IMG/VR virus record: IMGVR_UViG_3300028833_000002 | Source of the DNA: a virus | Taxonomy: Duplodnaviria > Heunggongvirae > Uroviricota > Caudoviricetes | Direction: 5' to 3' (one strand) | Length of the DNA stretch: 64,000 bases | Part shown: positions 1-64,000 of the stretch, in pieces | Numbering within the stretch: position 1 is the stretch's first letter | How the letters are laid out: each line of letters starts with the position of its first letter | Program-made: the position numbers and the translations under genes | Notes under the pieces: model-generated | Database searches by the model: none | Told to the model about the DNA's origin: nothing | Seen by the model: only the letters and a program-made list of their open reading frames with translations

Positions 1-1
1 T

Positions 2-1432
2 TTTGAAGCCGCTGTTGAGGAAGGTGCTACATACACATTCGACTGCGGAAACTATACATGGGTTGGTGTTCAGATGAAAAACGCATCTGGAGGCAACACT
101 CGTGCAGAATTAGGTCATGGACCTGACACTAGGTCAGTTACATTCACAGCAGCAGCAGGTGAAACACAGGCTGTAATGCGTTTCTATCCGGGCGGTGGCG
201 TTGAATTTGACCAAATTGATTGGACTAAGATTTCATACACTAAAGACGGGGAAACTGCTGGTGAATGTGCGGGCCGCAATGCCGCTGACATCGAACGACT
301 TGATGGGTCAGCAATAATACCACCGCTTGTTTCAACAAATATCGTAGATATACTTGCTAAGGGCACTCGTAATGACCCAATTTACTTAACTCTTATGGGA
401 GATTCAATTACCTATGGTTACTCAGCGAGCGATGGAAAGTCATGGGCAGCACGTCTTGCTTCTTATCTTTCTGAAAGATATTTGGCGGGGGTTGTTGTTC
501 AGAACACTGGTGTTTCAGGCTGGGTATCAACAGATGCTGTAAGAGATATTGAAACAGCAATGCCATCAAATTCAAATATCGTTATTGCAATGTTTGGTAC
601 AAATAACCGTAGAGGTTCAACAGAATTAAATGCTCTTTACGATGATTATACAACATTCTATAATCGTGCTCAGAGCATTGGCGCAAAATTCATTCCGGCT
701 TGTTGTACAGCAGAAACATTAGTTAACGAATCTCTTGGTCCTGCTGGTCCGGGCAAATACGTTACTGACATGAGTGAAATTCATAGAATCCTTTCAAGAT
801 GGGCGAAAGACCACAACCTTGAATTACTTGATTTGTATGAAGGATTACTTAAGTATTGTAATTATGACACAGATGCTTTTGATAAGCTCTTTAATCAAAC
901 TGAAACAACAAATGTGGGTGGTCAGAGCTACCCATTCCACATCCATCCTAACGATGATGGACATTACTTAATGTATAGACTTTTCTGTGAGAAGTTAGGA
1001 ATCGCGGCACCTGTTGAATACTTTTCTGCTCCTGTTGGCGGCGGCGGTGCAACAAAATACTTACACCGTATTTACCTTTATAGAAAAGGTTATTATTACA
1101 TTGGATTCGATTTGTTCACAAACTCAGATACATCGTTCCAAGGTGATACTTAGGAAGTATTCAATGCACTTGCAGCAGAATTCACAGCTCAAAACTTTAC
1201 CAACTTCTCATGGAGAAGTATTCCTCATGCAACTGGTTGGTATAGAGAAACATCTGATAGTACGGCTATTACAATCGGAGCAATATACTACGATGGTACT
1301 GACTTTGTTGGTATTCGTGAGGGTGTTTCATTATCAACATTTGCCGATGCAACGATTAAACTCACCAACATGAAGGCGTTCAGTTCTTCACCAAAGGGCA
1401 CAATATTTGACAACAACATCCAAGCTATTTAA
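2..1432 (+). CDS. SGNH/GDSL hydrolase-domain structural protein (5' partial; fibre or esterase); in-frame TAG at 1151-1153 read through to TAA at 1430
   Basis: The frame is open from the window edge. The GDSL block I motif MGDSITYGY and block III FGTNN are present. The ORF continues in the same frame past the TAG and ends at TAA. Confidence 0.6.
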
Positions 1433-1442
1433 ACATAATAAT

Positions 1443-1476
1443 GGGAGGGAGGAACCACCCTCTCTCCTTTTATTTT
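1443..1476 (+). terminator. rho-independent terminator
   Basis: Hairpin gggaggg/ccctctc followed by a T-run. Confidence 0.5.
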
Positions 1477-1514
1477 ATATTAAAGATTTCTACAAAATAA
1501 AAGAGGTGATTAAA

Positions 1515-1775
1515 ATGGCATGGCATACTTATGAATCCTCTGGTAATAGTATTATTGGCGCGAACGTTGAAGAATGTCCGATAACTCCAGACTTCTTAGG
1601 TCATAATACTATTGCTGTAAAGGCTAATGTTAATATAGAAGTCAATGGCAAAGTTTATCATTTAGATGGTATAGAGGGTAGCACAGACATAGATGTTGTC
1701 GGCCCATCTCTTAAAACTAATGATGACTTATATATATTAACCTACGACCAAAAATTTATTAATGTAAGGAGGTAA
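1515..1775 (+). CDS. hypothetical protein (87 aa)
   Basis: An AAAGAGGTGA ribosome-binding site lies 5 nt before the ATG. It follows a terminator. Confidence 0.5.
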   Translation: MAWHTYESSGNSIIGANVEECPITPDFLGHNTIAVKANVNIEVNGKVYHLDGIEGSTDIDVVGPSLKTNDDLYILTYDQKFINVRR

Positions 1776-4700
1776 TGTTAATGACATATGGTAGTGCACA
1801 TTATTGGGCTTCTGAAGACCTTAACACCACAGGTGAAAATGTCGGCATAACCCTTGATAGTATGTGTGATATTATCGCGGCGAATGACGTTACAAATGGT
1901 AATGCTGTTGTATTCATTCCGGGCGATATTGAACACGGACAGAAAGGACATTTTCGCCTTGGTGAAGGCGGTGGAAGTGGCGCAAACATTGATGCTAGTG
2001 CTTATTAGCTTGTTGTCGGTGACGGCGAAGGTAATGGTATTGGCGCACAAGGCGGTGCTGAAGCTTAGGAAGCCAATAAAATTTATTTAAAAAACAAGAG
2101 ATTAGGTCCAAATATTCCAACTCATGAAGATGATGGAACTCCATTGGAAAACGTTGATACTGGTTCTTTTACCATTTCTTCAAATGGTTTAGGTCATACT
2201 CATACTGAAACAGTTCATGATGAAGAACTTGATGAAGATGTAGAGGTATAGGTAGAGGATGATGGCTGGAAAGCTACGATTGAAGATTTAGCTAAAGTGC
2301 TTGCTACTGGTAAGAGTAAGGTTGAGATTGGTGAAAAGGATGCAGATTATAATTTAACTTTCTGGGGAGATACACTCAATGGTCCAGATATAAAAATTAA
2401 AGGTGCCGCAAAAATTGAAATGCTCGAAAAAGCAGTTGAAACTGACAATCCTGGCATTACAGCGATTTCAATGAGAGGTAATTCTCTTATTGATATGTCG
2501 AATGAGAAGGTCTATAATTATGACTGGAAAAATAGATATTTTCCAAATGGTAGTTCAGAACGACAAAATTATAGAAGATTAAGTCCTTTTATTAATAAAG
2601 ATGATGGCCCTATACTTCAACTTAAAGGTTCTCCGACTGTTATGTTTTAGGATGACGCCATCGTTAAAGTTGAAAATGGCTCTCTTGTTGAAGTGGGCGG
2701 TAACGCAAGAGTTCATATTGTTGGTGGCGAATGGATTAATAATGCAGCCCCAAATGCAATAAACGGACTCGAAGAGAAAAAAATAGTTAATATTATGGCT
2801 GGACCAGGTTTTTGGTCTGAGTTATATGGAAAAGATGATTTTTATAGTGTTTTAAACATGAATCCGGGTACACTAATATTAACAACGCAACTTCTAAAAA
2901 ATCAAATTCCAACATCTGGTGGCAGTGGTATTTATAGTTATCAATCATGTTTTTACGATACGGGCTATAGAGACACATATACACCGGGTTATTGTTTTGA
3001 TGCTTCAGATTGGAATGTTTTCCATCTTCGTAGAATAGCTCCGAAAAACTATGCTTCAAGCTCTGCCACAAAATATGATAATCAAAGGTTAAGAAGTAGA
3101 TTAGCTTCCCCAACTTTCAGTATGTCAAATGCAACTATGCTTAGCGTGACAGCAAGAGACGAGTCAGCAATTTGTTTAAATATTGGTGCTGCAGAGCACG
3201 GAACAATTGTAACAGATATAACTACAAATGGACATATCAATATCAAAGCCGGAATGGAACAGGGCGCTTCGTTCGTATACGATTTTGGTTCATAGCCAAA
3301 TGCAGATGCTGCGGTAAAGGTTGGATTTAGTGGTTGTTCAAGAATAGTTTTTCAGCCACAAGATGGCACAAGCATAAACTTTTCTCCAAGAGGGCCTTTT
3401 GGTTTTTTCATTAATGCAAAACATACAGAAATGAACTGGGAATGGGAAAAATTTTATGGTTTATTTGGCGGCCATGATGTTTTTGCTTAGGTTGACGGAA
3501 ATAGCCACTTTGAATCATGGAGCGGAACAGTTATTTTAAGAAACTCTAATAATTTAAGAGCTTATAATGGTTCTGATAACCCTAGATATGAATATTATCC
3601 TTACTTCCCATCTCCTGAAAAAAATCGTTCAGTTAATGGAACAATAACAGTAAATGCAGATTTGTCTGATACATCTATTGCTGATATTGAAAGTACATAT
3701 GGTAATCAGTTAAAGAGTGCAACTGCCTTAAATGCAGCAATAGCAAATGATTATACATGGACTGGTTTTTCTGGAACATCAAAATCAAAATTACCGGCAA
3801 TATATTATGAGACATTATCATGCTCTTCTTGTACTTGTGTGGGAACTATACCAAGTATAGTTCTTTATGGAGAATATGATACTTGGGATGAAATATATAA
3901 CTCGGAAGAATTTAAGCAGTGGGTAAAAACAAATTTAGGTTGCACTAATACTCCAACTTATAATTCTGTAACTGGAGGAGAGATTACTGGGAAATCCCAA
4001 TATAGCGATGGACGTTGGAGTTATAATGGCACTTTCCCTATAAATATAACTAATATTACTATAACAATTAGAAGTGGTAATTCAACAACTCCAATTGATG
4101 AGGCATATTCAAACTTTAAGATTATTTATAATGGTAGTAGTTCATATCCTGGCACAGTTGAAATGAGAAACAAAATTGTAAAAGACTTCTTAGATACTAA
4201 AGACTACTACCTAAGAAAAATCTTTAAACTTCCATCAAGCCCATATTTCTCTTATTCATCACTTACAGAAAATCAATATGAAGAATCAATTTCTTTAGAA
4301 GATATTACTTTTGACCAAACCGGTGGATATTATAATTATTATATAACTATTACAACTTCTACATATATAAATTTAAACAACACAACTGTAGAGCAGTTTT
4401 TACAAAATTCTTAGGTATTAGCTTCTTTAAGAAGTTCTTTTGGTAATTTTACATCAGTAGAGCCTTTGGAAAATGTAGACTTACAATATAGTCGTTATCA
4501 GTATAGCAGATATTACTATGCTATTAAAGGTATTAGGGTTCATTATGACAGCTGGCCATTAACTAATACATTCTACAGTAATAGCCCTAGCAGCGGCGGA
4601 ATGCTAAATTATCCGGGTGAAGATTTAAGTAGTTTAGACCCAGTAACACAGAATACTATAAAAAATAAAATTGAAACATCTTATACATCTAGTTATTATG

Positions 4701-5365
4701 GTGTCTGGGACTGGTCAAATGCAACTTTTGCTAACGACTATGCGGTTACAGAAACAGTAAGATACAGTGTTTCAACAACTTCTAATTATACAGGCAACAC
4801 AGAAACTCATCTTGGAAAGAGCTGGTATGGACCAATTCAAACAGCCGATAGAGTTGGCGATAAGGATTGGGATAGGTCTCCTATTATTCAAGCATACGGT
4901 CCAATAAACATCTGTGTAAGAGAGAAATATCAACCAGGTGTTGAATATAATACCACAATAACTACTAGTGAAAACGAATTTGATTTAACAGATATGAATC
5001 AAGCAATAAGAGATTTCGTAGCATCTAGTCATTACCAAGAATTACTGGATTACATTAGTAATAATTACTCTGGAAAAGAGCTTTATTACATTAATCGTAT
5101 CAATACTACTGCTTCTTCTACACAGTATGTAGTTTATTTCTTCCTTAAAGAAGATGATTGGGACTTAGAAGTGGCTTCAACTACTAATGTGCCTGTAGTT
5201 GATGTGACTGAAGGTTCAGAACTTCGTATGTATGGCGGCGCTAAGATTAAGGCCGTAACCAAGTATGGTGAAACAGTTTACGAATTTAGTAGTGCTGATT
5301 CAGATGAAGAATCTGTATCATTCACTCTTGCGGAACTTAAAGCACTTAAAAACTTATTATCTTAA
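1775..5365 (+). CDS. large tail-fibre-like structural protein (~1196 aa) with at least 7 in-frame TAG codons
   Basis: Track ORFs 1775, 2297, 2693, 3662 and 4466 are all in frame 2 and are separated only by TAG. There is no TAA or TGA for 3.6 kb. An AGGAGG ribosome-binding site precedes the start, and the gene ends at TAA. Confidence 0.6.
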
Positions 5366-5372
5366 TGAGAAT

Positions 5373-5400
5373 GGGGTCTACACAGGCCCCTTTCTTTATC
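5373..5400 (+). terminator. rho-independent terminator
   Basis: Hairpin ggggtc-tacaca-ggcccc followed by TTTCTTT. Confidence 0.55.
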
Positions 5401-5402
5401 TC

Positions 5403-5431
5403 TTTACTTTTTCCTCAAATTATGTTATAAT
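5403..5431 (+). promoter_or_regulatory. sigma70/sigmaA-type promoter, family copy 1
   Basis: TTTACT, 17 nt, TATAAT with extended TG (TATGTTATAAT), ahead of gene 5456. Confidence 0.5.
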
Positions 5432-5455
5432 AAAAATAAAAAAGGAGGAATTAAA

Positions 5456-6580
5456 ATGAATTTTGATAACACACTAGCAACATTCGGCTCAGACGGTGGC
5501 GGTGAATTCAAACGTGATATTGACCGTGAAGAATCCATTGGTTATTCAGATGGCTCTTTCGCCGCGAAATGGGAACCTTTCGCAACAGCCGAAGAGCCAA
5601 TCGTGCCGCAAATTGATGACAAAATCCGTGGTATGTCTTATGGTTACTTTGCTAATCGCGGCGAAATAACATCGAAGAACGGTCTTGCTTCTCAGAGAAC
5701 AATGTTCAATGTGGGATTTAATTGGACTTGTTTAACAGTGGTAAACTACCAAGAATCCTACCATTCTACAAACATCTTCGCAGACCATTTGCGCACTCCG
5801 TCAGACCATGACATCGAATCATTTGTCAACGCCGCACATGAACGAGGGGTTAAGGTATGTTTAAAGCCAATGGTTCATTCTCAGGACAATGTATGGCGTG
5901 CTTTCATAAGTTTTCCATCACACAACATGGATGACGTGGATGCTTATTGGAAGCCGTGGTTTGAATCCTATAAGAACTTCATTCTCCACTATGCTGAACT
6001 GGCGCAGAAACTCGGTGTTGAAATGTTTTGTATTGGATGCGAAATGCTTGGCGCAGAATATCGTGAAGCTGACTGGAGATACATTATCTCCGAAGTTCGC
6101 AGAGTTTATACTGGTATCGTAATCTACAACACTAACCATGACCACGAAGATACTCAGGGATGGTTTGACAGTCTAGACTACATCGGCACATCAGCATACT
6201 ACCCAGTAGGCGACCCAGACAACTCCTATGATGGCATGGTTAAAGCATGGACTGATATACGTTATCGTCTTGACGCAATCGCGGCGAGCCGTAATAAACA
6301 GTTCATCTTCATGGAAATTGGTTGCCGTTCTGTCAAAGGTGCATCAGCACATCCATGGGACTTTAACTATGACCTTCCATACAGCGAATATGAACAACTC
6401 ACATTCTACCAGTCATGTATGGACGTATTCTATGATGACCCATATTTCGCCGGCGTATTCTGGTGGGATTGGCCAACATATCTCCCAACATCCGTAGGCC
6501 GCGATTTCTACATCCACAACAAACTAACTGAAAAATACTTGTATGATTTTAATACGGCAAAGGGTTAGACAAAAACTTAA
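5456..6580 (+). CDS. TIM-barrel glycoside-hydrolase-like protein (possible depolymerase); TAG at 6566 read through
   Basis: An AAGGAGG ribosome-binding site precedes the start. The sequence has clan GH-A-like features (FMEIGC, CIGCEM). The assignment is by motif only. Confidence 0.5.
5558..5568. repeat. exemplar of the palindromic 11-mer TTCGCSGCGAA (TTCGCCGCGAA)
   Basis: Perfect palindrome inside a CDS. Confidence 0.6.
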
Positions 6581-6635
6581 TATCACTACATAAATAGAGA
6601 GGATAGAAATATTCTCTCTATTTTTATTTTATGAG

Positions 6636-7181
6636 GTGATTAATATGACAAGAAACGAATTAGTAAAGTCATTAGAGGCCGACCTTGGTAAACAGCTTGG
6701 CTCTAATTACAATTATGATTGGTGCGCTGCATATGTATCAGATAAACTTTTAAGACCAATTGGAGAAAAGTGGTTTAGTTCATGTACTCAGATGCGTGAT
6801 TACTTCAACCAGAAAGGTAGAGTAAACCATGATTATAGAACCGCTGAAATTGGTGATATTATCGAGTTTGACTGGGATTTAAGCGGCGATTGCGACCATG
6901 TAGGAATCATCGTAGATGTAGACTATGCTAAGGGTATTATCACAACAATTGAAGGCAACACAGACGGAAATCACTGGAAACTTTCAAAGGTTGCAAAGCA
7001 TACTTACAGCATGGATTACAAATACTTCGCAAACATTATCGACATGAGTTCTGTTTTCATGAATGAAGCACAGGAAAACAAACCAGCCGGCGGAGAACAG
7101 ACAGATACAGTTCTTAAGGCTGTAAAACTCATTATCGACGGCGAAGTAGTTTATGATGGCTACGCAAGAATTAAGAAGTAA
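6636..7181 (+). CDS. CHAP-domain peptidoglycan hydrolase (endolysin candidate)
   Basis: There is a conserved Cys in DWCAAYVS and a His in CDHVGIIV, typical of CHAP/NlpC-P60. A GAGGTGA ribosome-binding site is present. Confidence 0.65.
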   Translation: MINMTRNELVKSLEADLGKQLGSNYNYDWCAAYVSDKLLRPIGEKWFSSCTQMRDYFNQKGRVNHDYRTAEIGDIIEFDWDLSGDCDHVGIIVDVDYAKGIITTIEGNTDGNHWKLSKVAKHTYSMDYKYFANIIDMSSVFMNEAQENKPAGGEQTDTVLKAVKLIIDGEVVYDGYARIKK

Positions 7182-7194
7182 TGAGGTGAATTAA

Positions 7195-7518
7195 ATGGCA
7201 GAAGAATTAGTTAAAGAAGAAGTTGTTGAGGAAGCTCCTAAGAAAAAGAGGGGGCGTCCGAAGAAATCTGAAACTGCCGCAGAAACAGCAGTAGTAGAAG
7301 AAACAACTCCAGAAGTAGTTGCAGAAGAACCTGTAGCCGAAGAAGTTGCCGAAGTTGCCGTTGAACCTACTGTAGAAGTTCCTGTTGAAATCGTTACAGC
7401 AGAACCTACAAAGGCAGAAGTTGTTATTCCTTTCGCGGCGAAAGAAGCACCAAACTTCTACGCTGCTCGTGCAAACTCACCATTTAACGGCACAACAATT
7501 TCTTGTGTATTTAGATAA
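7195..7518 (+). CDS. acidic Glu/Val/Pro-rich protein with an AT-hook-like KKKRGRPKK
   Basis: A ribosome-binding site is present. The sequence is low-complexity. Confidence 0.45.
   Translation: MAEELVKEEVVEEAPKKKRGRPKKSETAAETAVVEETTPEVVAEEPVAEEVAEVAVEPTVEVPVEIVTAEPTKAEVVIPFAAKEAPNFYAARANSPFNGTTISCVFR
7432..7442. repeat. exemplar TTCGCGGCGAA
   Basis: Perfect palindrome inside a CDS. Confidence 0.6.
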
Positions 7519-7538
7519 TAACAACAGGCGGTGAGATT

Positions 7539-9146
7539 ATGGCACTTGATTATTCTATTGTTGATGGAATAATCAAAACTCTTATCTCCGGTATTGACGG
7601 TGATAAAAAAGTCACCGCAGAAAATTTCTCAGGAAAGGACTTAAAACAATTCATAGACCACCAAGATGTGTTCTGGGATGGACTTGTATAGTTCATGCAG
7701 AATGAAGATGTAAAGATGGGCAAGTATGGATTGAAGCAAGCTGATTTTCTCAATGAGGAAAACGCGGCAAGTGTTGTTGAATTTATCAATGACCATGCTG
7801 ACCTCATTGAGAATTTTCTTGATGATTGTCTTGAAAGAAAGACCGAACACTGGAACAAGAGTTTTGATAAGTTAATTGAAACTTTTAATGATATGGTTGT
7901 GGAAGATAAATAGATTGGTGAATCTATTTTTACAATAAATGATATTACTGCCGCAAATGCTGGTAATAGTTTTCGCGGCGGAGAATGGGTAAAGCCTTGG
8001 TAGAATGTTGGTGGTTATGATTATGCAGAGGTAAGAGGTAATGATAAGAACAGAGAAATTCTTGATAATCCTTAGTTCTTACAATACACACATAGAATTT
8101 TTGATAAGTTTATTAGACTTCTTATGCCGAAATATGATAGAACACTTGCTGTAGAAGACCTGAACAGAAACTTCTGGGTTATTGGTTAGGTTTTGGCGGC
8201 AATATTGGAGTTCTTGTTTAATGATGATAACCCTTATAAAGATGTGTTTGATGGGATATTAGATGAGATTGCTTAGTTGTGGGAGAATTTGTTATACCTT
8301 TGGATTGGATTTATTGCTATTTCTTAGAAGAAATAGATTGAAGATGTTTAGTTTATTGTTATGAGAGCCCCGGCTGATGATATTAGGAACTTTGAGAAAA
8401 GGGATGGGGCAATGATAAATGCAGGGGGTTTTGATTCTTTTTAGCAATTCTCAAATCTATTAAATTCTTTTAAAAGTAAGGTTGATTTTTTAAAAGATAT
8501 ATATACTAATAGTACAATCGTTGTATTGTTAGAAATTCCTATTTATAAAGCGGGTTATAACGATTGGCATTTTGCAAATTGCTTCGGATTATATGTTTAT
8601 AATAGGAGAGTTAGTAATGTAGGAAATTTCTTAACTGTTATGTATACAGCAAAAGATTTTGCAGTAGATACTTCTGAGCCAGAGTGGTAGTGTTATCCAA
8701 TAACATGTATTGCTTCGGCAAGAACTCATTACCGTTCGCCAAATAGTAATTTGGAAATTATTGATGATTAGGAGTCGTTAGTCGAAAACCCACCACTCAC
8801 AACCTTTATAAAAAATGGCAAAGAATACTCAATAATCACAGAAGTCCGTCCAGATAGAACAATCTGCGCGGCAAGAACCAAATACAACCTATCAATTACT
8901 TTTAGTGGCAAAGACATTACAGACTTAGGAATTACAATGGATTTCTATGATGTTGCTTATGAGTTGTTTGGTGCAGCATCATCAAAAGTATTAACGGTTA
9001 ACCTTGTTTTAGATAATAATGAAATGGTATATGACAGTCACCAAAGCTATACATTACCTTAGCTATCGGGGACTGTTAAAGTTGAAAAAGGAATATATTG
9101 GGGGGAAGTTTTAGCAGACTTTAACCAAAATATTCACTTTAATTAA
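7539..9146 (+). CDS. structural protein, paralogue A (~535 aa), about 13 in-frame TAG codons
   Basis: Frame 0 is open from ATG 7539 to TAA 9144 and is interrupted only by TAG. The region 7914-9146 has no track ORF because of TAG density. It aligns to 11188-13356 and 15246-15803 (LMP...VEDLNRNFWVIx[Q/TAG]). Confidence 0.55.
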
Positions 9147-9160
9147 AGAGGTGATAGAAA

Positions 9161-10153
9161 ATGGCAATAACAGGAACAGGAACATAGGGAGACCCTTTCG
9201 TAGTGCATAGTTACGAGGAATTTATATCGTTGTCTGGTCACGAACCAATAACTGGCACTAAGGCAGTTTATATCCAGTTTTTTGATACTCCAAATCGAAC
9301 CATAGATTGTAACGATTACGGTTCTGAATTTAAATGGGGTGAATTTACTGGTAATGCTCGTCTCTATGGAAACTGCACATATTATATAGACTTAAACGGA
9401 TGTACAATTAAGAACTTTTTAATTGAAGATGGGAAAACAATGTTTTTTGGAGAAGATCAGCATGAGTGGAATGGTTCATATACACGGATTGAAATTAGTA
9501 ACGGTGCAATAAGAAACGTATTCATGGGCTCAGCAACATCAAAGGTGTGCGGCGACTATGTAGAGTTTCATGATGTGTCGCTGTCAGTTAACGCTTCAGG
9601 AAGCACTGTTGTTCCGTTTGATGGCAATGGTCACATAATTATCGACAACACGGCTTTATATTTAGTCGCAAGCACTCTTAATACGTCGCTCATGAAAGGT
9701 GCCCGAATAACAGATACAGATATTGAACTGCATATAGCCAATCAGAATGAGAAAAATATATTCGATGCCACTCTTACGGATTGTCGTATACAGGGAAAAA
9801 TTAGTGGTAAAGGTATGCCTACAGGTCTGAATGCCGATACTTGCGTCTTGGACCACTGCGGTTTAAATTCAAAATCTCTTAATTACACAAATTGTGTAAT
9901 CGATTTGGATTTAACCGATAGTCGCATAATAAACTATGGCTTTGGCGGGTCAAGATACGATGTGTTCATCAACTATAATGGTTATGACTTCAACACAAAC
10001 GTAATTTGCAACTCGCATCATCCTAACGACACCGGACATGAATCATTTTATGGCTACCAGTCAGACTGGAACTTCATCTCACACACTCTCATGCGAAATG
10101 GGGCGTATTTAAACTCAAAAGGCTTTACAGTAGTTGAAGTGGTTGAAGGGTGA
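9161..10153 (+). CDS. hypothetical structural protein; TAG at 9185
   Basis: An AAAGAGGTGA ribosome-binding site precedes ATG 9161. The gene ends at TGA. Confidence 0.5.
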
Positions 10154-10158
10154 CCTGA

Positions 10159-10716
10159 ATGGCTGATTGGAAAATAGTAGACGGTAATCTACCGTTTAAA
10201 GACGGCTTTGCTGTAAGACCTACCGAGTTTGATGATTATCCTAACTGGATATGGCATAATGTAGCAGACGAGTTACCATACAAGGTTGTATTTCCTACTC
10301 TGTTTGCTATAGATGATGCGCCTAAAGCATTGTGGAAGATAAGCGATGATTTACCTTTTAAGTCATCGTTTGCTCCACGATTTATAATTGACGATGCACC
10401 AGCTTCGTTGTGGAAAATCATTGATGGGGATTTACCATTTAAAAGTTTGTTTCCAAAAAACTATGGAATTACAGATGTCCCTCTCGGCATTTGGGCAATA
10501 AAAGACGGGGACCTACCATATCGTAGAAACTTTCCACCAATGCCGGGGCCTCCAACAATGTGGGGTACCATCACAGAACTTACCCTTTCTCAAATGCACA
10601 ACTCCCCAATACTTCTCAAAACCCAAAAGTCCCAAGACGTACAAATTGGTGACACAACAATCCCACATCAAATCACAAAGCGCTTATTCGAAGGCATAGA
10701 TTGGGAATTAATATAA
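10159..10716 (+). CDS. tandem-repeat protein (5 copies of ~22-aa DDAPxxLWKIxDGDLPFKSxF)
   Basis: Internal repeats are visible in the translation. The gene ends at TAA. Confidence 0.55.
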   Translation: MADWKIVDGNLPFKDGFAVRPTEFDDYPNWIWHNVADELPYKVVFPTLFAIDDAPKALWKISDDLPFKSSFAPRFIIDDAPASLWKIIDGDLPFKSLFPKNYGITDVPLGIWAIKDGDLPYRRNFPPMPGPPTMWGTITELTLSQMHNSPILLKTQKSQDVQIGDTTIPHQITKRLFEGIDWELI

Positions 10717-10728
10717 GGAGGTAGTAGT

Positions 10729-13700
10729 ATGAACTACGGACAAGACAAGTTCTTTAATGGCGACAAAGGCCTTTATACTACCCTCATATCAGACCTACTT
10801 AACAAATATAAATCAGACAACGATTTCCGGAAGGACGTCCAAGTGGACTCCTTCTGGAACGAGTCTTTAGCCAGACTTTTAGAATTACTTAACCAAAAGA
10901 TTGACCCTAATGGTATTCGTAATTATGAATCGTCTGGCTTATTAGTAGAACTGATAGACGGTACAATAGATGATTCTGTGTTAAGAGCCGCACTTACCAC
11001 AAAGGATTCAAATGATAGATATGCCGCAATCCGCTTAATGGATGTTATGGACGCGGATGCTGGTGCTAATTTTTGCGGCGAAGACGACTTATATGAACAG
11101 ATGCGCTTTTATGAAACCATTACTATCAATGGTGCAGTTGGTAAAAACGTTTTATTTGATAGTTAGGCTTTTGGACCATTAGATAAATTGTTAGCTGGGG
11201 AAGACATTCTTCATGGCGCCTTTACCTATATAATAAGGGGAATTCGTTCAGGCGTAGATGCCGAAACTGGAAAAGCCTACTGGCCACCTTATGCTGAAGG
11301 TGAAAATTCAGCAACGGCTTCAACTCCAACAACTTATCGGGTAGTCAAGAAACCATGGGTAATTCCTTGGTTCAATCTCGATATGGAAAGTTATTCTAAG
11401 GTTCGCGGCGAAGACAAGAAACTCAGTGTTCTCGCAGACCCATCAGACTTAGGCTTTACCTGTATGCAAAGAGATGGACTTGCAGACGACATGGAATTTA
11501 GAATCCAAGCTATGCAAATCTATAACATATTAGTTGAAATTGGTCTTGAAAAAAATAAAGGAGAAACAGAGTTTGACAAATACAGAGCTTACGGCAAACA
11601 AATCGACTATACATCTCATAGCTTTGAAAATATTAACATGGACAAACGTCAAGTTCTCGAAGTAGACGATACTGTAGAAACTGTTCTCGGAAGTTCAATG
11701 GCTATACGTATAGGTGATGTAATACCACCGGAATCTACCGTAGACTTTAGTAGTATTGAAGACATGTATGTTTCAATCTGTTATAGCCCATTAGAACAAA
11801 CAGAAGGCATCTATCCAATACAACTAACCAACGAAGAAGTAACGCAATACTTCTCAGACATAATCTACAATATACTTGAACAAAGCACAACAGCTCCAGA
11901 CCCATCGGATATAGTATTTAAAGTTAAAAACACAGATAGGGCCGCTAAGAACTTACTCGCCGCCATTGAGGTCGTAGACGAAGACCACGTAGATGACAAT
12001 GCTCCAGTTGCCCTTGGTAGTTGCTTACACTATTGCGGCAAGTTCGGTTCAATCCAACTCATGGAAAAAGAAGCCACAAAAGTCGCAGAAAGAATTGGTG
12101 TGACCTACGAAAAATTTGAAAACATGGAATTTGACGACTTCTGCTCTCTATGGGCGCAAAAAGCAAATCGTTGGATTCGTCTTATCATGCCGCAAAATAA
12201 ACGCAGAGTTGAAGTTGAAGACCTTAATAGAAACTTTTGGGTTATCGCTCAGGTAATTGCCGGCGTTAGTGCTTACTTATTTGACGGGGACGGTCCAATC
12301 AGTGAGTTCCTTAAAGGCATGATTAAAGAAATTGGTCAACTTTGGGAGAATGTTATTTACCTTTGGATGACGCAAAGTTTAATTGGAGAGCCTCCACTTA
12401 TAACAGATACACACTGTGAAGTGCTTATGCCGAACGCAGCTCACGGGAAAGTTTCAATGACCTATGATGATTTCGTTTGCTCTCCAGAACTCAATTATCT
12501 CTTACAAAAATATCCAGACAAAAACCTTTGCATTTTGCCTTACATGAGAAAAAATAATTATGAGAACGATTATTACTCTAAGGTATCGTTCCCAGGTGTT
12601 TATATCTATGATAGAAACATGGATAACCCTTCCTGGGAGGTCTTACCACTAAATACCACAGGGTTGGAAATAGATTTGGGAGATTATGCCGACCATATAT
12701 ATGGTCTGATTAAATTACCGGAATACAACATCTCAACTGGCAAATACATGGTAGACGATTTCACAGCAGAAATGTTCCCTGAGCACTACAGAAATTACTT
12801 AACTTTCGCGCCGCTTAGTTCAGCACCATACATTGGTCTTGACCTTAAGAGATACTATGGTCTTGCAAGAGATATTATAGATTTTGACGGAAAACTCTAC
12901 AAGAAAAATTCTGAAGGTATTTGGGAAAAGAATCCACAAATTGACATTCACATTATCTTTAGAGATACAGTAAGAGAAATGATGACAGATAGGGTAGCTA
13001 ACCTTATGGAGTATAAGGGTGAGTATGAGGAAGGAGTAATCACAACAAAGAAATATAAAACAGCTCTTGACAATGGCCCTCTTGGTGAAGTAGCGCCTAC
13101 ATTAACACCTATTAAAAAGGGCTACTATCAGGGCGAAATGTTAAGCACATATGTTGATGTTGATGACCCTATGTACTCAATTATGGTTTTACCTACCATG
13201 AAAACAGAGCCATATTACGAAACTGAAGCACACTTCAAATCTCATTACAATTACACAGATTTACCTGACCTTGTGGCTTCTGATAAACAAATCTTACTTG
13301 CATATGCAAAGGCAAGCGAAGATTATTCAAATAACCCAGCGGCATTTAAGATGTAGAACTATAATGCATTAAAGGCTTTATACACAACAGAAGAAGTTAT
13401 GTATAAGAATACAGCCGCGGTTTATGATAAAACCACAAGAAGTGCATTAGCAAGTGATACGTCAGGTGAGGAACCAGTTCTTGTATATCCTACATTTGCG
13501 GATTATTTAGCAGAGCTTGTGTCGGTAATCAACAAAGACAAGTATATTTCTCCTTACTGCTTAATATTTGCAGAAGGCGAAAAGAACTTCAACTATCGCG
13601 CCGATACAGAAGAACCACATAAAATGATTAAGTATTTAGCATCAAAAGATGGTTTAGTTTCTCAGTATTATGAGTCAACACATCCGACCGACTTCACCAA

Positions 13701-14769
13701 TGCTAATGCTGTTATTTATTGCGGCAAAGAACATATTGCATCAGATTATCCGGGCCATCGCACAATAAAACCAACTAATGGACATAGTTTCCTAAGTGGT
13801 GTACTTTCTGTTCAGAGAGACGGCGAAAAGTTCAAATTTGGCTATGGTAATTACACTTGCGAGGAAGCACTACAACTCCCTATTGATACAACTGGTGAGG
13901 GACGCACTACAACTTCAATAATGGCCGGACAGCATGAACAATGGTTAACTTGTAAACAGACTGGTTAGGATTTCGGCCCATCAACATGGCTCGTAGTAAA
14001 GGTTGAAGCTCCATATGCTGTTAATACTAAGTTGATTAATGGTAGTAACGACACTATGGAAAAATATTGTTGGGGCACACTGAGAGATGAAATAGACCTA
14101 AATAGATAGTTCGCAAGAAATATCGCGGTGCAATGGTCTACTCGTGAAGAAGCAGACACTTATATAGATACATGGGGAGATGCTGTAAATGCTATCAAAG
14201 AGGCTTTCGCGGCGGAAGAAATGGATATATATGAGGATTCATGGTATTTAGAGCAGGCAATTATAGGTATATCAAATTCACCTTACTATGATGAATGGTA
14301 TATAGAACAGTGTGGCCTTTATGATGACGACCCTCAATGGGATACTAAGGTAAGGGCATGGCTACAAGATAAAGGCATCACGCCGCAGACATACACATCT
14401 CATGGTTTTGATACATGGACTGGTGAACGTATTTTCATCAACACTTCAATGCGTTCTGAAATAAGAGTTTATATGTTCGGTCCGAATGGTATGTATGGTC
14501 AAAAGATTTACAGTAGAAATGCCGATGGTGAATTTGACCAAACTCACATTGAAACGGGCGGCACACATGATGTAGACACAGTTCGTGCTGGCTACGAAGT
14601 TATTAACAACTCTAGCCGCAATCGCAACTATGAAAAATATAAAGACTTCGGTCATAAAACGGACACAACATACTATGACCCAGACCAGATGGATGATACT
14701 GTAGAAGGCCCGGCATGGTATGAACAACACATTACTTGGGTAGACCAAAACCCTCCGTGGGATAATTAA
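10729..14769 (+). CDS. giant structural protein, paralogue B (~1346 aa), 4 in-frame TAG
   Basis: Track ORFs 10729, 11188, 13399 and 14128 share frame 1 and are separated only by TAG (11167, 13354, 13966, ~14107). An AGGAGG ribosome-binding site is present. Confidence 0.55.
11402..11412. repeat. exemplar TTCGCGGCGAA
   Basis: Perfect palindrome inside a CDS. Confidence 0.6.
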
Positions 14770-14780
14770 GAGGTGAGATA

Positions 14781-17708
14781 ATGGAACGTTGGTTAGAATT
14801 TTTAAAAACAATTACTAACTTAAAGGTTCTTGTTCAAATGCTCGGTCTTACTCCTGAAAACGAGGAACGATTCTGGAAAGACCTCCTGGCTTTACTTAAA
14901 AGTCAGGAGCATCCAGTCGTTTTTGATGATGGAGAACTTACTGGATTGGTTGGATAGGTAATTAGTTCAGCAGACTTTGAAGACAGAGATGAAGAACCTT
15001 TTACAAGTGAACTTTACAACACACTTAAAGAGCTGATTTATAATGATACTAATGATAGTTTTTGGAATGAGTCAGTTCAGCAATTAATTAAATATTTCAT
15101 CAAGAACATTGAAGAAAGACCGGAGGACAAGATACTGATTCCAATAGGTGATGATAATGAACATAGTATTAGAATCAGTGATTTAAAGGCCGCAGATGCC
15201 GGCAATGGTTTTGATTATACACCTATTAATGATGAAGACTATTGGGTGCGTCCAAGGTATAATATAGATGATAGGGCTTACGATGAAGTAAGAGGTCACG
15301 ATGCTCTTAATGATGATTTATCAAATGATACGGCTGTACAATTCACAAAAGAAAAAGATATTGAAACATGGATTAGACTCCTTATGCCGCAATATGGTAG
15401 AAGAGTTTTAGTTGAGGATTTAGATAGAAACTTTTGGGTTATTGCTTAGACTATTAGTGCTATTTGCGCATACTTATTTGGCGACGAAAATCCAATAAAT
15501 AAAATGTGTGAAGGTATCGCAAGAGAAGTTTCTGAGATATGGGAAAATGTGTTATACCTTTGGTTAGAAATCGCGGCAATAACACAGAAGAAACAGAAAG
15601 GTATTAGAGTAATGAGTTTGTATGTGCCGCCAAGAGATAATGAACATGGCAGAAAATATGATGACTTTGAAAGTAAAAACAGTGCTATGTCATGGGATAT
15701 TGATGAATATGGTAATATGGTTATCACAGTTGAAGATTGGAATAGTTATAAGAATGAGATTGTGGATAGAATCGGTTATTTAACTGAGGATTTCGCAAAT
15801 TAGGACTTATGTGTTCTTCCAATTGTTAGACTTGATAATTATACAGTTGACTTCTATTCTACAGAATACTATCCTATGGTTTTATTCTATTCTAAAGATA
15901 CTAAGGAATGGACTTACAAGCGTATTAAGGAATAGATTGGTGATACATTAAAGGATTCTTTACTTATTTCGCCGCGATTTGAAGATAAGACAGACGGTAA
16001 GAAACGCTTTACTGATTAGATTATGGGACAGTTTAGAGTTTGTGATGGCGATATGGTAGTGTGGCCTTTCTCAAAAGTTCCAAGTCAAAGTAATGGTGAA
16101 GAAAATCCAACCTTAAAGTATATTGGTTGTTTACGTGTTAAACCAAACATTACTTTAAAGGAGAATGAAACAGAGATAGAAAATCTTGAATTATCTGTTT
16201 ATGATACATTTGCTATGATTTCTACTTCACATGAGGGAGAAATGGTAGACCGAGACTATAGTTTTATAGGTAAATATAGTTTAGTTCCTAGCAATGATGA
16301 CAGCCTTGTGCTTACTTATCAGGCTGATTCAGAACAGGCTGAACAGAGAGAAGAAGAATATGAAGATGACGCTATTCCTTGGCGAGAGCTAAAGGCTTGG
16401 TACGGCGGCGAAGTGGCATCATGGATGTTAGAAACTGCTTCTATCATTTCTTCTGATAATCTGTTTAACAATCAGGCTTATGTTCTTAAAATAGGAAATT
16501 ATCTACCAGAAAATGGCGATGATTTTATTATGGCTTCTGTTGATGATAGTGGCACTTTCAAATACACATCTATGTATGGAAACGTCACAAGAAAATCAGG
16601 AACGGGCCGCAACACCAAATACTATAGACTTAGATGGGACACTTACCAACCGGAAAATGATGGCGGGCCAGATGAAGCTGTTAAAAACAATAAAATTTGT
16701 TATGCAAAAGACCCGGAAAAACGACCATGCACATATCCAACAAAAGCTCATATAGAATATGATGGACTTATCGCGGCGAAGAATTTCATCAAAGCAAATG
16801 CAGGAACTGTAGGTAAGAACCCATGCTTCATTGCGACAACAATTGGCTTAACTCCGTGGTCAGGTACGGGAAGAACAGGTAGCGACGTTTTCTGGGATGT
16901 ATCATTCTTGCCGGCACTATATTTCTATATTCCTACCATAGAGTCATTAACTGGTATGCCATAGGAAACAGAGGGCTATGATTTTTCTCCATACATCAAA
17001 ACCTATACAGAGAATGAAGCCATTTATTTGGTTAATGATTAGCTTAATGCTGATGAAAGACCAGACGGGGACGGCACAGTCTATACCGAAGAAAATGGTC
17101 AAAAGAAAGAAATCGGCAAAATTATCGCTTGCTTACCTATGAATAGATATGAAAGTTACTTTAGAAAGCTGGGTCTTGAAGCTGATGATGGAACTTATAT
17201 GGGTGACTCGCACTGGAGACAATTCTACATTACCAATAATGATGAAAACAACGTATGCTCCAAAGAAGATGTTAATGGTGGTGCAAAAGTGCCGGGCGGT
17301 ACAACAATTTACCAAGCGACTTTTACACCTCGTTTTTGCGGCATGGTAGAATACTTTGACGTACTTCGCCACAACGCATCAAACAGAACAGCATTACTTT
17401 GGGAAGACCAAATTGCAAAAGTTTCAGAAGCAGTAGTTTAGATAGACCAAGACGGCTACGAACAAACAGAAGAAGGCTCAATTAGGTCAGCAAAAAATGT
17501 TGCGTTACCATGGGAAGATAGAGAAGCCTATGAAACACAAAGGTCAACTATGGCAACTGGTTTCCAACAGTTGATGAAAGAAGAAGATGGAGAATGGCAC
17601 GAACGTCCGGAAGACATTTATGGTAATATAGAAAAATGCATCGGGAAAAATGCAGAATACTTCCATGGTAATACAAAACTTAATGGCGGCTTGTGTATAT
17701 ATAGTTAA
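14781..17708 (+). CDS. structural protein, paralogue C (~975 aa), about 8 in-frame TAG
   Basis: Frame 0 is open from 14781 to TAA 17706. Track ORFs 15246, 16023 and 17139 are in the same frame. A GAGGTGA ribosome-binding site is present. Confidence 0.55.
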
Positions 17709-17717
17709 GTAAAACCC

Positions 17718-17746
17718 TTTACTTTTCTACAAAACTATGCTATAAT
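17718..17746 (+). promoter_or_regulatory. promoter family copy
   Basis: TTTACT-17-TATAAT (tatgcTATAAT). Confidence 0.5.
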
Positions 17747-17883
17747 AGATAATGTTCTTAGGAAATACTTTGAACATTATCTATTTTTTTCTACATTATC
17801 TTTGATGCTTGCTTTTTGCGAGTACAACTTACAGTAAAATCTCCCTAAGCGGCGATACTTCGCCAAATAAGGAGGAATTTTTT

Positions 17884-18792
17884 ATGAATAAGAAGAACTT
17901 AAACATGATGTGTGGCATCGTTATTGGCCTAGCGATGTGTTTTACAGTTGCAAGTTGCGGCTAGAACACAAAAGTAGACCTAGTAAACACAGATACTATT
18001 TATGCAGATGTCGCAGAAAGCACAGCAGAAACGACCATTGAAACAACTGTAATAACAACAGTTGCTACATCTAATTCCACAACAACTTCTGCCGCAATCA
18101 CCACAGCAGAAACAACAGTGGAAACAACTAATGCAGAAACAGAAGCTCCGGCAACAGAAGCTGAAGTAGTAATAGTGCCAGAAACAGAAGCACCAGCAGA
18201 ATATGTAGAACCAACACCGGAAACAGAAACTGAACCAGCACCAGTGGTTGAGCCAGTAGAAGAATACTTAGTTTATAAGCCAAGTACATATTACATCCAT
18301 CGTAGCACTTGCAGATGGAACAAAGATGACGCTTATCGTATAGACTCGGCTAATGGACTTACAGCAAGACTTTGTACTGAATGTTGCCCGGAATGTGATG
18401 GATTTGAAGAATACGTTCCGCCAGTGGAAGAAGCTCCAAGTTCTGATGGTTTAACATATTTTGGTTATTTCGGAAGAGTAACATATTACCCAGCAACAGC
18501 ATATTATGATGGTGTTTGCGGCGGTTCAGGTAGAACTCTTATGGGTTATGGTGATTATGGTAATGGCATAAGAGGTTCTGTAGCAAGCAGAACTTTATAT
18601 GAGACATATGGATATAATAGAAATGGTAGAACAACAGTTTATCTCGAATTTCCGGGGTATCCGGAGATGAATGGAACGTACTATTGTGATGATTGCTGTA
18701 GAGATTATGGTGTAATTGACGTTTTCGTATGGAGTGATTATAGCTGTCCATTCTATAATGCCGGTGTAATTACAGCAGACTGTTACATTTAA
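17884..18792 (+). CDS. lipoprotein with Thr/Glu/Pro linker and RlpA-like DPBB (lytic-transglycosylase-like) domain
   Basis: The signal peptide ends in the lipobox VASC. A TAG follows the Cys. The C-terminus reads GRVTYY...GGSG...VASRTL...NGRTTVYLEF. An AAGGAGG ribosome-binding site is present. Confidence 0.55.
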
Positions 18793-18913
18793 TTTTATAT
18801 CAATATCAAGTTTATTTTGTTAATGAACTTGTGTTAAGTTAATTGAATTGGCAACTCAATTGCGAAGGATAAGAAGATAAACACAAGGGAAGATTTTTAC
18901 TGTAAAAATGAAG

Positions 18914-18946
18914 GGATGTTCACAGAGATTGTGAGCATCCTTTTCT
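18914..18946 (+). terminator. rho-independent terminator
   Basis: 11-bp hairpin ggatgttcaca/tgtgagcatcc followed by TTTTCT. Confidence 0.6.
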
Positions 18947-18947
18947 A

Positions 18948-18976
18948 TTTACTTTTTTGAAAGCTTGTGTTATAAT
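18948..18976 (+). promoter_or_regulatory. promoter family copy
   Basis: TTTACT-17-TGTGTTATAAT, ahead of the helicase gene. Confidence 0.55.
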
Positions 18977-19005
18977 AAAAGAAAAAGAATTGGAGGCAGC
19001 AATAA

Positions 19006-20094
19006 ATGAATTTAAGTGAACCACAAAAGAAAATAGTAAAAGCACCTGAAAAGAACATTTTATGCATGGCTGGGGCGGGCTCGGGCAAGACCACCATTCT
19101 CACTCAACGTATCGAATATTTAGTTGAAACCGGTGTAGACCCAACAAAGATTGTGGCTTTTACCTTTACCAATGAAGCCGCAAACGAAATGCGTAGACGT
19201 TTATCAGAAAAGTGTAAAGACGTATTCGTTGGCACTATCCATGGTTATGCCGCGATAATTTGCGGCAGAGCCGGTATAGATGTTGCCGCACTTGTATTAA
19301 AGGAAAAGTTTGATGACATCATTACCAAGGCCTATGAAGCAGATATGACTTATTACTTACCAGTTGAACATCTGCTTTTAGATGAAGTGCAAGACACATC
19401 AGAAAAACAATACAACTTCGTTAAGAAAATCCCGGCAATAAATCGTTTCTATGCTGGAGATTTTAGACAGCAGATTTATGGCTTTAGACTCAAAGACCCA
19501 GACTTCATTTTCAATGAACTGGAACACACTACCTTTAAGACTTATCATCTTATTGATAACTACAGAAGTCCTCAGAACATCATTGATTTCGGTGAAAGAT
19601 TTATTTGTGATTTCATGGTTGACCACGGTTTGCCAAAGTCAAAGGCGGCATCAGGTAGAAAGTCTGCATACATTAATGAAATGGTAGGCTTTAATCAGAT
19701 ACTCGATTATCTTGCATATGATGTGGATAAGGATGACTATGTTAACTGGTCTGTTCTTTGCCGCACAAACATTGAGGTTGAATATGTTGAGGAAAAATTT
19801 AAGGAAAACGGTATTCCATGCTGCATAGTCAAGAGAGATAAAGACCATTACGAACAGGCACAGGAAGATATGTTAACTAACAAGGTTAAGATTATGACAC
19901 AGCATTCTTCAAAGGGTCTTACCCTTCCAAAGGTTGTTGCTATGGACGTAAGAGTTTATAACGACGAGGAACGTAGACTTGCTTATGTTGCTTCAACAAG
20001 AGCACAGGAAGAATTATACATATGTTCGCCGCCAAAAGGCATTAAAAATTGGGATAAGGAACGTAAAAATGCTGGGATGGTGAGTTTTGGATAA
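19006..20094 (+). CDS. UvrD/PcrA-family SF1 helicase (compact)
   Basis: Motif I is AGAGSGKT. FTNEAANEM and VASTRAQEELYI are also present. Confidence 0.65.
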   Translation: MNLSEPQKKIVKAPEKNILCMAGAGSGKTTILTQRIEYLVETGVDPTKIVAFTFTNEAANEMRRRLSEKCKDVFVGTIHGYAAIICGRAGIDVAALVLKEKFDDIITKAYEADMTYYLPVEHLLLDEVQDTSEKQYNFVKKIPAINRFYAGDFRQQIYGFRLKDPDFIFNELEHTTFKTYHLIDNYRSPQNIIDFGERFICDFMVDHGLPKSKAASGRKSAYINEMVGFNQILDYLAYDVDKDDYVNWSVLCRTNIEVEYVEEKFKENGIPCCIVKRDKDHYEQAQEDMLTNKVKIMTQHSSKGLTLPKVVAMDVRVYNDEERRLAYVASTRAQEELYICSPPKGIKNWDKERKNAGMVSFG

Positions 20095-20618
20095 TGTTTA
20101 GGATGATTTATAAAGATGAAACGCAAGAGGTTTGGCTTCCTACGCCTCTTATTGAAATGATGAATGATGTCTACAATAAGGCTTATTTTGAAGACCATAA
20201 TAAACTTAATGAACTTACTCAGATTGCTATGAATTATCTAAGGACAAAACTCAACGGCTTGGGAAAACCTGTTATTTCGGCGCAAATATTTAGAATTAAT
20301 CGTGATGATTGTGATGAAATAACAATGACAGAAACTGGAAAATGCTTGACTGATGCTTTAGAAATGATTAGAATAGCTTTTGATAATACAGAGGGGGAAA
20401 TAGATAAAAAATGGGCTGATGATTTGGAACGGTCTATTTATGAACATTATTACAACGAATATGATGTAAATTGTTATGCTCACTTCTTAGAAGAGCCTAT
20501 TGATAATATTAATTATTTTATTGCCATAAATAAAGAAAAAGAAACCCTTATTCTATTTTTGGAATTAAATGAAGATGGAATATTCCATGACATAGTGGAG
20601 GAGAGTAAACATGAATAA
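20094..20618 (+). CDS. hypothetical protein
   Basis: ATG overlaps the preceding TAA (ATAATG). Confidence 0.5.
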   Translation: MFRMIYKDETQEVWLPTPLIEMMNDVYNKAYFEDHNKLNELTQIAMNYLRTKLNGLGKPVISAQIFRINRDDCDEITMTETGKCLTDALEMIRIAFDNTEGEIDKKWADDLERSIYEHYYNEYDVNCYAHFLEEPIDNINYFIAINKEKETLILFLELNEDGIFHDIVEESKHE

Positions 20619-21171
20619 AACATATGTTATAGCAAACCTTAATCTGTTTGAGCATGGCGACGACACCAAAAGCAGTATCGTTGAGAACTGGAATAAAGTG
20701 GTAAGTGAAGATGATGTTGTTATTGTCATGGGGCCTGTAGGAGTTGGTAGCTTTGATGAAATGAAAAGTGTAATTAGCCAACTCAACGGTGAAAAACTTT
20801 TATATGATTATAGCATTAATCAAATGTTTACCAAAGAGGAATGGAAGGAAATCGGTTTTAAATATTGTTGGAATACACCAATGTTCAATGAATTACCAAA
20901 TGGTGAACTTGTGTTCTATGTACTAGCAGATGATTCTGTACATACTAGAGAAGATTGTGCTTTGTTCGTGACGAGTACAAATCATAATGTTGGTGACATT
21001 AAAAATTACTTTATTCCTGACGCAGATACTTTTGATTTTTGTCCTATAGATGCGGATGAGGTTCTAAATGTTTATAATAATATGATGGCTTTTGAAAGTA
21101 TGCCGGACACTGTTGAAACTCATAGTGAGGTTAAAGAGCTTGAATGGGGTGATGTTAAATGGGATTCGTAA
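20611..21171 (+). CDS. metallophosphoesterase-like protein with degenerate motifs
   Basis: The layout resembles the protein at 33623, but the metal ligands are altered (FEHGDD, IVMGPVG). Confidence 0.4.
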   Translation: MNKTYVIANLNLFEHGDDTKSSIVENWNKVVSEDDVVIVMGPVGVGSFDEMKSVISQLNGEKLLYDYSINQMFTKEEWKEIGFKYCWNTPMFNELPNGELVFYVLADDSVHTREDCALFVTSTNHNVGDIKNYFIPDADTFDFCPIDADEVLNVYNNMMAFESMPDTVETHSEVKELEWGDVKWDS

Positions 21172-22196
21172 TAGGTGCTATTTTCGCGGCAGCAATAATA
21201 CTTGGTTATTGTTTTTTCCATAACAAGTAGGTTAGGCATAAAGAGGCTATCATAGAAGCTGAATATGCACAGAGATTAATAGCCGAGATTTCCAACAATG
21301 TAGTTGCCGAAAAGAACAGACTAATTGATGAACAGGTTTCGGAACACCTAAGACAAGCAACTGAGGACGTTTCCAAATAGCTAAAAACGGTAACAGATGA
21401 ATTTGAAGCTCGTAAGACTCAAATCTATCAACAATTACAGTGTTTGGAAAATGAACTAAGCACAGCGATTGCTAACAAAAACGCTCGTATAAGGGAAATA
21501 ACTGAGGAACTTTCTCGACAATCAGCCGTGGTTGCAACTGAAAATACTGAGAAACTTAATGAGTTAAAGCAACAGTTTCTTGCCGCGAAAGAACAGATAC
21601 AATCAGAGTTCACAACATTCTCTGATGACATCGCGGCGAAAAAGGAAACTCTTCAAAAGGAGCTTGCGGCGCAAGAAGCAAAACAAAAAGAAATTATAGA
21701 GCAATACAAGCGTGCCGAACAAATCAGAGAACAAGAAAACTTCTATCGTATTGTTCTCACTGACAATGAAAAAGAAGATGTTTGTAAACTCCGTAAAATG
21801 GCAGAGGACTTACATGACCCTACCGCCCTTTATAAACTTATCTATGAACAATATTACAAGCGTCCATTCAATGAACTTATGGGGCGCATCATTGGTGAAG
21901 ATACTAGCGTAGGTATCTATAAAATCACCAACATAGAAAACGGCAAATGCTACATAGGTCAAACTAAACAAGAATTTAAAACACGTTTTCTTCAGCACGT
22001 AAAGAGAGGTCTTAAGGTAGAACCATCTACTAAAAATAAACTCTATGCGGCAATGTGGGAAGATGGTGTGGAAAACTTTACCTTTGAAATCTTGGCGCAT
22101 TGTGAAGCAGAAGACCTTAATACTAAGGAAAAAGAATTTATAAACTTCTATAAAGCCAATGAGTGGGGATACAATTCCACTACCGGCGGCTCATAA
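21159..22196 (+). CDS. N-terminal TM helix, coiled coil and C-terminal GIY-YIG nuclease domain; 2 in-frame TAG
   Basis: ATG 21159 is in frame with track ORF 21444. GIYKITNIENGKCYIGQT, R and H are present. A TM helix lies at the N-terminus. Confidence 0.55.
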
Positions 22197-22281
22197 TCTT
22201 AGACACTTCATTATATTTTCTACAAATAATAGTAGAGGGACTTAACCCTCTGCTATTTTCTTTTTAAAGAGGTGAAAATAT

Positions 22282-22908
22282 ATGACACAGAAGAAAACAG
22301 GAATTGATGGTTATGATTATGCTTGGCCAATAAGACCAACTATTCTTCCATACCCATCAGCACCACCAATGCCTCCAATTAAGCCACCATGTCCAGTGCC
22401 GGTATATCCATTCTATCCACCAGTAGGACCAGGCCCAGTGCCAACTCCTTTCATTCCTGGATATATCCCACAGCCTCCAGTTCCTCCATGTCCTCCACCA
22501 CCTTACTTCCCACCAAAGCCAAGTAAGACTGATGCAAGACTTAAGAAGCTTCAGGCAGACATCAAGAGACTTGAACTTGTTCAGACTTTAATCACAAAGT
22601 TCGAGCAGAAGAATGAAGTGGCTATTCTTACAATTGGCGGCGAAAGCTATCAGTTTGGTACAGATAGAATTACAAACTCTGAAAAGGAAGTTGTGGATGG
22701 CACATATGCAAATGTAATTTGTGCTAACGAAGCAGTTCCTCCAACATCAGATTATTTCGATGTTGACCCTGAAGAACTTAGCGTTATACCTAAGAATCCA
22801 ACAGACCTTTTACAGACAGAAAAGAGCAGACTTTCTTTAGAAATTTAGATTATTACAAGTGCTCTTTATGATGATGAGGTGTCTCCCATATCAGAGTCCC
22901 TCGGATGA
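22282..22908 (+). CDS. Pro-rich N-terminal and coiled-coil protein; TAG at 22846 read through to TGA
   Basis: A ribosome-binding site is present. Confidence 0.5.
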
Positions 22909-22933
22909 CACAGTAACTAAATAATCTTATCTT

Positions 22934-22966
22934 GGAGGAATTACCTATGTGATTCCTCCTTTTCTC
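22934..22966 (+). terminator. rho-independent terminator
   Basis: Hairpin ggaggaat/attcctcc followed by TTTTCTCTTT. Confidence 0.6.
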
Positions 22967-22995
22967 TTTACTTTTTAGAAATTTTATGTTATAAT
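22967..22995 (+). promoter_or_regulatory. promoter family copy
   Basis: TTTACT-17-TATGTTATAAT, ahead of gene 23029. Confidence 0.55.
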
Positions 22996-23028
22996 ATAAA
23001 CATAAGATAAAGAAAGGAAGAAAGACGT

Positions 23029-23991
23029 ATGAAGCATAACTTCTCAATATATGATGAAAGACCAATTTTTACAATGCTTATGGGTTTACCGGGCAGTGGT
23101 AAGTCTACATTTGCAAATGAAGTAGTAACTGCTGACAGCCTTACATCTGTTCTTATATCTTCTGATTCTCTTAGAGAGGAATTGTTTGGAGATGTAAATG
23201 ACCAGACACATAACACAGAAGTATTTGAAGAAATGCATAGAAGAACTATTGTTGCACTTAAAGAAGGTAAGGACGTATTCTATGATGCGACAAATCTTTC
23301 CGGCAAGCGTAGAAAGGCTTTCCTTAATTCTCTTAATGGTTTAAAGAATAAGGTTCATAAGAGAATTATGGTATTTGCTACTCCAGTAGAACTTTGTATT
23401 GCAAGAAATCACCGTAGAGAACGTAAGGTTCCTACAGAAGTAATTGAAAGAATGTATAAAACACTTACAATGCCGCGATATACTGAAGGATGGGATAGTA
23501 TTGTTTACTGGAGAGATGATTCCGTAAATATTACACCAGACTTCTATTACGTAGACAGCATTGATAATGACCACGATAGCCACTGGCACCCAAGAAATAT
23601 CGCAGACCACATGGATGCTGTTTATGATTACGTAAGCAAGAATTGTGAGGAACGTGGTCTTAAATGTGATACAATTCTTAGAGCCGCAAAGTATCATGAC
23701 GTAGGTAAGCCTTACGTTAAGTCAAGAATCAACAATCGCGGCGAAGTTGATATAGAATCACACTATTACAACCACGAAAATGTAGGTGCATATATCCTTG
23801 CTTGTTGCGGCGAAAGCGACTACACAGTTGCTCTTGTTCAGTATCACATGGATATTATGCGTGAATCACATGATAAGAATGACTTCGACCCAAGAGCTAC
23901 AAAGGCTTATAAGGATTTCGTAGATGGCTATGGTGAAAAGATGGCTGAATGTTTAGTGCTTATCAATGAAGCAGATAGGAAAATGGCATAA
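23029..23991 (+). CDS. P-loop polynucleotide-kinase-like N-domain fused to an HD phosphohydrolase domain (Pnkp-like RNA/DNA end-healing enzyme)
   Basis: A Walker A motif GLPGSGKST is present. The C-terminal half carries an HD motif (KYHDVGKP) and additional His/Asp residues. Confidence 0.6.
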   Translation: MKHNFSIYDERPIFTMLMGLPGSGKSTFANEVVTADSLTSVLISSDSLREELFGDVNDQTHNTEVFEEMHRRTIVALKEGKDVFYDATNLSGKRRKAFLNSLNGLKNKVHKRIMVFATPVELCIARNHRRERKVPTEVIERMYKTLTMPRYTEGWDSIVYWRDDSVNITPDFYYVDSIDNDHDSHWHPRNIADHMDAVYDYVSKNCEERGLKCDTILRAAKYHDVGKPYVKSRINNRGEVDIESHYYNHENVGAYILACCGESDYTVALVQYHMDIMRESHDKNDFDPRATKAYKDFVDGYGEKMAECLVLINEADRKMA

Positions 23992-24004
23992 GAGGTGAAA
24001 GAAA

Positions 24005-24388
24005 ATGAAAGATGGACCAATAACGCTCAATCGAGCAATAAAATGTTATACTCCGCTGCGAAGTCATAATAAAAAGGCATCTGAGGATTTTCTTAAAAAG
24101 TGGAATTTCCATTATGAAGATGCTTGGAACTTAGACTATGAAATTGCATACTTTATTCTTGTGCGGCTAGTGTTATACAAAGAAAACAAGCATGGTATTC
24201 CGGGACGCCTTGGGGAGGGAGATTTTAGAGCCCTTGAAAGAAAATGGGACACTATATTAGACAAGATGATTCGAGCCTTCTATTTCTATATAGCTATAGA
24301 TGACTATGACCGCACTCCTCGAATGACAAAGGTTATTGAAAAAGGTTTTAAACTTTTTTCTGATTACTACTACAGTTTATGGGATTAA
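24005..24388 (+). CDS. hypothetical protein
   Basis: A ribosome-binding site is present. Confidence 0.5.
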   Translation: MKDGPITLNRAIKCYTPLRSHNKKASEDFLKKWNFHYEDAWNLDYEIAYFILVRLVLYKENKHGIPGRLGEGDFRALERKWDTILDKMIRAFYFYIAIDDYDRTPRMTKVIEKGFKLFSDYYYSLWD

Positions 24389-24397
24389 GTGAAACTC

Positions 24398-24426
24398 TTT
24401 ACTTTTAGTGAGAGATATGTTATAAT
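24398..24426 (+). promoter_or_regulatory. promoter family copy driving the suppressor tRNA (about 290-nt leader)
   Basis: TTTACT-17-TATGTTATAAT. Confidence 0.55.
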
Positions 24427-24713
24427 ATAAATATAGTAAAAAGCACGAGTCAGTCGTGTAACAGTTATATAGCGAAGGTTCAGACTTCAATAAGTAGGGC
24501 GTAAGCCGCGAAAACATTGGCTTCTGTTCAAAAAAGAGTCGCTGGTTGTACATACAAGATATGTACATGTAAGGGAAGAAGATGTTGGGTGCGCAGAGCA
24601 TGGGATACCTTCTCAACATCCAGACCTACTACAAGCTCTGTTTAGGCTGTCACTATCTTGCCCATGTGATAGCCGGTCGAAGGGATTCCGATGGCAATAG
24701 GAATTCCATATGC

Positions 24714-24788
24714 TTCCACGTCGTCAAGAGGCTCAAGACACCGCTCTCTAAAAGCGGCATTTCGAAGGTTCGAATCCTTCCGTGGAAA
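24714..24788 (+). tRNA. amber suppressor tRNA, anticodon CUA (reads UAG); Gln-like body with U1:A72
   Basis: The acceptor is ttccacg/cgtggaa. The anticodon arm is ccgct-ctCTAaa-agcgg. The T-arm is gaagg-ttcgaat-ccttc. It has its own promoter at 24398. Confidence 0.7.
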
Positions 24789-24834
24789 TCGCGGCAATCC
24801 GCAAATAAAATATTTTAAAAAGAGGTAATAATTT

Positions 24835-25191
24835 ATGTACAAATGTCCAGTATGCAATTTTTCAACAGATGATATTGTTGCTTACAGCGAACACATCGCA
24901 AAGGAAGCTGACAAGGAAGTAAAGGCTCAGAAGGATAAGGAGCTGAAGATTAAGGAAAAGGCAGAACAGGAAATCACAGATGGTATCAAGGCTATCAATG
25001 CTAAGATTAAGGCTTACAATGACAAGTATGGTAAGACCGACAACATTAAGGAACTTAGATTCTGTAAGGAAGGTAAAGTTGTTTTTCGCGGCGCAAGGTC
25101 TGATTGCCCTGTAGTAGAAGACCCACTTGCCGACATAAGCACAGAAGACTTTGAAAAGCTCATTAATAGCGTATTTGACCTTACAAACTAA
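24835..25191 (+). CDS. zinc-finger-like (CPVC) coiled-coil protein
   Basis: A GAGG ribosome-binding site is present. Confidence 0.5.
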   Translation: MYKCPVCNFSTDDIVAYSEHIAKEADKEVKAQKDKELKIKEKAEQEITDGIKAINAKIKAYNDKYGKTDNIKELRFCKEGKVVFRGARSDCPVVEDPLADISTEDFEKLINSVFDLTN

Positions 25192-25200
25192 GGAGCAGCC

Positions 25201-25365
25201 ATGAAAAGATATAAGGACTATTCAAAAGATTTTGACAAGGCTGAACCAATGGATGTCATACCAAACGAGTACAAGAAGAAGAAAGAAAAGGATTCAGAGC
25301 GCAGACGTTCTAAGCGCAAGAGAGATAATTATTACGATGATGATGACGAGGAGGACTACGAATGA
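25201..25365 (+). CDS. small highly charged protein (54 aa)
   Basis: An AAGGAG ribosome-binding site is present. It is not in the track because it is shorter than 60 aa. Confidence 0.35.
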   Translation: MKRYKDYSKDFDKAEPMDVIPNEYKKKKEKDSERRRSKRKRDNYYDDDDEEDYE

Positions 25366-25682
25366 TAGTTAACGGTAAAATTGGTGCAACAGCACTCGCA
25401 GGCAATGGCGGTGTAATTGCAGTAGCTACAAAGATTGATGGTAATAAGGCAGAAGCTCAGATTCCGGTTAAGCTGGAGGACATTGGCAAGGTTCTTGCAA
25501 TTGCAGAAGTTCCTGTTTGGGAAAACCTTGTTGGGGCTTCAATTAGAATTAATTATGTTCAGAATGAGGATGGCGATTATGCTATTACCAATATCCTGAA
25601 CTATCTTGAAGACAATGTGTCTATTGAGATTGATAATTCAGAACCAGAGCCGGAAGCTGTAGAAGCAGAACCAGCTGAATAA
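25362..25682 (+). CDS. hypothetical protein
   Basis: Overlapping stop and start. Confidence 0.5.
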   Translation: MIVNGKIGATALAGNGGVIAVATKIDGNKAEAQIPVKLEDIGKVLAIAEVPVWENLVGASIRINYVQNEDGDYAITNILNYLEDNVSIEIDNSEPEPEAVEAEPAE

Positions 25683-25698
25683 TTTCCATAAAATACCA

Positions 25699-25736
25699 AA
25701 AGTGTCAGTGTTTATAAAGCATTGACACTTTTTTTA
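25699..25736 (+). terminator. rho-independent terminator (overlaps the -35 of the next promoter)
   Basis: Hairpin aaagtgtca/tgacacttt followed by TTTTTTT. Confidence 0.55.
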
Positions 25737-25750
25737 ATTTGTGATATAAT
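25723..25750 (+). promoter_or_regulatory. promoter family copy
   Basis: TTGACA-16-TGTGATATAAT followed by TTATAGAAAGTTAAGAAAGGAG. Confidence 0.55.
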
Positions 25751-25781
25751 TATTATAGAAAGTTAAGAAAGGAGTAAGACA

Positions 25782-26072
25782 ATGGCAAGGATAACACAGG
25801 AACAAATTGAACAGATTAATGAACTTTATCTTATTCATAAGAATAAATCGTTGGTTGCAAGACTGGTTGGTGTATCTGTTGCTTCGGTAAATAAGTATTT
25901 AATACCCGGATATGCCGGCAAAGATAGCGTAGAAGTGAACACAGACTTTGATGAAAGCAAAATTACCGGCCCGGCAGAATATGAAACATGGCAGAGTTTT
26001 CTTGATGGCTGTAGACTTACACCGGAAGAATGGGCAATGCTTAAGGAATTACAGAATGAGGTGCTTATATGA
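25782..26072 (+). CDS. HTH DNA-binding protein (sigma-region-4/resolvase-like helix-turn-helix)
   Basis: The helix-turn-helix is SLVARLVGVSVASVNKYL. An AAGAAAGGAG ribosome-binding site is present. Confidence 0.5.
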   Translation: MARITQEQIEQINELYLIHKNKSLVARLVGVSVASVNKYLIPGYAGKDSVEVNTDFDESKITGPAEYETWQSFLDGCRLTPEEWAMLKELQNEVLI

Positions 26073-26377
26073 AGTACATACCAAGAGAAATGTTTACCGA
26101 CGGACAATATCTTGCCGCGATTGATAGCATTGATTTTATTTCTGACAATGGATTAATCTTTGATGGAAGTTTTCATGTTATCGGCGCAAGACTTATGGGT
26201 TTATCTTACCCAGACTATCTTAGGTATCTTCGTTCAAAGGGAGCTACCTTAAAAGGTAAGACTGGATATACTTATGCTTATTTTAAGGATAAAGATAAGT
26301 GTCAGAAGGTTTGTGATGTATTAAATACAAAGGCAATAGAATTAACTAATAAAATGAAGGGGAAGGCATATGTTTAA
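26069..26377 (+). CDS. hypothetical protein
   Basis: Overlapping stop and start. Confidence 0.5.
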   Translation: MKYIPREMFTDGQYLAAIDSIDFISDNGLIFDGSFHVIGARLMGLSYPDYLRYLRSKGATLKGKTGYTYAYFKDKDKCQKVCDVLNTKAIELTNKMKGKAYV

Positions 26378-26606
26378 GAAAATACCAAAATATTTTTATT
26401 TAGGCAAGGCATGGATTGTAGCAAAGGAAGGCGGCTATTGTGAAACTACTTTGGCTGTAGATTCGGGCGAAATTATTAACTGGGAAAATGAAGTCTTTGG
26501 TAGAAATGCCGAGGAAGTTATAATTGAATATTATGAACTGCTTGGCGGAAAGATGGTATATCAGGGCAAGGAAGTCATAACAAGAGAAACTTGGAGTGAG
26601 AGATAA
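26370..26606 (+). CDS. hypothetical protein Confidence 0.45.
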   Translation: MFKKIPKYFYLGKAWIVAKEGGYCETTLAVDSGEIINWENEVFGRNAEEVIIEYYELLGGKMVYQGKEVITRETWSER

Positions 26607-27178
26607 TGAAGCGTTTGTCTTTTTATATGTTGCTTGCCGCGTTCTTGTCCGGCTTATTCTATTCCGCATCGTATCCTTATATCTATGCAGAAACAGTAAA
26701 GGCGGTAACCCAAGGTTATATTAGCTTTGAGTCTGTTTTTGCTTGCTTGGGTAGCATTGTATTTTGCGGCTTATGGAATAAGTATAGTGATAAACTATTT
26801 CGCGGCTATCGAATCATACTTTGGTTGGAAGTTTTGTTTGACGTGATATTGTTTGTTGATGTGTTGATACGAGGTGATTTGAAATTTTACTTTGTGTTTA
26901 ATATTATTATCTATAGTATTATCACTAAGAACTTAGCTTGTGGCGGCACGAAGATGCGAGCAATTGTTAATCCAACAGAAAAGCAAAGAGAGTGGTATGA
27001 TAACTCATGTAATATTGTATGTTCCGCTGCGACCCTTATAGGCGTTGGTATGACAACGATTTTAAAGCCGAGTTTGACTATGCTTTTTGTATTGGCTCTT
27101 TGCGGCAATATAATAGATAATTTTATATATTTAGGTATCTATGGTAAGATTATAAAGGAGAGAAAATGTAATGTGTGA
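26606..27178 (+). CDS. multi-pass membrane protein
   Basis: Several hydrophobic segments are present. Confidence 0.5.
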   Translation: MKRLSFYMLLAAFLSGLFYSASYPYIYAETVKAVTQGYISFESVFACLGSIVFCGLWNKYSDKLFRGYRIILWLEVLFDVILFVDVLIRGDLKFYFVFNIIIYSIITKNLACGGTKMRAIVNPTEKQREWYDNSCNIVCSAATLIGVGMTTILKPSLTMLFVLALCGNIIDNFIYLGIYGKIIKERKCNV

Positions 27179-27419
27179 AGAAAAAATGAATGAGAAACTT
27201 GTATTCTCTTACTATGAAATAGTTAATAGTGTAAGTGAAATGCGGTCAAGAGTTTCGGGAAGGTATATTACGCTAGAAGATGCAGAAGAAGCATTAAAAG
27301 ACTGTTGTGACTGGTATCGCCCGAAAGGTACTGGTACAATTAATATAGTAGAGTTTTATCTTAATCCAAAAACAAATTGTATAAATAAGACTAAACGAAA
27401 AATTCTTAGTGTCTTTTAA
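27171..27419 (+). CDS. hypothetical protein Confidence 0.45.
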   Translation: MCEEKMNEKLVFSYYEIVNSVSEMRSRVSGRYITLEDAEEALKDCCDWYRPKGTGTINIVEFYLNPKTNCINKTKRKILSVF

Positions 27420-27432
27420 AGGAGAAATAATT

Positions 27433-27699
27433 ATGAATAAACTAAAGTGGAGTAAGAAAGAAGATTGTACGTGGATTCCGGGCTTTATAGCAACAGTTGC
27501 AATAATTTTGGTGCTTATTGCTGTGGGCATGAGAATTAACCAAGGTAAAAAAACTAATGCAATTATGTATTGCGGCGATAAAACTTATTATATTGATACA
27601 TATTCAATTCCGGGAATCTATATTATAGCCACTGATATATATGGTCAAAAATTATATCTTCCAGTAAACAATACAATAATTAAAAAAGTTAGCAATTAA
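27433..27699 (+). CDS. small membrane protein
   Basis: A GGAG ribosome-binding site precedes the ATG at 27433, which lies within the track ORF starting at 27409. Confidence 0.45.
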   Translation: MNKLKWSKKEDCTWIPGFIATVAIILVLIAVGMRINQGKKTNAIMYCGDKTYYIDTYSIPGIYIIATDIYGQKLYLPVNNTIIKKVSN

Positions 27700-27710
27700 G
27701 GAGTGACATT

Positions 27711-28052
27711 ATGGAAAAGCGTCAGGCTTTCTATCTCTATCTTGATGATATACGTGAGATAGACCCTATATGCAACCAATTTAAATATTACAAGCATTGT
27801 CATGTGGTTGATGAAGCAAAGTTTTTTGTTCAGTCAGCTATTAGTATTGGAGCGACTGAAATTTGGTTTGACCTTGACCACGACCTTGGCGACTATGCCC
27901 CATATGGTGGGGATGGTATTGAGTTAGTTAATTGGCTTGTTGAGATGTATCATGACAAGAACGTTGACTTCAAATTCCATTTCCATTCTATGAACCCTGT
28001 CGGCGTTCAGAATATGAGAAATGCAATTGAAAAGTATTGGGAGGAATTTTAA
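27711..28052 (+). CDS. hypothetical protein
   Basis: A ribosome-binding site is present. Confidence 0.5.
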   Translation: MEKRQAFYLYLDDIREIDPICNQFKYYKHCHVVDEAKFFVQSAISIGATEIWFDLDHDLGDYAPYGGDGIELVNWLVEMYHDKNVDFKFHFHSMNPVGVQNMRNAIEKYWEEF

Positions 28053-28534
28053 TGATTTATGTAAAAGGTAATCTTTTGGAATCACCTGTTCATATTATCG
28101 CCCATCAGGTAAACTGTCTGGGCATCATGGGTGGCGGCATTGCTCTTCAGATTAAGAATAAGTGGCCAAGGGTATTTGAGGACTATAAGGAATTTATTGA
28201 GGATTGGGAATACTGTAATGATGGAGAGCTTCCGCTCGGTCATTGTTTACCAGTAAGACTTAATAATGAACAAAGAACTGTTATTAATATCTTTGGTCAG
28301 AATGGAATTGGCGGCATGGCAACAGACTACGATGCTGTAAGAAAGGCTTTTATTGAACTTAAAGAATATCTCGTTACCGATAAAATATATAGGCATGACT
28401 CACAAATTCCAGTTGGTATCCCATACAAAATGGGTTGTGGACTTGGCGGCGGAGATTGGGACACTTATCGCAAAATGCTTCAGGAGCTTGAAGACGAATA
28501 CAATTTCCTTTTTATTGCTCACGTTTTGGGATAA
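28052..28534 (+). CDS. Macro domain protein (ADP-ribose / Appr-1''-p processing)
   Basis: The macro signature is HQVNCLGIMGGGIALQI. The start is at ATG 28052 after a GGGAGGA ribosome-binding site. Confidence 0.6.
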   Translation: MIYVKGNLLESPVHIIAHQVNCLGIMGGGIALQIKNKWPRVFEDYKEFIEDWEYCNDGELPLGHCLPVRLNNEQRTVINIFGQNGIGGMATDYDAVRKAFIELKEYLVTDKIYRHDSQIPVGIPYKMGCGLGGGDWDTYRKMLQELEDEYNFLFIAHVLG

Positions 28535-28545
28535 ACTGGTAGGTC

Positions 28546-28574
28546 TTTACTTTTATCTTAACTTGTGTTATAAT
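28546..28574 (+). promoter_or_regulatory. promoter family copy
   Basis: TTTACT-17-TGTGTTATAAT followed by ATATACAGAAAGTTAAGAGAGGAG. Confidence 0.6.
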
Positions 28575-28605
28575 ATATACAGAAAGTTAAGAGAGGAGAA
28601 AAGAA

Positions 28606-28902
28606 ATGTTTACTTGTAAAGAGTGCGATTTCTACCTTCAGAAATTTAAAGGACAATGCTCCGACCCTAGTGAAAACTGCGGACACAAGAGTGATTGCTA
28701 TGGTTGGTGCGATAAATATGACATAGATGTCTGTGGCTACGGTTCTCGTGATTGTGTTACAATAACATCTTGCGGCGAATGCAAGAACTTTAAACTCTAT
28801 GAGGACGGTCCTCATAATGAGTATGAAGGCTATTGTACAGTAGATGGTATGTGTAGACATGACGGAGCGGGAGCGGGGTGTGAAGATTTTGAAGAAAGAT
28901 GA
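28606..28902 (+). CDS. Cys-rich small protein
   Basis: Its own promoter copy lies upstream. Confidence 0.5.
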   Translation: MFTCKECDFYLQKFKGQCSDPSENCGHKSDCYGWCDKYDIDVCGYGSRDCVTITSCGECKNFKLYEDGPHNEYEGYCTVDGMCRHDGAGAGCEDFEER

Positions 28903-28906
28903 AAAT

Positions 28907-29113
28907 ATGCTTGATAATTGGAAAACCAATATACTTGACAATTGGAGAGCTGTAGATATAGAAGGTATTAAATCCGTAATAGCATATCGCGGTCATATTT
29001 TTCTCGACATTGAGGAATTACATCAATGGAAAATAGAAAATGAGTGGAATGGTATTGATATTGCTGTAACCAAAGAAGATATATTAAGAGAAGGAGAAAT
29101 ATATAATGACTAA
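28907..29113 (+). CDS. hypothetical protein Confidence 0.4.
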   Translation: MLDNWKTNILDNWRAVDIEGIKSVIAYRGHIFLDIEELHQWKIENEWNGIDIAVTKEDILREGEIYND

Positions 29114-29918
29114 AGATTCATTAGGTAATAGAATGAAAACTTATGAGGCTGTTCCAAAGAATTTCCTCATGAGAAAAAACCCTGTTATCATTAGGCTGGA
29201 TGGCAAGGCCTTTCATACGTTCACTCGTGGTTTTGAAAAGCCGTTCGATAAAATCATTGAAACAGCCATGACACAAACCATGCTTTATCTTTGTAAAAAC
29301 ATACAGGGTTGTGTTCTTGGCTACACCCAGTCTGACGAGATTACTCTTATTCTCTGTGACTATCAGAAAGTTGATACAGCCGCATGGTTTGATTACAATG
29401 TTCAGAAAATGGTTTCTATCTCTGCGGCCATGGCGACATATGCTTTTAACATGGTTCTTGAAAATATCGCGGCGGATTTATTTGCCGAAGCTGGTAATCA
29501 GACAACTGAGATGACCGACCTCCTCATGAGAAAGATAGACAAGGGCGCATTCTTTGATGCACGTGCGTTCTCACTTCCTCGTAATGAGGTAATAAATTGT
29601 CTTATCTGGCGCCAGCAGGATGCAACTCGCAACTCAATTCAAGGCCTTGCGCAGTCGCTCTATTCTCACAAGGAACTTCAGGGCATTAGTTGTAATGAAC
29701 TTCAGGACAAGATGTTTACTGAAAAGGGTGTAAACTGGAATGACCTTACGACTTATCAGAAGCGTGGAGCGTGTGCTGTTCGTAAGATGGTAAACAAAAT
29801 ATCACCTACAAATGCAGTTGTCCCAAGATGTGATTGGGTTATAGATGATGACATTCCTATATTCACGCAAAACAGGGACTATGTTGAAAGTAGGATTAAT
29901 TTTTCTGAAGGAGAATAA
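29106..29918 (+). CDS. Thg1-like protein (tRNA 3'-5' nucleotidyltransferase / tRNA-His guanylyltransferase family)
   Basis: The sequence reads RMKTYEAV...PVIIRLDGKAFHTFTRGFEKPFD...GYTQSDEITLIL. This matches Thg1/TLP signature motifs. Confidence 0.75.
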   Translation: MTKDSLGNRMKTYEAVPKNFLMRKNPVIIRLDGKAFHTFTRGFEKPFDKIIETAMTQTMLYLCKNIQGCVLGYTQSDEITLILCDYQKVDTAAWFDYNVQKMVSISAAMATYAFNMVLENIAADLFAEAGNQTTEMTDLLMRKIDKGAFFDARAFSLPRNEVINCLIWRQQDATRNSIQGLAQSLYSHKELQGISCNELQDKMFTEKGVNWNDLTTYQKRGACAVRKMVNKISPTNAVVPRCDWVIDDDIPIFTQNRDYVESRINFSEGE

Positions 29919-29923
29919 AATTC

Positions 29924-29952
29924 TTTACTTTCTTTTAAAATTATGTTATAAT
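29924..29952 (+). promoter_or_regulatory. promoter family copy
   Basis: TTTACT-17-TATGTTATAAT. Confidence 0.55.
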
Positions 29953-29984
29953 AATTATAGAAATTAAGAAAGGGAGAATGTCAA

Positions 29985-30311
29985 ATGGCTTTCAAAAAAG
30001 GACGTTGGCCGATTATACTTCGTCATAGAGAAGAAGACGGTTCAGAATCTATAATCGTAAAAGTAGTTGATGGTTATTTTTCTTCAGGTGATGTTTTCTA
30101 CCATAAAAACTACCCTAGCGAACGCTACTGGGTATTAACTGATAAAATGACTGGTAGAAGAATCTACGATGCTAAAACACGTAGAGATTGTGCCGACTGG
30201 TATGAATGGAACTATCAAAAGGTACTTGACAAAAGATTAACAGAAGAATATACAGAATGGTGTAATCAGTTCAACGAACTTGTGAAAGAAAGTGAGGTTC
30301 TCCATGAATAA
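29985..30311 (+). CDS. hypothetical protein
   Basis: Its own promoter copy lies upstream. Confidence 0.5.
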   Translation: MAFKKGRWPIILRHREEDGSESIIVKVVDGYFSSGDVFYHKNYPSERYWVLTDKMTGRRIYDAKTRRDCADWYEWNYQKVLDKRLTEEYTEWCNQFNELVKESEVLHE

Positions 30312-30447
30312 AAAGGATAAAAAGAAAATCCTTGAATCAGTTAAGGGTGGCGAGCGTAAGCCGCCAATGCCTTCACCTAAGAGATTCGTGGATAGAAAAC
30401 GTCAGGCAGATAAGGATAAGTGTAGAAAGAAAGGTGAAGATGAATGA
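30304..30447 (+). CDS. small basic protein (47 aa)
   Basis: An AGTGAGG ribosome-binding site is present. The ORF overlaps its neighbours. Confidence 0.3.
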   Translation: MNKKDKKKILESVKGGERKPPMPSPKRFVDRKRQADKDKCRKKGEDE

Positions 30448-30845
30448 GAACAAGGTTTTCGGCTAAAGAACTTACTGAATATGAAAGACTCACAGACGAA
30501 ATAAAAATCGCGGCAAGAGATATAACAAGGAAATTCCGTCCTAGTCTTCCTATGTATGAACCTTGGGCATTTGATTTATATGTTGGTGATTCAACCGTTA
30601 CGATAAAGTGGAGTGGAAGTTGCGATTGTGACCCCGATGAATTTGATGTTCGCTATGAGTGGTTTGACATGACAGATGAAGAACTCGATGAACTTATAGA
30701 TGAAGAAGAAAAGAGAAAAAAGCGGCTAGAAAAATATAAAGAACTCGATAAATTAAAGGTTGATTTAAAGATAAAAACAGCCGCGATTGCTAGAATGGAA
30801 GAACAGATTAAGGATTTACAGGAACAGTTAGGAGAGAGCGAATAA
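30444..30845 (+). CDS. coiled-coil protein Confidence 0.5.
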   Translation: MRTRFSAKELTEYERLTDEIKIAARDITRKFRPSLPMYEPWAFDLYVGDSTVTIKWSGSCDCDPDEFDVRYEWFDMTDEELDELIDEEEKRKKRLEKYKELDKLKVDLKIKTAAIARMEEQIKDLQEQLGESE

Positions 30846-31336
30846 TGGACGGAATGGATGAATGGAGATTTGCCGACGCAAATTGTGATGCAGATGAAGC
30901 CAGATATGAACAGCAGAGAAAAGTGGAAAAGAAAAACGCATACTGTAACATCATTCGTGATTATGGAAAGCTACGTGAAATCGCGGCGAAGATAATTAAT
31001 GCCTTGGATGTTAAGGATGAAGAAGCTGACGAGATAACACAGCATAACATAACAGCATTATATGTGGACAATTCTCATACTACAATTGATATAGAATGGA
31101 TGCAAGTATTTGACGGACGTAGGACAGCCACTGGTTATGTTGAAACAGTTCCAGCAGAGTGGTTTGCGTTAGATGACAGCAGTCTTCGAAGCGTAGTAAA
31201 ATCGTATAAAAAGCAGATACAAGAATTAGTTGAAGGCCTTAAAAAAGATTTAGACACTGCAATAGAAGCCAAAAAGGCGGCCGATGAACGCATTGCTGAG
31301 ATAAAAAGACAACTTTCAAATCTGGAGGGGTACTAA
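30845..31336 (+). CDS. hypothetical protein Confidence 0.5.
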   Translation: MDGMDEWRFADANCDADEARYEQQRKVEKKNAYCNIIRDYGKLREIAAKIINALDVKDEEADEITQHNITALYVDNSHTTIDIEWMQVFDGRRTATGYVETVPAEWFALDDSSLRSVVKSYKKQIQELVEGLKKDLDTAIEAKKAADERIAEIKRQLSNLEGY

Positions 31337-31539
31337 TGGACTATGGTCATGACACCATCCTAAAAATCCTCATGGAACGTGATGGATTATCAGAACTTAA
31401 TGCCGAAAATATTATCGAAGATGTTTCGCGGCAAATCGAGGAATGTATACACCACGGCGACCTAGACGTGCTCGAAGATATAATTGCAGATGAATTAGGT
31501 TTAGAGCCTGATTTCTTAGAATATTTTTTACCAATTTGA
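31336..31539 (+). CDS. hypothetical protein Confidence 0.45.
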   Translation: MDYGHDTILKILMERDGLSELNAENIIEDVSRQIEECIHHGDLDVLEDIIADELGLEPDFLEYFLPI

Positions 31540-31553
31540 GGAGGACATTTTAA

Positions 31554-32450
31554 ATGGGTTTTTTCACAAGAGAACTGAAGAACGGTTCAACAGAAGTAAG
31601 AGTAGGTAGAATTGTAGGCGTATCAATTGCCGGCATTGTCGGACTGATTACATTATTCTCGTCATTCACTAAGGTAAACACCGGTTATACTGGTGTAAGA
31701 GTAATCCTTGGTGCAGTACAGGAATCTACATTCGAGCCGGGCTTCCATCTTATGACACCTTACGTAGAAACAGTTGTTAAGATGGATAATAAGGTCAGAA
31801 AGATTGAGGTTAATGCGGCTTCAACATCAAAAGACCTTCAGGCGGTAAGTTCTACACTCGCAATCAACTATCATCTTTCAAAGGAAAAGTCTGTTGATAT
31901 GTTTAAGTCAGTAGGTCTTTCATATGAAGACACACTTCTCCAGCCGGCAATTCAGGAAGCTACAAAGTCTATTATGGCGCAGTATAAGGCTGAGGAACTT
32001 ATTAAGAACAGAGCCGAAGTTTCTGTTGCCATCATGGATGAGATTAGCCGCAAGATGAATGGCTATGGTATTATGATTGATGAATTCAACATCACAAACT
32101 TTGACTTCTCACAGGCGTTTAATGATGCTATTGAGCAGAAGCTCGTGGCAGAACAGAATAAGATTAAGGCGGCAACAGAAAATGAACAGAGAGTTGCAGC
32201 CGCTGAAGCTGATGCCGCAGAAGCAAAGGCTAGAGCAGAAGGTGAAGCCGAAGCCGCAAGAGTTAAGGCTGAAGGCGAAGCCGCAGCAATTAGGGCAAGG
32301 GCCGCTGCAGAAGCAGAAGCTAACGAACAGATTAGAAAGTCTATTACTAATGAACTTATTGATTATAATAGAATTGAAAAGTGGAACGGTGAACTTCCTA
32401 ATATTATGACTGGTTCAGACGGCAATGTAATTGTTAATGCTACAAAGTAA
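31554..32450 (+). CDS. SPFH/Band-7 (stomatin/HflC-like) membrane protein
   Basis: An N-terminal TM helix is followed by an SPFH core and an Ala/Glu-rich coiled coil. Confidence 0.65.
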   Translation: MGFFTRELKNGSTEVRVGRIVGVSIAGIVGLITLFSSFTKVNTGYTGVRVILGAVQESTFEPGFHLMTPYVETVVKMDNKVRKIEVNAASTSKDLQAVSSTLAINYHLSKEKSVDMFKSVGLSYEDTLLQPAIQEATKSIMAQYKAEELIKNRAEVSVAIMDEISRKMNGYGIMIDEFNITNFDFSQAFNDAIEQKLVAEQNKIKAATENEQRVAAAEADAAEAKARAEGEAEAARVKAEGEAAAIRARAAAEAEANEQIRKSITNELIDYNRIEKWNGELPNIMTGSDGNVIVNATK

Positions 32451-32462
32451 AGGAGTAATGAT

Positions 32463-32675
32463 ATGAGTTTAGGTTGGACTATTGTTTGTTTAGTTGTAAG
32501 TGTTGTATTTATGTTTTTAAATTATTTAAATTATTATGTTTATATTGATATGAATGATTTAGATAAAACAATATCAGAGAAAATCTTTAAAAAGGGACAG
32601 GTAAACGGCGTTATAATTACAATCATGTTTTGTCTTGTTATGTATTTATTTAAATTAACGGGGTTAACGATATGA
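32463..32675 (+). CDS. small membrane protein Confidence 0.4.
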   Translation: MSLGWTIVCLVVSVVFMFLNYLNYYVYIDMNDLDKTISEKIFKKGQVNGVIITIMFCLVMYLFKLTGLTI

Positions 32676-32848
32676 GTTTAGCACAAATTCTTTGGCTTAT
32701 ACTTTTAAATACTATTCTTCTCACCTATAACATCGCCATGCAATTAAACAACAAAGATTCAAGCGGAACAAGATGTTTTGGCAGAGGTTTCTGTGTTGGT
32801 GTAACAAGCCTAATGATTACGCTTCTTATTTCAGGTGTATTTAGATAA
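32672..32848 (+). CDS. small membrane protein (58 aa)
   Basis: Overlapping ATGA. It is followed by a terminator. Confidence 0.35.
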   Translation: MSLAQILWLILLNTILLTYNIAMQLNNKDSSGTRCFGRGFCVGVTSLMITLLISGVFR

Positions 32849-32853
32849 CATTC

Positions 32854-32883
32854 GAGCGACACAATACGTGTCGCTCTTTTTGT
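32854..32883 (+). terminator. rho-independent terminator
   Basis: Hairpin gagcgacac/gtgtcgctc followed by TTTTTG. Confidence 0.6.
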
Positions 32884-32902
32884 TGGAAAATTTTATAAAA
32901 CC

Positions 32903-32931
32903 TTGACTTTTTCATTAAACTATGTTATAAT
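32903..32931 (+). promoter_or_regulatory. promoter family copy
   Basis: TTGACT-17-TATGTTATAAT followed by ATATATAGAAAATGAAAGAGAGG. Confidence 0.6.
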
Positions 32932-32961
32932 ATATATAGAAAATGAAAGAGAGGTGTGAAT

Positions 32962-33630
32962 ATGTATTATTACTATACTGACCGTTATCCGGATAATCGG
33001 TTTCATGAATACAAGTATCCGATTAAACTCGATGAAGAAGGTTTAATTCATGTGCTTGCTAGGATACTTGATTTCAGCAGACCTGGTGTGGTAAATCCAT
33101 ACTATGATGTGGATTTTAGCGGCACAGATTTGAGAATAGAATCAGAAAAGTTTTATTGTTTTTGTGAATATTCTGTAGTCAATTATGTTCCAAAGCGCTA
33201 TATCTTTACTAATGAAAATGGCGGCATAGTAGATATTCGTCAGTTTGAAGATAGGGTTAGAAAATACAGACATAAAAATATACCTCTTTATTGGCAGCAC
33301 TTAGGCACACCAAATCGCGGCGAAAAATGTATAACAAGCTATAGAGAACCATTTCGTTTCAGAGAGGGGCCAGTGCCGGGCCGACACCACCATCGAGGAT
33401 GGAATTACACACCTACCACACACTACTTTCAGAATTTTAAAAACAAAGAAAATCTTAGACCTGGCACAGTTCCAAACTCATGGGATTCTGCTGACACTAG
33501 ATGGTATAGACATTGCGATAAGTCTTGGAAGTCAAGCTACAAGTGCCGCCATCAGTGGGAGAAACATTTAATCAGAAGAAATAAAACAAATAATGCATAT
33601 GTAGATATGGAGGAAGATATAGATGAATAA
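32962..33630 (+). CDS. hypothetical protein with a His/Arg-rich C-terminus
   Basis: ATG 32962 follows a GAGAGGTG ribosome-binding site. The track start at 32956 is a GTG. Confidence 0.5.
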   Translation: MYYYYTDRYPDNRFHEYKYPIKLDEEGLIHVLARILDFSRPGVVNPYYDVDFSGTDLRIESEKFYCFCEYSVVNYVPKRYIFTNENGGIVDIRQFEDRVRKYRHKNIPLYWQHLGTPNRGEKCITSYREPFRFREGPVPGRHHHRGWNYTPTTHYFQNFKNKENLRPGTVPNSWDSADTRWYRHCDKSWKSSYKCRHQWEKHLIRRNKTNNAYVDMEEDIDE

Positions 33631-34201
33631 GACATTTTTTATTAGTGATACACATTTTAATCACAATAAGCCTTTTGTTTATGCGGCAAGAGGTTTTAAG
33701 ACAATTGAAGATATGAATGAAGCGATTATCACCAACTGGAACAGAGTGGTTGAAGATGGTGATAAGGTGTTTGTGCTTGGAGATTTTGCTCTTGGGATGG
33801 ACCTTGCAAATATTGAGGATATTCTTCTTGAACTTCACGGCGAAAAGCACTTTATCAGAGGAAACCATGATACGGACAGTAAGTGGGAATTCTATAAGAA
33901 TATGGATAGCGATGCTAATGTCTATGTTCATGACTGGACTTACATTACTAAAATGGGTAAGAACATGGTTTACATGAGCCATTTTCCTACTATGGTAAAT
34001 GACCACAGCCTTAAACCACTTAACAAGGCTATCATTAACCTTTTCGGACATACTCACAGCAAGGATAAGTTCTTTAAGGTTGGTGGTTATACTAATTACT
34101 TTATGTATAATGTAGCATGTGATGCTCATGACTGTACTCCGGTAAGTTGGGAAGACATCTATGCTGACATTAAAGGAGCTTTGGAAAAAGGAGGGGATTA
34201 A
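33623..34201 (+). CDS. calcineurin-like metallophosphoesterase
   Basis: DTHFNH, GDFALG, GNHD and GHTH are present. Confidence 0.7.
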   Translation: MNKTFFISDTHFNHNKPFVYAARGFKTIEDMNEAIITNWNRVVEDGDKVFVLGDFALGMDLANIEDILLELHGEKHFIRGNHDTDSKWEFYKNMDSDANVYVHDWTYITKMGKNMVYMSHFPTMVNDHSLKPLNKAIINLFGHTHSKDKFFKVGGYTNYFMYNVACDAHDCTPVSWEDIYADIKGALEKGGD

Positions 34202-34879
34202 ATGTTTGAACATATCTATATTACGGGCGATACGCATCACGATGTTGATATAGGAAAATTCATACCTTTTATGGATAAATGTGACACCACGCCGGAAAAA
34301 GACCTTATGATTATATTGGGCGACTGGGGCGGTGTTTGGTATGGTGATAAAAGGGATGATGCTGCATTAAAGATGTATGATAATTTTCCTTGGACGACTT
34401 TTGCTACCGCCGGCAACCATGAAAATTTCGATGCCCTCAGAAAATATCCTTTTGTTGATTTTTGCGGCGGAAGAGCGCGTAAGATTGGTGAACGTTGTTA
34501 CGTTGGTGTGACAGGAGAAATATACGATTTTTGCGGCAAAACATTTCTTAATGTCAATGGCGCAGATTCAACAGATAAGGCTTTTCGTATAGAAGGTGAA
34601 TCTTGGTGGCCACAGGAAAGAATTAAACAAGGACAAGTAGATTGTGCAATAGAAAACCTTAAAAAGTATGACAGAAAGGTAGACACAATAATATCTCATA
34701 CGGGCGGCAGTTTTGTTGTGTCTTGTCTTGGTTTTGAGATTACTCCATCTGACAAAATGCTTGACCAAATACTTGATAACTGTGATTATACATATCATTT
34801 TTGCGGCCATTATCACGTAGACATGAGATTGTCTTCTCAGGAAAGAATTTTTTATAATGACATTGTGGAGTTAAGATAA
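34202..34879 (+). CDS. calcineurin-like metallophosphoesterase (second, tandem)
   Basis: GDTHHD, LGDWGG, GNHENF and GHYH are present. Confidence 0.7.
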   Translation: MFEHIYITGDTHHDVDIGKFIPFMDKCDTTPEKDLMIILGDWGGVWYGDKRDDAALKMYDNFPWTTFATAGNHENFDALRKYPFVDFCGGRARKIGERCYVGVTGEIYDFCGKTFLNVNGADSTDKAFRIEGESWWPQERIKQGQVDCAIENLKKYDRKVDTIISHTGGSFVVSCLGFEITPSDKMLDQILDNCDYTYHFCGHYHVDMRLSSQERIFYNDIVELR

Positions 34880-35097
34880 TGAGTTACGATAATACAAAAT
34901 ATTATATTGATGATTCCTTTGATGAATTTTGTTTTGGTGAAGCTATGAGCCTTACCTTAATTAAAAAAGGCATGAAATGGCACAGAAAAGATAAAGTCTT
35001 TGAAGATTACCGTGGTGTGTTTTGGTCTGAAGAGATTGTGTTTGGTTTAATAGACAAAATAATTCATCAGACAATATTAAAGGAAGATTCTATCTAG
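34879..35097 (+). CDS. hypothetical protein Confidence 0.45.
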   Translation: MSYDNTKYYIDDSFDEFCFGEAMSLTLIKKGMKWHRKDKVFEDYRGVFWSEEIVFGLIDKIIHQTILKEDSI

Positions 35098-35183
35098 ACA
35101 TGGCTAAAAGATTTAGCTTTTCGCCGTGAAAGTTTGCTGGAATCAGTCACCAAACCAAGATTAAATTTACGGAGGGAAAACTA

Positions 35184-35519
35184 ATGAATGATTTACATAT
35201 TCTAAAGTCGGGAAATCCCGACATCATCGACAAGAAATATGCGAAGTTTAGATGCCTATGCGGCTGTGAATGGGAAGCTAGCGAAAATGCATATTTAGAG
35301 GACTGGAGCCAACATTCAATACCAATATATTGTGCGTGTCCTACGTGTCACAGACTTGTTTATTGTGTAAGTGATGTAAAACCTCAGAACACTAATGGAT
35401 ATGTTGATTACACCGTTCGTGAAACATCGGGTTATAATACATATTGTGACCTGTTAGAAGCGTGGAATGAGCATTTTCCGAACAATCCAGCACTCGACGA
35501 ATGGGAGGGAAAAGAATGA
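35184..35519 (+). CDS. zinc-ribbon protein
   Basis: CLCGCEW...CACPTCH. Confidence 0.5.
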   Translation: MNDLHILKSGNPDIIDKKYAKFRCLCGCEWEASENAYLEDWSQHSIPIYCACPTCHRLVYCVSDVKPQNTNGYVDYTVRETSGYNTYCDLLEAWNEHFPNNPALDEWEGKE

Positions 35520-35737
35520 CATATAAAGGATTTTTAAAATGGGCAAATGACAGAGCTTGTGATGGACGATGGGGTCTTGATGTTGCAATGGCATGCACTC
35601 AGATGGCAACACTCTTATATTCTGTTCCATGGTTTCGGCGCAAGAAATTATGGCAAGAAATGCAAGGTGATGAATTTGTAGAACAAGTAGTTGTTCCTAC
35701 CAATACCAGATACCAAATAACTGACAAATATCGCTAA
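35516..35737 (+). CDS. hypothetical protein
   Basis: The ATG overlaps the preceding stop. Confidence 0.45.
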   Translation: MTYKGFLKWANDRACDGRWGLDVAMACTQMATLLYSVPWFRRKKLWQEMQGDEFVEQVVVPTNTRYQITDKYR

Positions 35738-35757
35738 CTGGAAATATCTGGTAGGCA

Positions 35758-35786
35758 TTTACAAAAACCTAATTTTATGATATAAT
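35758..35786 (+). promoter_or_regulatory. promoter family copy
   Basis: TTTACA-17-TATGATATAAT followed by ATATATAGAAAGTTAAGAGAAAGGA. Confidence 0.6.
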
Positions 35787-35819
35787 ATATATAGAAAGTT
35801 AAGAGAAAGGATGTTATTT

Positions 35820-36383
35820 ATGGGACTTGACCAGTACATATATTTTAAAAGAAAGATTACTGACCCGATTAAGGTAAGTGTGTCAATAGCAAAAGACATT
35901 AAGGAGCTTATCGAATTTAAAAAGGAACTTATAGATAGTATAGAGGACGATGCTACAAGAGGTTTTCGCGCGGAAAAGGCACTCAATGATTTTATTAAGA
36001 TGACTGGGAAAAAAGTAGAAACGTGCTCTATGGAGGAAAGCGAAGAGGTAATGTATTGGCGCAAAGGCTACGAATTTCAGGAGTGGTTTGTAAATAACAC
36101 TAATTATCCGTCAGGCGCTAACCTCTACGAACACCCAATCACAAGAGAAGACCTTGAACAGTTAGTAGACAACTGCAAAGAAGTTTCTAATGTCTATGCA
36201 GATGTTGTGGACGACAAGTTGGGAGTTACTGAGTTTATACAGAATTACTTCCCAAGCTATCGTGAAAGAGATTTAGGTTTTTTCATTGACGTAGATAGAA
36301 CGATAGAAACTCTAGAGAGCGTTCTTGGTGACGAAAATTATAGTGCAGATAAAGGAGAGTTTGTTTACTATGAGTGGTGGTAA
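35820..36383 (+). CDS. hypothetical protein
   Basis: The second ATG is used. The first ATG, 3 codons upstream, lies inside the conserved leader. Confidence 0.5.
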   Translation: MGLDQYIYFKRKITDPIKVSVSIAKDIKELIEFKKELIDSIEDDATRGFRAEKALNDFIKMTGKKVETCSMEESEEVMYWRKGYEFQEWFVNNTNYPSGANLYEHPITREDLEQLVDNCKEVSNVYADVVDDKLGVTEFIQNYFPSYRERDLGFFIDVDRTIETLESVLGDENYSADKGEFVYYEWW

Positions 36384-36633
36384 TAAAAAGCGTAGCAAAG
36401 AGGACTTAATAAAAGATATTAAAAATGGTATTGTAGTTCCACTTGAAGGCGCAGATATTATACAGTATGATGACCTTGGTAAGAAATTTGTAAACCCCGG
36501 CCTTGTTGAGCTTCTTCAGAACAATGGCTTCTATGTTTGTTCAGCGGAGTTGGCAAACCGCTTTATGAAAGAAAGTCTTGAACTTGCTCAGTTAAAGGCA
36601 ACTTATGCAACAACAGTATCGAAGGGAGACTAA
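36370..36633 (+). CDS. hypothetical protein Confidence 0.45.
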   Translation: MSGGNKKRSKEDLIKDIKNGIVVPLEGADIIQYDDLGKKFVNPGLVELLQNNGFYVCSAELANRFMKESLELAQLKATYATTVSKGD

Positions 36634-36634
36634 T

Positions 36635-37024
36635 ATGACCGGACGTGAGTTCTTTGAATATATACGTTTTTTATTTAACAATTACGGCAACTCTATAAGA
36701 ATTTGGATAGATGAAGATAACTGGGAAGAGGAAGTGAAAGAACGCTTCCCAGAGATTGCTGAAATTCTCATTGCCGCGATTTTAGGTAAATGTCCATGTT
36801 CTCCGAATTATAAAGACGAAGACTATGCTGATTTCTATATTAGCGGACTGGCAAACTATCTTGCTTTTATTTATCACATTGGCGTAGAGTTCCTTAACAT
36901 AAAGGAAATTGAAGTAGGGTTCGGCTCATGGGATAAGTATATATATGTACTTTCTATGTGTGTATTTGATGGCGACGAAAGCTATATAACCATAAACGAA
37001 GTAAATGATTCTTTAGATTCTTAA
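36635..37024 (+). CDS. hypothetical protein
   Basis: An AAGGGAG ribosome-binding site is present. Confidence 0.5.
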   Translation: MTGREFFEYIRFLFNNYGNSIRIWIDEDNWEEEVKERFPEIAEILIAAILGKCPCSPNYKDEDYADFYISGLANYLAFIYHIGVEFLNIKEIEVGFGSWDKYIYVLSMCVFDGDESYITINEVNDSLDS

Positions 37025-37041
37025 TGAAATGGAGGCTAACA

Positions 37042-37272
37042 ATGAGTAGACTTGAAACCGCAAAGAAGATTATTAAGGAACATATGGACACAATTATGTG
37101 GGGCATTTTCGATACTCGTAACATATTGGGAGATTTTACGAGAACCGTTTTTAATGAAAATGGTTTAACAATAGATATTTGTGATGATTGGCGCTACTTT
37201 GAAGTTTTTGGCTTAACAGATGAGGAATTTCTTGAACTCAAAAAGTTTTATGAAAGTTTGGGTGGTATCTAA
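37042..37272 (+). CDS. hypothetical protein
   Basis: A GGAGG ribosome-binding site is present. Confidence 0.45.
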   Translation: MSRLETAKKIIKEHMDTIMWGIFDTRNILGDFTRTVFNENGLTIDICDDWRYFEVFGLTDEEFLELKKFYESLGGI

Positions 37273-37275
37273 TAA

Positions 37276-37488
37276 ATGAAAGTATTACGAAGCGGCATTG
37301 ACCTTTATGTGCAGAAATGTAGTTGCGGTTGTATCTTTGCTTATAGTAAAACTGACACTACATCTGTTCAGAGCGGCATACAAGAATGGGACACGGAAGT
37401 TGAATGCCCGGAATGTCATTTAGCAGAACACGCGTTCTTTTTCACTAGGAATAAGTTTAAAGAGGAATTGGAACCAGAGCAAAATTGA
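37276..37488 (+). CDS. zinc-ribbon protein
   Basis: CSCGC...CPEC. Confidence 0.45.
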   Translation: MKVLRSGIDLYVQKCSCGCIFAYSKTDTTSVQSGIQEWDTEVECPECHLAEHAFFFTRNKFKEELEPEQN

Positions 37489-37509
37489 TTTACCAGAATA
37501 TGGTAGGTG

Positions 37510-37538
37510 TTGACTTTCTCTTAAAAATATGCTATAAT
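37510..37538 (+). promoter_or_regulatory. promoter family copy
   Basis: TGGTAGGTGTTGACT-17-TATGCTATAAT followed by the conserved leader. Confidence 0.6.
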
Positions 37539-37572
37539 ATATATAGAAAGTTAAGAGAAAGGACATCATAAC

Positions 37573-37905
37573 ATGAGAGTAAAAACTCACTTAATAGTTA
37601 CCGACCAATGGGATGAATATGGTGTAAAATGGTGCGGCAAGATAGCTGACAGCAATCCTCTTTTCAAAAACAATCTTCCTGTTTTTGTTATCATAACAAA
37701 ACAGGGACGAGTTGAGTTAAACACGCTTAATCTTAAAGAGGTTGAAAAAGTGGCAAAACGAATGGCTTTTCCGAGAGGAAGAGGTTCAATCACAACAGAT
37801 AAGGCTTATATCTATATTAAAGAAGAAAATGGCGGCGAAAAGATTATGGGAGTGGTTGAACGCTGTCACGTAAGAAAATATGCTCCAATGTTTGATGAGG
37901 TGTAA
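37573..37905 (+). CDS. hypothetical protein
   Basis: A promoter copy lies upstream. Confidence 0.5.
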   Translation: MRVKTHLIVTDQWDEYGVKWCGKIADSNPLFKNNLPVFVIITKQGRVELNTLNLKEVEKVAKRMAFPRGRGSITTDKAYIYIKEENGGEKIMGVVERCHVRKYAPMFDEV

Positions 37906-37908
37906 AAT

Positions 37909-38502
37909 ATGAAGAATAAAAAGTGGGGAACAATCAGTTCCGATGCTCCGGTTTACGTTATTTTATTTGTTTCAAGAAATAAAGATAACGCAGATGTTGA
38001 AGGCTTTACTGAACGCCGCAAATCATTTATTTCTCAGCAGTCTGCTGAGGAACTTATGCCGGCTTTCCGTGATTTTGTTGAAAAAGGTGTAGCCGGTGAA
38101 TTTTGCCGCTTCTATAGAAGTGTAAACGCAAGAGATATGGGCGTTATCAGGAAAAAGCTCCTTCATTTCTTAATTGAGGAGGATGATTTTAACCTTTGTT
38201 GCATTAGGTCTAAGGTTGCTGGTTTCGCGGCTCAGAAGGAATGTGCCGCAGAGAAGAAGTGGCTGATTGATTTTGATACTACAGACTCCGTGAAACTTAA
38301 TGAGTTCTTAGAGTACATTTCAGAAAAGGATGAAACCATTGAAGCGACAGTAAACGATACTCCACATGGGCGTGCAATCGTTCTTAGTCATGGTTTCAAC
38401 TCTCAGGACTTTGCTCAGAAGTGGGGAGAGATTGCTACAATCAAGAAAGATGATTTACTTTTCATTGATGGACGTGCAAAACCGGAATTTGTACCATGGT
38501 AA
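37909..38502 (+). CDS. hypothetical protein Confidence 0.5.
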   Translation: MKNKKWGTISSDAPVYVILFVSRNKDNADVEGFTERRKSFISQQSAEELMPAFRDFVEKGVAGEFCRFYRSVNARDMGVIRKKLLHFLIEEDDFNLCCIRSKVAGFAAQKECAAEKKWLIDFDTTDSVKLNEFLEYISEKDETIEATVNDTPHGRAIVLSHGFNSQDFAQKWGEIATIKKDDLLFIDGRAKPEFVPW

Positions 38503-38515
38503 AATATGGTAGGTG

Positions 38516-38544
38516 TTGACTTTTAGAGAAAACTGTGTTATAAT
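38516..38544 (+). promoter_or_regulatory. promoter family copy
   Basis: TGGTAGGTGTTGACT-17-TGTGTTATAAT followed by the leader. Confidence 0.6.
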
Positions 38545-38575
38545 ATATATAGAAAGTTAAGAGAGAGGTAAATAT

Positions 38576-38815
38576 ATGTCAGAATCTAAGAAGGGAAAAT
38601 GGATATATTCAAGAGACCCTTATACCGATGATTTGAGGATTACTTGTGAATGTTGTGGATTTTTTCTCGAAGGTGATAACTTACCAAAGAAATTTAAAAG
38701 AGAAGTTCAACATTATTCTGATGGTTTTGGAGCGTTTGAACAGCATAGGGTAAGGATTATATATGAACCACCATGTCAGTGCCCTTCTTGTGGAGCAGAA
38801 TTAGAAAGGAAGTAA
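38576..38815 (+). CDS. zinc-ribbon protein
   Basis: CECCGF...CQCPSCG. Confidence 0.45.
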   Translation: MSESKKGKWIYSRDPYTDDLRITCECCGFFLEGDNLPKKFKREVQHYSDGFGAFEQHRVRIIYEPPCQCPSCGAELERK

Positions 38816-38819
38816 GAAT

Positions 38820-39710
38820 ATGGAATTCAAGAAATATATTGATATTGAACGCTTAAAAGAAAAATATGCTATGGCTTTTAAGCCTGGTGAAATGATTACA
38901 GTTTCCGAGAAAATTGATGGCAGCAATGCCTCGTTTGACGGTAATCTTAATGCCTTCTCTCGTCGTAAGGTATTAGACGAAACAAATACCCTTAATGGCT
39001 TTTATGATTTTGTGAAAACACTTGATGCCACAAAGGTTATGGAGGTTCTTGGTGAGAACTTTATTGTCTTTGGTGAATGGTTGTGCAAGCATACTGTAAA
39101 ATACCCAGAAGATAAGATGCATAAGTTCTACGCCTTTGACGTATGGAATAAGGAAACAGCACAATACCTTCCTTGGAGTGAAGCAAAAAAGATTATCGCA
39201 GAACTTGGTCTTAACACAGTACCAATTTTTTATGAAGGCCCATTCACATCTTGGGATGACATTAATAAATTGGTTGGACAGACAAAAATGGGGGCTTCTC
39301 CTTGCGGGGAAGGACAGGTCGTAAAATCACAGGACAGACTTGACAACAAGTCCTCAAACACCCCGGCATATGTAAAAATTGTTGATGCACGTTTCTCTGA
39401 GGTAAAGGGTCAGAAGGAACAGAAGATGGTTGACCCTGAAAAAATTGCTGCAAAGCATGCTCAGGAAGCTCTTGCTGCAACTATCGTAACAGAAAGACGA
39501 GTAGAAAAACTCATACAGAAAATAATAGAAGACGGTCTTATTCCAGCAGAATGGGATGAAAAGGACCTTGGTACAATTGCAAAGCATCTTCCAAAGGCTG
39601 TATATGCGGACTGCGTAAAGGAAGAACCGGAAACAGTTGCTCAGATTGAAAACTTTGGTAAGATTGCGGCTGGCATTGCAATGAAGCTTGCAAGAGGACT
39701 GGTAAAATGA
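38820..39710 (+). CDS. ATP-dependent RNA ligase, Rnl2-like
   Basis: Nucleotidyltransferase motifs are present: I EKIDGSN, III FGEWL, IV EGQVVK, V YVKIV. Confidence 0.65.
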   Translation: MEFKKYIDIERLKEKYAMAFKPGEMITVSEKIDGSNASFDGNLNAFSRRKVLDETNTLNGFYDFVKTLDATKVMEVLGENFIVFGEWLCKHTVKYPEDKMHKFYAFDVWNKETAQYLPWSEAKKIIAELGLNTVPIFYEGPFTSWDDINKLVGQTKMGASPCGEGQVVKSQDRLDNKSSNTPAYVKIVDARFSEVKGQKEQKMVDPEKIAAKHAQEALAATIVTERRVEKLIQKIIEDGLIPAEWDEKDLGTIAKHLPKAVYADCVKEEPETVAQIENFGKIAAGIAMKLARGLVK

Positions 39711-39907
39711 AATTTTTAAAAGGAATAATTTTCGCGGCGAAAGTAGTGGGGGCATTAGCGGTAATAGCTATGGGATTGTTTGTATTATATATTACCTTTA
39801 TATTCTTAGGAATTTTATGGACCGAATGTGGTCCCGTTCCTACGATTCTTGCCGCGATTTACATAATTTCTTTTGTTGTTTTTATAAGCGATACGAACAA
39901 ATCTTGA
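39707..39907 (+). CDS. small membrane protein Confidence 0.4.
   Translation: MKFLKGIIFAAKVVGALAVIAMGLFVLYITFIFLGILWTECGPVPTILAAIYIISFVVFISDTNKS
39721..39731. repeat. exemplar TTCGCGGCGAA
   Basis: Perfect palindrome inside a CDS. Confidence 0.6.
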
Positions 39908-39929
39908 CTTTTTTAAAGTTGTGTTATAA
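39903..39929 (+). promoter_or_regulatory. promoter family copy (15-nt spacer)
   Basis: TTGACT-15-TGTGTTATAAT. Confidence 0.5.
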
Positions 39930-39965
39930 TTAATATATAATAAAAATTCTAAGGAGGAATTTCTA

Positions 39966-40568
39966 ATGGAAATGGGTAATTTTATGAAGGGTATGTTTGG
40001 ACCGGTTAAGGGTGGTCTTTGTCGTCTGACTATTGATGGCAATATCGCAGTAAAGGTTAATGGTGGTTATAAGGCTTATAATCCAACCGAGAAGGCTTTT
40101 GTTAACTGTGACAACTTCGTATTTGATGTTGGTGATGAAATGTTCTTCGTTATTCCTACAAATACTGTTACGGCTGGTGATATTATCCTTGCTGGCGGAA
40201 GTGAACCGGCTCCTCGTTACGTTCTCAAAGTTGCAGATGACATGATTACTTGCATTAACTACAAGAACGGTACAGTTGAGAACATCATGCCTGAACGTCA
40301 TATGTTTATGGGCAATACTTATTTCTATGGAAAGATTACAAGCCTGTTTGGCAACATGGGCGGTATGTTCGGTGCAAGCGCTGATGGCGCACAGAACGTT
40401 ATGAAGTTCATGATGATGAAGCAGTTAATGGGTGGCATGACTGGCACAGACGGTGGCAATCCGATGCTCATGATGATGATGATGAACGGTGGCGGTATGA
40501 ATATGTTTGATAATCTTTTCAAGGCTGTAAATCCTGTTGCACCAGCAGAAACAAAGGAGGGTGAATAA
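39966..40568 (+). CDS. hypothetical protein with a Met/Gly-rich C-terminus
   Basis: An AAGGAGG ribosome-binding site is present. Confidence 0.5.
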   Translation: MEMGNFMKGMFGPVKGGLCRLTIDGNIAVKVNGGYKAYNPTEKAFVNCDNFVFDVGDEMFFVIPTNTVTAGDIILAGGSEPAPRYVLKVADDMITCINYKNGTVENIMPERHMFMGNTYFYGKITSLFGNMGGMFGASADGAQNVMKFMMMKQLMGGMTGTDGGNPMLMMMMMNGGGMNMFDNLFKAVNPVAPAETKEGE

Positions 40569-40571
40569 TCT

Positions 40572-41453
40572 ATGGGAGGGGGCTCATGGACGACTGAAAA
40601 GTTTAAGAGTTATTCTACATCAATGAGCAGAGGGGTTGACTCTACAGGTAGAGCCCTTCTTAGCGATGATGTAACCCAGAACTATACTCAGCGTGGTCTG
40701 GCAAAGGAACTTAATCCTTTTAATGTAAAGAGAGAATGTAGGGACAGTGAGGAACACCCAAATACTGTTCCTGTAATCCTCGCCCTTGACGTTACTGGTT
40801 CTATGGGTAAGGCGGCCAACGAAGTTGCCGCAGAACTTAATAACATCATGACTGAACTTTATGAAAAGGTAGCAGACGTTGAGTTTATGATTGCGGCTAT
40901 TGGTGACTTCTCTTATGATGATGCACCACTTCAGGTATCGCAGTTTGAATCTGATATTCGTATCGCTGAACAGCTTGATAAGGTTTATTTTGAACGTGGC
41001 GGCGGTCCGAATGATTGGGAATCTTATTCAGCCATTTGGAAGTTCGCGGCGGAAAGAACTGAACTTGACTGTTGGAAGAGGGGCAAGAAGGGTATTATCA
41101 TAACAATGGGTGATGAAATTCTTAATCCTTATATTGATAGTGATAAGTATGAAGAAGTAGTTAATCAGGGTTCTTTAGCTTGTGGCTTTGATACAAAGAA
41201 GATTTATGAAGCCGTAAAGGATAAGTATGACCTCTATCATATAAACGTTGACCACAGAAGCTATAAGCCAAGCCTGTCTACTTGGTATAAGACTCTTGGT
41301 AAGGACCATGTATTTGATTGCTCAGTAAAGGAAATTGCTCAGATTATTCCTCAGATTATTACTACCCATGAAAGCGAAGGCTTTATAGTTGGTGTAGACG
41401 TGGCGCCAAAGCCAGATAGTATAATCGAATTTACAAACGAAATTTCTTGGTAA
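40572..41453 (+). CDS. von Willebrand factor A domain protein
   Basis: The MIDAS motif is DVTGSMG. Confidence 0.6.
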   Translation: MGGGSWTTEKFKSYSTSMSRGVDSTGRALLSDDVTQNYTQRGLAKELNPFNVKRECRDSEEHPNTVPVILALDVTGSMGKAANEVAAELNNIMTELYEKVADVEFMIAAIGDFSYDDAPLQVSQFESDIRIAEQLDKVYFERGGGPNDWESYSAIWKFAAERTELDCWKRGKKGIIITMGDEILNPYIDSDKYEEVVNQGSLACGFDTKKIYEAVKDKYDLYHINVDHRSYKPSLSTWYKTLGKDHVFDCSVKEIAQIIPQIITTHESEGFIVGVDVAPKPDSIIEFTNEISW

Positions 41454-41465
41454 AAGGAGAGCAAA

Positions 41466-42602
41466 ATGACGGACGTAAAAATTGTAACTGGATTAAATTA
41501 TGGTGATGAGTCAAAAGGACTCGTTGCCAATGCAGTAAGCACACCTACTTGCCTGAATATCTTACCATCTAATTCTTGTCAGAGAGCACACACAGTAGTT
41601 GAAAATGGAGTGAGAAAAGTGTTCCGTCATTTTGGTAGTGGTACACTTAAAGGAGCGGCTACCTATTTCACAGATAAGTTTCTTGTAAATCCTGCTATGT
41701 TTAGACAGGAATGGGAAGAACTTGCTGCAATGGGTATCACTCCGAAGGTGTATGTACGTTTAGGGGCTATGTGTGTAACTCCTATTGATATGTTTGCAAA
41801 TGTGAATGTTGAGGAACGTCGCGGCGAAAAATCTCATTCATCTACTGGTTGCGGTGTTTGGGAAACTATATGCCGTCATAAGACTTTAGCATTTTCACAG
41901 GGTATGTATGCGTGTGAAGATATAGTTGCATATTATGAAGAAGTCTTAAAAGATAAAAATGGCATTCTGCCGGAAAATGTAAAAGAGTTCTTGCATGGTG
42001 ATTGTCTTAAAGATAATATAAATGAAGACTTTACGTGGTTCTATGAACACGTTACCGTAATTAAAGACCAGTGGGAAGAAACACAACTTCTCCACTCTTA
42101 TCCACTTCTTGTGTTTGAGAATGGTCAGGGATTACTTCTTGATGATAGATATAGCTGCGATATTAACCATAATACCCCGGCATGTGTTGGCATGATAGAA
42201 GCTGAAAGAATACTTAATCAGAATTTTCTTAGAACAGAAGTTAATGTTGAAGCACTTTATGTAACACGTTCATATTACACTCGTCATGGTAAGGGACAGA
42301 TAGGCCTATGGAGTAATTGTGAATGTGATAAGGACGAAATTAATCCATGTATGTTTGATGCCACAAATGTGCCGAACCCAAATCAGGGCACTCTACGTTA
42401 TGGTAAAATTGATGAACTTGAAGCCAAGACAATCGCGGCGAGAGCGGTCAATGATAGTATAAGTCCATTCTTTGATGTTACCACTTCTATGGTGGTTACT
42501 CATTGTAATGAATATATGAATAATTATTTAATTGATGCCGCAAACGACCAGAAATTAAATCTTTATGTTTCTTATGACGAAACTAATATTCGTAAAGTTT
42601 AA
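41466..42602 (+). CDS. adenylosuccinate synthetase family protein (PurA/PurZ-like)
   Basis: GLNYGDESKG, QRAHTV, FENGQGLLLDDRYSCDINHNTP and YYTRHGKGQ match PurA blocks. The protein is short (378 aa). Confidence 0.7.
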   Translation: MTDVKIVTGLNYGDESKGLVANAVSTPTCLNILPSNSCQRAHTVVENGVRKVFRHFGSGTLKGAATYFTDKFLVNPAMFRQEWEELAAMGITPKVYVRLGAMCVTPIDMFANVNVEERRGEKSHSSTGCGVWETICRHKTLAFSQGMYACEDIVAYYEEVLKDKNGILPENVKEFLHGDCLKDNINEDFTWFYEHVTVIKDQWEETQLLHSYPLLVFENGQGLLLDDRYSCDINHNTPACVGMIEAERILNQNFLRTEVNVEALYVTRSYYTRHGKGQIGLWSNCECDKDEINPCMFDATNVPNPNQGTLRYGKIDELEAKTIAARAVNDSISPFFDVTTSMVVTHCNEYMNNYLIDAANDQKLNLYVSYDETNIRKV

Positions 42603-42604
42603 AT

Positions 42605-42634
42605 CTTTACTTTTTTTGAAAAAAGTGATATAAT
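42605..42634 (+). promoter_or_regulatory. promoter family copy driving the tRNA-Leu/His/UAA operon
   Basis: TTTACT-18-GTGATATAAT. Confidence 0.5.
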
Positions 42635-42677
42635 ATATACATAATATGAAAGAGAAATAAAAATCTCTTTCAGTTAT

Positions 42678-42757
42678 GCTCTCGTGGTGGAATTGGTAGA
42701 CACGTATGCCTTAGGAGCATATGTTAATTCGTGTGGGTTCGAGTCCCACCGGGAGCA
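42678..42757 (+). tRNA. tRNA-Leu(UAG), type II
   Basis: The loop is ctTAGga, the variable arm is long, and the T-loop is GTTCGAGTC. Confidence 0.7.
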
Positions 42758-42759
42758 CT

Positions 42760-42831
42760 GTGTACGTAGTGTAATGGTTAACATGGAAGGATGTGGCCCT
42801 TCCGATGTGGGTCCAATTCCCGCCGTACACC
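42760..42831 (+). tRNA. tRNA-His(GUG); CCA encoded at 42832-42834
   Basis: The acceptor is gtgtacg/cgtacac. The loop is atGTGgc. Confidence 0.6.
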
Positions 42832-42835
42832 CCAC

Positions 42836-42909
42836 CCCCCTGTAATCCAACCGGCAGAGATAGCGCTCTTAAACAGCGTCCAGTACCAGTTCAAATCTGG
42901 TCAGGGGGA
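42836..42909 (+). tRNA. type-I (short variable arm) tRNA with anticodon UAA; Gln-like D-arm
   Basis: The acceptor is ccccctg/caggggg. The anticodon arm is gcgct-ctTAAac-agcgt. The T-arm is accag-ttcaaat-ctggt. Confidence 0.5.
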
Positions 42910-43249
42910 CTTTGATATGACAATGTATGCGAAACATGGACTCGATTAATATAGGCGTTAATTCCTCCGCGGGAGCTGCTTCTCCATGTGCTGTAGGCTC
43001 CTCATTGTCACACAAACGCTCCACAGCGAAAGGTGGCGTAATTCATTCTAGGCAACGTCAAAGCCAAATCAGGAGCTTGGTGAATGTCATTAGAGGACAA
43101 GAAAAGAGCATACCTTTTCTATCCCATTCTTAGCCGAATCTTAAACCAAGGCGTGGATGTGGAAGGGCTTGGCCCGGATGGCAACGCAGACCAACTCACG
43201 AGTGTCTAGGCGTTGAGTAGGTTTAACTTCGGTGAAAATGATTATAACG

Positions 43250-43277
43250 GGGCGAGAATTTATCTCGTCCTTTTTTA
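43250..43277 (+). terminator. rho-independent terminator
   Basis: Hairpin gggcgaga/tctcgtcc followed by TTTTTTATTTT. Confidence 0.55.
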
Positions 43278-43299
43278 TTTTGGAAAATTTTAGTTTCTA

Positions 43300-43328
43300 T
43301 TGACTTTTACTTTAAATTGTGTTATAAT
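43300..43328 (+). promoter_or_regulatory. promoter family copy
   Basis: TTGACT-17-TGTGTTATAAT followed by the leader. Confidence 0.6.
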
Positions 43329-43377
43329 ATATATAGAAAGTTAAGAGAAAGATAAAAACAGAAAGGACGTATCGCTT

Positions 43378-43746
43378 ATGTTAGAATACTTTAACTACGA
43401 AAACTTAGAATTCAAGGGTTTAATCTACAGCCAGAACGTTCCACTTGCCGCAGTTAATGAAGATGAACACATCTGTTGCGGTAGACTTACAGCGTTTGTT
43501 AAGGCTTTTAACAGCAAGGGTAGTTTATCAATTGAATACGGTTTCAGCGATGATGACGACTGGGAACAGTTCCGTGGTTTCAGATGCGAAAACGAAGTAG
43601 AACAGAAGCGTATGTTCGAGGAAATCGTTAGAATTACAAAAGACTTTTGTTCGTTCTACAAGGTAGGTTTTATTCCGGACTTCTACGAAGACTGGTCAAA
43701 GGTCGTAGATTCTACTCTCGGTAAGGCTTCAAAGTATGATTATTAA
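43378..43746 (+). CDS. hypothetical protein
   Basis: A promoter copy lies upstream. Confidence 0.5.
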   Translation: MLEYFNYENLEFKGLIYSQNVPLAAVNEDEHICCGRLTAFVKAFNSKGSLSIEYGFSDDDDWEQFRGFRCENEVEQKRMFEEIVRITKDFCSFYKVGFIPDFYEDWSKVVDSTLGKASKYDY

Positions 43747-43765
43747 TTGAAAGGAATATGAAATT

Positions 43766-44053
43766 ATGAAAATGTGTAAGAATTGCAGAAAAGAATATGG
43801 TTGGAGCAGATATGATGAATATTGCTGCAAGGAATGTTGGGAAGCCAATTATTGGGAGAAGGCTCTTGATAGCAAGGCTATTATAATTGGCGGTCATTGT
43901 TATCATGCTTATGGCGGCAAGTTTGATAAGTCAAAGAAGATTAAGATTAGAATGAATGATGGTACGCTTATTGAAACCTATGAACTGTTCGATGGCGGCA
44001 AGATACCGAGAAAGTTCCATATGAAAGATAATGCAAAGTTTGTTAAGTGGTGA
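43766..44053 (+). CDS. Cys-rich protein Confidence 0.45.
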   Translation: MKMCKNCRKEYGWSRYDEYCCKECWEANYWEKALDSKAIIIGGHCYHAYGGKFDKSKKIKIRMNDGTLIETYELFDGGKIPRKFHMKDNAKFVKW

Positions 44054-44068
44054 GCAATCACCACATAT

Positions 44069-44142
44069 GCTCTCGTAGTCCAATGGCAGTAGACAGTGCA
44101 CTCAAAATGCATCCAGTGTGGGTTCGAATCCCATCGAGAGCA
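44069..44142 (+). tRNA. type-I tRNA with anticodon CAA; Gln-like D-arm (paralogue of 42836)
   Basis: The acceptor is gctctcg/cgagagc. The anticodon arm is gtgca-ctCAAaa-tgcat. The T-arm is gtggg-ttcgaat-cccat. Confidence 0.5.
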
Positions 44143-44163
44143 CTTGGAAAAATCTGGTAGGTG

Positions 44164-44192
44164 TTGACTTTTACTTTAGATTGTGTTATAAT
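44164..44192 (+). promoter_or_regulatory. promoter family copy
   Basis: CTGGTAGGTGTTGACT-17-TGTGTTATAAT followed by the leader. Confidence 0.6.
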
Positions 44193-44203
44193 ATATATAG
44201 AAA

Positions 44204-44410
44204 ATGAGAAAGGAAGTAAAAAATATGTTTATTATGAATAATGGCGACCCAAAGAAGAACGCGGCCTCATATCTTTTTTCTTGTAAGAATTGTGGATGTG
44301 AATGGATGGCAGAACGAAAAGAGGTTTCAATTACACCGCCTTGTTTACCATATGCGATTTATATGAAGTGTCCGAATTGTAGAAAGACGGTAGAAGCAAA
44401 GGAGAGATAA
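44204..44410 (+). CDS. zinc-ribbon protein
   Basis: CKNCGC...CPNCRK. Confidence 0.45.
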   Translation: MRKEVKNMFIMNNGDPKKNAASYLFSCKNCGCEWMAERKEVSITPPCLPYAIYMKCPNCRKTVEAKER

Positions 44411-44412
44411 AA

Positions 44413-45534
44413 ATGTTAAAGATTCAGGAGTTTATTTTTGCACATGAAAATTGGCGTGAACTTTTGTCTGCCGCACCATATAATCTTAAAATTACAGAAG
44501 ATGATGGTTTCGTTATCTTTAAGTATAATCAGATAGATTCTGACTTTAACGAAGAAATTTGCAAAGAAGCTCGTGGTCTTATTCTTGACTCTACTGACAA
44601 CTTTAAGGCTGTTAGAATGGCGTTTAAAAAGTTCTTTAATCTCGGGGAATCTCATGCCGCAAAAATTGATTGGAATACTGCGACAGCCGGAGAAAAACTT
44701 GACGGTAGCCTTATGTCTGTATGGTATGCTCGCGGCGAATGGCATTTAAGCACCAATGGTACCATTGATGCCTTTAAAGCTCCACTTAACGGTGTTGGTC
44801 CATACAAGAACTTCGGTGAGTTATTTACTTCTGTAATGCCATTAGATTTCTTCGAAGGTGAACACTTCGGTAAGAACTGGGCAGACTTAAACTTATGTTT
44901 CACTTTCGAGTTAGTTTCTCCTTATAACAAGGTTGTTATAGACTACCCTGAAACAAAGGTATACTTACTTTCTATGCGTGAGATGGACACACTTCACGAA
45001 ATTAGCGGTGATGTAGTTAGAACTTTTGGTAAGATTAACGGCCTCAACCTTCCACAAGAATACAAACTCAGTAATGAAAAGGAATTTTGTGAGCTTGTAG
45101 AGTCTATGCCGGACGGCCATGAAGGTATCGTAGTTCGTGATATGTACAATGAACGTGTAAAGATAAAGACAAAGAGATACTTTGAACTTCATCGTATGGT
45201 TAACAATGGTGTAATTACTATTGAAAGAATTGTAGAATTAATCAAAGCAAATGACTATGAAGAGCTTTTAGCCTACTATCCGGAGATGACAGAAAAATTC
45301 ACAAAAATTATGTATCAGATACAATCCGCTGATGCTTACATCAAAAGAGTAAAGGCAGAAGTTAACACTTGTAAGAAATTTCAGGCCAACCGTAAAGATT
45401 TTGCCGAGTTCGCAAAACAGCAGAAAATCCCGGCATTATACTTCGCCGCGCTGGATGGAAAGATAGACAATTTTGTTGAGAAATTAACCACAAATCAGTT
45501 CATTAAGATGTTTAAGATAGGAGAAGACATATGA
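44413..45534 (+). CDS. RNA-ligase-like nucleotidyltransferase (Rnl1-like)
   Basis: Motif I is GEKLDGS, motif IV EGIVVRD, motif V VKIKTKR. Confidence 0.6.
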   Translation: MLKIQEFIFAHENWRELLSAAPYNLKITEDDGFVIFKYNQIDSDFNEEICKEARGLILDSTDNFKAVRMAFKKFFNLGESHAAKIDWNTATAGEKLDGSLMSVWYARGEWHLSTNGTIDAFKAPLNGVGPYKNFGELFTSVMPLDFFEGEHFGKNWADLNLCFTFELVSPYNKVVIDYPETKVYLLSMREMDTLHEISGDVVRTFGKINGLNLPQEYKLSNEKEFCELVESMPDGHEGIVVRDMYNERVKIKTKRYFELHRMVNNGVITIERIVELIKANDYEELLAYYPEMTEKFTKIMYQIQSADAYIKRVKAEVNTCKKFQANRKDFAEFAKQQKIPALYFAALDGKIDNFVEKLTTNQFIKMFKIGEDI

Positions 45535-45773
45535 CAAAAACAGAATATTACATTTCACTCATTTGCTCGACATTTCTATTAAGCCTTAAAACAATTGGTA
45601 TTCCTTTTATTATCGCCGCGATATGCTTCTTTATCTTCGGCTTTAAGGAATTTCCAATGTGGATTTGGTTTTTAAGTTATGGATTAATGGAGAATTGGAA
45701 AAGCTGTAGGTCAGCATTGAATTTGATGCTGGTTGGTATGAGTAGGATGGATGATAAGGATGGGAAAAATTAA
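45531..45773 (+). CDS. small membrane protein Confidence 0.45.
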   Translation: MTKTEYYISLICSTFLLSLKTIGIPFIIAAICFFIFGFKEFPMWIWFLSYGLMENWKSCRSALNLMLVGMSRMDDKDGKN

Positions 45774-45779
45774 CACCAC

Positions 45780-45808
45780 TTTACAAAAACCTTAATTTAT
45801 GCTATAAT
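45780..45808 (+). promoter_or_regulatory. promoter family copy
   Basis: TTTACA-17-TATGCTATAAT followed by the leader. Confidence 0.55.
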
Positions 45809-45840
45809 ATATATAGAAAATCAGGAAGGAACTAAAAACT

Positions 45841-46146
45841 ATGATGTCATTTGAAAATTTCGACAATTTTATGAACAAACTTATTGATAAGTTTCAGACA
45901 GCAGAAGATTTCTACAATAAAATTGATGCGGCACTTGGTAATTGTGCTTGTGAGCCGATTATCGAGCATAGTGGTCTTTATCTTGCAGTTCAGATTCTTG
46001 CGGCAGCCGTTGGTGATAAGAATGAATGGGTTGAATATTTCTTTTATGAAGCAAACATGAAGCCATTCACGGCCGAGGTAGATGATAGGAAAATTGTAAT
46101 TTGCAATAATCAAGACCTTTATCAGTTAATTTTGGGAGTGATTTAA
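45841..46146 (+). CDS. hypothetical protein Confidence 0.5.
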   Translation: MMSFENFDNFMNKLIDKFQTAEDFYNKIDAALGNCACEPIIEHSGLYLAVQILAAAVGDKNEWVEYFFYEANMKPFTAEVDDRKIVICNNQDLYQLILGVI

Positions 46147-46214
46147 TGAATACGCCGCGATTTCCTTTATATGAATTTATTTCATTTCATTTCATTTAAT
46201 ATTTCTCCTATAAA

Positions 46215-46350
46215 TTTTTTCCAAAGTTGGAAATTTTTTTCCAAGGTATTGAGGAATCATATGGTAATTTTTTTCCAAGGTTGGAAATTTTTTTCCAAGG
46301 TCTTGAAAAATCATATGGAAAATTTTTTCCAAGGTTGGAAATTTTTTTCC
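46215..46350. repeat. iteron array: about 2.5 direct repeats of a ~54-bp unit, each with the inverted repeat TTTCCAAGGTTGGAAA (candidate replication origin)
   Basis: Units run 46215-46267, 46268-46322 and 46323-46350. They are flanked by (ATTTC)x3 and a further TTGGAA...TTCCAA inverted repeat at 46384-46401. Confidence 0.55.
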
Positions 46351-46425
46351 TGTAGTATTTTTATTCCAAAACTACATTATTTTTGGAAGAAAATTTCCAA
46401 ATGATTTTTCGAGAGAGGTGATATA

Positions 46426-46965
46426 ATGACCTACCCAAATCAATTTGAAATGAAAATTATCAAAAAGAGAGAAGAGGAGGTTTTTCTTATGATAGATTGG
46501 AAAGATATTACAACGGCGGGAAATGTTCTATCTGCTTCTGCCTTTAAGTTATTTCTGTATTTATCAAAAAATAAGGACGGATATAACTTTTATTTTAGCC
46601 CTAAAGACTTTATAAATAACTTTGAAATGAGTGACAAGACGTATCGAAACGCACGTTTGGAACTTATAGAAAAAGGATATTTGGTTCAGAATGGAAATAC
46701 GCTGACATTTAATTCTAAAGGGGGATTAAATATAGACCCGGAAAGATTGCGTGAACAAATTCTTGAATTGGATAAAGAATTGGAAGCTATAGATATGCAA
46801 GCGGAAATGGAATATAAAGAATATTTAACCAAAAAGAACCTTAAACAGTTTAAAGAAGATAATATTCCAATCTCTTTATATATCGCGGCATTAAAGGAAG
46901 CCTTAAACCACGGTTATGAAATTAAAAACAAATATAGTTCTGTTGAATTAAAGGATATTATTTAA
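46426..46965 (+). CDS. candidate replication initiator / replisome-organiser N-domain protein
   Basis: It lies immediately downstream of the iteron array. A winged-helix-like segment reads FKLFLYLSKNKDGY...TYRNARLELIEKGYL. Confidence 0.5.
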   Translation: MTYPNQFEMKIIKKREEEVFLMIDWKDITTAGNVLSASAFKLFLYLSKNKDGYNFYFSPKDFINNFEMSDKTYRNARLELIEKGYLVQNGNTLTFNSKGGLNIDPERLREQILELDKELEAIDMQAEMEYKEYLTKKNLKQFKEDNIPISLYIAALKEALNHGYEIKNKYSSVELKDII

Positions 46966-46977
46966 GGGAGGTAAGTA

Positions 46978-47541
46978 ATGATAATTGGGATAGACATCGA
47001 CAACGTTCTAGTCAACACCACAGAGTGTGTGCTGGAATACCTAAACGAACGAACGGGACTTAATCTTAAACTGGAAGACATCAAGACCTACAGCATCGAA
47101 GATTATGTTCCGCCCGAAAACAGATTGCTTGTTCCCGAAGCCTTTGAATCAAAACATATGTGGAAAAAGGTTGACTTCATCGAGGGCGCAACAGAAGCAA
47201 TAAAGAAACTGGTTGAAGATGGTCATGAGATTTATTTTGCTACGGCTACCTTGCCGGAAAACCTTAAAAAGAAAATGAACCATCTTTCAAGGAATCTCGA
47301 TTTTCTTGGACTCGATTACATCAAAAGCCACACAATATGTATCACCAATAAACAGTTGCTTAGGTTTGATGTGATGATAGATGATTTTCTTGGTAATCTT
47401 CGCGGCGAAAGAACGTATGAATCTATTTGTTTGGCTTATCCGTGGAATGAGTTTACAGAAGAAGATGATAAAGATGAACGTCTTTATAGGGTAGATAATT
47501 GGCGTGAAATTTATTTGTTAATAAAGATATTTTTAGGTTAA
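46978..47541 (+). CDS. HAD-family 5'(3')-deoxyribonucleotidase-like
   Basis: The N-terminal motif is GIDIDNVL (DxD). Confidence 0.55.
   Translation: MIIGIDIDNVLVNTTECVLEYLNERTGLNLKLEDIKTYSIEDYVPPENRLLVPEAFESKHMWKKVDFIEGATEAIKKLVEDGHEIYFATATLPENLKKKMNHLSRNLDFLGLDYIKSHTICITNKQLLRFDVMIDDFLGNLRGERTYESICLAYPWNEFTEEDDKDERLYRVDNWREIYLLIKIFLG
47399..47409. repeat. exemplar TTCGCGGCGAA
   Basis: Perfect palindrome inside a CDS. Confidence 0.6.
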
Positions 47542-47553
47542 AGGAGTATTAAT

Positions 47554-48069
47554 ATGTTTGAATATAAAGGCAAAACTTACAAAGGTGCACAGGAATTACT
47601 TGACAACTATCGCAAACTTGATGAGGAGTTTTGGGACTATCATGAAGAAGAAGGCCTTGAAGAAAAACGGCAAAAAGCAGAAGAAGCATGGGACGCTGTG
47701 TTTGCATATTGGATGAAACTTCTTAAAGATGCCACAGTTGGTATGAAGGATGTTTCAGAAGATGAGTATGATGAGGTTTACTACGGTCTGCTTGATGAAA
47801 TTGAGATTCTGGTAGAAGATATAATTGAAGCAGATAGTGCTACTGATTATAAAGTTACATATCGTGATTTGGAAAAGACTTATGAAAATCGCACTTATTA
47901 CTTTGAAGATTTTGCACCTAGTAAGCTCATTTTTGGTATTGATGCTACTTATTCTCCATATTACGGCTGTGAGTTTGATAGATTAAACCCAAAAGCATAC
48001 CTTAAAGTACCAGTAACAAAATATGAATACAGACCAATAGGCACAATGGAGAGTGATGAAGATGAGTGA
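47554..48069 (+). CDS. hypothetical protein Confidence 0.5.
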   Translation: MFEYKGKTYKGAQELLDNYRKLDEEFWDYHEEEGLEEKRQKAEEAWDAVFAYWMKLLKDATVGMKDVSEDEYDEVYYGLLDEIEILVEDIIEADSATDYKVTYRDLEKTYENRTYYFEDFAPSKLIFGIDATYSPYYGCEFDRLNPKAYLKVPVTKYEYRPIGTMESDEDE

Positions 48070-48553
48070 TGAAATTCGTATACCAAAAGCTCTAAAGAGT
48101 CCGGATTATTATATGCATCTTAAAGAAAAGCTAAAGGAACAGCAAGCTAAGATAAAAAACGAAGAAGCGATTGCATATGAAATTCGCGGCGAAATAGAAA
48201 CATATCAGCAAGAAAGATTAAAGTCGCTTGTTGGTAGATATTTTAAGACCAAAGATGGTGATGTATTTGTTGTTGTTGGAGTTCCAAAAGTAAGCTATAC
48301 AATGACAAGTAAACTCTTTAATCCTTATCAGATACCGGTTTTAATAGCCACTTTAGGTCAGAAAAGAGGTATCGTTGTCGGAACAGAAATGTATGTTGAA
48401 GCTGAAACCGTTTTTAGTAGGGCGGTTGATGCAGAAGACCCAGAAGCTAAATTTCTTTCAGAATATACCGAGATAACCAAAGATGAGTTTTTCGCCGCGA
48501 TAATTGATAACTTAACCGGCATTGTTGACGCACTGGAGGAAGACCATGGATAA
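48053..48553 (+). CDS. hypothetical protein Confidence 0.5.
   Translation: MMKMSDEIRIPKALKSPDYYMHLKEKLKEQQAKIKNEEAIAYEIRGEIETYQQERLKSLVGRYFKTKDGDVFVVVGVPKVSYTMTSKLFNPYQIPVLIATLGQKRGIVVGTEMYVEAETVFSRAVDAEDPEAKFLSEYTEITKDEFFAAIIDNLTGIVDALEEDHG
48183..48193. repeat. exemplar TTCGCGGCGAA
   Basis: Perfect palindrome inside a CDS. Confidence 0.6.
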
Positions 48554-48926
48554 ACTAACACATTGCGATAAGATGTTTTATTGTTGTTTAGGCGCAGTAG
48601 CAGATAAAAATAGTTATCGCTTATACAAAGAATATCTTAAATCAAAAGGCGGCACATTAGACCATAAATATGGACACACCTTTGCATACCTAAACATATC
48701 AACAGCCACCGATGATATGTCCTTTGTAAATTCATTTATCAATATGTGCGGAGGCCTACTCCATGATGGACTCATAGTAATGGAAATCCACATTGACGGA
48801 GATTTCTCTGATGCAGTCCACGAATCTATTGTAGACTTTGCTGAATATTGGCTTGGTGAATTTATGGACTATATCGGCACAATTCACAATTCTATTATTT
48901 TTGGTTTGAAGCCTGAAAATATTTGA
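48546..48926 (+). CDS. hypothetical protein
   Basis: ATG 48546 follows a GGAGGA ribosome-binding site. Confidence 0.5.
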   Translation: MDKLTHCDKMFYCCLGAVADKNSYRLYKEYLKSKGGTLDHKYGHTFAYLNISTATDDMSFVNSFINMCGGLLHDGLIVMEIHIDGDFSDAVHESIVDFAEYWLGEFMDYIGTIHNSIIFGLKPENI

Positions 48927-48997
48927 GGGCTTTTCAAAATAAATTACATATTAGTATCGCGGCGAAAACCGTGAAATAAAAATCGAGGTGAATTTGA

Positions 48998-49246
48998 ATG
49001 AAGAAGATTGCACTTGCTGCACTTGTTGCTGTAATGGCAGTTGCTTGCTTCGCTTGCACCGCTCCTGGTTCTGAATCAAGCGATAAGGTAGAAGAAACAA
49101 CTGTAGTATCTGAAACTGTTCTCGAAACAGAAGCAGAAACAACTGTTGAATCTACTGAAGCTGAAACAGAAGCAGAAACAACAGAAGCTGAGACAGTTCT
49201 CGAAACAGAAGCAGAAGTATCTGAATCTGTTCTCGAAACAGAATAA
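48998..49246 (+). CDS. small lipoprotein with Glu/Thr repeats
   Basis: The lipobox is AVAC. ETEAETT repeats are shared with the protein at 17884. Confidence 0.5.
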   Translation: MKKIALAALVAVMAVACFACTAPGSESSDKVEETTVVSETVLETEAETTVESTEAETEAETTEAETVLETEAEVSESVLETE

Positions 49247-49444
49247 TAGCCTAAGAAGGACAACTTTACTCAACTAAACCCCACGTGGAAGTGGTGAAAC
49301 TCCCCGATTGGGATGGTATGGCATCCTAGGAGTGTTGGCTCCACCATACATATTTTGCGGCTTGGTGAAAATAGTTATCACATATCCCTCATAAGGATAA
49401 GTTCAGGGCGCACTTCCCTGAGCCGCGATTTCGAGGTGTATTAT

Positions 49445-49615
49445 ATGAAACAAGACCTTATTGAAATTGAAGCATTTTGTCAAGTAGAAGACTGTTGTTT
49501 TGGCTGTCCTTATGAAGATGAATGTTTTGACCAATTTCTCATGTATGGTTTTATACACGCAAAGGATTGGATGGAACACTTTACCTGTATATTCTATGCG
49601 GAAGGAGAAGTCTAA
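49445..49615 (+). CDS. small Cys-rich protein (56 aa)
   Basis: An internal ATG with a GAGGTG ribosome-binding site. The upstream part of track ORF 49313 looks non-coding. Confidence 0.35.
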   Translation: MKQDLIEIEAFCQVEDCCFGCPYEDECFDQFLMYGFIHAKDWMEHFTCIFYAEGEV

Positions 49616-49635
49616 TTGGAAAAATTTATAAAATA

Positions 49636-49664
49636 TTGACTTTTTCTTAATTTTATGATATAAT
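49636..49664 (+). promoter_or_regulatory. promoter family copy
   Basis: TTGACT-17-TATGATATAAT. The 20 nt upstream are identical to the copy at 54792. Confidence 0.6.
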
Positions 49665-49698
49665 ATATATAGAAAGTTAAGAGAAAGGACTTGAAAGT

Positions 49699-50469
49699 AT
49701 GACACTTAAAGAAAAAGCTACAAGATTTCTTAATGAAAAGGCATTTGACCTCTTTGAAATGCTCAAAACTACAGAGCTTACAAATGATGAACAGATTGGT
49801 TTAGTTGAATCATTTCAGTTCGAGAAAGCTGGTTATCACCCAGTTTGTGGTATGACTAAGGTTTGCTTTGTTTTTGATGATTTTGTAATCAAGACAAGTT
49901 TTGACTATAAGGTTATGTATCCACTTACTGGCGATGGTGTTTCAAAGAAAGTTATAGAACTCGAAGATGCTTGCGAAACAGAATATCTTGCATACAAAAA
50001 GGCTGTTGAGGAAGGTCTTGGCGACTTCTTCTTTGAAACAGATTATCTTGGTTGTGGTATCTACGTTCAGGAAAGATGTGAAGAATCACTTCAGGACGCT
50101 AGATATTCTAGAGATGAATTTGATTCTGCTACAAAAGAGTATAACGAATATGAAAAAGAGTGCGCAATTGATGCACTTGTAGATTCCATCCCAGAAGAAG
50201 AAGCTGAGATAGATGTTGACGAGTATACAACAGTTGGCGATTCTGTAAGATACGTTGACTCTTATCTTAAAGAAGACTGCGTGACAAACTTCATTCAGAC
50301 ATATGACAGTGGTTCAATGGTTAAACTTGCAAGATTCCTTTTTAATTATGACATCACTGACATTCACGATGGAAACGTTGGCTTCGATAAGGTTGGTAGA
50401 CTTAGAATTTTTGATTTTAGCGGTTTCTGCTCTTCTACAAGAGAGCTGGTGAAAGGAGTAAAGGCATGA
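49699..50469 (+). CDS. hypothetical protein
   Basis: A promoter copy lies upstream. Confidence 0.5.
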   Translation: MTLKEKATRFLNEKAFDLFEMLKTTELTNDEQIGLVESFQFEKAGYHPVCGMTKVCFVFDDFVIKTSFDYKVMYPLTGDGVSKKVIELEDACETEYLAYKKAVEEGLGDFFFETDYLGCGIYVQERCEESLQDARYSRDEFDSATKEYNEYEKECAIDALVDSIPEEEAEIDVDEYTTVGDSVRYVDSYLKEDCVTNFIQTYDSGSMVKLARFLFNYDITDIHDGNVGFDKVGRLRIFDFSGFCSSTRELVKGVKA

Positions 50470-50831
50470 TTTGGTTGATTTTAATGGGTATTACGATTGT
50501 GATAATGATTATTAGTTGTATCAAAACCAAATATTTATGGGCTTTTGTTCTAATATTGTTTGGTTTTGAACTTATAATAGCCGGACATGTTAGATATGAT
50601 GATAAGCCATCTGACATGAATGTGGTAGAAATAACGGCTAAACTTGAATGTGATTCGGATTATCTTAACGTTATGGGTTATACAGAAGCTGTTGAATATA
50701 ATAAACGAGTTGAAATGACACAGAAACTTAGTGATTCTGTATGGTTCGGCGCGATTGTTAGAGGAAAAGATAAAATGGCAGACCCAATACCTCTTGAAAA
50801 CTATAAAATTACCAAAAATTGTAAGGATTAA
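50466..50831 (+). CDS. membrane protein Confidence 0.45.
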   Translation: MIWLILMGITIVIMIISCIKTKYLWAFVLILFGFELIIAGHVRYDDKPSDMNVVEITAKLECDSDYLNVMGYTEAVEYNKRVEMTQKLSDSVWFGAIVRGKDKMADPIPLENYKITKNCKD

Positions 50832-50843
50832 GTTTCTTAACTC

Positions 50844-50872
50844 TTTACAAAATCTGAAATCTATGTTATAAT
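50844..50872 (+). promoter_or_regulatory. promoter family copy
   Basis: TTTACA-17-TATGTTATAAT. Confidence 0.55.
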
Positions 50873-50903
50873 AAATATAGAAAATAAAGAAAGGATGTTG
50901 TTT

Positions 50904-51449
50904 ATGGGACAGGAATTAATAGTTAACTTAGAATTTAAATCCGAAAAAACAAATAAGGTTAATGAGTTTCTTGTTTGCTATTGGAGAAAAGGTTGGAGCA
51001 TGACAGATAAAATCATGAGCACCTTTAAGAAGAGTAAACATAAGATTAGCGAAAGTGAAGATGGTCAGGAGATTGTTCTTCGTGCGAATAGCATTTATGA
51101 CCTTAGAGATTTGCTTTATAAGGAACTCGGTGATACCGAAGCTGATAGTTTCCAGCACTCTTTTTGGGGCGCATATAGATGTTATCAGCAGACCATTTCT
51201 CAGTTCGGAAATGTAAGTGCATGGATTCAGTTTTGGGAAAATCGTTTTAATGTGCTTGATGAACTTGAAAATGCTCAGGCCGATGGCGAATCTCCATGTT
51301 TTGATGGATGTTTTGACCCGGATGCCCTTAATGATATGTTTACACTTTATACAGATAGTGAAGCGACAGATAAGGAAAAGGAATTCATTTGGGTTCTTCA
51401 TCACCTTGATGAAATGGAAGTAACTTTAAAAATTGGAAATTATTTTTAA
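50904..51449 (+). CDS. hypothetical protein
   Basis: The second ATG is used. The first ATG lies inside the conserved leader. Confidence 0.5.
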   Translation: MGQELIVNLEFKSEKTNKVNEFLVCYWRKGWSMTDKIMSTFKKSKHKISESEDGQEIVLRANSIYDLRDLLYKELGDTEADSFQHSFWGAYRCYQQTISQFGNVSAWIQFWENRFNVLDELENAQADGESPCFDGCFDPDALNDMFTLYTDSEATDKEKEFIWVLHHLDEMEVTLKIGNYF

Positions 51450-51452
51450 GTC

Positions 51453-51481
51453 TTTACAAAAACAAAAAATTATGGTATAAT
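51453..51481 (+). promoter_or_regulatory. promoter family copy driving tRNA-Gln(UUG)
   Basis: TTTACA-17-TATGGTATAAT. Confidence 0.55.
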
Positions 51482-51518
51482 AGATATAGAAAGTGAGAGA
51501 GAAATCTCTCACAGATAC

Positions 51519-51591
51519 TGCTCCATAGTGGCAATTGGTAAAACAGCGGAATTTGACTCCGTATTTCCAGGTTCGAATCCTGGTGGGGCAA
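51519..51591 (+). tRNA. tRNA-Gln(UUG)
   Basis: The loop is atTTGac. U1:A72 is present. It has its own promoter at 51453. Confidence 0.65.
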
Positions 51592-51624
51592 TCGAATTTT
51601 TTAATTCAGAAAGGATTTTTAATT

Positions 51625-52035
51625 ATGGGTTATTACACAAATTTTCATATGACAGTAGCAAAGGTTATAGACGGAAGAACAGTAATTCTTGATAAAGAAG
51701 ATGCCGATTATGACAAAATCGCTTGTGCCTTTTATGACATTTGGGAATGTCCAAGTGAAGATGTTCGCAAATCAGAATGGTATCTTGATGAAGCAAGAGA
51801 ACTCTTTGAGGAAATTACCGTTGACGATAAGGAAGGCAAGTGGTATGAATATGAAGAAGATATGATTCGTCTTTCTAAGGAATTCCCGGACTTCACTTTT
51901 GTACTTGAAGGTCGTGGCGAAGAGCGTCCAGACTGGTGGGTAGGAAGTTGGGAAAATGGAATTGGTTCAGTTCACTATGCTAAAATTGTTGAGCCAGAGT
52001 GCCCAATTTGGTATAACCTCCATCCGGATTTCTAA
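51625..52035 (+). CDS. hypothetical protein
   Basis: ATG 51625 follows an AAAGGA ribosome-binding site. The track ORF start at 51535 lies inside tRNA-Gln. Confidence 0.5.
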   Translation: MGYYTNFHMTVAKVIDGRTVILDKEDADYDKIACAFYDIWECPSEDVRKSEWYLDEARELFEEITVDDKEGKWYEYEEDMIRLSKEFPDFTFVLEGRGEERPDWWVGSWENGIGSVHYAKIVEPECPIWYNLHPDF

Positions 52036-52048
52036 GAAACCTTAATTC

Positions 52049-52077
52049 TTTACAAATTCTAAAAATTATGTTATAAT
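52049..52077 (+). promoter_or_regulatory. promoter family copy
   Basis: TTTACA-17-TATGTTATAAT. Confidence 0.55.
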
Positions 52078-52101
52078 AATTATAGAAAATGAGAAAGGAA
52101 C

Positions 52102-52284
52102 TTGATTATGACAAGATGGAATGTAGTTAGAATAAATCCTGAAACAAAGGAAAGAATTCCTCTTCCTGCTTCTTACTCTGATAAGAAATATGCTGAGGAT
52201 TTAGCTAGAGCATTTAATTATGAATGGAAGCATCCTGAAACTGGTTTAGTTTTTAAACTTGAAGTTGAGAGCCGTGAAGTTTAA
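52102..52284 (+). CDS. small protein Confidence 0.4.
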   Translation: MIMTRWNVVRINPETKERIPLPASYSDKKYAEDLARAFNYEWKHPETGLVFKLEVESREV

Positions 52285-52287
52285 TTC

Positions 52288-52316
52288 TTTACAAATTCTA
52301 AATTTTATGGTATAAT
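52288..52316 (+). promoter_or_regulatory. promoter family copy driving the 52.4-53.6 kb tRNA island
   Basis: TTTACA-17-TATGGTATAAT. Confidence 0.55.
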
Positions 52317-52440
52317 AAATATAGAAATTGAGAAAAGAGTATTTCAAAACATTTGTGAAACTTCGGTCCGATTCCGGGGTAGAGTCGCTCTAAGGGGCGA
52401 ACTGCTGGTTGCAATACCAAAGTCAATTTCTTAAATATAT

Positions 52441-52512
52441 AGGTCTTTGGTGTAACGGGAGCATATTCGCCTCCAAAGCGATAAGGTGTGGGTTCAAATC
52501 CTACAGGACCTG
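52441..52512 (+). tRNA. tRNA-Trp(CCA)
   Basis: The loop is ctCCAaa. Confidence 0.6.
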
Positions 52513-52835
52513 TTAATCGTCGTAGGTTCAAGTCCTACCCCCAAAGAATAAAATCTCTGAGGGGACAATCGGAGAGACGAGAGGAGATAACCTCTATAAA
52601 AGAACCATGTTTGCCGACTACACGTTAATATAAGCCGGGAAATTCGCCATCAGCACCACCCATTAAGGTGGATGGACGTGGAAGTAATGGTCCACCTTGG
52701 CACCCAACGTGTCAAGTAGCCGAGAGAATAAATGGCGGAGTAACTCAGACGGCTCTGAGCACTATCTTGAAAATAGTTGGTACCGTGAAGAGCGGTATGG
52801 GGCTCGACACCTCACCTCACTTCGCCGCCAAATAA

Positions 52836-52906
52836 TGCTCCTTAGTGAAGCGGTAACACAGTAGGCCCTGACCCTATAATCGAAGGTTCGAATCCTTCAG
52901 GAGCAA
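52836..52906 (+). tRNA. tRNA-Gln(CUG)
   Basis: The loop is ccCTGac. U1:A72 is present. Confidence 0.6.
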
Positions 52907-52912
52907 TTAAAT

Positions 52913-52986
52913 GCCGTTGTAGCTCAGTTAGTAGTAGCGCGTGTCTGAAGAACACGAGGTCGAAGGTGCAATCCCTTCCGGCGGCA
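52913..52986 (+). tRNA. tRNA-Phe(GAA)
   Basis: The loop is ctGAAga. Confidence 0.65.
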
Positions 52987-53086
52987 CTTAAAGTAATTAT
53001 AAGGATAACCTAGAGTCCTCAGAGTGCGCACCAAGTTCAGAATAAGGTTTCGGTGAAGTCTGAATGTCCTTTGTAATTACTTAGTA

Positions 53087-53159
53087 TGCGACAGTGGCCT
53101 AATGGATAGGGCAGCATCCTTCTAAGATGTTTGGTGAAGGTTCGATTCCTTCCTGTCGC
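53087..53159 (+). tRNA. tRNA-Arg(UCU)
   Basis: The loop is ctTCTaa. Confidence 0.65.
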
Positions 53160-53165
53160 GTTTGA

Positions 53166-53255
53166 TGGTCACATAAGCCTAATGGTAAGGCAGTTGTTTG
53201 CTAAACAATGAGTAATCGGTTATTCCGGTGTTTAGGTTCAAGTCCTAATGTGACC
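53166..53255 (+). tRNA. tRNA-Ser(GCU), type II
   Basis: The loop is ttGCTaa. The variable arm is long. Confidence 0.65.
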
Positions 53256-53265
53256 GCTTTATAAA

Positions 53266-53339
53266 TGACGGTGTGGTGAAGTGGTTTAACGCGGCCGGCC
53301 GCAACCCGGTTATTCGTAGGTTCAAATCCTACCACCGCC
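53266..53339 (+). tRNA. tRNA-Cys(GCA) (tentative)
   Basis: The loop is ccGCAac. There is one acceptor mismatch. Confidence 0.5.
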
Positions 53340-53534
53340 TTATGGGTTCCTTATGATATACAGAGCTATATAGCTATTCATAAGGTTGGATAAAGTGTTA
53401 GATTATTAGCACCGAAAATAAAATTCGATATAAGCCGAAATGTATAATACTAGTCAAAGATTTCGGTGTGCCAGTTTCCAAAGAATTTTGTTAAGTCTTC
53501 GGACGGAACTTTTTAGGGTGAGGGGCACAATTAT

Positions 53535-53618
53535 CGGCGTGTGGCGGAATTGGCAGACGCGCCAGCCTAAGGAGCTGGTGTCCTTCGGGACGTGTGGGTT
53601 CGAGTCCCACCACGCCGA
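53535..53618 (+). tRNA. tRNA-Leu, type II, anticodon AAG as folded (A34 is unusual)
   Basis: The loop is ctAAGga. The variable arm is long. Confidence 0.55.
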
Positions 53619-53639
53619 CTTTATCTTGAAAACTTAATA

Positions 53640-54236
53640 AAAAGTATGTTGTAACCATGTGTTAAAATGAGGGACTAATCATCTCTGCATGGGCGCGGCG
53701 GAACGGCTGAGAGGTCGGGTCAAGGGATACCTTGACAGGGTTTCTTTTCTGATGTTGAAAGGCTGAGGAACAAGATGGTATACCAGCCATCAAGAGAGAA
53801 GTCGCGGCACAAGGACAACGTGAGTAATGGCACACCTAACCTGGTTGCTCCAACAATAGACGCTCTCTGTGAGAGAATAACCCCGTAGACCACATCCGCA
53901 AGATGTGAGTAAATGCTGGGAACGCAAAATAATGGAGTTGAGCCGAGAACGGCTTGAAAAAGCTGGAATAAACCCGATGGTGGTGCGAGTAGCCCAAGGC
54001 TTAGACTGGTTATTAGATTTCTATAATTTAAGGAAAATCTGAACGATGGGTGAAAGTTGGAGGTAAACAAATCCTCTCAGTGCTTTAGGTTCTTCGGAAC
54101 TGCGGTAAGAAGTTTTAGAGCGACGGCTTTAAGGCTCAGACTTATCGTCACTGTGGCTGAATAATACGTAGCGTTGTTTAAGTATGGCGAACAAAAACCA
54201 GCAATGTATTTTTTATTAGGTTTTCAAGATAGATAT
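53640..54236 (+). ncRNA. ~600-nt non-coding, GC-enriched, structured region inside the tRNA island (unknown RNA; candidate group-I-intron-like or Y-RNA-like element)
   Basis: Stops are dense in all three + frames. Many complementary segments are present (for example gggatacc...ggtataccagcc). The only ORF is a minus-strand one (53720-54070) with no ribosome-binding site. Confidence 0.3.
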
Positions 54237-54309
54237 GCCCTCATAGCTCAGTTGGCAGAGCACCGTCTTGATAAGGCGGGTGTCGAAGGTTCAATCCCTT
54301 CTGAGGGCA
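54237..54309 (+). tRNA. tRNA-Ile(GAU)
   Basis: The loop is ttGATaa. Confidence 0.7.
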
Positions 54310-54312
54310 CTG

Positions 54313-54393
54313 TGCCGGAGGCCGAATAGTGTAGTGGTTAGCACGCCAAGAGATACAGACTTGGAAACAGCGGTTCAAATCCGCTTTGGGTGG
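54313..54393 (+). ncRNA. tRNA-like element with canonical D- and T-arms, unpaired acceptor and a 9-nt anticodon-position loop
   Basis: tagtgtagtggttagcac and agcgg-ttcaaat-ccgct are present. I could not close an acceptor helix. Confidence 0.3.
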
Positions 54394-54791
54394 ACCGGAC
54401 TTAAAAGCGCTAGTCCAGTAAGTGCATTGCTGCCATATTAATGCTTAATATGGTTCGAGCCATAGAAATATGGTGAAAGTCCCTTTGATGATACAGCCAG
54501 AAGGGCGGAGAGCGAGTAAGTCTTATAGGTCGCGGCCTATAAGTACCGAGGACATGCAAAACTGATGTTATGGAATATCCCGGCACCGTGTTGTCGTTAG
54601 AGATGCATCAGGCTCACACACGGATATGTGCCTATAATTCAATGGTAGAATAGCGGTCTTTGTGAAAATAGTTTAATGTAAAACTTTGAACCGAATGGTT
54701 TGAAATATGAGTTCGATTCTCATTTTTCGCGCTAAACCGTCTATCCCAGTTCAACTCTGGGTGGGCGCACTTTGGAAAAATTTATAAAATA

Positions 54792-54820
54792 TTGACTTTT
54801 ACTAAAAACTATGTTATAAT
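54792..54820 (+). promoter_or_regulatory. promoter family copy (ahead of the candidate R-M pair)
   Basis: TTGACT-17-TATGTTATAAT followed by the leader. Confidence 0.6.
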
Positions 54821-54851
54821 ATATATAGAAAATCAAGAAAGGAAGATTTTA

Positions 54852-55382
54852 ATGGAAAGGCAAGCGCACGGATTCTCTTTTGAACAATATGCCACAAAGA
54901 AATATGGAATTGAATTAAACAGTGATTATACTGGAAAATGGGATGGCTTATATTGTGGAGAACCAATCTCAATTAAAATTGAGAAAAAGGGTAGCGATAT
55001 AGAAATGGCAGATATATTTAGAAACATGGATATAGATAGCAATTTCTATTTACTTGTTGGGTTTTGGGACGGAACAAAAGATAATGTCACTGATGAATTT
55101 TTGCTTCACGTTGACTGCAATGAATATGCAAGTTTGTTTAATAAGGAAATGAGTTATAAATTTAAAACCTTACTTAATAGTATTACCAATGACCACGGCG
55201 ATGATGAAAAATGGAAAAAAGAAATTTCAATCTTAAAAAGAGAATGGAAAGACTCTACTCCAAATCTTATTCGTCCACGTTTTAAGCGTGACCACAAGAC
55301 TCAAAAAAGAATACAGTGTGCGATTAATAATAAAGACTTTTATAATTATTTTATTCCAAAATATGAGGTGAACCAAATATGA
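54852..55382 (+). CDS. small PD-(D/E)xK-like protein (candidate restriction or nicking nuclease)
   Basis: ATG 54852 follows an AAAGGAAG ribosome-binding site. The segment WDGLY...IEKK fits D...ExK. It overlaps the MTase gene by 4 nt. Confidence 0.4.
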   Translation: MERQAHGFSFEQYATKKYGIELNSDYTGKWDGLYCGEPISIKIEKKGSDIEMADIFRNMDIDSNFYLLVGFWDGTKDNVTDEFLLHVDCNEYASLFNKEMSYKFKTLLNSITNDHGDDEKWKKEISILKREWKDSTPNLIRPRFKRDHKTQKRIQCAINNKDFYNYFIPKYEVNQI

Positions 55383-56200
55383 GTGGAGAGACCAAAAGTC
55401 TTGGTCAAAAAGATTTAGCAGACCGCTTTTATACGAAAGATTCAGTAGCCAAACAGTGTGTAGATTATTTAAACACATTGGTTGATACAACAAATGCCCA
55501 TTTTATAGAACCAAGTGCAGGGGCGGGAGCATTTTTACCTTATCTTAATAAATATGATGCTTTTGATATTCTTCCAGCCTCTGATAATATAATTAAGGCT
55601 GATTGGCTTAAACTTGATAAGACAAAATTGTATAGCGATGATTATCTAAACATAATCATTGGCAATCCGCCTTTTGGAGTCCAAGGCAATATGGCGATTA
55701 AATTTTTTAATGCGTCAAAAGAAGCGGACTATATTGCTTTTATACTTCCAAAATCTTTTAGAAAGCCTTCTATTCAAAATCAACTTGACCCTTATTTCAA
55801 GTTAATTGGAGAAATTGACATTCCCGAAAAAAGCTTTATCTTTAATGGAAAAGATTATGGTGTCAATTGCACTTTTCAAGTCTGGAAAAAGGAAGAGGTT
55901 CCTCGTAAAAAAGTAAAGGGGAAAATTGTTTCTAAATACTTTGATTTTACAAAAGACAAAAGTAAAGCAACTTGTTCAGTAAGAAGGGTTGGAGCTTCAG
56001 CCGGGAAAGCAAGTAAAAACTTAGAATATTCAGAACAAAGTAATTATTTTATAATCAATAAAACTTCAATGAATGATGAGGACTTCATTGATTTTCTTAA
56101 TAATCTTGCACACGAAAGGGCAGAAAATGCTGTTGGCCCCAAATCATTATCAAAAACTGAATTTATTGAAGACTTTGAAGCTTCTTATAACGGTTCGTAA
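55379..56200 (+). CDS. DNA N6-adenine (amino) methyltransferase
   Basis: Motif I is EPSAGAGAF. Motif IV is GNPPF. Confidence 0.65.
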   Translation: MSGETKSLGQKDLADRFYTKDSVAKQCVDYLNTLVDTTNAHFIEPSAGAGAFLPYLNKYDAFDILPASDNIIKADWLKLDKTKLYSDDYLNIIIGNPPFGVQGNMAIKFFNASKEADYIAFILPKSFRKPSIQNQLDPYFKLIGEIDIPEKSFIFNGKDYGVNCTFQVWKKEEVPRKKVKGKIVSKYFDFTKDKSKATCSVRRVGASAGKASKNLEYSEQSNYFIINKTSMNDEDFIDFLNNLAHERAENAVGPKSLSKTEFIEDFEASYNGS

Positions 56201-56229
56201 AAATTGCTTTTCCAAAAAATTAGGAAAAC

Positions 56230-56258
56230 TTGACTTTTTCCAAAACTTATGTTATAAT
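56230..56258 (+). promoter_or_regulatory. promoter family copy
   Basis: TTGACT-17-TATGTTATAAT. The leader is identical to the 54792 copy. Confidence 0.6.
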
Positions 56259-56289
56259 ATATATAGAAAATCAAGAAAGGAAGATTTTA

Positions 56290-56541
56290 ATGTATATTTC
56301 AGTACAGTTTAGAAACAAATTCAATGATTTTTCCGGCAAAGAGTATGATTTTGAAGTTGTCGGTGGCGTTCCTAAAATGGGTTCAGTTATCCGAATGGTT
56401 TCAGAAGACATGACTAAAAAGGTATGTAATGGCACGAGAGTTAAGGTTGTCGGTGTTAAAACCGTTTCTTCAACTTCTCAGGAAAGGGTAAGATGTATTT
56501 TGGCATCAATGAATGAGCCATCTATTAGTAAGGAGAGATAA
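56290..56541 (+). CDS. hypothetical protein
   Basis: ATG 56290 follows the leader. The track start lies inside the promoter. Confidence 0.45.
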   Translation: MYISVQFRNKFNDFSGKEYDFEVVGGVPKMGSVIRMVSEDMTKKVCNGTRVKVVGVKTVSSTSQERVRCILASMNEPSISKER

Positions 56542-56542
56542 T

Positions 56543-56872
56543 ATGTATTTAATAACTCTTGAATATATTGATTCTATTGGTTCTCCATTAGAAACTTATC
56601 TTTTCAGAAATCGCGGCGAAGCATGGAGATTTTTTAAGGATAAAATGCTTGAAATACTTACCGAGGAAATTCTCTATGGAGATACCGCAAACGATTGTGA
56701 CGGCGTTCGATTAAAGGATAATCTTGATGATGAAGTTTATTACCTTATTGGTAAGGATGGCGCAAGATTAGATATGTTACCAAAAGAGCTTGATGAAGAC
56801 TTTGGTTATATTGAATTCTATGTTTCAAATTACATTTCTATAATTATTAGAGATATAGAGTTTGAAGATTGA
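56543..56872 (+). CDS. hypothetical protein
   Basis: An AAGGAG ribosome-binding site is present. Confidence 0.45.
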   Translation: MYLITLEYIDSIGSPLETYLFRNRGEAWRFFKDKMLEILTEEILYGDTANDCDGVRLKDNLDDEVYYLIGKDGARLDMLPKELDEDFGYIEFYVSNYISIIIRDIEFED

Positions 56873-56885
56873 AAAAGTGAAAGAC

Positions 56886-56914
56886 TTTACAAAATCTGAA
56901 ATTTATGTTATAAT
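56886..56914 (+). promoter_or_regulatory. promoter family copy
   Basis: TTTACA-17-TATGTTATAAT followed by the leader. Confidence 0.55.
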
Positions 56915-56945
56915 AAATATAGAAAGTTAAGAGAGGAGAAAACAA

Positions 56946-57149
56946 ATGGAACAGATTTCTTGGGAAAAGGCAAAAGAGATTGTTGATGAAGTTTACGGTA
57001 GTGGCTGGAGTTTGGTTGATGAAGATGAGGACGAATTCATTTGTCCGGAATGCGAAGACCCAATTCTCAGAGAAGATTATCCAATCTTAGATTTTTGCCG
57101 CGAAAATAAGACATTCATTTGTCCGGTTTGTGAAAATGAAATCGGTTAA
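56946..57149 (+). CDS. zinc-ribbon protein
   Basis: CPECEDP...CPVCENE. Confidence 0.45.
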   Translation: MEQISWEKAKEIVDEVYGSGWSLVDEDEDEFICPECEDPILREDYPILDFCRENKTFICPVCENEIG

Positions 57150-57159
57150 AGTGAAAGGC

Positions 57160-57188
57160 TTGACTTTTCTTGAAAGTTATGTTATAAT
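57160..57188 (+). promoter_or_regulatory. promoter family copy (first of a tandem pair)
   Basis: TTGACT-17-TATGTTATAAT. Confidence 0.55.
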
Positions 57189-57243
57189 TAATACATAATA
57201 AATACAAAGAAAGTTCAAATCGAAAACTTAAAAAGTGAAAGGC

Positions 57244-57272
57244 TTGACTTTCTTTGAAGATTATGTTATAAT
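57244..57272 (+). promoter_or_regulatory. promoter family copy (second of the tandem pair; ahead of the GIY-YIG gene)
   Basis: TTGACT-17-TATGTTATAAT. Confidence 0.55.
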
Positions 57273-57320
57273 TAATACATAATAAATACAAAACAATAAA
57301 TAAAAAGGAGCTGATTAGTT

Positions 57321-57950
57321 TTGGCATACATTTATAAAATCACAAATCTTATCAATGGCAAACTTTATATAGGTAAAACTTATAATTCTATTTAGGAAAG
57401 ATTTAAAGAGCATTGTAAAGATAGTCAAAGAGAACGATGCGAAAAAAGACCTTTATATAGTGCCATGAGAAAATATGGAACTGAAAATTTCACAATAGAA
57501 TTAATTGAGGAAACTTCTGTTCCAGAGGAGAGAGAAAAATATTGGATTGAATATTATGGTTCTTTCAAAAATGGTTATAATGCAACAATAGGCGGTGACG
57601 GGAAACCTTATATAGATAGAGATTTGGTAGTTGCCACTTATAAAGCTACATTAAATCAGGCAGAGGTTGCAAGAATTATGAATATTTCTACTGATAGCGT
57701 TAGTTTAATTCTTAAAGAAAAAGATGTAGACACAATTCCCTCTACTCTAGTTAGCCAAAGAGTTAATGGTAAAGTTGTAAATCAATATTCTCTTGATGGT
57801 GAATATATACAATCTTTTCCGTCAGCTTTAGCGGCGGCAAGAGCTTTAGGGAAAATAACTCCAACATCTAAAGGTGCTTCTTCTCAAATCTCTTCAGTTT
57901 GTAGAGGTAAAAGGAAAAGTGCTTATGGATACAAGTGGAGTTGGGGATAA
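57321..57950 (+). CDS. GIY-YIG homing-endonuclease-like protein; TTG start; 1 in-frame TAG
   Basis: YIYKITNLINGKLYIGKT...R...E...N are present. An AAGGAG ribosome-binding site lies 11 nt before TTG 57321. The gene is next to the tRNA island. Confidence 0.55.
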
Positions 57951-58092
57951 ATTATTCCCAACAAATATACGGGGCGCGGGACTGCAAGGGGTGGTCATCT
58001 GTCTTGCAAACAGAAAATCAGCTGGATTCGATTTCCAGGCGCTCCACTTATCATCCGGCTTGGTGAAGCCTTTGAATTCACCGTCCTTTCTT

Positions 58093-58164
58093 GGCCCTAT
58101 CGTCTAGCGGTTAGGACGTCAGCTTTTCACGCTGAAAACCCCAGTTCGATTCTGGGTAGGGTCA
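58093..58164 (+). tRNA. tRNA-Glu(UUC)
   Basis: The loop is ttTTCac. Confidence 0.7.
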
Positions 58165-58253
58165 TCAGATTGAAGCAGACTTGACGCTTACTTCGTAAGT
58201 TTTTGGGTACTTATACAGAAAAAATCAGCGTCATACATATTCTCAATCTTTAT

Positions 58254-58327
58254 GGGAGATTAGCTCAGCTGGTCAGAGCGGAACCCTGTTAAGGTTACGG
58301 TCATAGGTTCAAATCCTATATCTCCCG
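58254..58327 (+). tRNA. tRNA-Asn(GUU)
   Basis: The loop is ctGTTaa. Confidence 0.6.
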
Positions 58328-58331
58328 CTAT

Positions 58332-58402
58332 GGTCTATTCGTTCAACGGTAGGACGGCCGACTGTCTATCGGCAGATAGGGGTTCGATTCCCCTATGGAC
58401 CG
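58332..58402 (+). tRNA. tRNA-Asp(GUC)
   Basis: The loop is ctGTCta. Confidence 0.65.
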
Positions 58403-58493
58403 CTTAGTATCCGATTCGTTACTTGGACGTATTCCAAGCCAATTCCACAAATTACGACGGACGGCTCTACTAATCCATTAATTTAATTTATAT

Positions 58494-58564
58494 AGAGGAT
58501 GTGGTGTAATGGGAGCATACTTCATTTGGGGTGAAGGGGAGCAGTTCAAATCTGACATCTTCTA
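58494..58564 (+). tRNA. tRNA-Pro(UGG)
   Basis: The loop is ttTGGgg. Confidence 0.6.
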
Positions 58565-58570
58565 TCGTAT

Positions 58571-58639
58571 GAAGTGAGGGCAAATGGTAAGTCATTTAGT
58601 TACAAACTAAAAGGAGTGGGTTCGATTCCCATCGCTTCT
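58571..58639 (+). tRNA. atypical tRNA, anticodon ACA as folded (3-bp D-stem)
   Basis: The acceptor is gaagtga/tcgcttc. The loop is ttACAaa. Confidence 0.35.
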
Positions 58640-58642
58640 TTC

Positions 58643-58712
58643 GCGGCGAGGACAAATGGAAAGTCGCCGTCCTCATAAGTCGGAGATAGTAGGTTCGATT
58701 CCTACCGCCGCA
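58643..58712 (+). tRNA. tRNA-Met/fMet/Ile2 (CAU)
   Basis: The loop is ctCATaa. The 5' acceptor is formed by a copy of the TCGCGGCGA motif. Confidence 0.6.
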
Positions 58713-59014
58713 ATCGGTCGTCGCAGACCAAGTATTGGTTGCTATTAACCAATTTAGAGTGTAGATGGTGAATGGTCTTCTACATAGTCCATCATACTCT
58801 ACCAGACACAGTAGAAGAGTGGGTTGGAAGTTTTTTATCATGTTTCTTACAAAAATACATGGTTGACAGGTAGACCAAAGAGAGCCTACTGCTGAACGAG
58901 GAGAGAGGACGTTCCGGTTTTCCCACTAGCACCGTAACGTTAGTAGGGAGCGGAGCACTGCTCAGTGTGTGGTCGTTGGCGGGATGGAGTCATCGTGAAC
59001 AAGAATTCCATCCA

Positions 59015-59098
59015 AATTTATGGACAAGTGTGGAAAGCGGCGAAACCAGCGGACTGTAAATCCGTGACATTAGAAACACCGAAGGTTCGAGTCCTTCC
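59015..59098 (+). tRNA. tRNA-Tyr(GUA), type II
   Basis: The loop is ctGTAaa. Confidence 0.7.
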
Positions 59099-59342
59099 TT
59101 GTCCATTATGTTGAAGCAGTTTAATGAGATACTTCATAACAGAATTTAAGGATGACACATTCTATTATATTTGATTTCTCGTCAAGAAATCGCGGCTAGC
59201 CCAAGGCAGAAATTGGGCATTTACTTCTCATTAAGACATTCTCAACAGTTATTTTTTAAAATTGACAGAAGCAGTATGAACACTTACTTCATTAGACATG
59301 CAATCTGATTTTTAGTCGTGTTCGTTATATTCTCTGTCCTCA

Positions 59343-59413
59343 GCAGATGTAGTTTAATGGTAAAACCTCCGGCCTCCACCCGGAAAATATGAGTCCGATT
59401 CTCATTATCTGCT
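59343..59413 (+). tRNA. tRNA-Gly(UCC)
   Basis: The loop is ccTCCac. Confidence 0.65.
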
Positions 59414-59429
59414 TTAGCCGAAGCATTAG

Positions 59430-59507
59430 AAAACGGTTACTTCAATTGGTTTGAAAATTTCTTTGCTCAGAAATAGTGCGGTTCGAGTCCGTTTAACCCG
59501 TTTTCAC
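59430..59507 (+). ncRNA. tRNA-like element: perfect 7-bp acceptor (gaaaacg/cgttttc), T-arm-like GGTTCGAGTCC, non-canonical anticodon region (6-bp stem with 6-nt loop, or 8-nt loop)
   Basis: Hand fold. Confidence 0.3.
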
Positions 59508-59604
59508 CTTTCTCGGTCATTAGTTTTAAGTCGATGCAATATATACGGTTACTTCGACAGCCTGTTAACCTGTAATTGATACCTTCCGTATATAATTTTC
59601 TCGA

Positions 59605-59677
59605 CTATATGCTCCTGTAGCACAATTGGTAGTGCGCGAAACTTGTAATTTCGAGGTTCTCGGTCCGAGTCCGAGTG
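59605..59677 (+). tRNA. tRNA-Thr(UGU)
   Basis: The loop is ctTGTaa. Confidence 0.7.
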
Positions 59678-59685
59678 GGAGCTTA

Positions 59686-59716
59686 AATAATGACCGGATA
59701 GTTTAACTGTCCGGTC
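59686..59716 (+). terminator. rho-independent terminator closing the tRNA island
   Basis: Hairpin gaccgga/tccggtc followed by TTTTTT. Confidence 0.6.
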
Positions 59717-59726
59717 TTTTTTATTC

Positions 59727-59755
59727 TTTACTTTTAAAAGAAATTATGTTATAAT
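59727..59755 (+). promoter_or_regulatory. promoter family copy (ahead of 59788 and Ro60)
   Basis: TTTACT-17-TATGTTATAAT followed by TTATAGAAAGTTAAGAGAGGAAAAG. Confidence 0.55.
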
Positions 59756-59787
59756 AATTATAGAAAGTTAAGAGAGGAAAAGTGAGT

Positions 59788-60081
59788 ATGACAACACCAC
59801 AATGTTTTGAAATAATCTCAGAAGAAAAACTCAGATTAATGCCCACGAAAAATCTTATAGACCTTATGAGAGTTTATGATTATATTCGCCCCGATTACAC
59901 ATATGACTGCTATTGGAGCAATTGCAGATGCCAAAAGGCTTGTAAGGCTCTTCGCCGCGAAATGGCAATGAGAATTTACACAATTCTCAAAACAAGACCT
60001 CACATCCCAAATAAGGCAGAAGCTAAGAAAATAAGACAAGAACGTGCGGCAAAGAGATTTAAGACAACATCCGCAAGATAA
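59788..60081 (+). CDS. basic Cys-containing protein immediately upstream of the Ro60 gene
   Basis: A ribosome-binding site and a promoter copy are present. Confidence 0.45.
   Translation: MTTPQCFEIISEEKLRLMPTKNLIDLMRVYDYIRPDYTYDCYWSNCRCQKACKALRREMAMRIYTILKTRPHIPNKAEAKKIRQERAAKRFKTTSAR
59951..59961. repeat. exemplar TTCGCCGCGAA
   Basis: Perfect palindrome inside a CDS. Confidence 0.6.
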
Positions 60082-60098
60082 TTAAGGAGGACGATATT

Positions 60099-61754
60099 AT
60101 GAGCAGAATAGCAAGAGAAATTAAGGCAGAAAACAAGACAAAGAACACAGTAACAAACTTTATGGGCGGCAAGTCTTATACAATTAATCCGATTGATACG
60201 CTTAAATTAGTTGCGGCTTCATCAATCTTTGGTGAACCATCTTATTACCGTTCAAATGTAAGAGAAGCAAGATACCGTTGCGACAGACTGGTTGAAAACT
60301 TCTTTCCAGATTACATTGGTAAGACAACAACAGAAATCTTTGAAGATGTAATTGACAATGCTCTTTCTTATGATTTCGGCGCAACACTCGAATTTGCCGC
60401 AGAACTTAGAAATACCTATAATATGAGATTAAACCCACAGGTAATCATGGTTCGTGCCGCAATCCACGAGGGTAGAGCAAAGTTCACATCTGAAAACCCT
60501 GGTCTTTTCGCGGCAATAAATGATAAGGTAATGGCAAGAGCAGATGAACCAGCAACTCAGCTTGCATATTACATCTACAAGAACGGCGGCAAGTCAAAGC
60601 TCCCATCTGTATTAAAGAGAAGCATTGCTGATAAGCTCTCAAAGCTCGATGCATATGCGGTTAATAAGTATAAAAATGCTGAAATCGGCATGATAAATGC
60701 CGTTCGTCTTACACACGCAAATTCTCCAGTGTTAGATGACCTCTTAAATGACAATTTAAAGGTTTCAGATGCCGACGAAACATGGGAACAGAAGCGCTCA
60801 CGCGGCATGGGTTGGAAGGAAATCTTCAACTCAACAAACATGGGACACATGGCACTTTTAAGAAACCTTAGAAACGTTTTCGAGGAAGTTGAAGATATTA
60901 ACTTCGCTAAGAAATACCTTAAGAAGTTAAAGGATGGTGTACTTCGCGGCAAGCAGTTCCCATTCAGATACTACACAGCAATGGGTGTTATCGAAGCATC
61001 AAGAGTTAACTACAAGTCCCTTATCCTCGATACTCTTGAAGAATGTATGGATATTGCTATCGACAATATGCCAAAGTTAAAGGGTAAGACAATGTGCTTA
61101 TCTGATAACAGTGGTTCTGCTTGGGGCGGTATCACATCAGAGTATGGTAGCGTTGTAGTCGCCGAAATCGACAACCTTTCTTCTGTAATTGCTGGAAAGC
61201 TCTCAGACGAAGGTTATGTTGGTAAGTTCGGTGATAAGTTAAAGGTCTTCCCAGTTTCCAAGAGAAATGGATGCTTAATTCAGGCAAAGGAAATCAGCAG
61301 AGATAAGTCTCACGATGTTGGTGGTTCTACTGAAGGCGGCATTTGGGAGTTCCTTATCAACGCAATCAATGATGGTGAGTTCTACGATAATATCTTTATC
61401 TTCTCTGATATGCAGGCTGGACACGGTGGCCTTTACGGCACATCGGTTCAGATGAGCAGATACAGCAGCAAGTATGGTGTTGATGGTGGACGTTATATCG
61501 ACGTTTACAAGTTAGTTAAGGAATACCGTCAGAAGGTAAACCCAAAGGTCAATGTCTTCATGGTGCAGACTGCCGGCTACAACAACGTAATCTTACCAGA
61601 ATACTCTTACAGAACTGCTATCCTCTCCGGATGGACAGGTAAGGAAGTTAGCTTCGCGGCAGACTTCATTAAGAGATGGGATGATATTGAGGACAGACAG
61701 AACGCCCCAAGGCAGAAGTCAAGGTCAAATCTTCCACCAGTAAGATATAGATAA
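60099..61754 (+). CDS. rsr: Ro60/Rsr orthologue (TROVE domain plus vWA/MIDAS)
   Basis: The TROVE signature is GGKSYTINPIDTLKLVAASSIFGEPSYY. The C-terminal MIDAS is DNSGSAW. The size is about 551 aa. An AAGGAGG ribosome-binding site is present. Confidence 0.75.
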   Translation: MSRIAREIKAENKTKNTVTNFMGGKSYTINPIDTLKLVAASSIFGEPSYYRSNVREARYRCDRLVENFFPDYIGKTTTEIFEDVIDNALSYDFGATLEFAAELRNTYNMRLNPQVIMVRAAIHEGRAKFTSENPGLFAAINDKVMARADEPATQLAYYIYKNGGKSKLPSVLKRSIADKLSKLDAYAVNKYKNAEIGMINAVRLTHANSPVLDDLLNDNLKVSDADETWEQKRSRGMGWKEIFNSTNMGHMALLRNLRNVFEEVEDINFAKKYLKKLKDGVLRGKQFPFRYYTAMGVIEASRVNYKSLILDTLEECMDIAIDNMPKLKGKTMCLSDNSGSAWGGITSEYGSVVVAEIDNLSSVIAGKLSDEGYVGKFGDKLKVFPVSKRNGCLIQAKEISRDKSHDVGGSTEGGIWEFLINAINDGEFYDNIFIFSDMQAGHGGLYGTSVQMSRYSSKYGVDGGRYIDVYKLVKEYRQKVNPKVNVFMVQTAGYNNVILPEYSYRTAILSGWTGKEVSFAADFIKRWDDIEDRQNAPRQKSRSNLPPVRYR

Positions 61755-61761
61755 TATAAAG

Positions 61762-61791
61762 GGAGTAGGAAAAATTTTCCTACTCCTTTTT
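61762..61791 (+). terminator. rho-independent terminator after Ro60
   Basis: Hairpin ggagtagga/tcctactcc followed by TTTTT. Confidence 0.6.
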
Positions 61792-61828
61792 CATTTTTTC
61801 AAAAAAATTTTTTGAGATTCGACTAAAA

Positions 61829-61839
61829 TTCGCCGCGAA
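61829..61839. repeat. exemplar TTCGCCGCGAA (intergenic)
   Basis: Perfect palindrome. Confidence 0.6.
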
Positions 61840-61953
61840 AAGAGGGTGATTTTTCTCCTCTAGGTAATTTTTAAGATAAGGTTATTAAAAAAAGTTAGAG
61901 GATTTAGGAAGGCATAATTTGCCTTCTGAGATTGTCATACAAATGAATAGATT

Positions 61954-61964
61954 TTCGCGGCGAA
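61954..61964. repeat. exemplar TTCGCGGCGAA (intergenic, just upstream of a promoter)
   Basis: Perfect palindrome. Confidence 0.6.
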
Positions 61965-61983
61965 AGGAAATATCTGGTAGACA

Positions 61984-62012
61984 TTTACTTTTCTTAAAAA
62001 GTATGATATAAT
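61984..62012 (+). promoter_or_regulatory. promoter family copy
   Basis: CTGGTAGACATTTACT-17-TATGATATAAT followed by the leader. Confidence 0.6.
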
Positions 62013-62058
62013 ATATATAGAAAGTTAAGAGAGAGATAAGATAGAAAGGACTAAAATT

Positions 62059-62481
62059 ATGAACGCTATTGTTTTTGAGAGAGTTAAAGAATATTACGGT
62101 GGTATTCCAAGTTGTAATGTACATATTTTAAGTGAAAAGGATTTCATTGATTGCGTTTATCCAAACCCTGACACTCTTGGTTATGAACCATGCTATGAAC
62201 GTCATTACTTCATAGATGGTAAAGACAGTGGAGTTAGTGAAGAAGCTCAGATTCGATTTGCAAATTGGTGCGATATGACTATTGTTCTTACCTTAAAGAA
62301 CATAGATGAGCACATTGCTAACTTTGAGGAGAAGGTGGGATTTATCAGAGAAACACTTGAAAAGGGTAATTTCCCTCGTATAGTTATAGTTTATTGGGAT
62401 AGACCGGAATACTGGGAAGAAGAACTGAAATTCTTCACAATGGTAGTTGATACTCTTAAAGAGATTAAGGAGGCATTATAA
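62059..62481 (+). CDS. hypothetical protein
   Basis: A promoter copy lies upstream. Confidence 0.5.
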   Translation: MNAIVFERVKEYYGGIPSCNVHILSEKDFIDCVYPNPDTLGYEPCYERHYFIDGKDSGVSEEAQIRFANWCDMTIVLTLKNIDEHIANFEEKVGFIRETLEKGNFPRIVIVYWDRPEYWEEELKFFTMVVDTLKEIKEAL

Positions 62482-62804
62482 TGGGAATACCTAAATACAC
62501 TTATATAGTTAGTTTAAGGGGCGGCAACGAGAAATCCTTTGATAATTATTATGAAGCCTTTGAATATGTGCTTTCTATAAGCACGATTGATTTTGTTGTG
62601 GATTGTTTAAATACTGTAATGGGAAAATGTATTTTTACTCGTGAAACAGTTGGTAGTATGTTCGATTCAAAGAATGTGGCAGATGAACTTACTGAGAAAA
62701 CCTTTGACTATCTTGTAATGAGTTATTGTAGAGATAAGTTTCAACTTCTTACCGAAAATATGTGGTATTTGGGTCATGGCTGGACATTAAGAAAGAAGGC
62801 ATAG
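62481..62804 (+). CDS. hypothetical protein Confidence 0.5.
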   Translation: MGIPKYTYIVSLRGGNEKSFDNYYEAFEYVLSISTIDFVVDCLNTVMGKCIFTRETVGSMFDSKNVADELTEKTFDYLVMSYCRDKFQLLTENMWYLGHGWTLRKKA

Positions 62805-62805
62805 T

Positions 62806-63267
62806 ATGAATGAGATAAAAAGGCTAAAGGCTTGGTATAAGAAGAGAATAGAAGATTGGGAAAATACAGTTTGTGCATTGGGTTTTATCAGTATGATTTT
62901 AAATTTTCTTCTCATGACATTTTTCCTTGTAACAAAAGGGAAAATAGGTTTACTGTTTTTACTTAGTGTGGTAGTACAAGGATTTGGTATTACTTTTCTG
63001 ACTCATGAATATGAGATTGAGAGTGAAGAGGAAAATCTTAAAATCTTTATGAAAAGAGTTGGCGAGTGTTATAAAATGATGGATACTTTTGGCGCGGCAA
63101 TAGAAATTAGTTCTCATAATTATCAGAAAATTTCTTATGATGTGTTAATGAAGGCTTTAGGTGACTATGGTTTTTGTGCAACAAATTCGTCTTCAAACCC
63201 TTTTACATTAAAAGACTATGAGATGAGTAAGATACTTTATTTAACACGTTCTCACGGTAATGTTTAA
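62806..63267 (+). CDS. membrane protein Confidence 0.5.
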   Translation: MNEIKRLKAWYKKRIEDWENTVCALGFISMILNFLLMTFFLVTKGKIGLLFLLSVVVQGFGITFLTHEYEIESEEENLKIFMKRVGECYKMMDTFGAAIEISSHNYQKISYDVLMKALGDYGFCATNSSSNPFTLKDYEMSKILYLTRSHGNV

Positions 63268-63284
63268 TAAAAGGAGAGATTAGT

Positions 63285-63614
63285 ATGGCAGTAATACTTG
63301 CAAGTTTTGAGAAAGCTAAATGGGATTTTACAGAGGGAGATTCTGGCAACATTGATGTCTTTCTTAACGACAACAGTGATATAGATTTTAATTCAAAACT
63401 TATATTAAGTGAAATGCCCAAGAGCCGCGAAAGTCGTTATGACTTTGATATAGAGGGTAGTCCAAGAGGTAAATTCTTTAGTGCTTAGGTTTACATAGAC
63501 ATTGATGATTTGACTGTGGGTGATGGCTTGATTACAGGTGATATTACTGGTGTTTTTGAAAGATGTTTTAATAATTTTGCGGCGGATGAAGACCCTCATA
63601 TTAATCTATACGTA
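63285..63614 (+). CDS. hypothetical protein; TAG at 63486 read through to TAA
   Basis: An AAGGAGAG ribosome-binding site is present. Confidence 0.45.
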
Positions 63615-63627
63615 AGGAGGACAAAGT

Positions 63628-64000
63628 AATGAAAAATTTTTTCTTGTATGATAACTTAAAAACAGAAGATGAAATAAGAAAATATATAAAAGATACTGTT
63701 GAATGGGATGATGTGGCAATAAAAATGGGCGAGCCTTATACCCAAACCAGAGAAGATAATTTCTGTAGAGATTATGAAGAAGCAAGAACTGATTTAACTC
63801 TCTCAGAAATGGAAGAGTGCTTTGAAGAATATGTGGATGACATAGTAGAAGCTGTTAAAATGGGAGAAGAAAAATTCAGTATTACCTACAAAGAAGTAAA
63901 ACATAAACTTATATTGGAAGACTCCGAGGCATTTATTCAAAACTCCAAAATTCTGTTAATTACCGACTGGACGAAAGTTCATGAGGAAAAAATTGGTGCG
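63628..64000 (+). CDS. hypothetical protein (3' partial, runs off the window)
   Basis: An AGGAGG ribosome-binding site is present. The frame is open to the window end. Confidence 0.4.

What the first reader, a model, noticed from the sequence alone, without database searches (positions are those of the whole stretch)
53640..54236. ~600-nt structured non-coding block inside the tRNA island
There is no plausible ORF on either strand. The only candidate is a minus-strand 116-aa ORF with no ribosome-binding site. The block is GC-enriched relative to its surroundings and has many long-range complementary segments.

Candidates are a group I intron relic, a large Y-RNA-like or other Ro60 substrate, or a ribozyme.
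Basis: seen in the sequence. Interest (0 to 1): 0.55.

Follow-up and report, generated by a model that had tools for sequence, protein, structure and literature searches.

The report
ROOL RNA in phage tRNA island
The ~600-nt non-coding block is a full-length copy of ROOL RNA, a known large phage and bacterial RNA that builds hollow RNA-only cages and still has no known function, so it is real but an ordinary member of a known family.

Summary
In detail: window 53631-54219 (+) is a non-coding, strand-specifically structured RNA gene between tRNA-Leu and tRNA-Ile. It is not an intron relic, Y RNA or known ribozyme. Rfam identifies it as ROOL RNA (RF03087): 285 bits against a gathering score of 99.1, E 3e-64, model 1-574 of 574, untruncated.

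Ten other ROOLs are only 45-51% identical to it (one is 92%), yet keep 75-85% of the 159 model pairs. Of the window's 133 canonical pairs, 118 show a compensatory double change in at least one homologue. A structure-blind MAFFT alignment of 11 closer relatives (76-94% identical; rumen or gut metagenomes, two Firmicutes MAGs) also supports the fold. Two pseudoknots are intact.

ROOL is the best-conserved block (94%) between this phage and its nearest relative. The 116-aa minus-strand ORF is broken in that relative. No promoter-like site lies between 52316 and 54792, so ROOL is probably co-transcribed with the flanking tRNAs and cut out by tRNA processing.

By homology it should form a homo-oligomeric nanocage. 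Its biological role is unknown.

The one departure is loop L18, the published inter-half-shell kissing loop. It reads GACG instead of the usual UCGCU or UAGCU, a rare lineage-wide variant.

Novelty is low: a new member of a known family.

The parts
53631..54219 (+). ROOL RNA gene (RF03087), full length, 589 nt
   Evidence: cmscan gives 285 bits (gathering score 99.1), E 2.7e-64, model 1-574/574, not truncated. Covariation supports the fold.
53637..53652 (+). 5' strand of closing helix P1 (16 bp)
   Evidence: Projected from the Rfam consensus structure. All 16 pairs are canonical or G-U. The unconstrained MFE fold recovers the helix. It is 95% paired in alignment A1 (helix 1).
54201..54216 (+). 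3' strand of closing helix P1
   Evidence: Same evidence as the 5' strand.
53853..53880 (+). Invariant ROOL core: ACAAUAGACGC, a small hairpin, then AGAAUAA
   Evidence: These columns are invariant in all 11 ROOLs aligned to the model. Used as a search pattern, the core retrieved at least 119 IMG/VR contigs.
53940..53944 (+). Pseudoknot 1, 5' strand (GAGCC)
   Evidence: Pairs with 53998-54002. Found de novo as the strongest covarying non-nested helix, with 19 extra pair types over 7 columns and 57/73 cells paired. It is 96% paired in A1 (helix 16).
53998..54002 (+). Pseudoknot 1, 3' strand (GGCUU), at the 5' edge of the linker loop
54004..54037 (+). Variable AU-rich linker, equivalent to the disordered loop that faces the cage interior in the solved structures
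   Evidence: Of the 53 model columns that differ from the 94%-identical relative L096, 31 fall in this loop, together with indels. It aligns to the unconserved loop of the model. The interior, disordered location comes from PMC12286853.
54038..54042 (+). Pseudoknot 2, 5' strand (UCUGA), at the 3' flank of the linker
   Evidence: Complementary to UCAGA at 54136-54140. Four columns were scored and pair in 44/44 cells across the 11 ROOLs and 100% in A1 (helix 20). The fifth pair, A54042-U54136, is read from the sequence; U54136 is already paired in the model structure. The pairing is invariant, so it shows conservation rather than covariation.
54136..54140 (+). Pseudoknot 2, 3' strand (UCAGA), in internal loop J17/18
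   Evidence: PMC12286853 says J17/18 was previously proposed to pair with the linker flank.
54103..54147 (+). P17/P18 hairpin. Its cap L18 is GACG at 54122-54125, closed by C54121-G54126
   Evidence: The helix CGGUAAG/CUUAUCG is paired in 77/77 cells in a register one position off the printed Rfam consensus. The P18 stem covaries in A1 (helix 26). Only 2 of 103 ROOLs sampled have the GACG loop.
53535..53619 (+). tRNA-Leu(AAG), ending 11 nt upstream of ROOL
   Evidence: ARAGORN and Rfam. Its 3' processing probably defines the ROOL 5' end (inference).
54237..54310 (+). tRNA-Ile(GAU), starting 17 nt downstream of ROOL
   Evidence: RNase P cleavage at its 5' end probably defines the ROOL 3' end (inference).
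52288..52316 (+). Promoter-like site (TTTACA, 17 nt, TG-TATAAT; 11 of 12 matches), the nearest one upstream of ROOL
   Evidence: It is one of ten near-identical + strand sites in 49-58 kb. None lies between 52316 and 54792. This is a consensus match only and has not been tested.

Best explanation
Window 53631-54219 (+) encodes a ROOL RNA (Rumen-Originating, Ornate, Large; Rfam RF03087) carried by a large, uncultivated phage of the rumen or gut.

Shown here:
- It is a full-length, well-scoring member of the family.
- Its fold is maintained by compensatory substitutions.
- Two pseudoknots are intact.
- It is under stronger constraint than anything else in the surrounding tRNA island.

Inferred from the sequence context:
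- It is transcribed with the flanking tRNAs as one precursor, from the promoter-like site at 52288-52316.
- It is released by the host's tRNA-processing enzymes: 3' processing of tRNA-Leu 11 nt upstream, and RNase P cleavage at tRNA-Ile 17 nt downstream.

Inferred by homology to the solved structures (env-120 octamer PDB 9MDS, E. faecalis octamer 9J3T, L. salivarius hexamer 9J6Y):
- The monomer folds flat and self-assembles without protein into a hollow dihedral homo-oligomeric cage about 28 nm across.
- The variable linker (54004-54037) faces the interior.

The biological role of ROOL is unknown for the whole family. My best guess, at about 0.3, is an RNA compartment or scaffold that serves the phage's tRNA and translation takeover programme. 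It might store or shield tRNA-like RNAs or ribosomal components, or act as a decoy for host RNA-targeting defences.

Approximate confidence by layer: identity as ROOL about 0.97; cage formation about 0.7, because loop L18 is atypical; the specific role about 0.3.
For: - Family match: cmscan gives 285 bits against a gathering score of 99.1, E 2.7e-64, model 1-574/574.
- Fit to the model: 133 of 158 projected pairs are canonical. The window matches 149 of 191 strongly conserved consensus positions, within the 144-166 range of ten other ROOLs. All invariant motifs are present.
- Model-based alignment of 11 ROOLs, transcribed from cmscan output and verified base by base:
  - Nine of the ten homologues are 45-51% identical to the window, yet each keeps 75-85% of the pairs.
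  - 80.8% of cells pair, against 38-46% with slid partners and 53.8% in shuffles (0 of 300 reach the observed value).
  - 118 window pairs show a double change in at least one homologue.
- Structure-blind MAFFT alignment A1 (11 distinct sequences, 76-94% identical):
  - 85% of cells pair, against 38-47% when slid.
  - 39 pairs change on both sides, against 23.1 +/- 2.7 in shuffles (0 of 500).
- Strand specificity: z = -2.92 on the + strand, -0.32 on the - strand.
- Pseudoknots are present.
- Constraint: ROOL is the best-conserved block (94.3%) against the related phage L120, where other blocks are 70-93%. Changes relative to L096 concentrate in the linker and mostly preserve pairing.
- Context is typical of the family: 12 of 16 ROOL loci have same-strand tRNAs and none has an opposite-strand tRNA. 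ROOL often abuts a tRNA within 0-40 nt.
- No promoter-like site lies between 52316 and 54792.
- Family properties come from PMC5737381, PMC12286853, PMC12990946 and PMC12515178.
Against: - No expression data exist for this locus.
- Promoter and processing sites are consensus or positional inferences only.
- Loop L18 forms the symmetric kissing contact between the two half-shells (bridge B6) in the solved structure and is called highly conserved there. Here it is a 4-nt GACG loop instead of UCGCU or UAGCU, so the stoichiometry, or even closure of the cage, may differ.
- One hairpin (53745-53771) has a 3-bp internal mismatch relative to the model.
- The model-based alignment leans towards the model's structure by construction.
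- The lineage alignment was retrieved with a pattern that includes L18, so L18 invariance within it means nothing.
- Function is unknown for the whole family. ROOL was reported non-essential in L. salivarius, and the analogous GOLLD RNA was dispensable for phage production (PMC12286853, PMC7567579).
Confidence: 0.93

Rival explanations
1. A Y-RNA-like RNA or other client of the phage's Ro60 (TROVE) protein. ROOL would be bound by, or scaffold, the Ro60-like protein encoded about 5.9 kb downstream, as Y RNA and YrlA do for bacterial Rsr.
For: - A TROVE-domain protein is encoded at 60099-61754 (Pfam E 2.5e-8; PHROG 'RNA-binding protein' E 8e-49; 54% identical to Bacillus phage G gp540).
- The ROOL-TROVE arrangement is kept in the related phages L120 and L135.
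- No Y-RNA candidate was found near the TROVE gene by Rfam.
Against: - None of the 119 other ROOL-motif loci has a TROVE homologue in its flanks (tblastn at E <= 1e-5). The flanks are only 1-15 kb, and the three phages that share the arrangement are one lineage.
- ROOL is about 590 nt with an unrelated architecture, whereas Y RNAs are about 100 nt.
- ROOL assembles without protein, and no protein partner is known (PMC12286853).
- The TROVE gene appears to be a separate unit, preceded by a terminator-like hairpin and promoter-like sites at 59692-59816.
Confidence: 0.03
2. A group I or II intron relic, or another self-cleaving or catalytic RNA.
For: The RNA is large and highly structured with pseudoknots. 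The discoverers noted that large ornate RNAs often turn out to be catalytic (PMC5737381).
Against: - No intron, RNase P or ribozyme family matches this stretch at E <= 1, whereas ROOL matches at E 4e-65.
- Both flanking tRNAs are intact, so no host gene is interrupted.
- No catalytic activity has been reported for ROOL, and the solved structures show a cage rather than an active site (PMC12286853).
Confidence: 0.02
3. A decaying, non-functional ROOL remnant carried passively in the tRNA array.
For: - Its score of 285 bits is in the lower half of the 245-398 bit range seen in other phage ROOLs.
- L18 departs from the consensus.
- One hairpin has internal mismatches.
Against: - It covers the model end to end with no truncation.
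- It is the most conserved segment between related phages.
- Substitutions relative to L096 and across the 76-94% lineage preserve pairing.
- The GACG variant is shared by many contigs of different sub-lineages, all full-length ROOLs of 252-285 bits.
Confidence: 0.03
4. A protein-coding gene: the 116-aa minus-strand ORF at 53720-54070.
For: An open frame of 116 codons with a TTG start exists.
Against: - In L096, which is 94% identical, the N-terminal part is in another frame and stop codons intervene.
- All other genes and all 26 tRNAs in the window are on the + strand.
- The conservation pattern follows RNA pairing, not codons.
- The SD-like string lies 1 nt from the start codon.
Confidence: 0.01

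Closest known systems
ROOL RNA (Rfam RF03087; Weinberg et al. 2017, PMC5737381). Solved structures: env-120 octamer 9MDS, E. faecalis octamer 9J3T, L. salivarius hexamer 9J6Y
   Same: - Full-length model match, with a length of 589 nt against the family mean of 581.
- The same nested helices, with compensatory changes.
- The pseudoknots, the invariant ACAAUAGACGC...AGAAUAA core and a variable internal linker.
- Location inside a same-strand tRNA array in a phage from a rumen or gut source.
   Different: - The L18 cap is GACG, closed by C-G, instead of UCGCU or UAGCU (2 of 103 sampled).
- The P3b-like hairpin at 53745-53771 has an internal mismatch block.
- Sequence identity to ROOLs outside its own lineage is only 45-51%.
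- The oligomeric state is untested.
GOLLD RNA (large ornate RNA of phages and prophages; 14-mer cage, 9MEE)
   Same: It has the same genomic habit, in phages and prophages next to tRNA arrays, and the same kind of RNA-only cage with a disordered interior linker. Its function is also unknown (PMC12286853).
   Different: Its sequence and fold are unrelated, it is larger (700-830 nt), and its stoichiometry differs. There is no GOLLD match in the window.
Y RNA / YrlA, the RNA partners of Ro60 (Rsr)
   Same: These are non-coding RNAs found near tRNA-like elements, and a TROVE/Ro60-like gene is present in the same phage.
   Different: - Y RNAs are about 100 nt, with a Ro-binding stem formed by the two ends and, in YrlA, a tRNA-like module. 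ROOL is about 590 nt with a different architecture.
- There is no Rfam match to Y RNA here.
- ROOL elsewhere is not accompanied by TROVE genes.
phi29 prohead RNA (pRNA)
   Same: It is a phage-encoded RNA that works as a symmetric homo-oligomer held together by intermolecular loop-loop pairs (PMC12990946).
   Different: pRNA is about 120-170 nt and forms a ring on the portal as part of the DNA-packaging motor. ROOL forms a closed protein-free cage with no known link to packaging.

Membership tests
ROOL RNA (RF03087) | Covariance-model score above the curated gathering threshold, over the whole model | tested here: met
   285 bits against 99.1, E 2.7e-64, model 1-574/574, no truncation.
ROOL RNA (RF03087) | Conserved ornate secondary structure (multistem junctions) maintained by compensatory changes | tested here: met
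   133 of 158 model pairs are canonical. 118 of them show double changes in at least one of 10 homologues, and 80.8% of cells pair against 38-46% when slid. The sequence-only alignment A1 gives 85% against 38-47%, with 39 double-change pairs and 0 of 500 shuffles reaching that.
ROOL RNA (RF03087) | Pseudoknots (three in the 2017 description) | tested here: inconclusive
   Two are present and were recovered de novo: 53940-44 with 53998-54002 (covarying), and 54038-42 with 54136-40 (invariant). I could not locate the third without the published diagram.
ROOL RNA (RF03087) | Highly conserved nucleotides and core motifs | tested here: met
   The window matches 149 of 191 strongly conserved consensus positions; other ROOLs match 144-166. 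All multi-nucleotide motifs invariant across the 11 ROOLs are present.
ROOL RNA (RF03087) | Length about 580 nt with a variable, unconserved internal linker | tested here: met
   The RNA is 589 nt. The linker at 54004-54037 takes most of the differences from the 94%-identical relative.
ROOL RNA (RF03087) | Genomic context: phage or prophage, near tRNA genes | tested here: met
   It lies 11 nt after tRNA-Leu and 17 nt before tRNA-Ile, in a window with 26 same-strand tRNAs. Other ROOL loci show the same habit.
ROOL RNA (RF03087) | Conserved L18 loop forming the symmetric inter-half-shell kissing contact (bridge B6) | tested here: not met
   The window has GC-GACG-GC. Of 103 ROOLs sampled, 75 have GG-UCGCU-CC, 12 have UAGCU and 7 have UAGCG. 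This is a structural detail of solved members, not a criterion of the Rfam family. A CG dinucleotide that could still self-pair remains.
ROOL RNA (RF03087) | Protein-free assembly into a dihedral hexameric or octameric nanocage | not testable with these tools
   Needs in vitro transcription plus mass photometry or cryo-EM. Inferred only by homology (PMC12286853, PMC12990946).
ROOL RNA (RF03087) | Abundant stable transcript | not testable with these tools
   No RNA-seq is available. Only a promoter-like site at 52288-52316 and the absence of intervening promoter-like or terminator-like sites are seen.
Group I / II intron | Match to intron models and interruption of a host gene with flanking exons | tested here: not met
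   No intron family matches at E <= 1 in 51000-60500. Both neighbouring tRNAs are intact.
Y RNA / YrlA (Ro60 partner) | An RNA of about 100 nt with a Ro-binding terminal stem, adjacent to and co-occurring with rsr/TROVE | tested here: not met
   There is no Y RNA match. The RNA is 589 nt. The TROVE gene is 5.9 kb away behind its own promoter-like sites. No TROVE homologue occurs in the flanks of 119 other ROOL-motif loci.
GOLLD RNA | Match to the GOLLD model (conserved 3' domain) | tested here: not met
   No GOLLD hit appears in either the gathering or the E-value scan.

The most novel reading that the evidence does not exclude
In this phage lineage ROOL may not act alone. It could be the RNA partner or substrate of the co-resident RNA-maintenance set: the Ro60/TROVE-like protein at 60099-61754, the polynucleotide-kinase-like protein at 23029-23991 and the Rnl1-type RNA ligase at 44413-45534. 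It might, for example, act as a giant Y-RNA-like scaffold or as a cage that holds tRNAs for repair.

A second, more modest reading is that the lineage-specific GACG L18 loop changes the inter-half-shell contact. The RNA would then assemble into a different stoichiometry, or an open half-cage, rather than the published closed octamer.
Probability: 0.05. Interest if true: 0.7.

Novelty: new member of a known kind. Interest (0 to 1): 0.25.

Why it matters
ROOL is one of the few natural RNAs known to build a closed, protein-free cage larger than a ribosome, and nobody knows what it is for.

This locus adds no new kind of element. It does supply a clean natural context: a large rumen phage in which ROOL is flush between tRNAs and more conserved than the tRNAs themselves. 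The same genome carries 26 tRNAs, a suppressor tRNA, an RNA ligase, a polynucleotide kinase-like protein and a Ro60-like protein.

It also defines a sub-lineage of about 20 contigs in which the loop that bridges the two half-cages is remodelled. That gives structural biologists a natural variant with which to test what sets cage closure and stoichiometry.

For annotation, the practical point is that a standard Rfam scan explains this block.

Tried and rejected
- **blastn and megablast against GenBank phages.** Neither the ROOL nor the first 25 kb of the window matched. The phage is uncultivated, and ROOLs are too divergent for BLAST.
- **Sequence-only MAFFT alignment of distant ROOLs.** It gave 1293 columns and only about 60% pairing, so it was too poor for covariation. 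I replaced it with cmscan alignments, transcribed and verified against the loci. I later added a MAFFT alignment of closer relatives.
- **Motif-bearing loci without ROOL.** Five of 20 representative loci carrying the core motif had no ROOL. They had no Rfam hit at all even at E 0.01. I judge them chance matches to the 18-base pattern, not a divergent family.
- **Register corrections to the printed Rfam consensus.**
  - P17 (54103-09 with 54141-47) and GGAGG/CCUCU (54059-63 with 54073-77) hold: 99-100% paired in A1.
  - My third 'fix' (53822-26 with 54164-68) was wrong for this lineage: 5.5% paired (helix 9).
- **A possible loop-loop pairing.** UAC at 53728-30 could pair with GUA at 54063-65. 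Both sides are invariant, and the literature gives L3a a different partner, so I make no claim.
- **TROVE or Rnl1 co-occurrence with ROOL.** None was found in 119 loci. A search for TROVE relatives in viral contigs found only the same phage lineage.
- **Neighbouring non-coding gaps as known RNAs.** Rfam at E <= 10 gave nothing for 54394-54661, and at E <= 1 nothing for 52514-52835. The folds score z = -0.68 and -1.92.
- **tmRNA reading of 54320-54732.** Rejected: ARAGORN finds none, and the outer ends cannot form an acceptor stem.
- **TAG recoding by the suppressor tRNA.** There is no clear sign of it: 12 of 60 long + strand frames end in TAG.

Full report
**Observation.**
- It lies between tRNA-Leu(AAG) at 53535-53619 and tRNA-Ile(GAU) at 54237-54310, inside a run of same-strand tRNA genes.
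- The only sizeable ORF is the minus-strand 116-aa frame at 53720-54070, which starts with TTG.
- GC is 0.443 against 0.376 for the window. That is no higher than the tRNA island around it, at 0.457.
- The + strand folds clearly better than shuffles: -175.3 kcal/mol, z = -2.92, 0 of 100 shuffles as good.
- The - strand does not: z = -0.32. Structure on one strand only points to a transcribed RNA rather than a DNA-level repeat.

**Identity.** A gathering-threshold scan of the whole window against Rfam 15 gives one non-tRNA hit. It is RF03087, ROOL RNA, at 53631-54219 (+): 285 bits against a gathering score of 99.1, E 2.7e-64, model positions 1-574 of 574, not truncated.
- An E-value-mode scan of 51000-60500 returns nothing else for this stretch. 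No group I or II intron, RNase P, tmRNA, Y RNA or HEARO appears at E <= 1.
- I projected the model's consensus structure onto the window. Of 158 pairs, 133 are canonical or G-U, including a 16-bp closing helix (53637-53652 with 54201-54216). An unconstrained MFE fold shares 83 of those pairs.
- The window matches 149 of 191 strongly conserved consensus positions. Ten other ROOLs match 144-166.
- It carries every multi-nucleotide motif that is invariant across those ROOLs, including ACAAUAGACGC...AGAAUAA at 53853-53880.

**Relatives and covariation, distant set.** The core motif retrieved at least 119 IMG/VR viral contigs.
- I reduced them to 24 representatives and scanned 20. Fifteen carry full-length ROOLs of 245-398 bits. 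The other five have no Rfam hit at all and are best read as chance matches.
- BLAST aligns only the short cores of these ROOLs to the window. One close relative, L096, is 94% identical.
- A sequence-only MAFFT alignment of the distant set was too poor to use.
- I therefore transcribed the cmscan alignments of ten ROOLs and checked each against its locus sequence.
- Nine of the ten are only 45-51% identical to the window over model columns, yet each keeps 75-85% of the 159 model pairs.
- Overall, 80.8% of cells pair. The figure is 38-46% when the 3' partners are slid by 1-3 columns and 53.8% in column shuffles; 0 of 300 shuffles reach the observed value.
- 118 of the window's 133 canonical pairs show a change on both sides in at least one homologue.
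- This alignment is fitted to the model, so it leans towards the model's structure.

**Relatives and covariation, close set.** To remove that bias I searched for closer relatives with a lineage-specific pattern.
- It found 13 metagenome contigs, 6 viral contigs and 2 MAG contigs: a 180-kb contig binned as Eubacterium sp. from yak reticulum, and an Oscillospiraceae MAG.
- All eleven loci scanned, including both MAG contigs, carry full-length ROOLs of 252-285 bits inside tRNA arrays.
- A plain MAFFT alignment (A1) has 11 distinct sequences, 76-94% identical to the window.
- On it, 85.0% of cells pair, against 38-47% when slid.
- 39 pairs change on both sides, against 8-15 when slid and 23.1 +/- 2.7 in shuffles (0 of 500).
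- The covariation score is 0.205 against 0.112 in shuffles.
- One helix in the structure I supplied was a mistaken register change of my own and scored 5.5% paired. It does not affect the conclusion.

**Tertiary elements.** I scanned the 11-sequence model alignment for non-nested helices.
- The strongest is a covarying pseudoknot between GAGCC (53940-53944) and GGCUU (53998-54002), at the 5' edge of the linker loop. It shows 19 extra pair types over 7 columns.
- A second, invariant pairing joins UCUGA (54038-54042) to UCAGA (54136-54140). The Kretsch paper describes this same pairing, between the linker flank and internal loop J17/18, as previously proposed.
- Both hold in A1, at 96% and 100% paired.
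- The scan also showed that the printed Rfam consensus is one position out of register for helix P17. CGGUAAG/CUUAUCG pairs in 77 of 77 cells in the shifted register.

**Selection and coding.**
- Against the related phage (L120, the same contig as L096), ROOL is the best-conserved syntenic block at 94.3%. The other syntenic blocks, which include tRNAs and coding sequence, run from 70 to 93%.
- Of 53 model columns that differ from L096, 31 lie in the linker loop.
- Among the 11 affected pairs, 7 keep pairing through a change on one side and 1 is a full compensatory swap (U-A to C-G). Two are non-canonical in both sequences, and 2 open at a helix end.
- The minus-strand ORF is not conserved. In L096 its N-terminal part is in a different frame and stop codons intervene.

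**Expression model (inferred).**
- The region has ten near-identical promoter-like sites (TTTACA or TTGACT, 17 nt, TG-n-TATAAT; 11 of 12 matches), all on the + strand. One is at 52288-52316 and the next is at 54792-54820.
- Between them there is no other strong site and no convincing terminator. ROOL would therefore be made as part of one tRNA precursor.
- ROOL starts 11 nt after tRNA-Leu and ends 17 nt before tRNA-Ile.
- In other loci ROOL often abuts a same-strand tRNA within 0-40 nt, and none of 16 loci has an opposite-strand tRNA.
- The simplest reading is that tRNA 3' processing and RNase P define its ends. This has not been tested.

**What ROOL does.**
- Weinberg et al. (PMC5737381) described the family in 2017. 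[quoted passage not shown]
- Cryo-EM later showed that ROOL assembles without protein into a dihedral nanocage about 28 nm across. It is an octamer for env-120 and E. faecalis ROOL and a hexamer for L. salivarius ROOL.
- The variable linker lies disordered inside the cage (PMC12286853, PMC12990946, PMC12515178).
- No function is known. ROOL was abundant but non-essential in L. salivarius.
- By homology, the window's RNA most likely forms such a cage.
- I guess, with low confidence, that it serves the phage's tRNA and translation programme.

**The one departure.**
- L18 caps the P17/P18 hairpin. The Kretsch paper gives it as the symmetric base-paired bridge (B6) between the two half-shells and calls it highly conserved.
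- I extracted this hairpin from 103 ROOLs chosen by a motif unrelated to L18. Seventy-five read GG-UCGCU-CC, 12 read UAGCU and 7 read UAGCG.
- Only the window and L096 read GC-GACG-GC, a 4-nt loop.
- The variant is not a one-off. About 20 contigs share it, including a group whose ROOL aligns to the window by BLAST only around P18.
- The P18 stem beneath the loop covaries (helix 26).
- Invariance of L18 within that set is meaningless, because the search pattern contained the loop.
- Whether the variant changes cage closure or stoichiometry cannot be decided here.

**The Ro60 idea.**
The ORF at 60099-61754 encodes a TROVE-domain protein that is 54% identical to Bacillus phage G gp540. Related phages keep the same arrangement.
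- However, no TROVE homologue lies in the flanks of the 119 other ROOL-motif loci.
- The TROVE gene has its own promoter-like sites after a terminator-like hairpin.
- ROOL also looks nothing like a Y RNA. I rate this reading at a few per cent.

**Verdict.** This is a genuine, full-length ROOL RNA in a rumen or gut phage. It is a new member of a known family, notable only for its remodelled L18 loop and its RNA-rich genomic company. A standard Rfam annotation would have labelled it. Interest is low to moderate.

Noticed in passing
window 60099-61754 (+): This 551-aa ORF encodes a TROVE-domain (Ro60/Rsr-like) protein. Its best annotated relative is Bacillus phage G gp540 (54% identity). A terminator-like hairpin (59692-59716) and promoter-like sites (59727-59816) precede it. 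Rfam finds no Y-RNA-like partner anywhere in the window.
   Followed up: partly
window 23029-23991 (+) and 44413-45534 (+): A polynucleotide-kinase-like protein (PHROG 505/6931) and a T4 Rnl1-type RNA ligase (PF09511, E 9e-17) are encoded here. Together they resemble the T4 tRNA-repair pair, in a genome that also carries 26 tRNAs, ROOL and a Ro60-like protein.
   Followed up: partly
window 41466-42602 (+): This ORF is an adenylosuccinate-synthetase homologue that hits the PHROG labelled '2-aminooxy adenylosuccinate synthetase' (PurZ-like, E 5.5e-34). Its best relatives are in an uncultured human-gut phage (37.5%), Rhizobium phages and mycobacteriophages. Whether it is a true PurZ, which would imply a 2-aminoadenine genome, was not tested.
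   Followed up: partly
window 24714-24788 (+): A tRNA with anticodon CUA (an amber suppressor; ARAGORN calls it tRNA-Pyl) sits far from the main tRNA islands. TAG still ends 12 of 60 long + strand frames, and reading through TAG does not extend frames more than reading through other stops, so there is no clear sign of recoding in this window.
   Followed up: partly
window 54320-54732 (+): Two aberrant tRNA-like elements lie here. The one at 54320-54393 has a 9-nt anticodon loop and two acceptor mismatches; Rfam gives 38.8 bits and ARAGORN misses it. The one at 54662-54731 has a good acceptor, D and T arms, but its anticodon arm is replaced by a 7-bp stem with a 4-nt loop. They flank a 268-nt GC-rich non-coding spacer lying in a block (54233-54854) that is 83.6% identical in the related phage. 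The spacer has no Rfam match and a fold z-score of -0.68. It is not a tmRNA.
   Followed up: partly
window 52514-52835 (+): This 322-nt non-coding gap (GC about 0.49) follows tRNA-Trp. It opens with a T-arm-plus-acceptor-like fragment (GUAGGUUCAAGUCCUAC-CCCCA). The stretch 52580-52707 is 89% conserved in the related phage. The fold z-score is -1.92 and there is no Rfam match at E <= 1.
   Followed up: partly
window 49636-57272 and at least 18 sites across the window (e.g. 22967, 28546, 32883, 38516, 44140, 61983): A ~50-nt promoter cassette (TTTACA or TTGACT, 17 nt, TG-n-TATAAT) is repeated many times, always on the + strand. It was seen in both the promoter scan and the BLAST self-matches with L096.
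   Followed up: partly
window 54852-56200 (+): Two ORFs sit directly after the tRNA island: a 176-aa ORF of unknown function and a 273-aa ORF (PHROG 5172, with a weak DNA-methyltransferase-like hit). Both are absent from the related phages L096/L120 and L135, so this is an insertion or deletion at the island boundary.
   Followed up: no
L037 2665-3068, L078 3426-3737, L041 5658-6081, L011 1537-1961, L127 1765-2113: Several other ROOL-bearing phage contigs carry a tmRNA gene on the ROOL strand, inside the tRNA array. In four of the five it lies a few hundred nt to 2 kb downstream of ROOL. In L127 it lies about 6 kb upstream. The window has none.
   Followed up: no
Rfam RF03087 consensus, model positions about 421-438 and 461-506 (window 54059-54077 and 54102-54149): As printed by cmscan, the consensus structure is one position out of register for two helices. 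The shifted registers pair in 49/55 and 77/77 cells across 11 ROOLs and covary.
   Followed up: yes
L135 (JAGCPW010000095.1, 180 kb, 'MAG: Eubacterium sp.', yak reticulum): A contig binned into a Firmicutes MAG is a close relative of the window's phage, with 82-99% identity in syntenic blocks covering the tRNA island, ROOL and the TROVE gene. It is either a prophage or a phage contig mis-binned into the MAG. It suggests a rumen origin and a Firmicutes host.
   Followed up: partly

What the first reader, a model, noticed from the sequence alone, without database searches (positions are those of the whole stretch)
58700..61754. Ro60/TROVE orthologue next to the tRNA island, with unassigned structured spacers that may be Y-RNA-like partners
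Gene 60099-61754 has the Ro60 TROVE signature (FGEPSYY) and a C-terminal MIDAS (DNSGSAW). In bacteria, rsr is normally paired with Y RNAs (YrlA) that contain a tRNA-like module.

The adjacent tRNA island contains several non-tRNA structured segments. These are 58713-59014 (about 300 nt), 59099-59342 (about 240 nt) and the tRNA-like element at 59430-59507. The last has a perfect acceptor and a T-arm but no canonical anticodon arm. They are candidate Ro-binding RNAs.
Basis: partly seen in the sequence, partly recalled or inferred. Interest (0 to 1): 0.8.

Follow-up and report, generated by a model that had tools for sequence, protein, structure and literature searches.

The report
Phage Ro60 gene with five Y-RNAs
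A rumen-type phage carries a Ro60-like RNA-binding protein gene. Just upstream, packed between its tRNA genes, lie five small structured RNAs built on the lower stem of bacterial Y RNAs, so this is a new variant of a known protein-RNA partnership, not a new kind of system.

Summary
ORF 60099-61754 is a full-length Ro60 orthologue. It has a TROVE hit, a predicted HEAT ring plus vWA fold that matches every solved Ro60, and a DxSxS MIDAS motif.

The tRNA island holds five paralogous units:
- U1 58167-58249
- U2 59108-59248
- U3 59263-59339
- U4 59415-59519
- U5 59528-59607

Each unit has an outer stem, an internal loop (GA(A/U)GCA on the 5' side, AUUC/UUUC on the 3' side), a second stem, UUACUUC (AUACUUC in U2) and a variable apical domain. 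Only U4 has a T-arm.

A covariance model built only from other genomes finds exactly these five sites in the 64-kb window. In 85 loci encoding related TROVE proteins, 102 of its 105 hits lie on the TROVE strand and 90 lie within 1 kb of the gene.

Relatives' units score below threshold, some of them full length, against Rfam YrlA. The window's units do not score at all.

The 305-nt spacer (58716-59020) is a conserved structured RNA of unknown class.

Binding and expression are inferred, not shown.

The parts
60099..61754 (+). Ro60/TROVE orthologue, 551 aa: HEAT-repeat ring plus C-terminal vWA domain with a MIDAS motif
   Evidence: - Pfam TROVE PF05731, E 2.5e-8, 34 bits against a cutoff of 23.
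- phrog_850 'RNA-binding protein', full length, E 8e-49.
- Best PDB sequence hit is 9KOP/9L5Y, the phiRo60 protein of Thermus phage phiLo, E 1e-12.
- AF2 model: pLDDT 79.8, pTM 0.80.
- The top 13 PDB fold hits are all Ro60 structures (9KOP, 1YVP, 2NVO, 9NEN).
- D336, S338, S340, T411 and D437 are invariant in 20 homologues.
58167..58249 (+). Y-RNA-like unit U1 (83 nt), hairpin type. It starts 1 nt after tRNA-Glu and ends 4 nt before tRNA-Asn.
   Evidence: - R1 model: 48.9 bits, E 6e-9.
- Sequence-only model: 15.8 bits.
- The MFE fold gives outer stem, internal loop, stem 2 and an apical hairpin; z = -2.7.
- Conserved in L001, L002, L008 and L210.
59108..59248 (+). Y-RNA-like unit U2 (141 nt) with a long three-hairpin apical domain. 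It starts 2 nt after tRNA-Tyr. It has AUACUUC in place of UUACUUC.
   Evidence: - R1 model: 39.8 bits, E 8.5e-7.
- MFE fold z = -3.6.
- Two compensatory pairs in the outer stem between orthologues.
59263..59339 (+). Y-RNA-like unit U3 (77 nt), hairpin type. It ends 2 nt before tRNA-Gly.
   Evidence: - R1 model: 46.2 bits, E 2.7e-8.
- MFE fold z = -2.7.
- Stem 2 changes from ACAC/GUGU to ACGC/GCGU in L001, a compensatory change.
59415..59519 (+). Y-RNA-like unit U4 (105 nt), the only unit with a tRNA-like apical domain. The domain has a GG-loop hairpin, an anticodon-like arm with a 6-nt loop and a T-arm (GCGG-UUCGAGU-CCGU). The 5' motif is GCCGAAG. The unit starts 1 nt after tRNA-Gly.
   Evidence: - R1 model: 36.8 bits, E 4e-6.
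- Fold shown.
- Nearly invariant in four orthologues, with variation concentrated in the anticodon-like loop.
- Not called as a tRNA.
59528..59607 (+). Y-RNA-like unit U5 (80 nt), hairpin type. It ends 3 nt before tRNA-Thr.
   Evidence: - R1 model: 45.0 bits, E 5e-8.
- MFE fold z = -3.8.
- An 84%-identical copy lies between two tRNAs in the more distant TROVE phage L003.
58716..59020 (+). Spacer A: a conserved structured RNA of about 305 nt and unknown class. It does not have the Y-like scaffold.
   Evidence: - 89.5-95% identical in L001, L002 and L008, and present in L210.
- RNAalifold predicts 88 pairs, 8 of them with compensatory changes, and a long-range helix closing the 5' and 3' ends.
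- No R1, R2 or Rfam hit.
- No relatives by nhmmer in 1.9 Mb of loci, nor by two exact-pattern scans of IMG/VR.
58092..59683 (+). tRNA genes that punctuate the units: Glu 58092-58166, Asn 58254-58328, Asp, Pro, Cys, Met 58641-58715, Tyr 59021-59106, Gly 59342-59414, Thr 59611-59683.
   Evidence: - Called by ARAGORN and by the Rfam tRNA model.
- Gaps between units and tRNAs are 0-4 nt, read from the coordinates. This leaves no room for separate promoters.
59692..59716 (+). Intrinsic-terminator-like hairpin (11 bp followed by a T-run). It ends the tRNA/Y-RNA array upstream of the Ro60 operon.
59727..59755 (+). Promoter-like site (TTTACT, 17-nt spacer, TG-TATAAT) ahead of ORF 59782-60081 and the TROVE gene
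   Evidence: - Site found.
- The same element recurs elsewhere in relatives.
59782..60081 (+). Small ORF (99 aa, Cys-rich with a basic tail) directly upstream of the TROVE gene. Function unknown; restricted to this lineage.
   Evidence: - No Pfam or PHROG hit.
- tblastn finds it only in L001, L002 and L008.
61758..61790 (+). Terminator-like hairpin after the TROVE gene

Best explanation
ORF 60099-61754 encodes a phage Ro60 orthologue. The tRNA island just upstream encodes five Y-RNA-like partner RNAs, U1-U5.

**Shared scaffold.** Each unit pairs its own 5' and 3' ends into a 6-7-bp outer stem. Above that sits a conserved asymmetric internal loop, with GA(A/U)GCA on the 5' side and AUUC/UUUC on the 3' side. 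A second stem of 6-10 bp follows, capped by UUACUUC (AUACUUC in U2). This lower half has the same layout as the lower half of the Rfam YrlA model and is the likely Ro60 docking site.

**Apical domains.** The five apical domains differ. Four are hairpin types like YrlB or Yrn2. U4 has a tRNA-like module with a T-arm, arranged like D. radiodurans Yrn1.

**Inferred steps.**
- The units are transcribed with the tRNAs as one precursor, up to the terminator at 59692.
- Host RNase P and 3'-end tRNA processing cut at the abutting tRNAs and release the units.
- Ro60 binds each scaffold.
- The different apical domains tether the Ro60 ring to different host factors, for example PNPase, as shown for D. 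radiodurans, Salmonella and Thermus phage phiLo.
- The resulting particles take part in RNA surveillance, decay or repair during infection, alongside the phage's RNA ligases, polynucleotide kinase and Thg1-like enzyme.

**Shown here:** protein family and fold, RNA family, predicted structure, and genomic linkage.

**Inferred:** transcription, processing, binding and cellular role.
For: **Protein**
- TROVE domain, PHROG, PDB sequence and fold matches, and invariant MIDAS residues.

**RNA family found independently of the window**
- Model R1 was built from 20 units of other genomes, including Bacillus phage G and Ruminococcus and other Clostridia MAGs.
- On the whole 64-kb window, both strands, R1 finds exactly five hits. 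All are on the + strand, with E from 6e-9 to 4e-6, and nothing else appears up to E=10.
- A sequence-only model finds the same five sites at 9-19 bits, against 37-49 bits with base pairs. The two models are weighted differently, so the gap is only indicative of a pairing contribution.
- Each unit's MFE fold gives the same architecture on its own.
- In the training alignment both stems are 95% paired, and 13 of 14 pairs show changes on both sides. Slide controls give 33-45% pairing.
- Orthologue comparisons add compensatory pairs.

**Linkage to TROVE genes**
- In 85 TROVE loci (833 kb), R1 gives 105 hits at E<=0.01. Of these, 102 are on the TROVE strand and 90 lie within 1 kb of the ORF. 58 of 85 loci have such a hit.
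- Reverse test: of 80 IMG/VR loci picked only by a 15-base 5' motif, 6 have R1 hits. TROVE is adjacent in 2 of those 6, and much less sequence is held for three of the other four. None of the 74 loci without R1 hits encodes TROVE.

**Bridge to known Y RNAs**
- Relatives' units with T and D arms match Rfam YrlA RF02553 over the same regions as the R1 hits: 43.3, 43.3, 35.3 and 32.8 bits against a gathering score of 69. The two 43-bit matches cover the full model; the other two cover only part of it.
- The YrlA hallmarks GNCGAAN0-1G and a downstream YUAY (PMC4201824) correspond to GCCGAAG ... UUAC in U4.
- 35 of 48 loci have at least one unit bearing a T-loop. This fits the published rule of one tRNA-like Y RNA plus hairpin Y RNAs per locus.

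**Published precedents**
- Phage phiLo Ro60 binds two upstream Y-like RNAs and host PNPase (PMC12135203).
- D. radiodurans Yrn1 and Yrn2 are co-transcribed with tRNA-Asp.

**Context**
- A terminator and a promoter-like site separate the RNA array from the TROVE operon.
- RNA-repair genes lie in the same window.
Against: - No Rfam Y_RNA or YrlA hit in the window at E<=10.
- Four of the five units have no tRNA-like module, and U4's arm order differs from YrlA's.
- The 5' motif matches GNCGAAG fully only in U4 (U2 and U5 match 6 of 7 positions; U1 and U3 match 5 of 7).
- The units used to train the model were selected by a script that required pairing, so the percentage paired is partly circular.
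- 24 of 85 TROVE loci have no R1 hit at E<=0.01 (some have short flanks).
- In one relative (L003), the single unit lies 5.3 kb from the TROVE gene.
- No expression, end-mapping or binding data exist.
- U2/U3 and U4/U5 are separated by only 14 and 8 nt with no tRNA between them. How they would be separated, or whether they are, is unknown.
Confidence: 0.8

Rival explanations
1. The units are cis-acting spacer elements of the tRNA precursor, such as processing, stability or folding hairpins for tRNA maturation. They have nothing to do with Ro60, and the linkage arises only because TROVE genes sit in phage tRNA islands.
For: - All five units abut tRNA genes within 0-4 nt.
- In L003 the only unit lies between two tRNAs, 5.3 kb from the TROVE gene.
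- Many related loci are rich in tRNAs.
Against: - The window has two other tRNA clusters (42678-44143 and 51519-54732) with spacers but no unit.
- In bacterial relatives such as Acetatifactor muris (L024), the unit is a stand-alone gene with its own TTGACA and -10 elements and a U-tract, 66 nt upstream of the TROVE ORF.
- In L009-L016, L103 and L163, tandem units follow the TROVE stop codon directly.
- Relatives' units match Rfam YrlA.
Confidence: 0.08
2. The units are decayed tRNA genes or a small mobile or duplicated repeat that spread within the island, without a function of their own.
For: - U4 contains a T-arm and a cloverleaf-like core.
- In L061 a unit encloses a sequence scoring 50 bits as a tRNA.
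- The units are paralogous repeats.
Against: - The units are more conserved than the neighbouring functional tRNAs across phages with 82-87% protein identity.
- Paralogues keep the stems through different sequences, which is covariation and not simple copying.
- The conserved loop motifs are retained from Bacillus phage G to rumen Clostridia.
Confidence: 0.04
3. The units are regulatory elements for the TROVE mRNA, for example leader or trailer sites bound by Ro60 to autoregulate its own expression, and not trans-acting Y RNAs.
For: In many loci the units lie 150-450 nt upstream of the TROVE ORF, or immediately downstream, on the same strand.
Against: - In the window a strong terminator (59692-59716), tRNA-Thr and a promoter-like site separate the units from the TROVE operon.
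- U1 lies 1.9 kb upstream, with eight tRNAs in between.
- There are up to 5-7 copies with different apical domains.
- Homologous YrlA and Yrn RNAs are known to act in trans.
Confidence: 0.03
4. The 305-nt spacer A (58716-59020) is also a Ro60 partner, as a large divergent Y RNA or a dedicated Ro60 substrate.
For: - It is conserved and structured, with its 5' and 3' ends paired.
- Its first 35 nt loosely resemble the unit 5' motif: GGUCGUCGCAG...GGUUGCUAUU against GUCGAUGCAG...GGUUACUUC. This is read directly from the sequence.
- It sits in the same array.
Against: - No R1 or R2 hit at E<=10.
- The predicted closing helix has only a 2x2 internal loop and not the conserved loop pair. There is no AUUCUC on the 3' side.
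- It was not found in any other TROVE locus.
Confidence: 0.15

Closest known systems
YrlA / YrlB of Salmonella Typhimurium and Mycobacterium smegmatis (Rfam RF02553; Chen et al. 2014, PMC4201824)
   Same: - Encoded within 2 kb of a Ro60 gene and on the same strand.
- 5' and 3' ends are paired.
- Conserved 5' motif (GNCGAAN0-1G, compared with GCCGAAG / GNNGA(A/U)G) followed about 20 nt later by YUAY (UUAC).
- Same lower-half layout as the Rfam model: P1, then an AUGC-type loop, then P2, then YUA.
- Several Y RNAs per locus, with one tRNA-like and the others hairpin-like.
- Relatives of the window's units score 33-43 bits on RF02553.
   Different: - The window's units get no RF02553 hit.
- None has the permuted T-arm, closed acceptor stem and D-arm domain that defines YrlA.
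- The loop consensus differs (GA(A/U)GCA, UUACUUC, AUUCUC).
- There are five copies interleaved with tRNA genes, not one or two in an rsr-rtcBA operon.
Deinococcus radiodurans Yrn1 / Yrn2
   Same: - Y RNAs are co-transcribed with a tRNA as a polycistronic precursor.
- Yrn1 has a T-arm, a weak D-like element and an anticodon-like arm with a 5-bp stem and 6-nt loop, in normal tRNA order. U4 has the same arrangement.
- Yrn2 is a plain long hairpin, like U1, U3 and U5.
   Different: - No sequence homology was tested or is evident.
- The Deinococcus Ro site keeps both strands of the metazoan-type bulged helix, which the window's units do not.
Thermus phage phiLo phiRo60 with Yrl1 and Yrl2 (PDB 9KOP, 9L5Y; PMC12135203)
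   Same: - Closest solved protein: E 1e-12 by sequence, TM 0.64/0.75 by fold.
- A phage-encoded Ro60 with several Y-like RNAs just upstream of its gene.
- The RNAs have a stem, a large internal loop with a CGAA-type motif, and a second stem.
- Binding to these RNAs and a ternary complex with host PNPase have been shown experimentally.
   Different: - About 20% protein identity.
- Two RNAs instead of five, and no reported embedding in a tRNA array.
- The RNAs were not compared directly here because their sequences were not retrieved.
Bacillus phage G gp540 ('putative TROVE domain ribonucleoprotein')
   Same: - Closest annotated phage protein, 54% identical.
- Lies in a tRNA-rich region.
- Seven unannotated units with the same scaffold surround it: five in the 1-kb gap upstream, one further upstream carrying T and D arms, and one 3.7 kb downstream.
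   Different: - Loop variant GA(A/U)GCGG with AACAG-UUACUUC.
- The units are mostly not directly flanked by tRNAs.
Metazoan Y RNAs
   Same: About 80-140 nt, with a terminal stem that carries the Ro60 site (GGUCCGAAG, compared with GCCGAAG in U4) and a variable effector-binding upper part.
   Different: - Transcribed by Pol III.
- The Ro site is a bulged helix with both strands conserved.
- No tRNA linkage.

Membership tests
Ro60 / Rsr (TROVE protein) | TROVE domain detectable above the curated threshold | tested here: met
   - Pfam PF05731: 34 bits against a cutoff of 23, matching only aa 226-300.
- phrog_850: full length, E 8e-49.
- No NCBIfam model hits.
Ro60 / Rsr (TROVE protein) | HEAT-repeat ring closed by a C-terminal vWA domain, superposable on solved Ro60 structures | tested here: met
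   - AF2 model: pLDDT 79.8, pTM 0.80.
- The 13 best Foldseek PDB hits (E<=0.001) are all Ro60: 9KOP TM 0.64/0.75, 2NVO 0.55/0.60, 1YVP 0.55/0.57.
Ro60 / Rsr (TROVE protein) | MIDAS motif DxSxS...T...D in the vWA domain | tested here: met
   - D336-N-S338-G-S340 is present, and D336, S338, S340, T411 and D437 are invariant in 20 homologues.
- Assigning T411 and D437 to the MIDAS site rests on the motif pattern only.
Ro60 / Rsr (TROVE protein) | Binds Y RNAs on the outer ring surface | not testable with these tools
   Needs EMSA, RIP or a solved complex.
YrlA (Rfam RF02553) | Covariance-model score at or above the gathering threshold (69 bits) | tested here: not met
   - No YrlA hit in window 57900-60150 at E<=10, nor at the gathering threshold in the whole window.
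- Relatives reach 33-43 bits.
YrlA (Rfam RF02553) | GNCGAAN0-1G near the 5' end and a YUAY about 20 nt downstream | tested here: inconclusive
   - U4 has GCCGAAG, an exact match. U5 (GUCGAUG) and U2 (GUUGAAG) match 6 of 7 positions. U1 (AUUGAAG) and U3 (ACAGAAG) match 5 of 7.
- UUAC is present in U1, U3, U4 and U5; U2 has AUAC.
YrlA (Rfam RF02553) | Permuted tRNA-like domain: T-arm, then a closed acceptor-like stem-loop, then a D-arm | tested here: not met
   - Only U4 has a T-arm, and its order is GG-hairpin, anticodon-like arm, then T-arm, with no closed acceptor stem.
- The permuted domain is present in relatives L024, L005, L061 and L006.
YrlA (Rfam RF02553) | Encoded within about 4 kb of the Ro60 gene and on the same strand | tested here: met
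   The units lie 491 nt (U5 end) to 1932 nt (U1 start) upstream of the ORF start at 60099, all on the + strand.
Y RNA (general class) | About 80-130 nt, with 5' and 3' ends paired into a stem that carries a conserved loop or bulge, and a variable upper domain | tested here: met
   - Units are 77-141 nt.
- MFE folds, covariation and the structure-aware model all support the two stems and the conserved loops.
Y RNA (general class) | Stable association with Ro60 in vivo (the definition of the class) | not testable with these tools
   Only genomic linkage is available: 90 of 105 model hits lie within 1 kb of a TROVE ORF on its strand.
tRNA | Cloverleaf recognised by tRNA detectors, with a 7-nt anticodon loop | tested here: not met
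   U4 is not called by ARAGORN or by Rfam RF00005 at E<=10. Its anticodon-like loop has 6 nt, and its 'acceptor' helix runs on for 8-11 bp into the scaffold.

The most novel reading that the evidence does not exclude
The five units would form a tRNA-punctuated set of interchangeable Ro60 adaptors, released by the host's own tRNA-processing enzymes. Each apical domain would direct the phage Ro60 ring to a different host nuclease or RNA substrate. The tRNA-like U4, whose anticodon-like loop is the fastest-changing part, would act as a decoy or sensor for host anticodon nucleases. The Ro60-Y particles would then work with the phage's RNA ligases, polynucleotide kinase and Thg1-like enzyme as a tRNA surveillance and repair system in the phage-host conflict. 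The recurrent neighbours, ROOL RNA and the 305-nt spacer A RNA, could be further RNA components or substrates.
Probability: 0.15. Interest if true: 0.8.

Novelty: new variant of a known kind. Interest (0 to 1): 0.55.

Why it matters
- **What the family offers.** Ro60-Y RNA particles are well known in animals and in a few bacteria, but what the RNAs do is still poorly understood. This analysis defines a large, previously unmodelled branch of the system in Clostridia and their phages. More than 4000 protein homologues were detected. The RNA scaffold has its own conserved consensus and occurs in arrays of up to 5-7 units with clearly modular upper domains. That is a natural experiment on how Y RNAs diversify their effector ends.
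- **What the window adds.** The units are wedged between tRNA genes with gaps of 0-4 nt. This points to tRNA-processing enzymes as the maturation route. They lie in a phage that also carries a tRNA-repair toolkit, which gives a concrete and testable setting for the function of phage Ro60.
- **Practical consequence.** The Rfam YrlA model misses these RNAs, so current annotation leaves them as empty spacers.
- **Possible wider interest.** From my own knowledge, not checked here: gut-commensal Ro60 orthologues have been discussed as triggers of anti-Ro autoimmunity. An abundant Ro60 RNP family in gut and rumen Firmicutes and their phages may therefore interest that field.

Tried and rejected
- **Rfam on the window.** The gathering-threshold scan of the whole window and the E<=10 scan of 57900-60150 found only tRNAs, ROOL and chance hits. 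There was no Y_RNA or YrlA hit.
- **Megablast of 57900-61800 against GenBank phages.** No match.
- **GAAGCA-N17-TACTTC as a sigma-70 promoter.** Considered because the spacing is fixed. Rejected for three reasons:
  - The conserved heptamer is not similar to TATAAT.
  - The flanking sequences covary with partners 60-140 nt downstream.
  - The promoter scan finds nothing there above the shuffle expectation.
- **U4 as a real tRNA or frameshift suppressor.** Rejected. It is not called by the tRNA detectors, and its acceptor helix continues into the scaffold.
- **Spacer A as a known RNA or a Y-like unit.** There is no Rfam, R1 or R2 hit. Two exact-pattern IMG/VR scans and nhmmer against 1.9 Mb of loci found only the immediate lineage. 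It is left unassigned.
- **Desulfovibrio phage 7757 (34% identical TROVE, L007).** No unit was found by regex or R1, so the scaffold consensus may not extend that far.
- **ORF99 (59782-60081) as a conserved Ro60 partner.** It is restricted to the close lineage and has no family hit.
- **First structure job.** It was rerun without that row.
- **Two Y RNA reviews (PMC10870794, PMC6047535).** Not held in the library.
- **Metagenome scan.** Not used.

Full report
**What is at the coordinates**

The window looks like part of a large phage genome. It has 26 tRNA genes in three clusters and a ROOL RNA. It also has a tail-fibre-like protein, helicases, homing endonucleases and RNA-repair enzymes. Its relatives are IMG/VR viral contigs and rumen or gut MAG contigs.

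The three named non-tRNA segments are the gaps tRNA-Met/tRNA-Tyr, tRNA-Tyr/tRNA-Gly and tRNA-Gly/tRNA-Thr. They fold better than shuffled controls, with z-scores of -2.7, -3.1 and -2.1. In two relatives whose TROVE proteins are 82-87% identical, the spacers are more conserved than the tRNAs beside them. That is a strong sign of function.

**The protein**

- Pfam TROVE is above its cutoff but covers only aa 226-300. phrog_850 'RNA-binding protein' matches full length at E 8e-49.
- The best PDB sequence match is 9KOP/9L5Y. This is phiRo60 of Thermus phage phiLo (PMC12135203).
- An AlphaFold2 model built from 20 homologues has pLDDT 79.8 and pTM 0.80.
- All 13 of its significant Foldseek PDB matches are Ro60 structures: phage phiLo, Xenopus, human and Deinococcus Rsr, with TM scores of 0.48-0.64 normalised to the query. 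vWA domains follow only at E>=4e-3.
- D336, S338, S340, T411 and D437 fit DxSxS...T...D and are invariant.

The protein is therefore a distant but complete Ro60 orthologue. The family is large: more than 4000 hits, with about 60% identity common in Ruminococcus, Lachnospiraceae and other Clostridia MAGs and in phage contigs. The closest annotated phage protein is Bacillus phage G gp540, at 54% identity.

**The RNAs**

Reading the spacers revealed a repeated 5' motif, GA(A/U)GCA-N10-12-TTACTTC. It occurs five times within 1.4 kb, always on the + strand.

Each copy is the 5' half of a unit with this layout:
- an outer stem of 6-7 bp;
- a 5' internal-loop strand, (A/U)GCA plus 1-4 nt;
- a second stem of 6-10 bp;
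- UUACUUC (AUACUUC in U2);
- a variable apical domain of 27-95 nt;
- the return strand of stem 2;
- a 3' loop strand ending AUUC or UUUC;
- the return strand of the outer stem.

Independent MFE folds of the five units all give this architecture.

The same motif and layout appear next to TROVE genes in more distant genomes:
- three units directly upstream of the gene in phage contig L005;
- five in the unannotated 1-kb gap before phage G gp540, plus two more nearby;
- tandem triplets or quintets upstream or immediately downstream of the gene in Ruminococcus-type contigs and jumbo-phage contigs.

**Independent detection and linkage**

I built covariance model R1 from 20 units. None came from the window, its close relatives, or L003, which carries a near-copy of U5.

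- On the whole window, both strands, R1 reports exactly five hits and nothing else up to E=10:
  - U1 58167-58249 (48.9 bits)
  - U3 59263-59339 (46.2 bits)
  - U5 59528-59607 (45.0 bits)
  - U2 59108-59248 (39.8 bits)
  - U4 59415-59519 (36.8 bits)
- A sequence-only model from the same alignment finds the same five sites at only 9-19 bits. The two models are weighted differently, so the difference only suggests, and does not measure, what base pairing contributes.
- In the training alignment the two stems are 95% paired, and 13 of 14 pairs change on both sides. Slid controls give 33-45%. The percentage paired is inflated because my extraction script required pairing. The covariation and the blind detection in the window are not affected in the same way.
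- Orthologue comparisons add compensatory pairs in U2's outer stem and U3's stem 2.
- Across 85 TROVE loci (833 kb), R1 gives 105 hits at E<=0.01. Of these, 102 are on the TROVE strand and 90 lie within 1 kb of the ORF. 58 loci have such a hit.
- In a reverse test, 80 IMG/VR loci were chosen only by a 15-base 5' motif, and most of these are chance matches. Six had R1 hits. TROVE was adjacent in two of the six, and much less sequence is held for three of the other four. None of the 74 R1-negative loci encoded TROVE.

**Relation to known Y RNAs**

Rfam contains YrlA (RF02553). It does not hit the window. It does hit relatives' units that carry T and D arms, over the same regions as the R1 hits. 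The two 43-bit matches cover the full model and the other two cover only part of it:
- L024 4803-4938, 43.3 bits
- L061 4574-4683, 43.3 bits
- L005 5708-5782, 35.3 bits
- L050 2791-2850, 32.8 bits

The gathering score is 69.

The alignment of L024 to the YrlA consensus shows the same lower half: P1, an AUGC-type loop, P2, then CUA/UUA. Chen et al. 2014 define YrlA by three features: GNCGAAN0-1G near the 5' end, a YUAY at about nt 22-25, and a permuted tRNA-like domain. They report that each species has one tRNA-like Y RNA plus hairpin-type ones. They also report that D. radiodurans Yrn1 and Yrn2 are co-transcribed with tRNA-Asp, and that Yrn1 has normal arm order with a 6-nt anticodon-like loop.

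In the window:
- U4 has GCCGAAG ... UUAC, a T-arm and the Yrn1-like arm order.
- The other four units are hairpin types.
- Among 81 regex-defined units in 48 loci, 37 carry a T-loop. Of these, 19 have T-then-D order. 35 loci have at least one such unit.

The window's units therefore share the Ro-binding half of YrlA but fail the family's defining tests. They are best described as a divergent Y-RNA-like set.

**Organisation and likely mechanism**

The units abut tRNAs closely. U1 starts 1 nt after tRNA-Glu and ends 4 nt before tRNA-Asn. U2 starts 2 nt after tRNA-Tyr. U3 ends 2 nt before tRNA-Gly. U4 starts 1 nt after tRNA-Gly. U5 ends 3 nt before tRNA-Thr. A strong terminator-like hairpin follows tRNA-Thr at 59692-59716. 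A promoter-like site at 59727-59755 precedes a lineage-specific 99-aa ORF and the TROVE gene, and a second terminator follows that gene.

From this I infer the following, none of which is shown:
- The tRNAs and units are transcribed together.
- RNase P and tRNA 3'-end processing release the units.
- Ro60 binds the conserved loop-stem module.
- The different apical domains recruit different factors.

The precedent is the Ro60-Y RNA-PNPase complex of Deinococcus and Salmonella, and the phiLo phage complex with host PNPase.

The window also encodes two RNA ligases, a polynucleotide kinase and a Thg1-like enzyme. This fits the published view that phage TROVE proteins belong to RNA-repair systems (PMC7824862).

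**The 305-nt spacer**

Spacer A (58716-59020) is 89.5-95% conserved in four close relatives. Its consensus fold has 88 pairs, 8 of them with compensatory changes, and its ends are paired. It lacks the scaffold loops and is missed by R1, R2 and Rfam. It has no detectable relatives beyond the lineage. I leave it as an unassigned structured RNA.

**Verdict**

This is a Ro60-Y RNA system, which is a known kind. Phage examples with upstream Y-like RNAs were published in 2014 and 2025. The RNAs form a variant that existing models do not recognise: a distinct conserved scaffold, five modular copies, and tRNA punctuation. I found no description of such arrays in the searchable literature. That library is incomplete, and two key reviews were not available.

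Confidence that the five units are the Ro60 partner RNAs is 0.8. Interest is 0.55.

Noticed in passing
window 53631-54219 (+); also L001 642-1225 and L042 711-1285: A full-length ROOL RNA (285 bits) sits in a neighbouring tRNA cluster. ROOL recurs in two other TROVE/tRNA-array loci, so ROOL, tRNA arrays and Ro60/Y-like RNAs tend to travel together in these phages.
   Followed up: partly
window 24714-24788 (+): A tRNA with a CUA anticodon (amber-suppressor type; ARAGORN labels it tRNA-Pyl) lies far from the main tRNA clusters. Phage G likewise has a tRNA with a UUA anticodon near its TROVE gene. This may indicate stop-codon suppression or recoding.
   Followed up: no
window 54662-54732, 54320-54393 and 58569-58642 (+): Three odd tRNA-like genes:
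- One has a 2-nt 'anticodon' (6-nt loop).
- One is called by Rfam only.
- One is a tRNA-Cys with an ACA anticodon that overlaps tRNA-Met by 2 nt.
   Followed up: no
window 38820-39710, 44413-45534, 23029-23991, 29106-29918 (+): An RNA-repair and tRNA-maintenance gene set:
- RNA ligase (phrog_548)
- Rnl1-like RNA ligase (phrog_562)
- polynucleotide kinase (phrog_505)
- Thg1-like tRNA-His guanylyltransferase (phrog_4717)
   Followed up: partly
window 58716-59020 (+): A structured RNA of about 305 nt, restricted to this lineage and of unknown class. It has paired ends and 8 compensatory pairs among 4 sequences, and matches no Rfam family.
   Followed up: yes
window 57465-57950 (+): A GIY-YIG/NUMOD-type homing endonuclease gene ends 20 nt before tRNA-Ala, at the start of this tRNA/Y-RNA cluster.
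   Followed up: no
L210 5515-5957 (breakpoint corresponds to window 59056/59057): In a relative with 85% TROVE identity, the tRNA-Tyr gene position is interrupted by a ~440-nt insertion carrying a PDDEXK_5 ORF, and ARAGORN no longer calls tRNA-Tyr. This may be an intron or a homing-endonuclease insertion.
   Followed up: no
L061 4351-4483: A unit with the Y-like scaffold has an apical domain that scores as a genuine tRNA (Rfam 50 bits at 4379-4451). This suggests the scaffold can carry a nearly intact tRNA.
   Followed up: partly
L006 (Bacillus phage G, JN638751) 2780-2935, 4257-4934, 10362-10426: Seven unannotated Y-like units lie around gp540 of a cultured, sequenced jumbo phage. One has T and D arms in YrlA order. 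This phage would be a tractable system for experiments.
   Followed up: partly
L103 12335-13005 and L163 457-1179: Arrays of five tandem units start within about 15-90 nt of the TROVE stop codon in 204-kb and 156-kb viral contigs. Five-unit arrays are therefore recurrent in this family.
   Followed up: partly
window 59723-59776 (+): A promoter-like AT-rich element ahead of the TROVE operon recurs at several places in relatives L001 and L210. It is probably a phage-specific promoter repeat.
   Followed up: no
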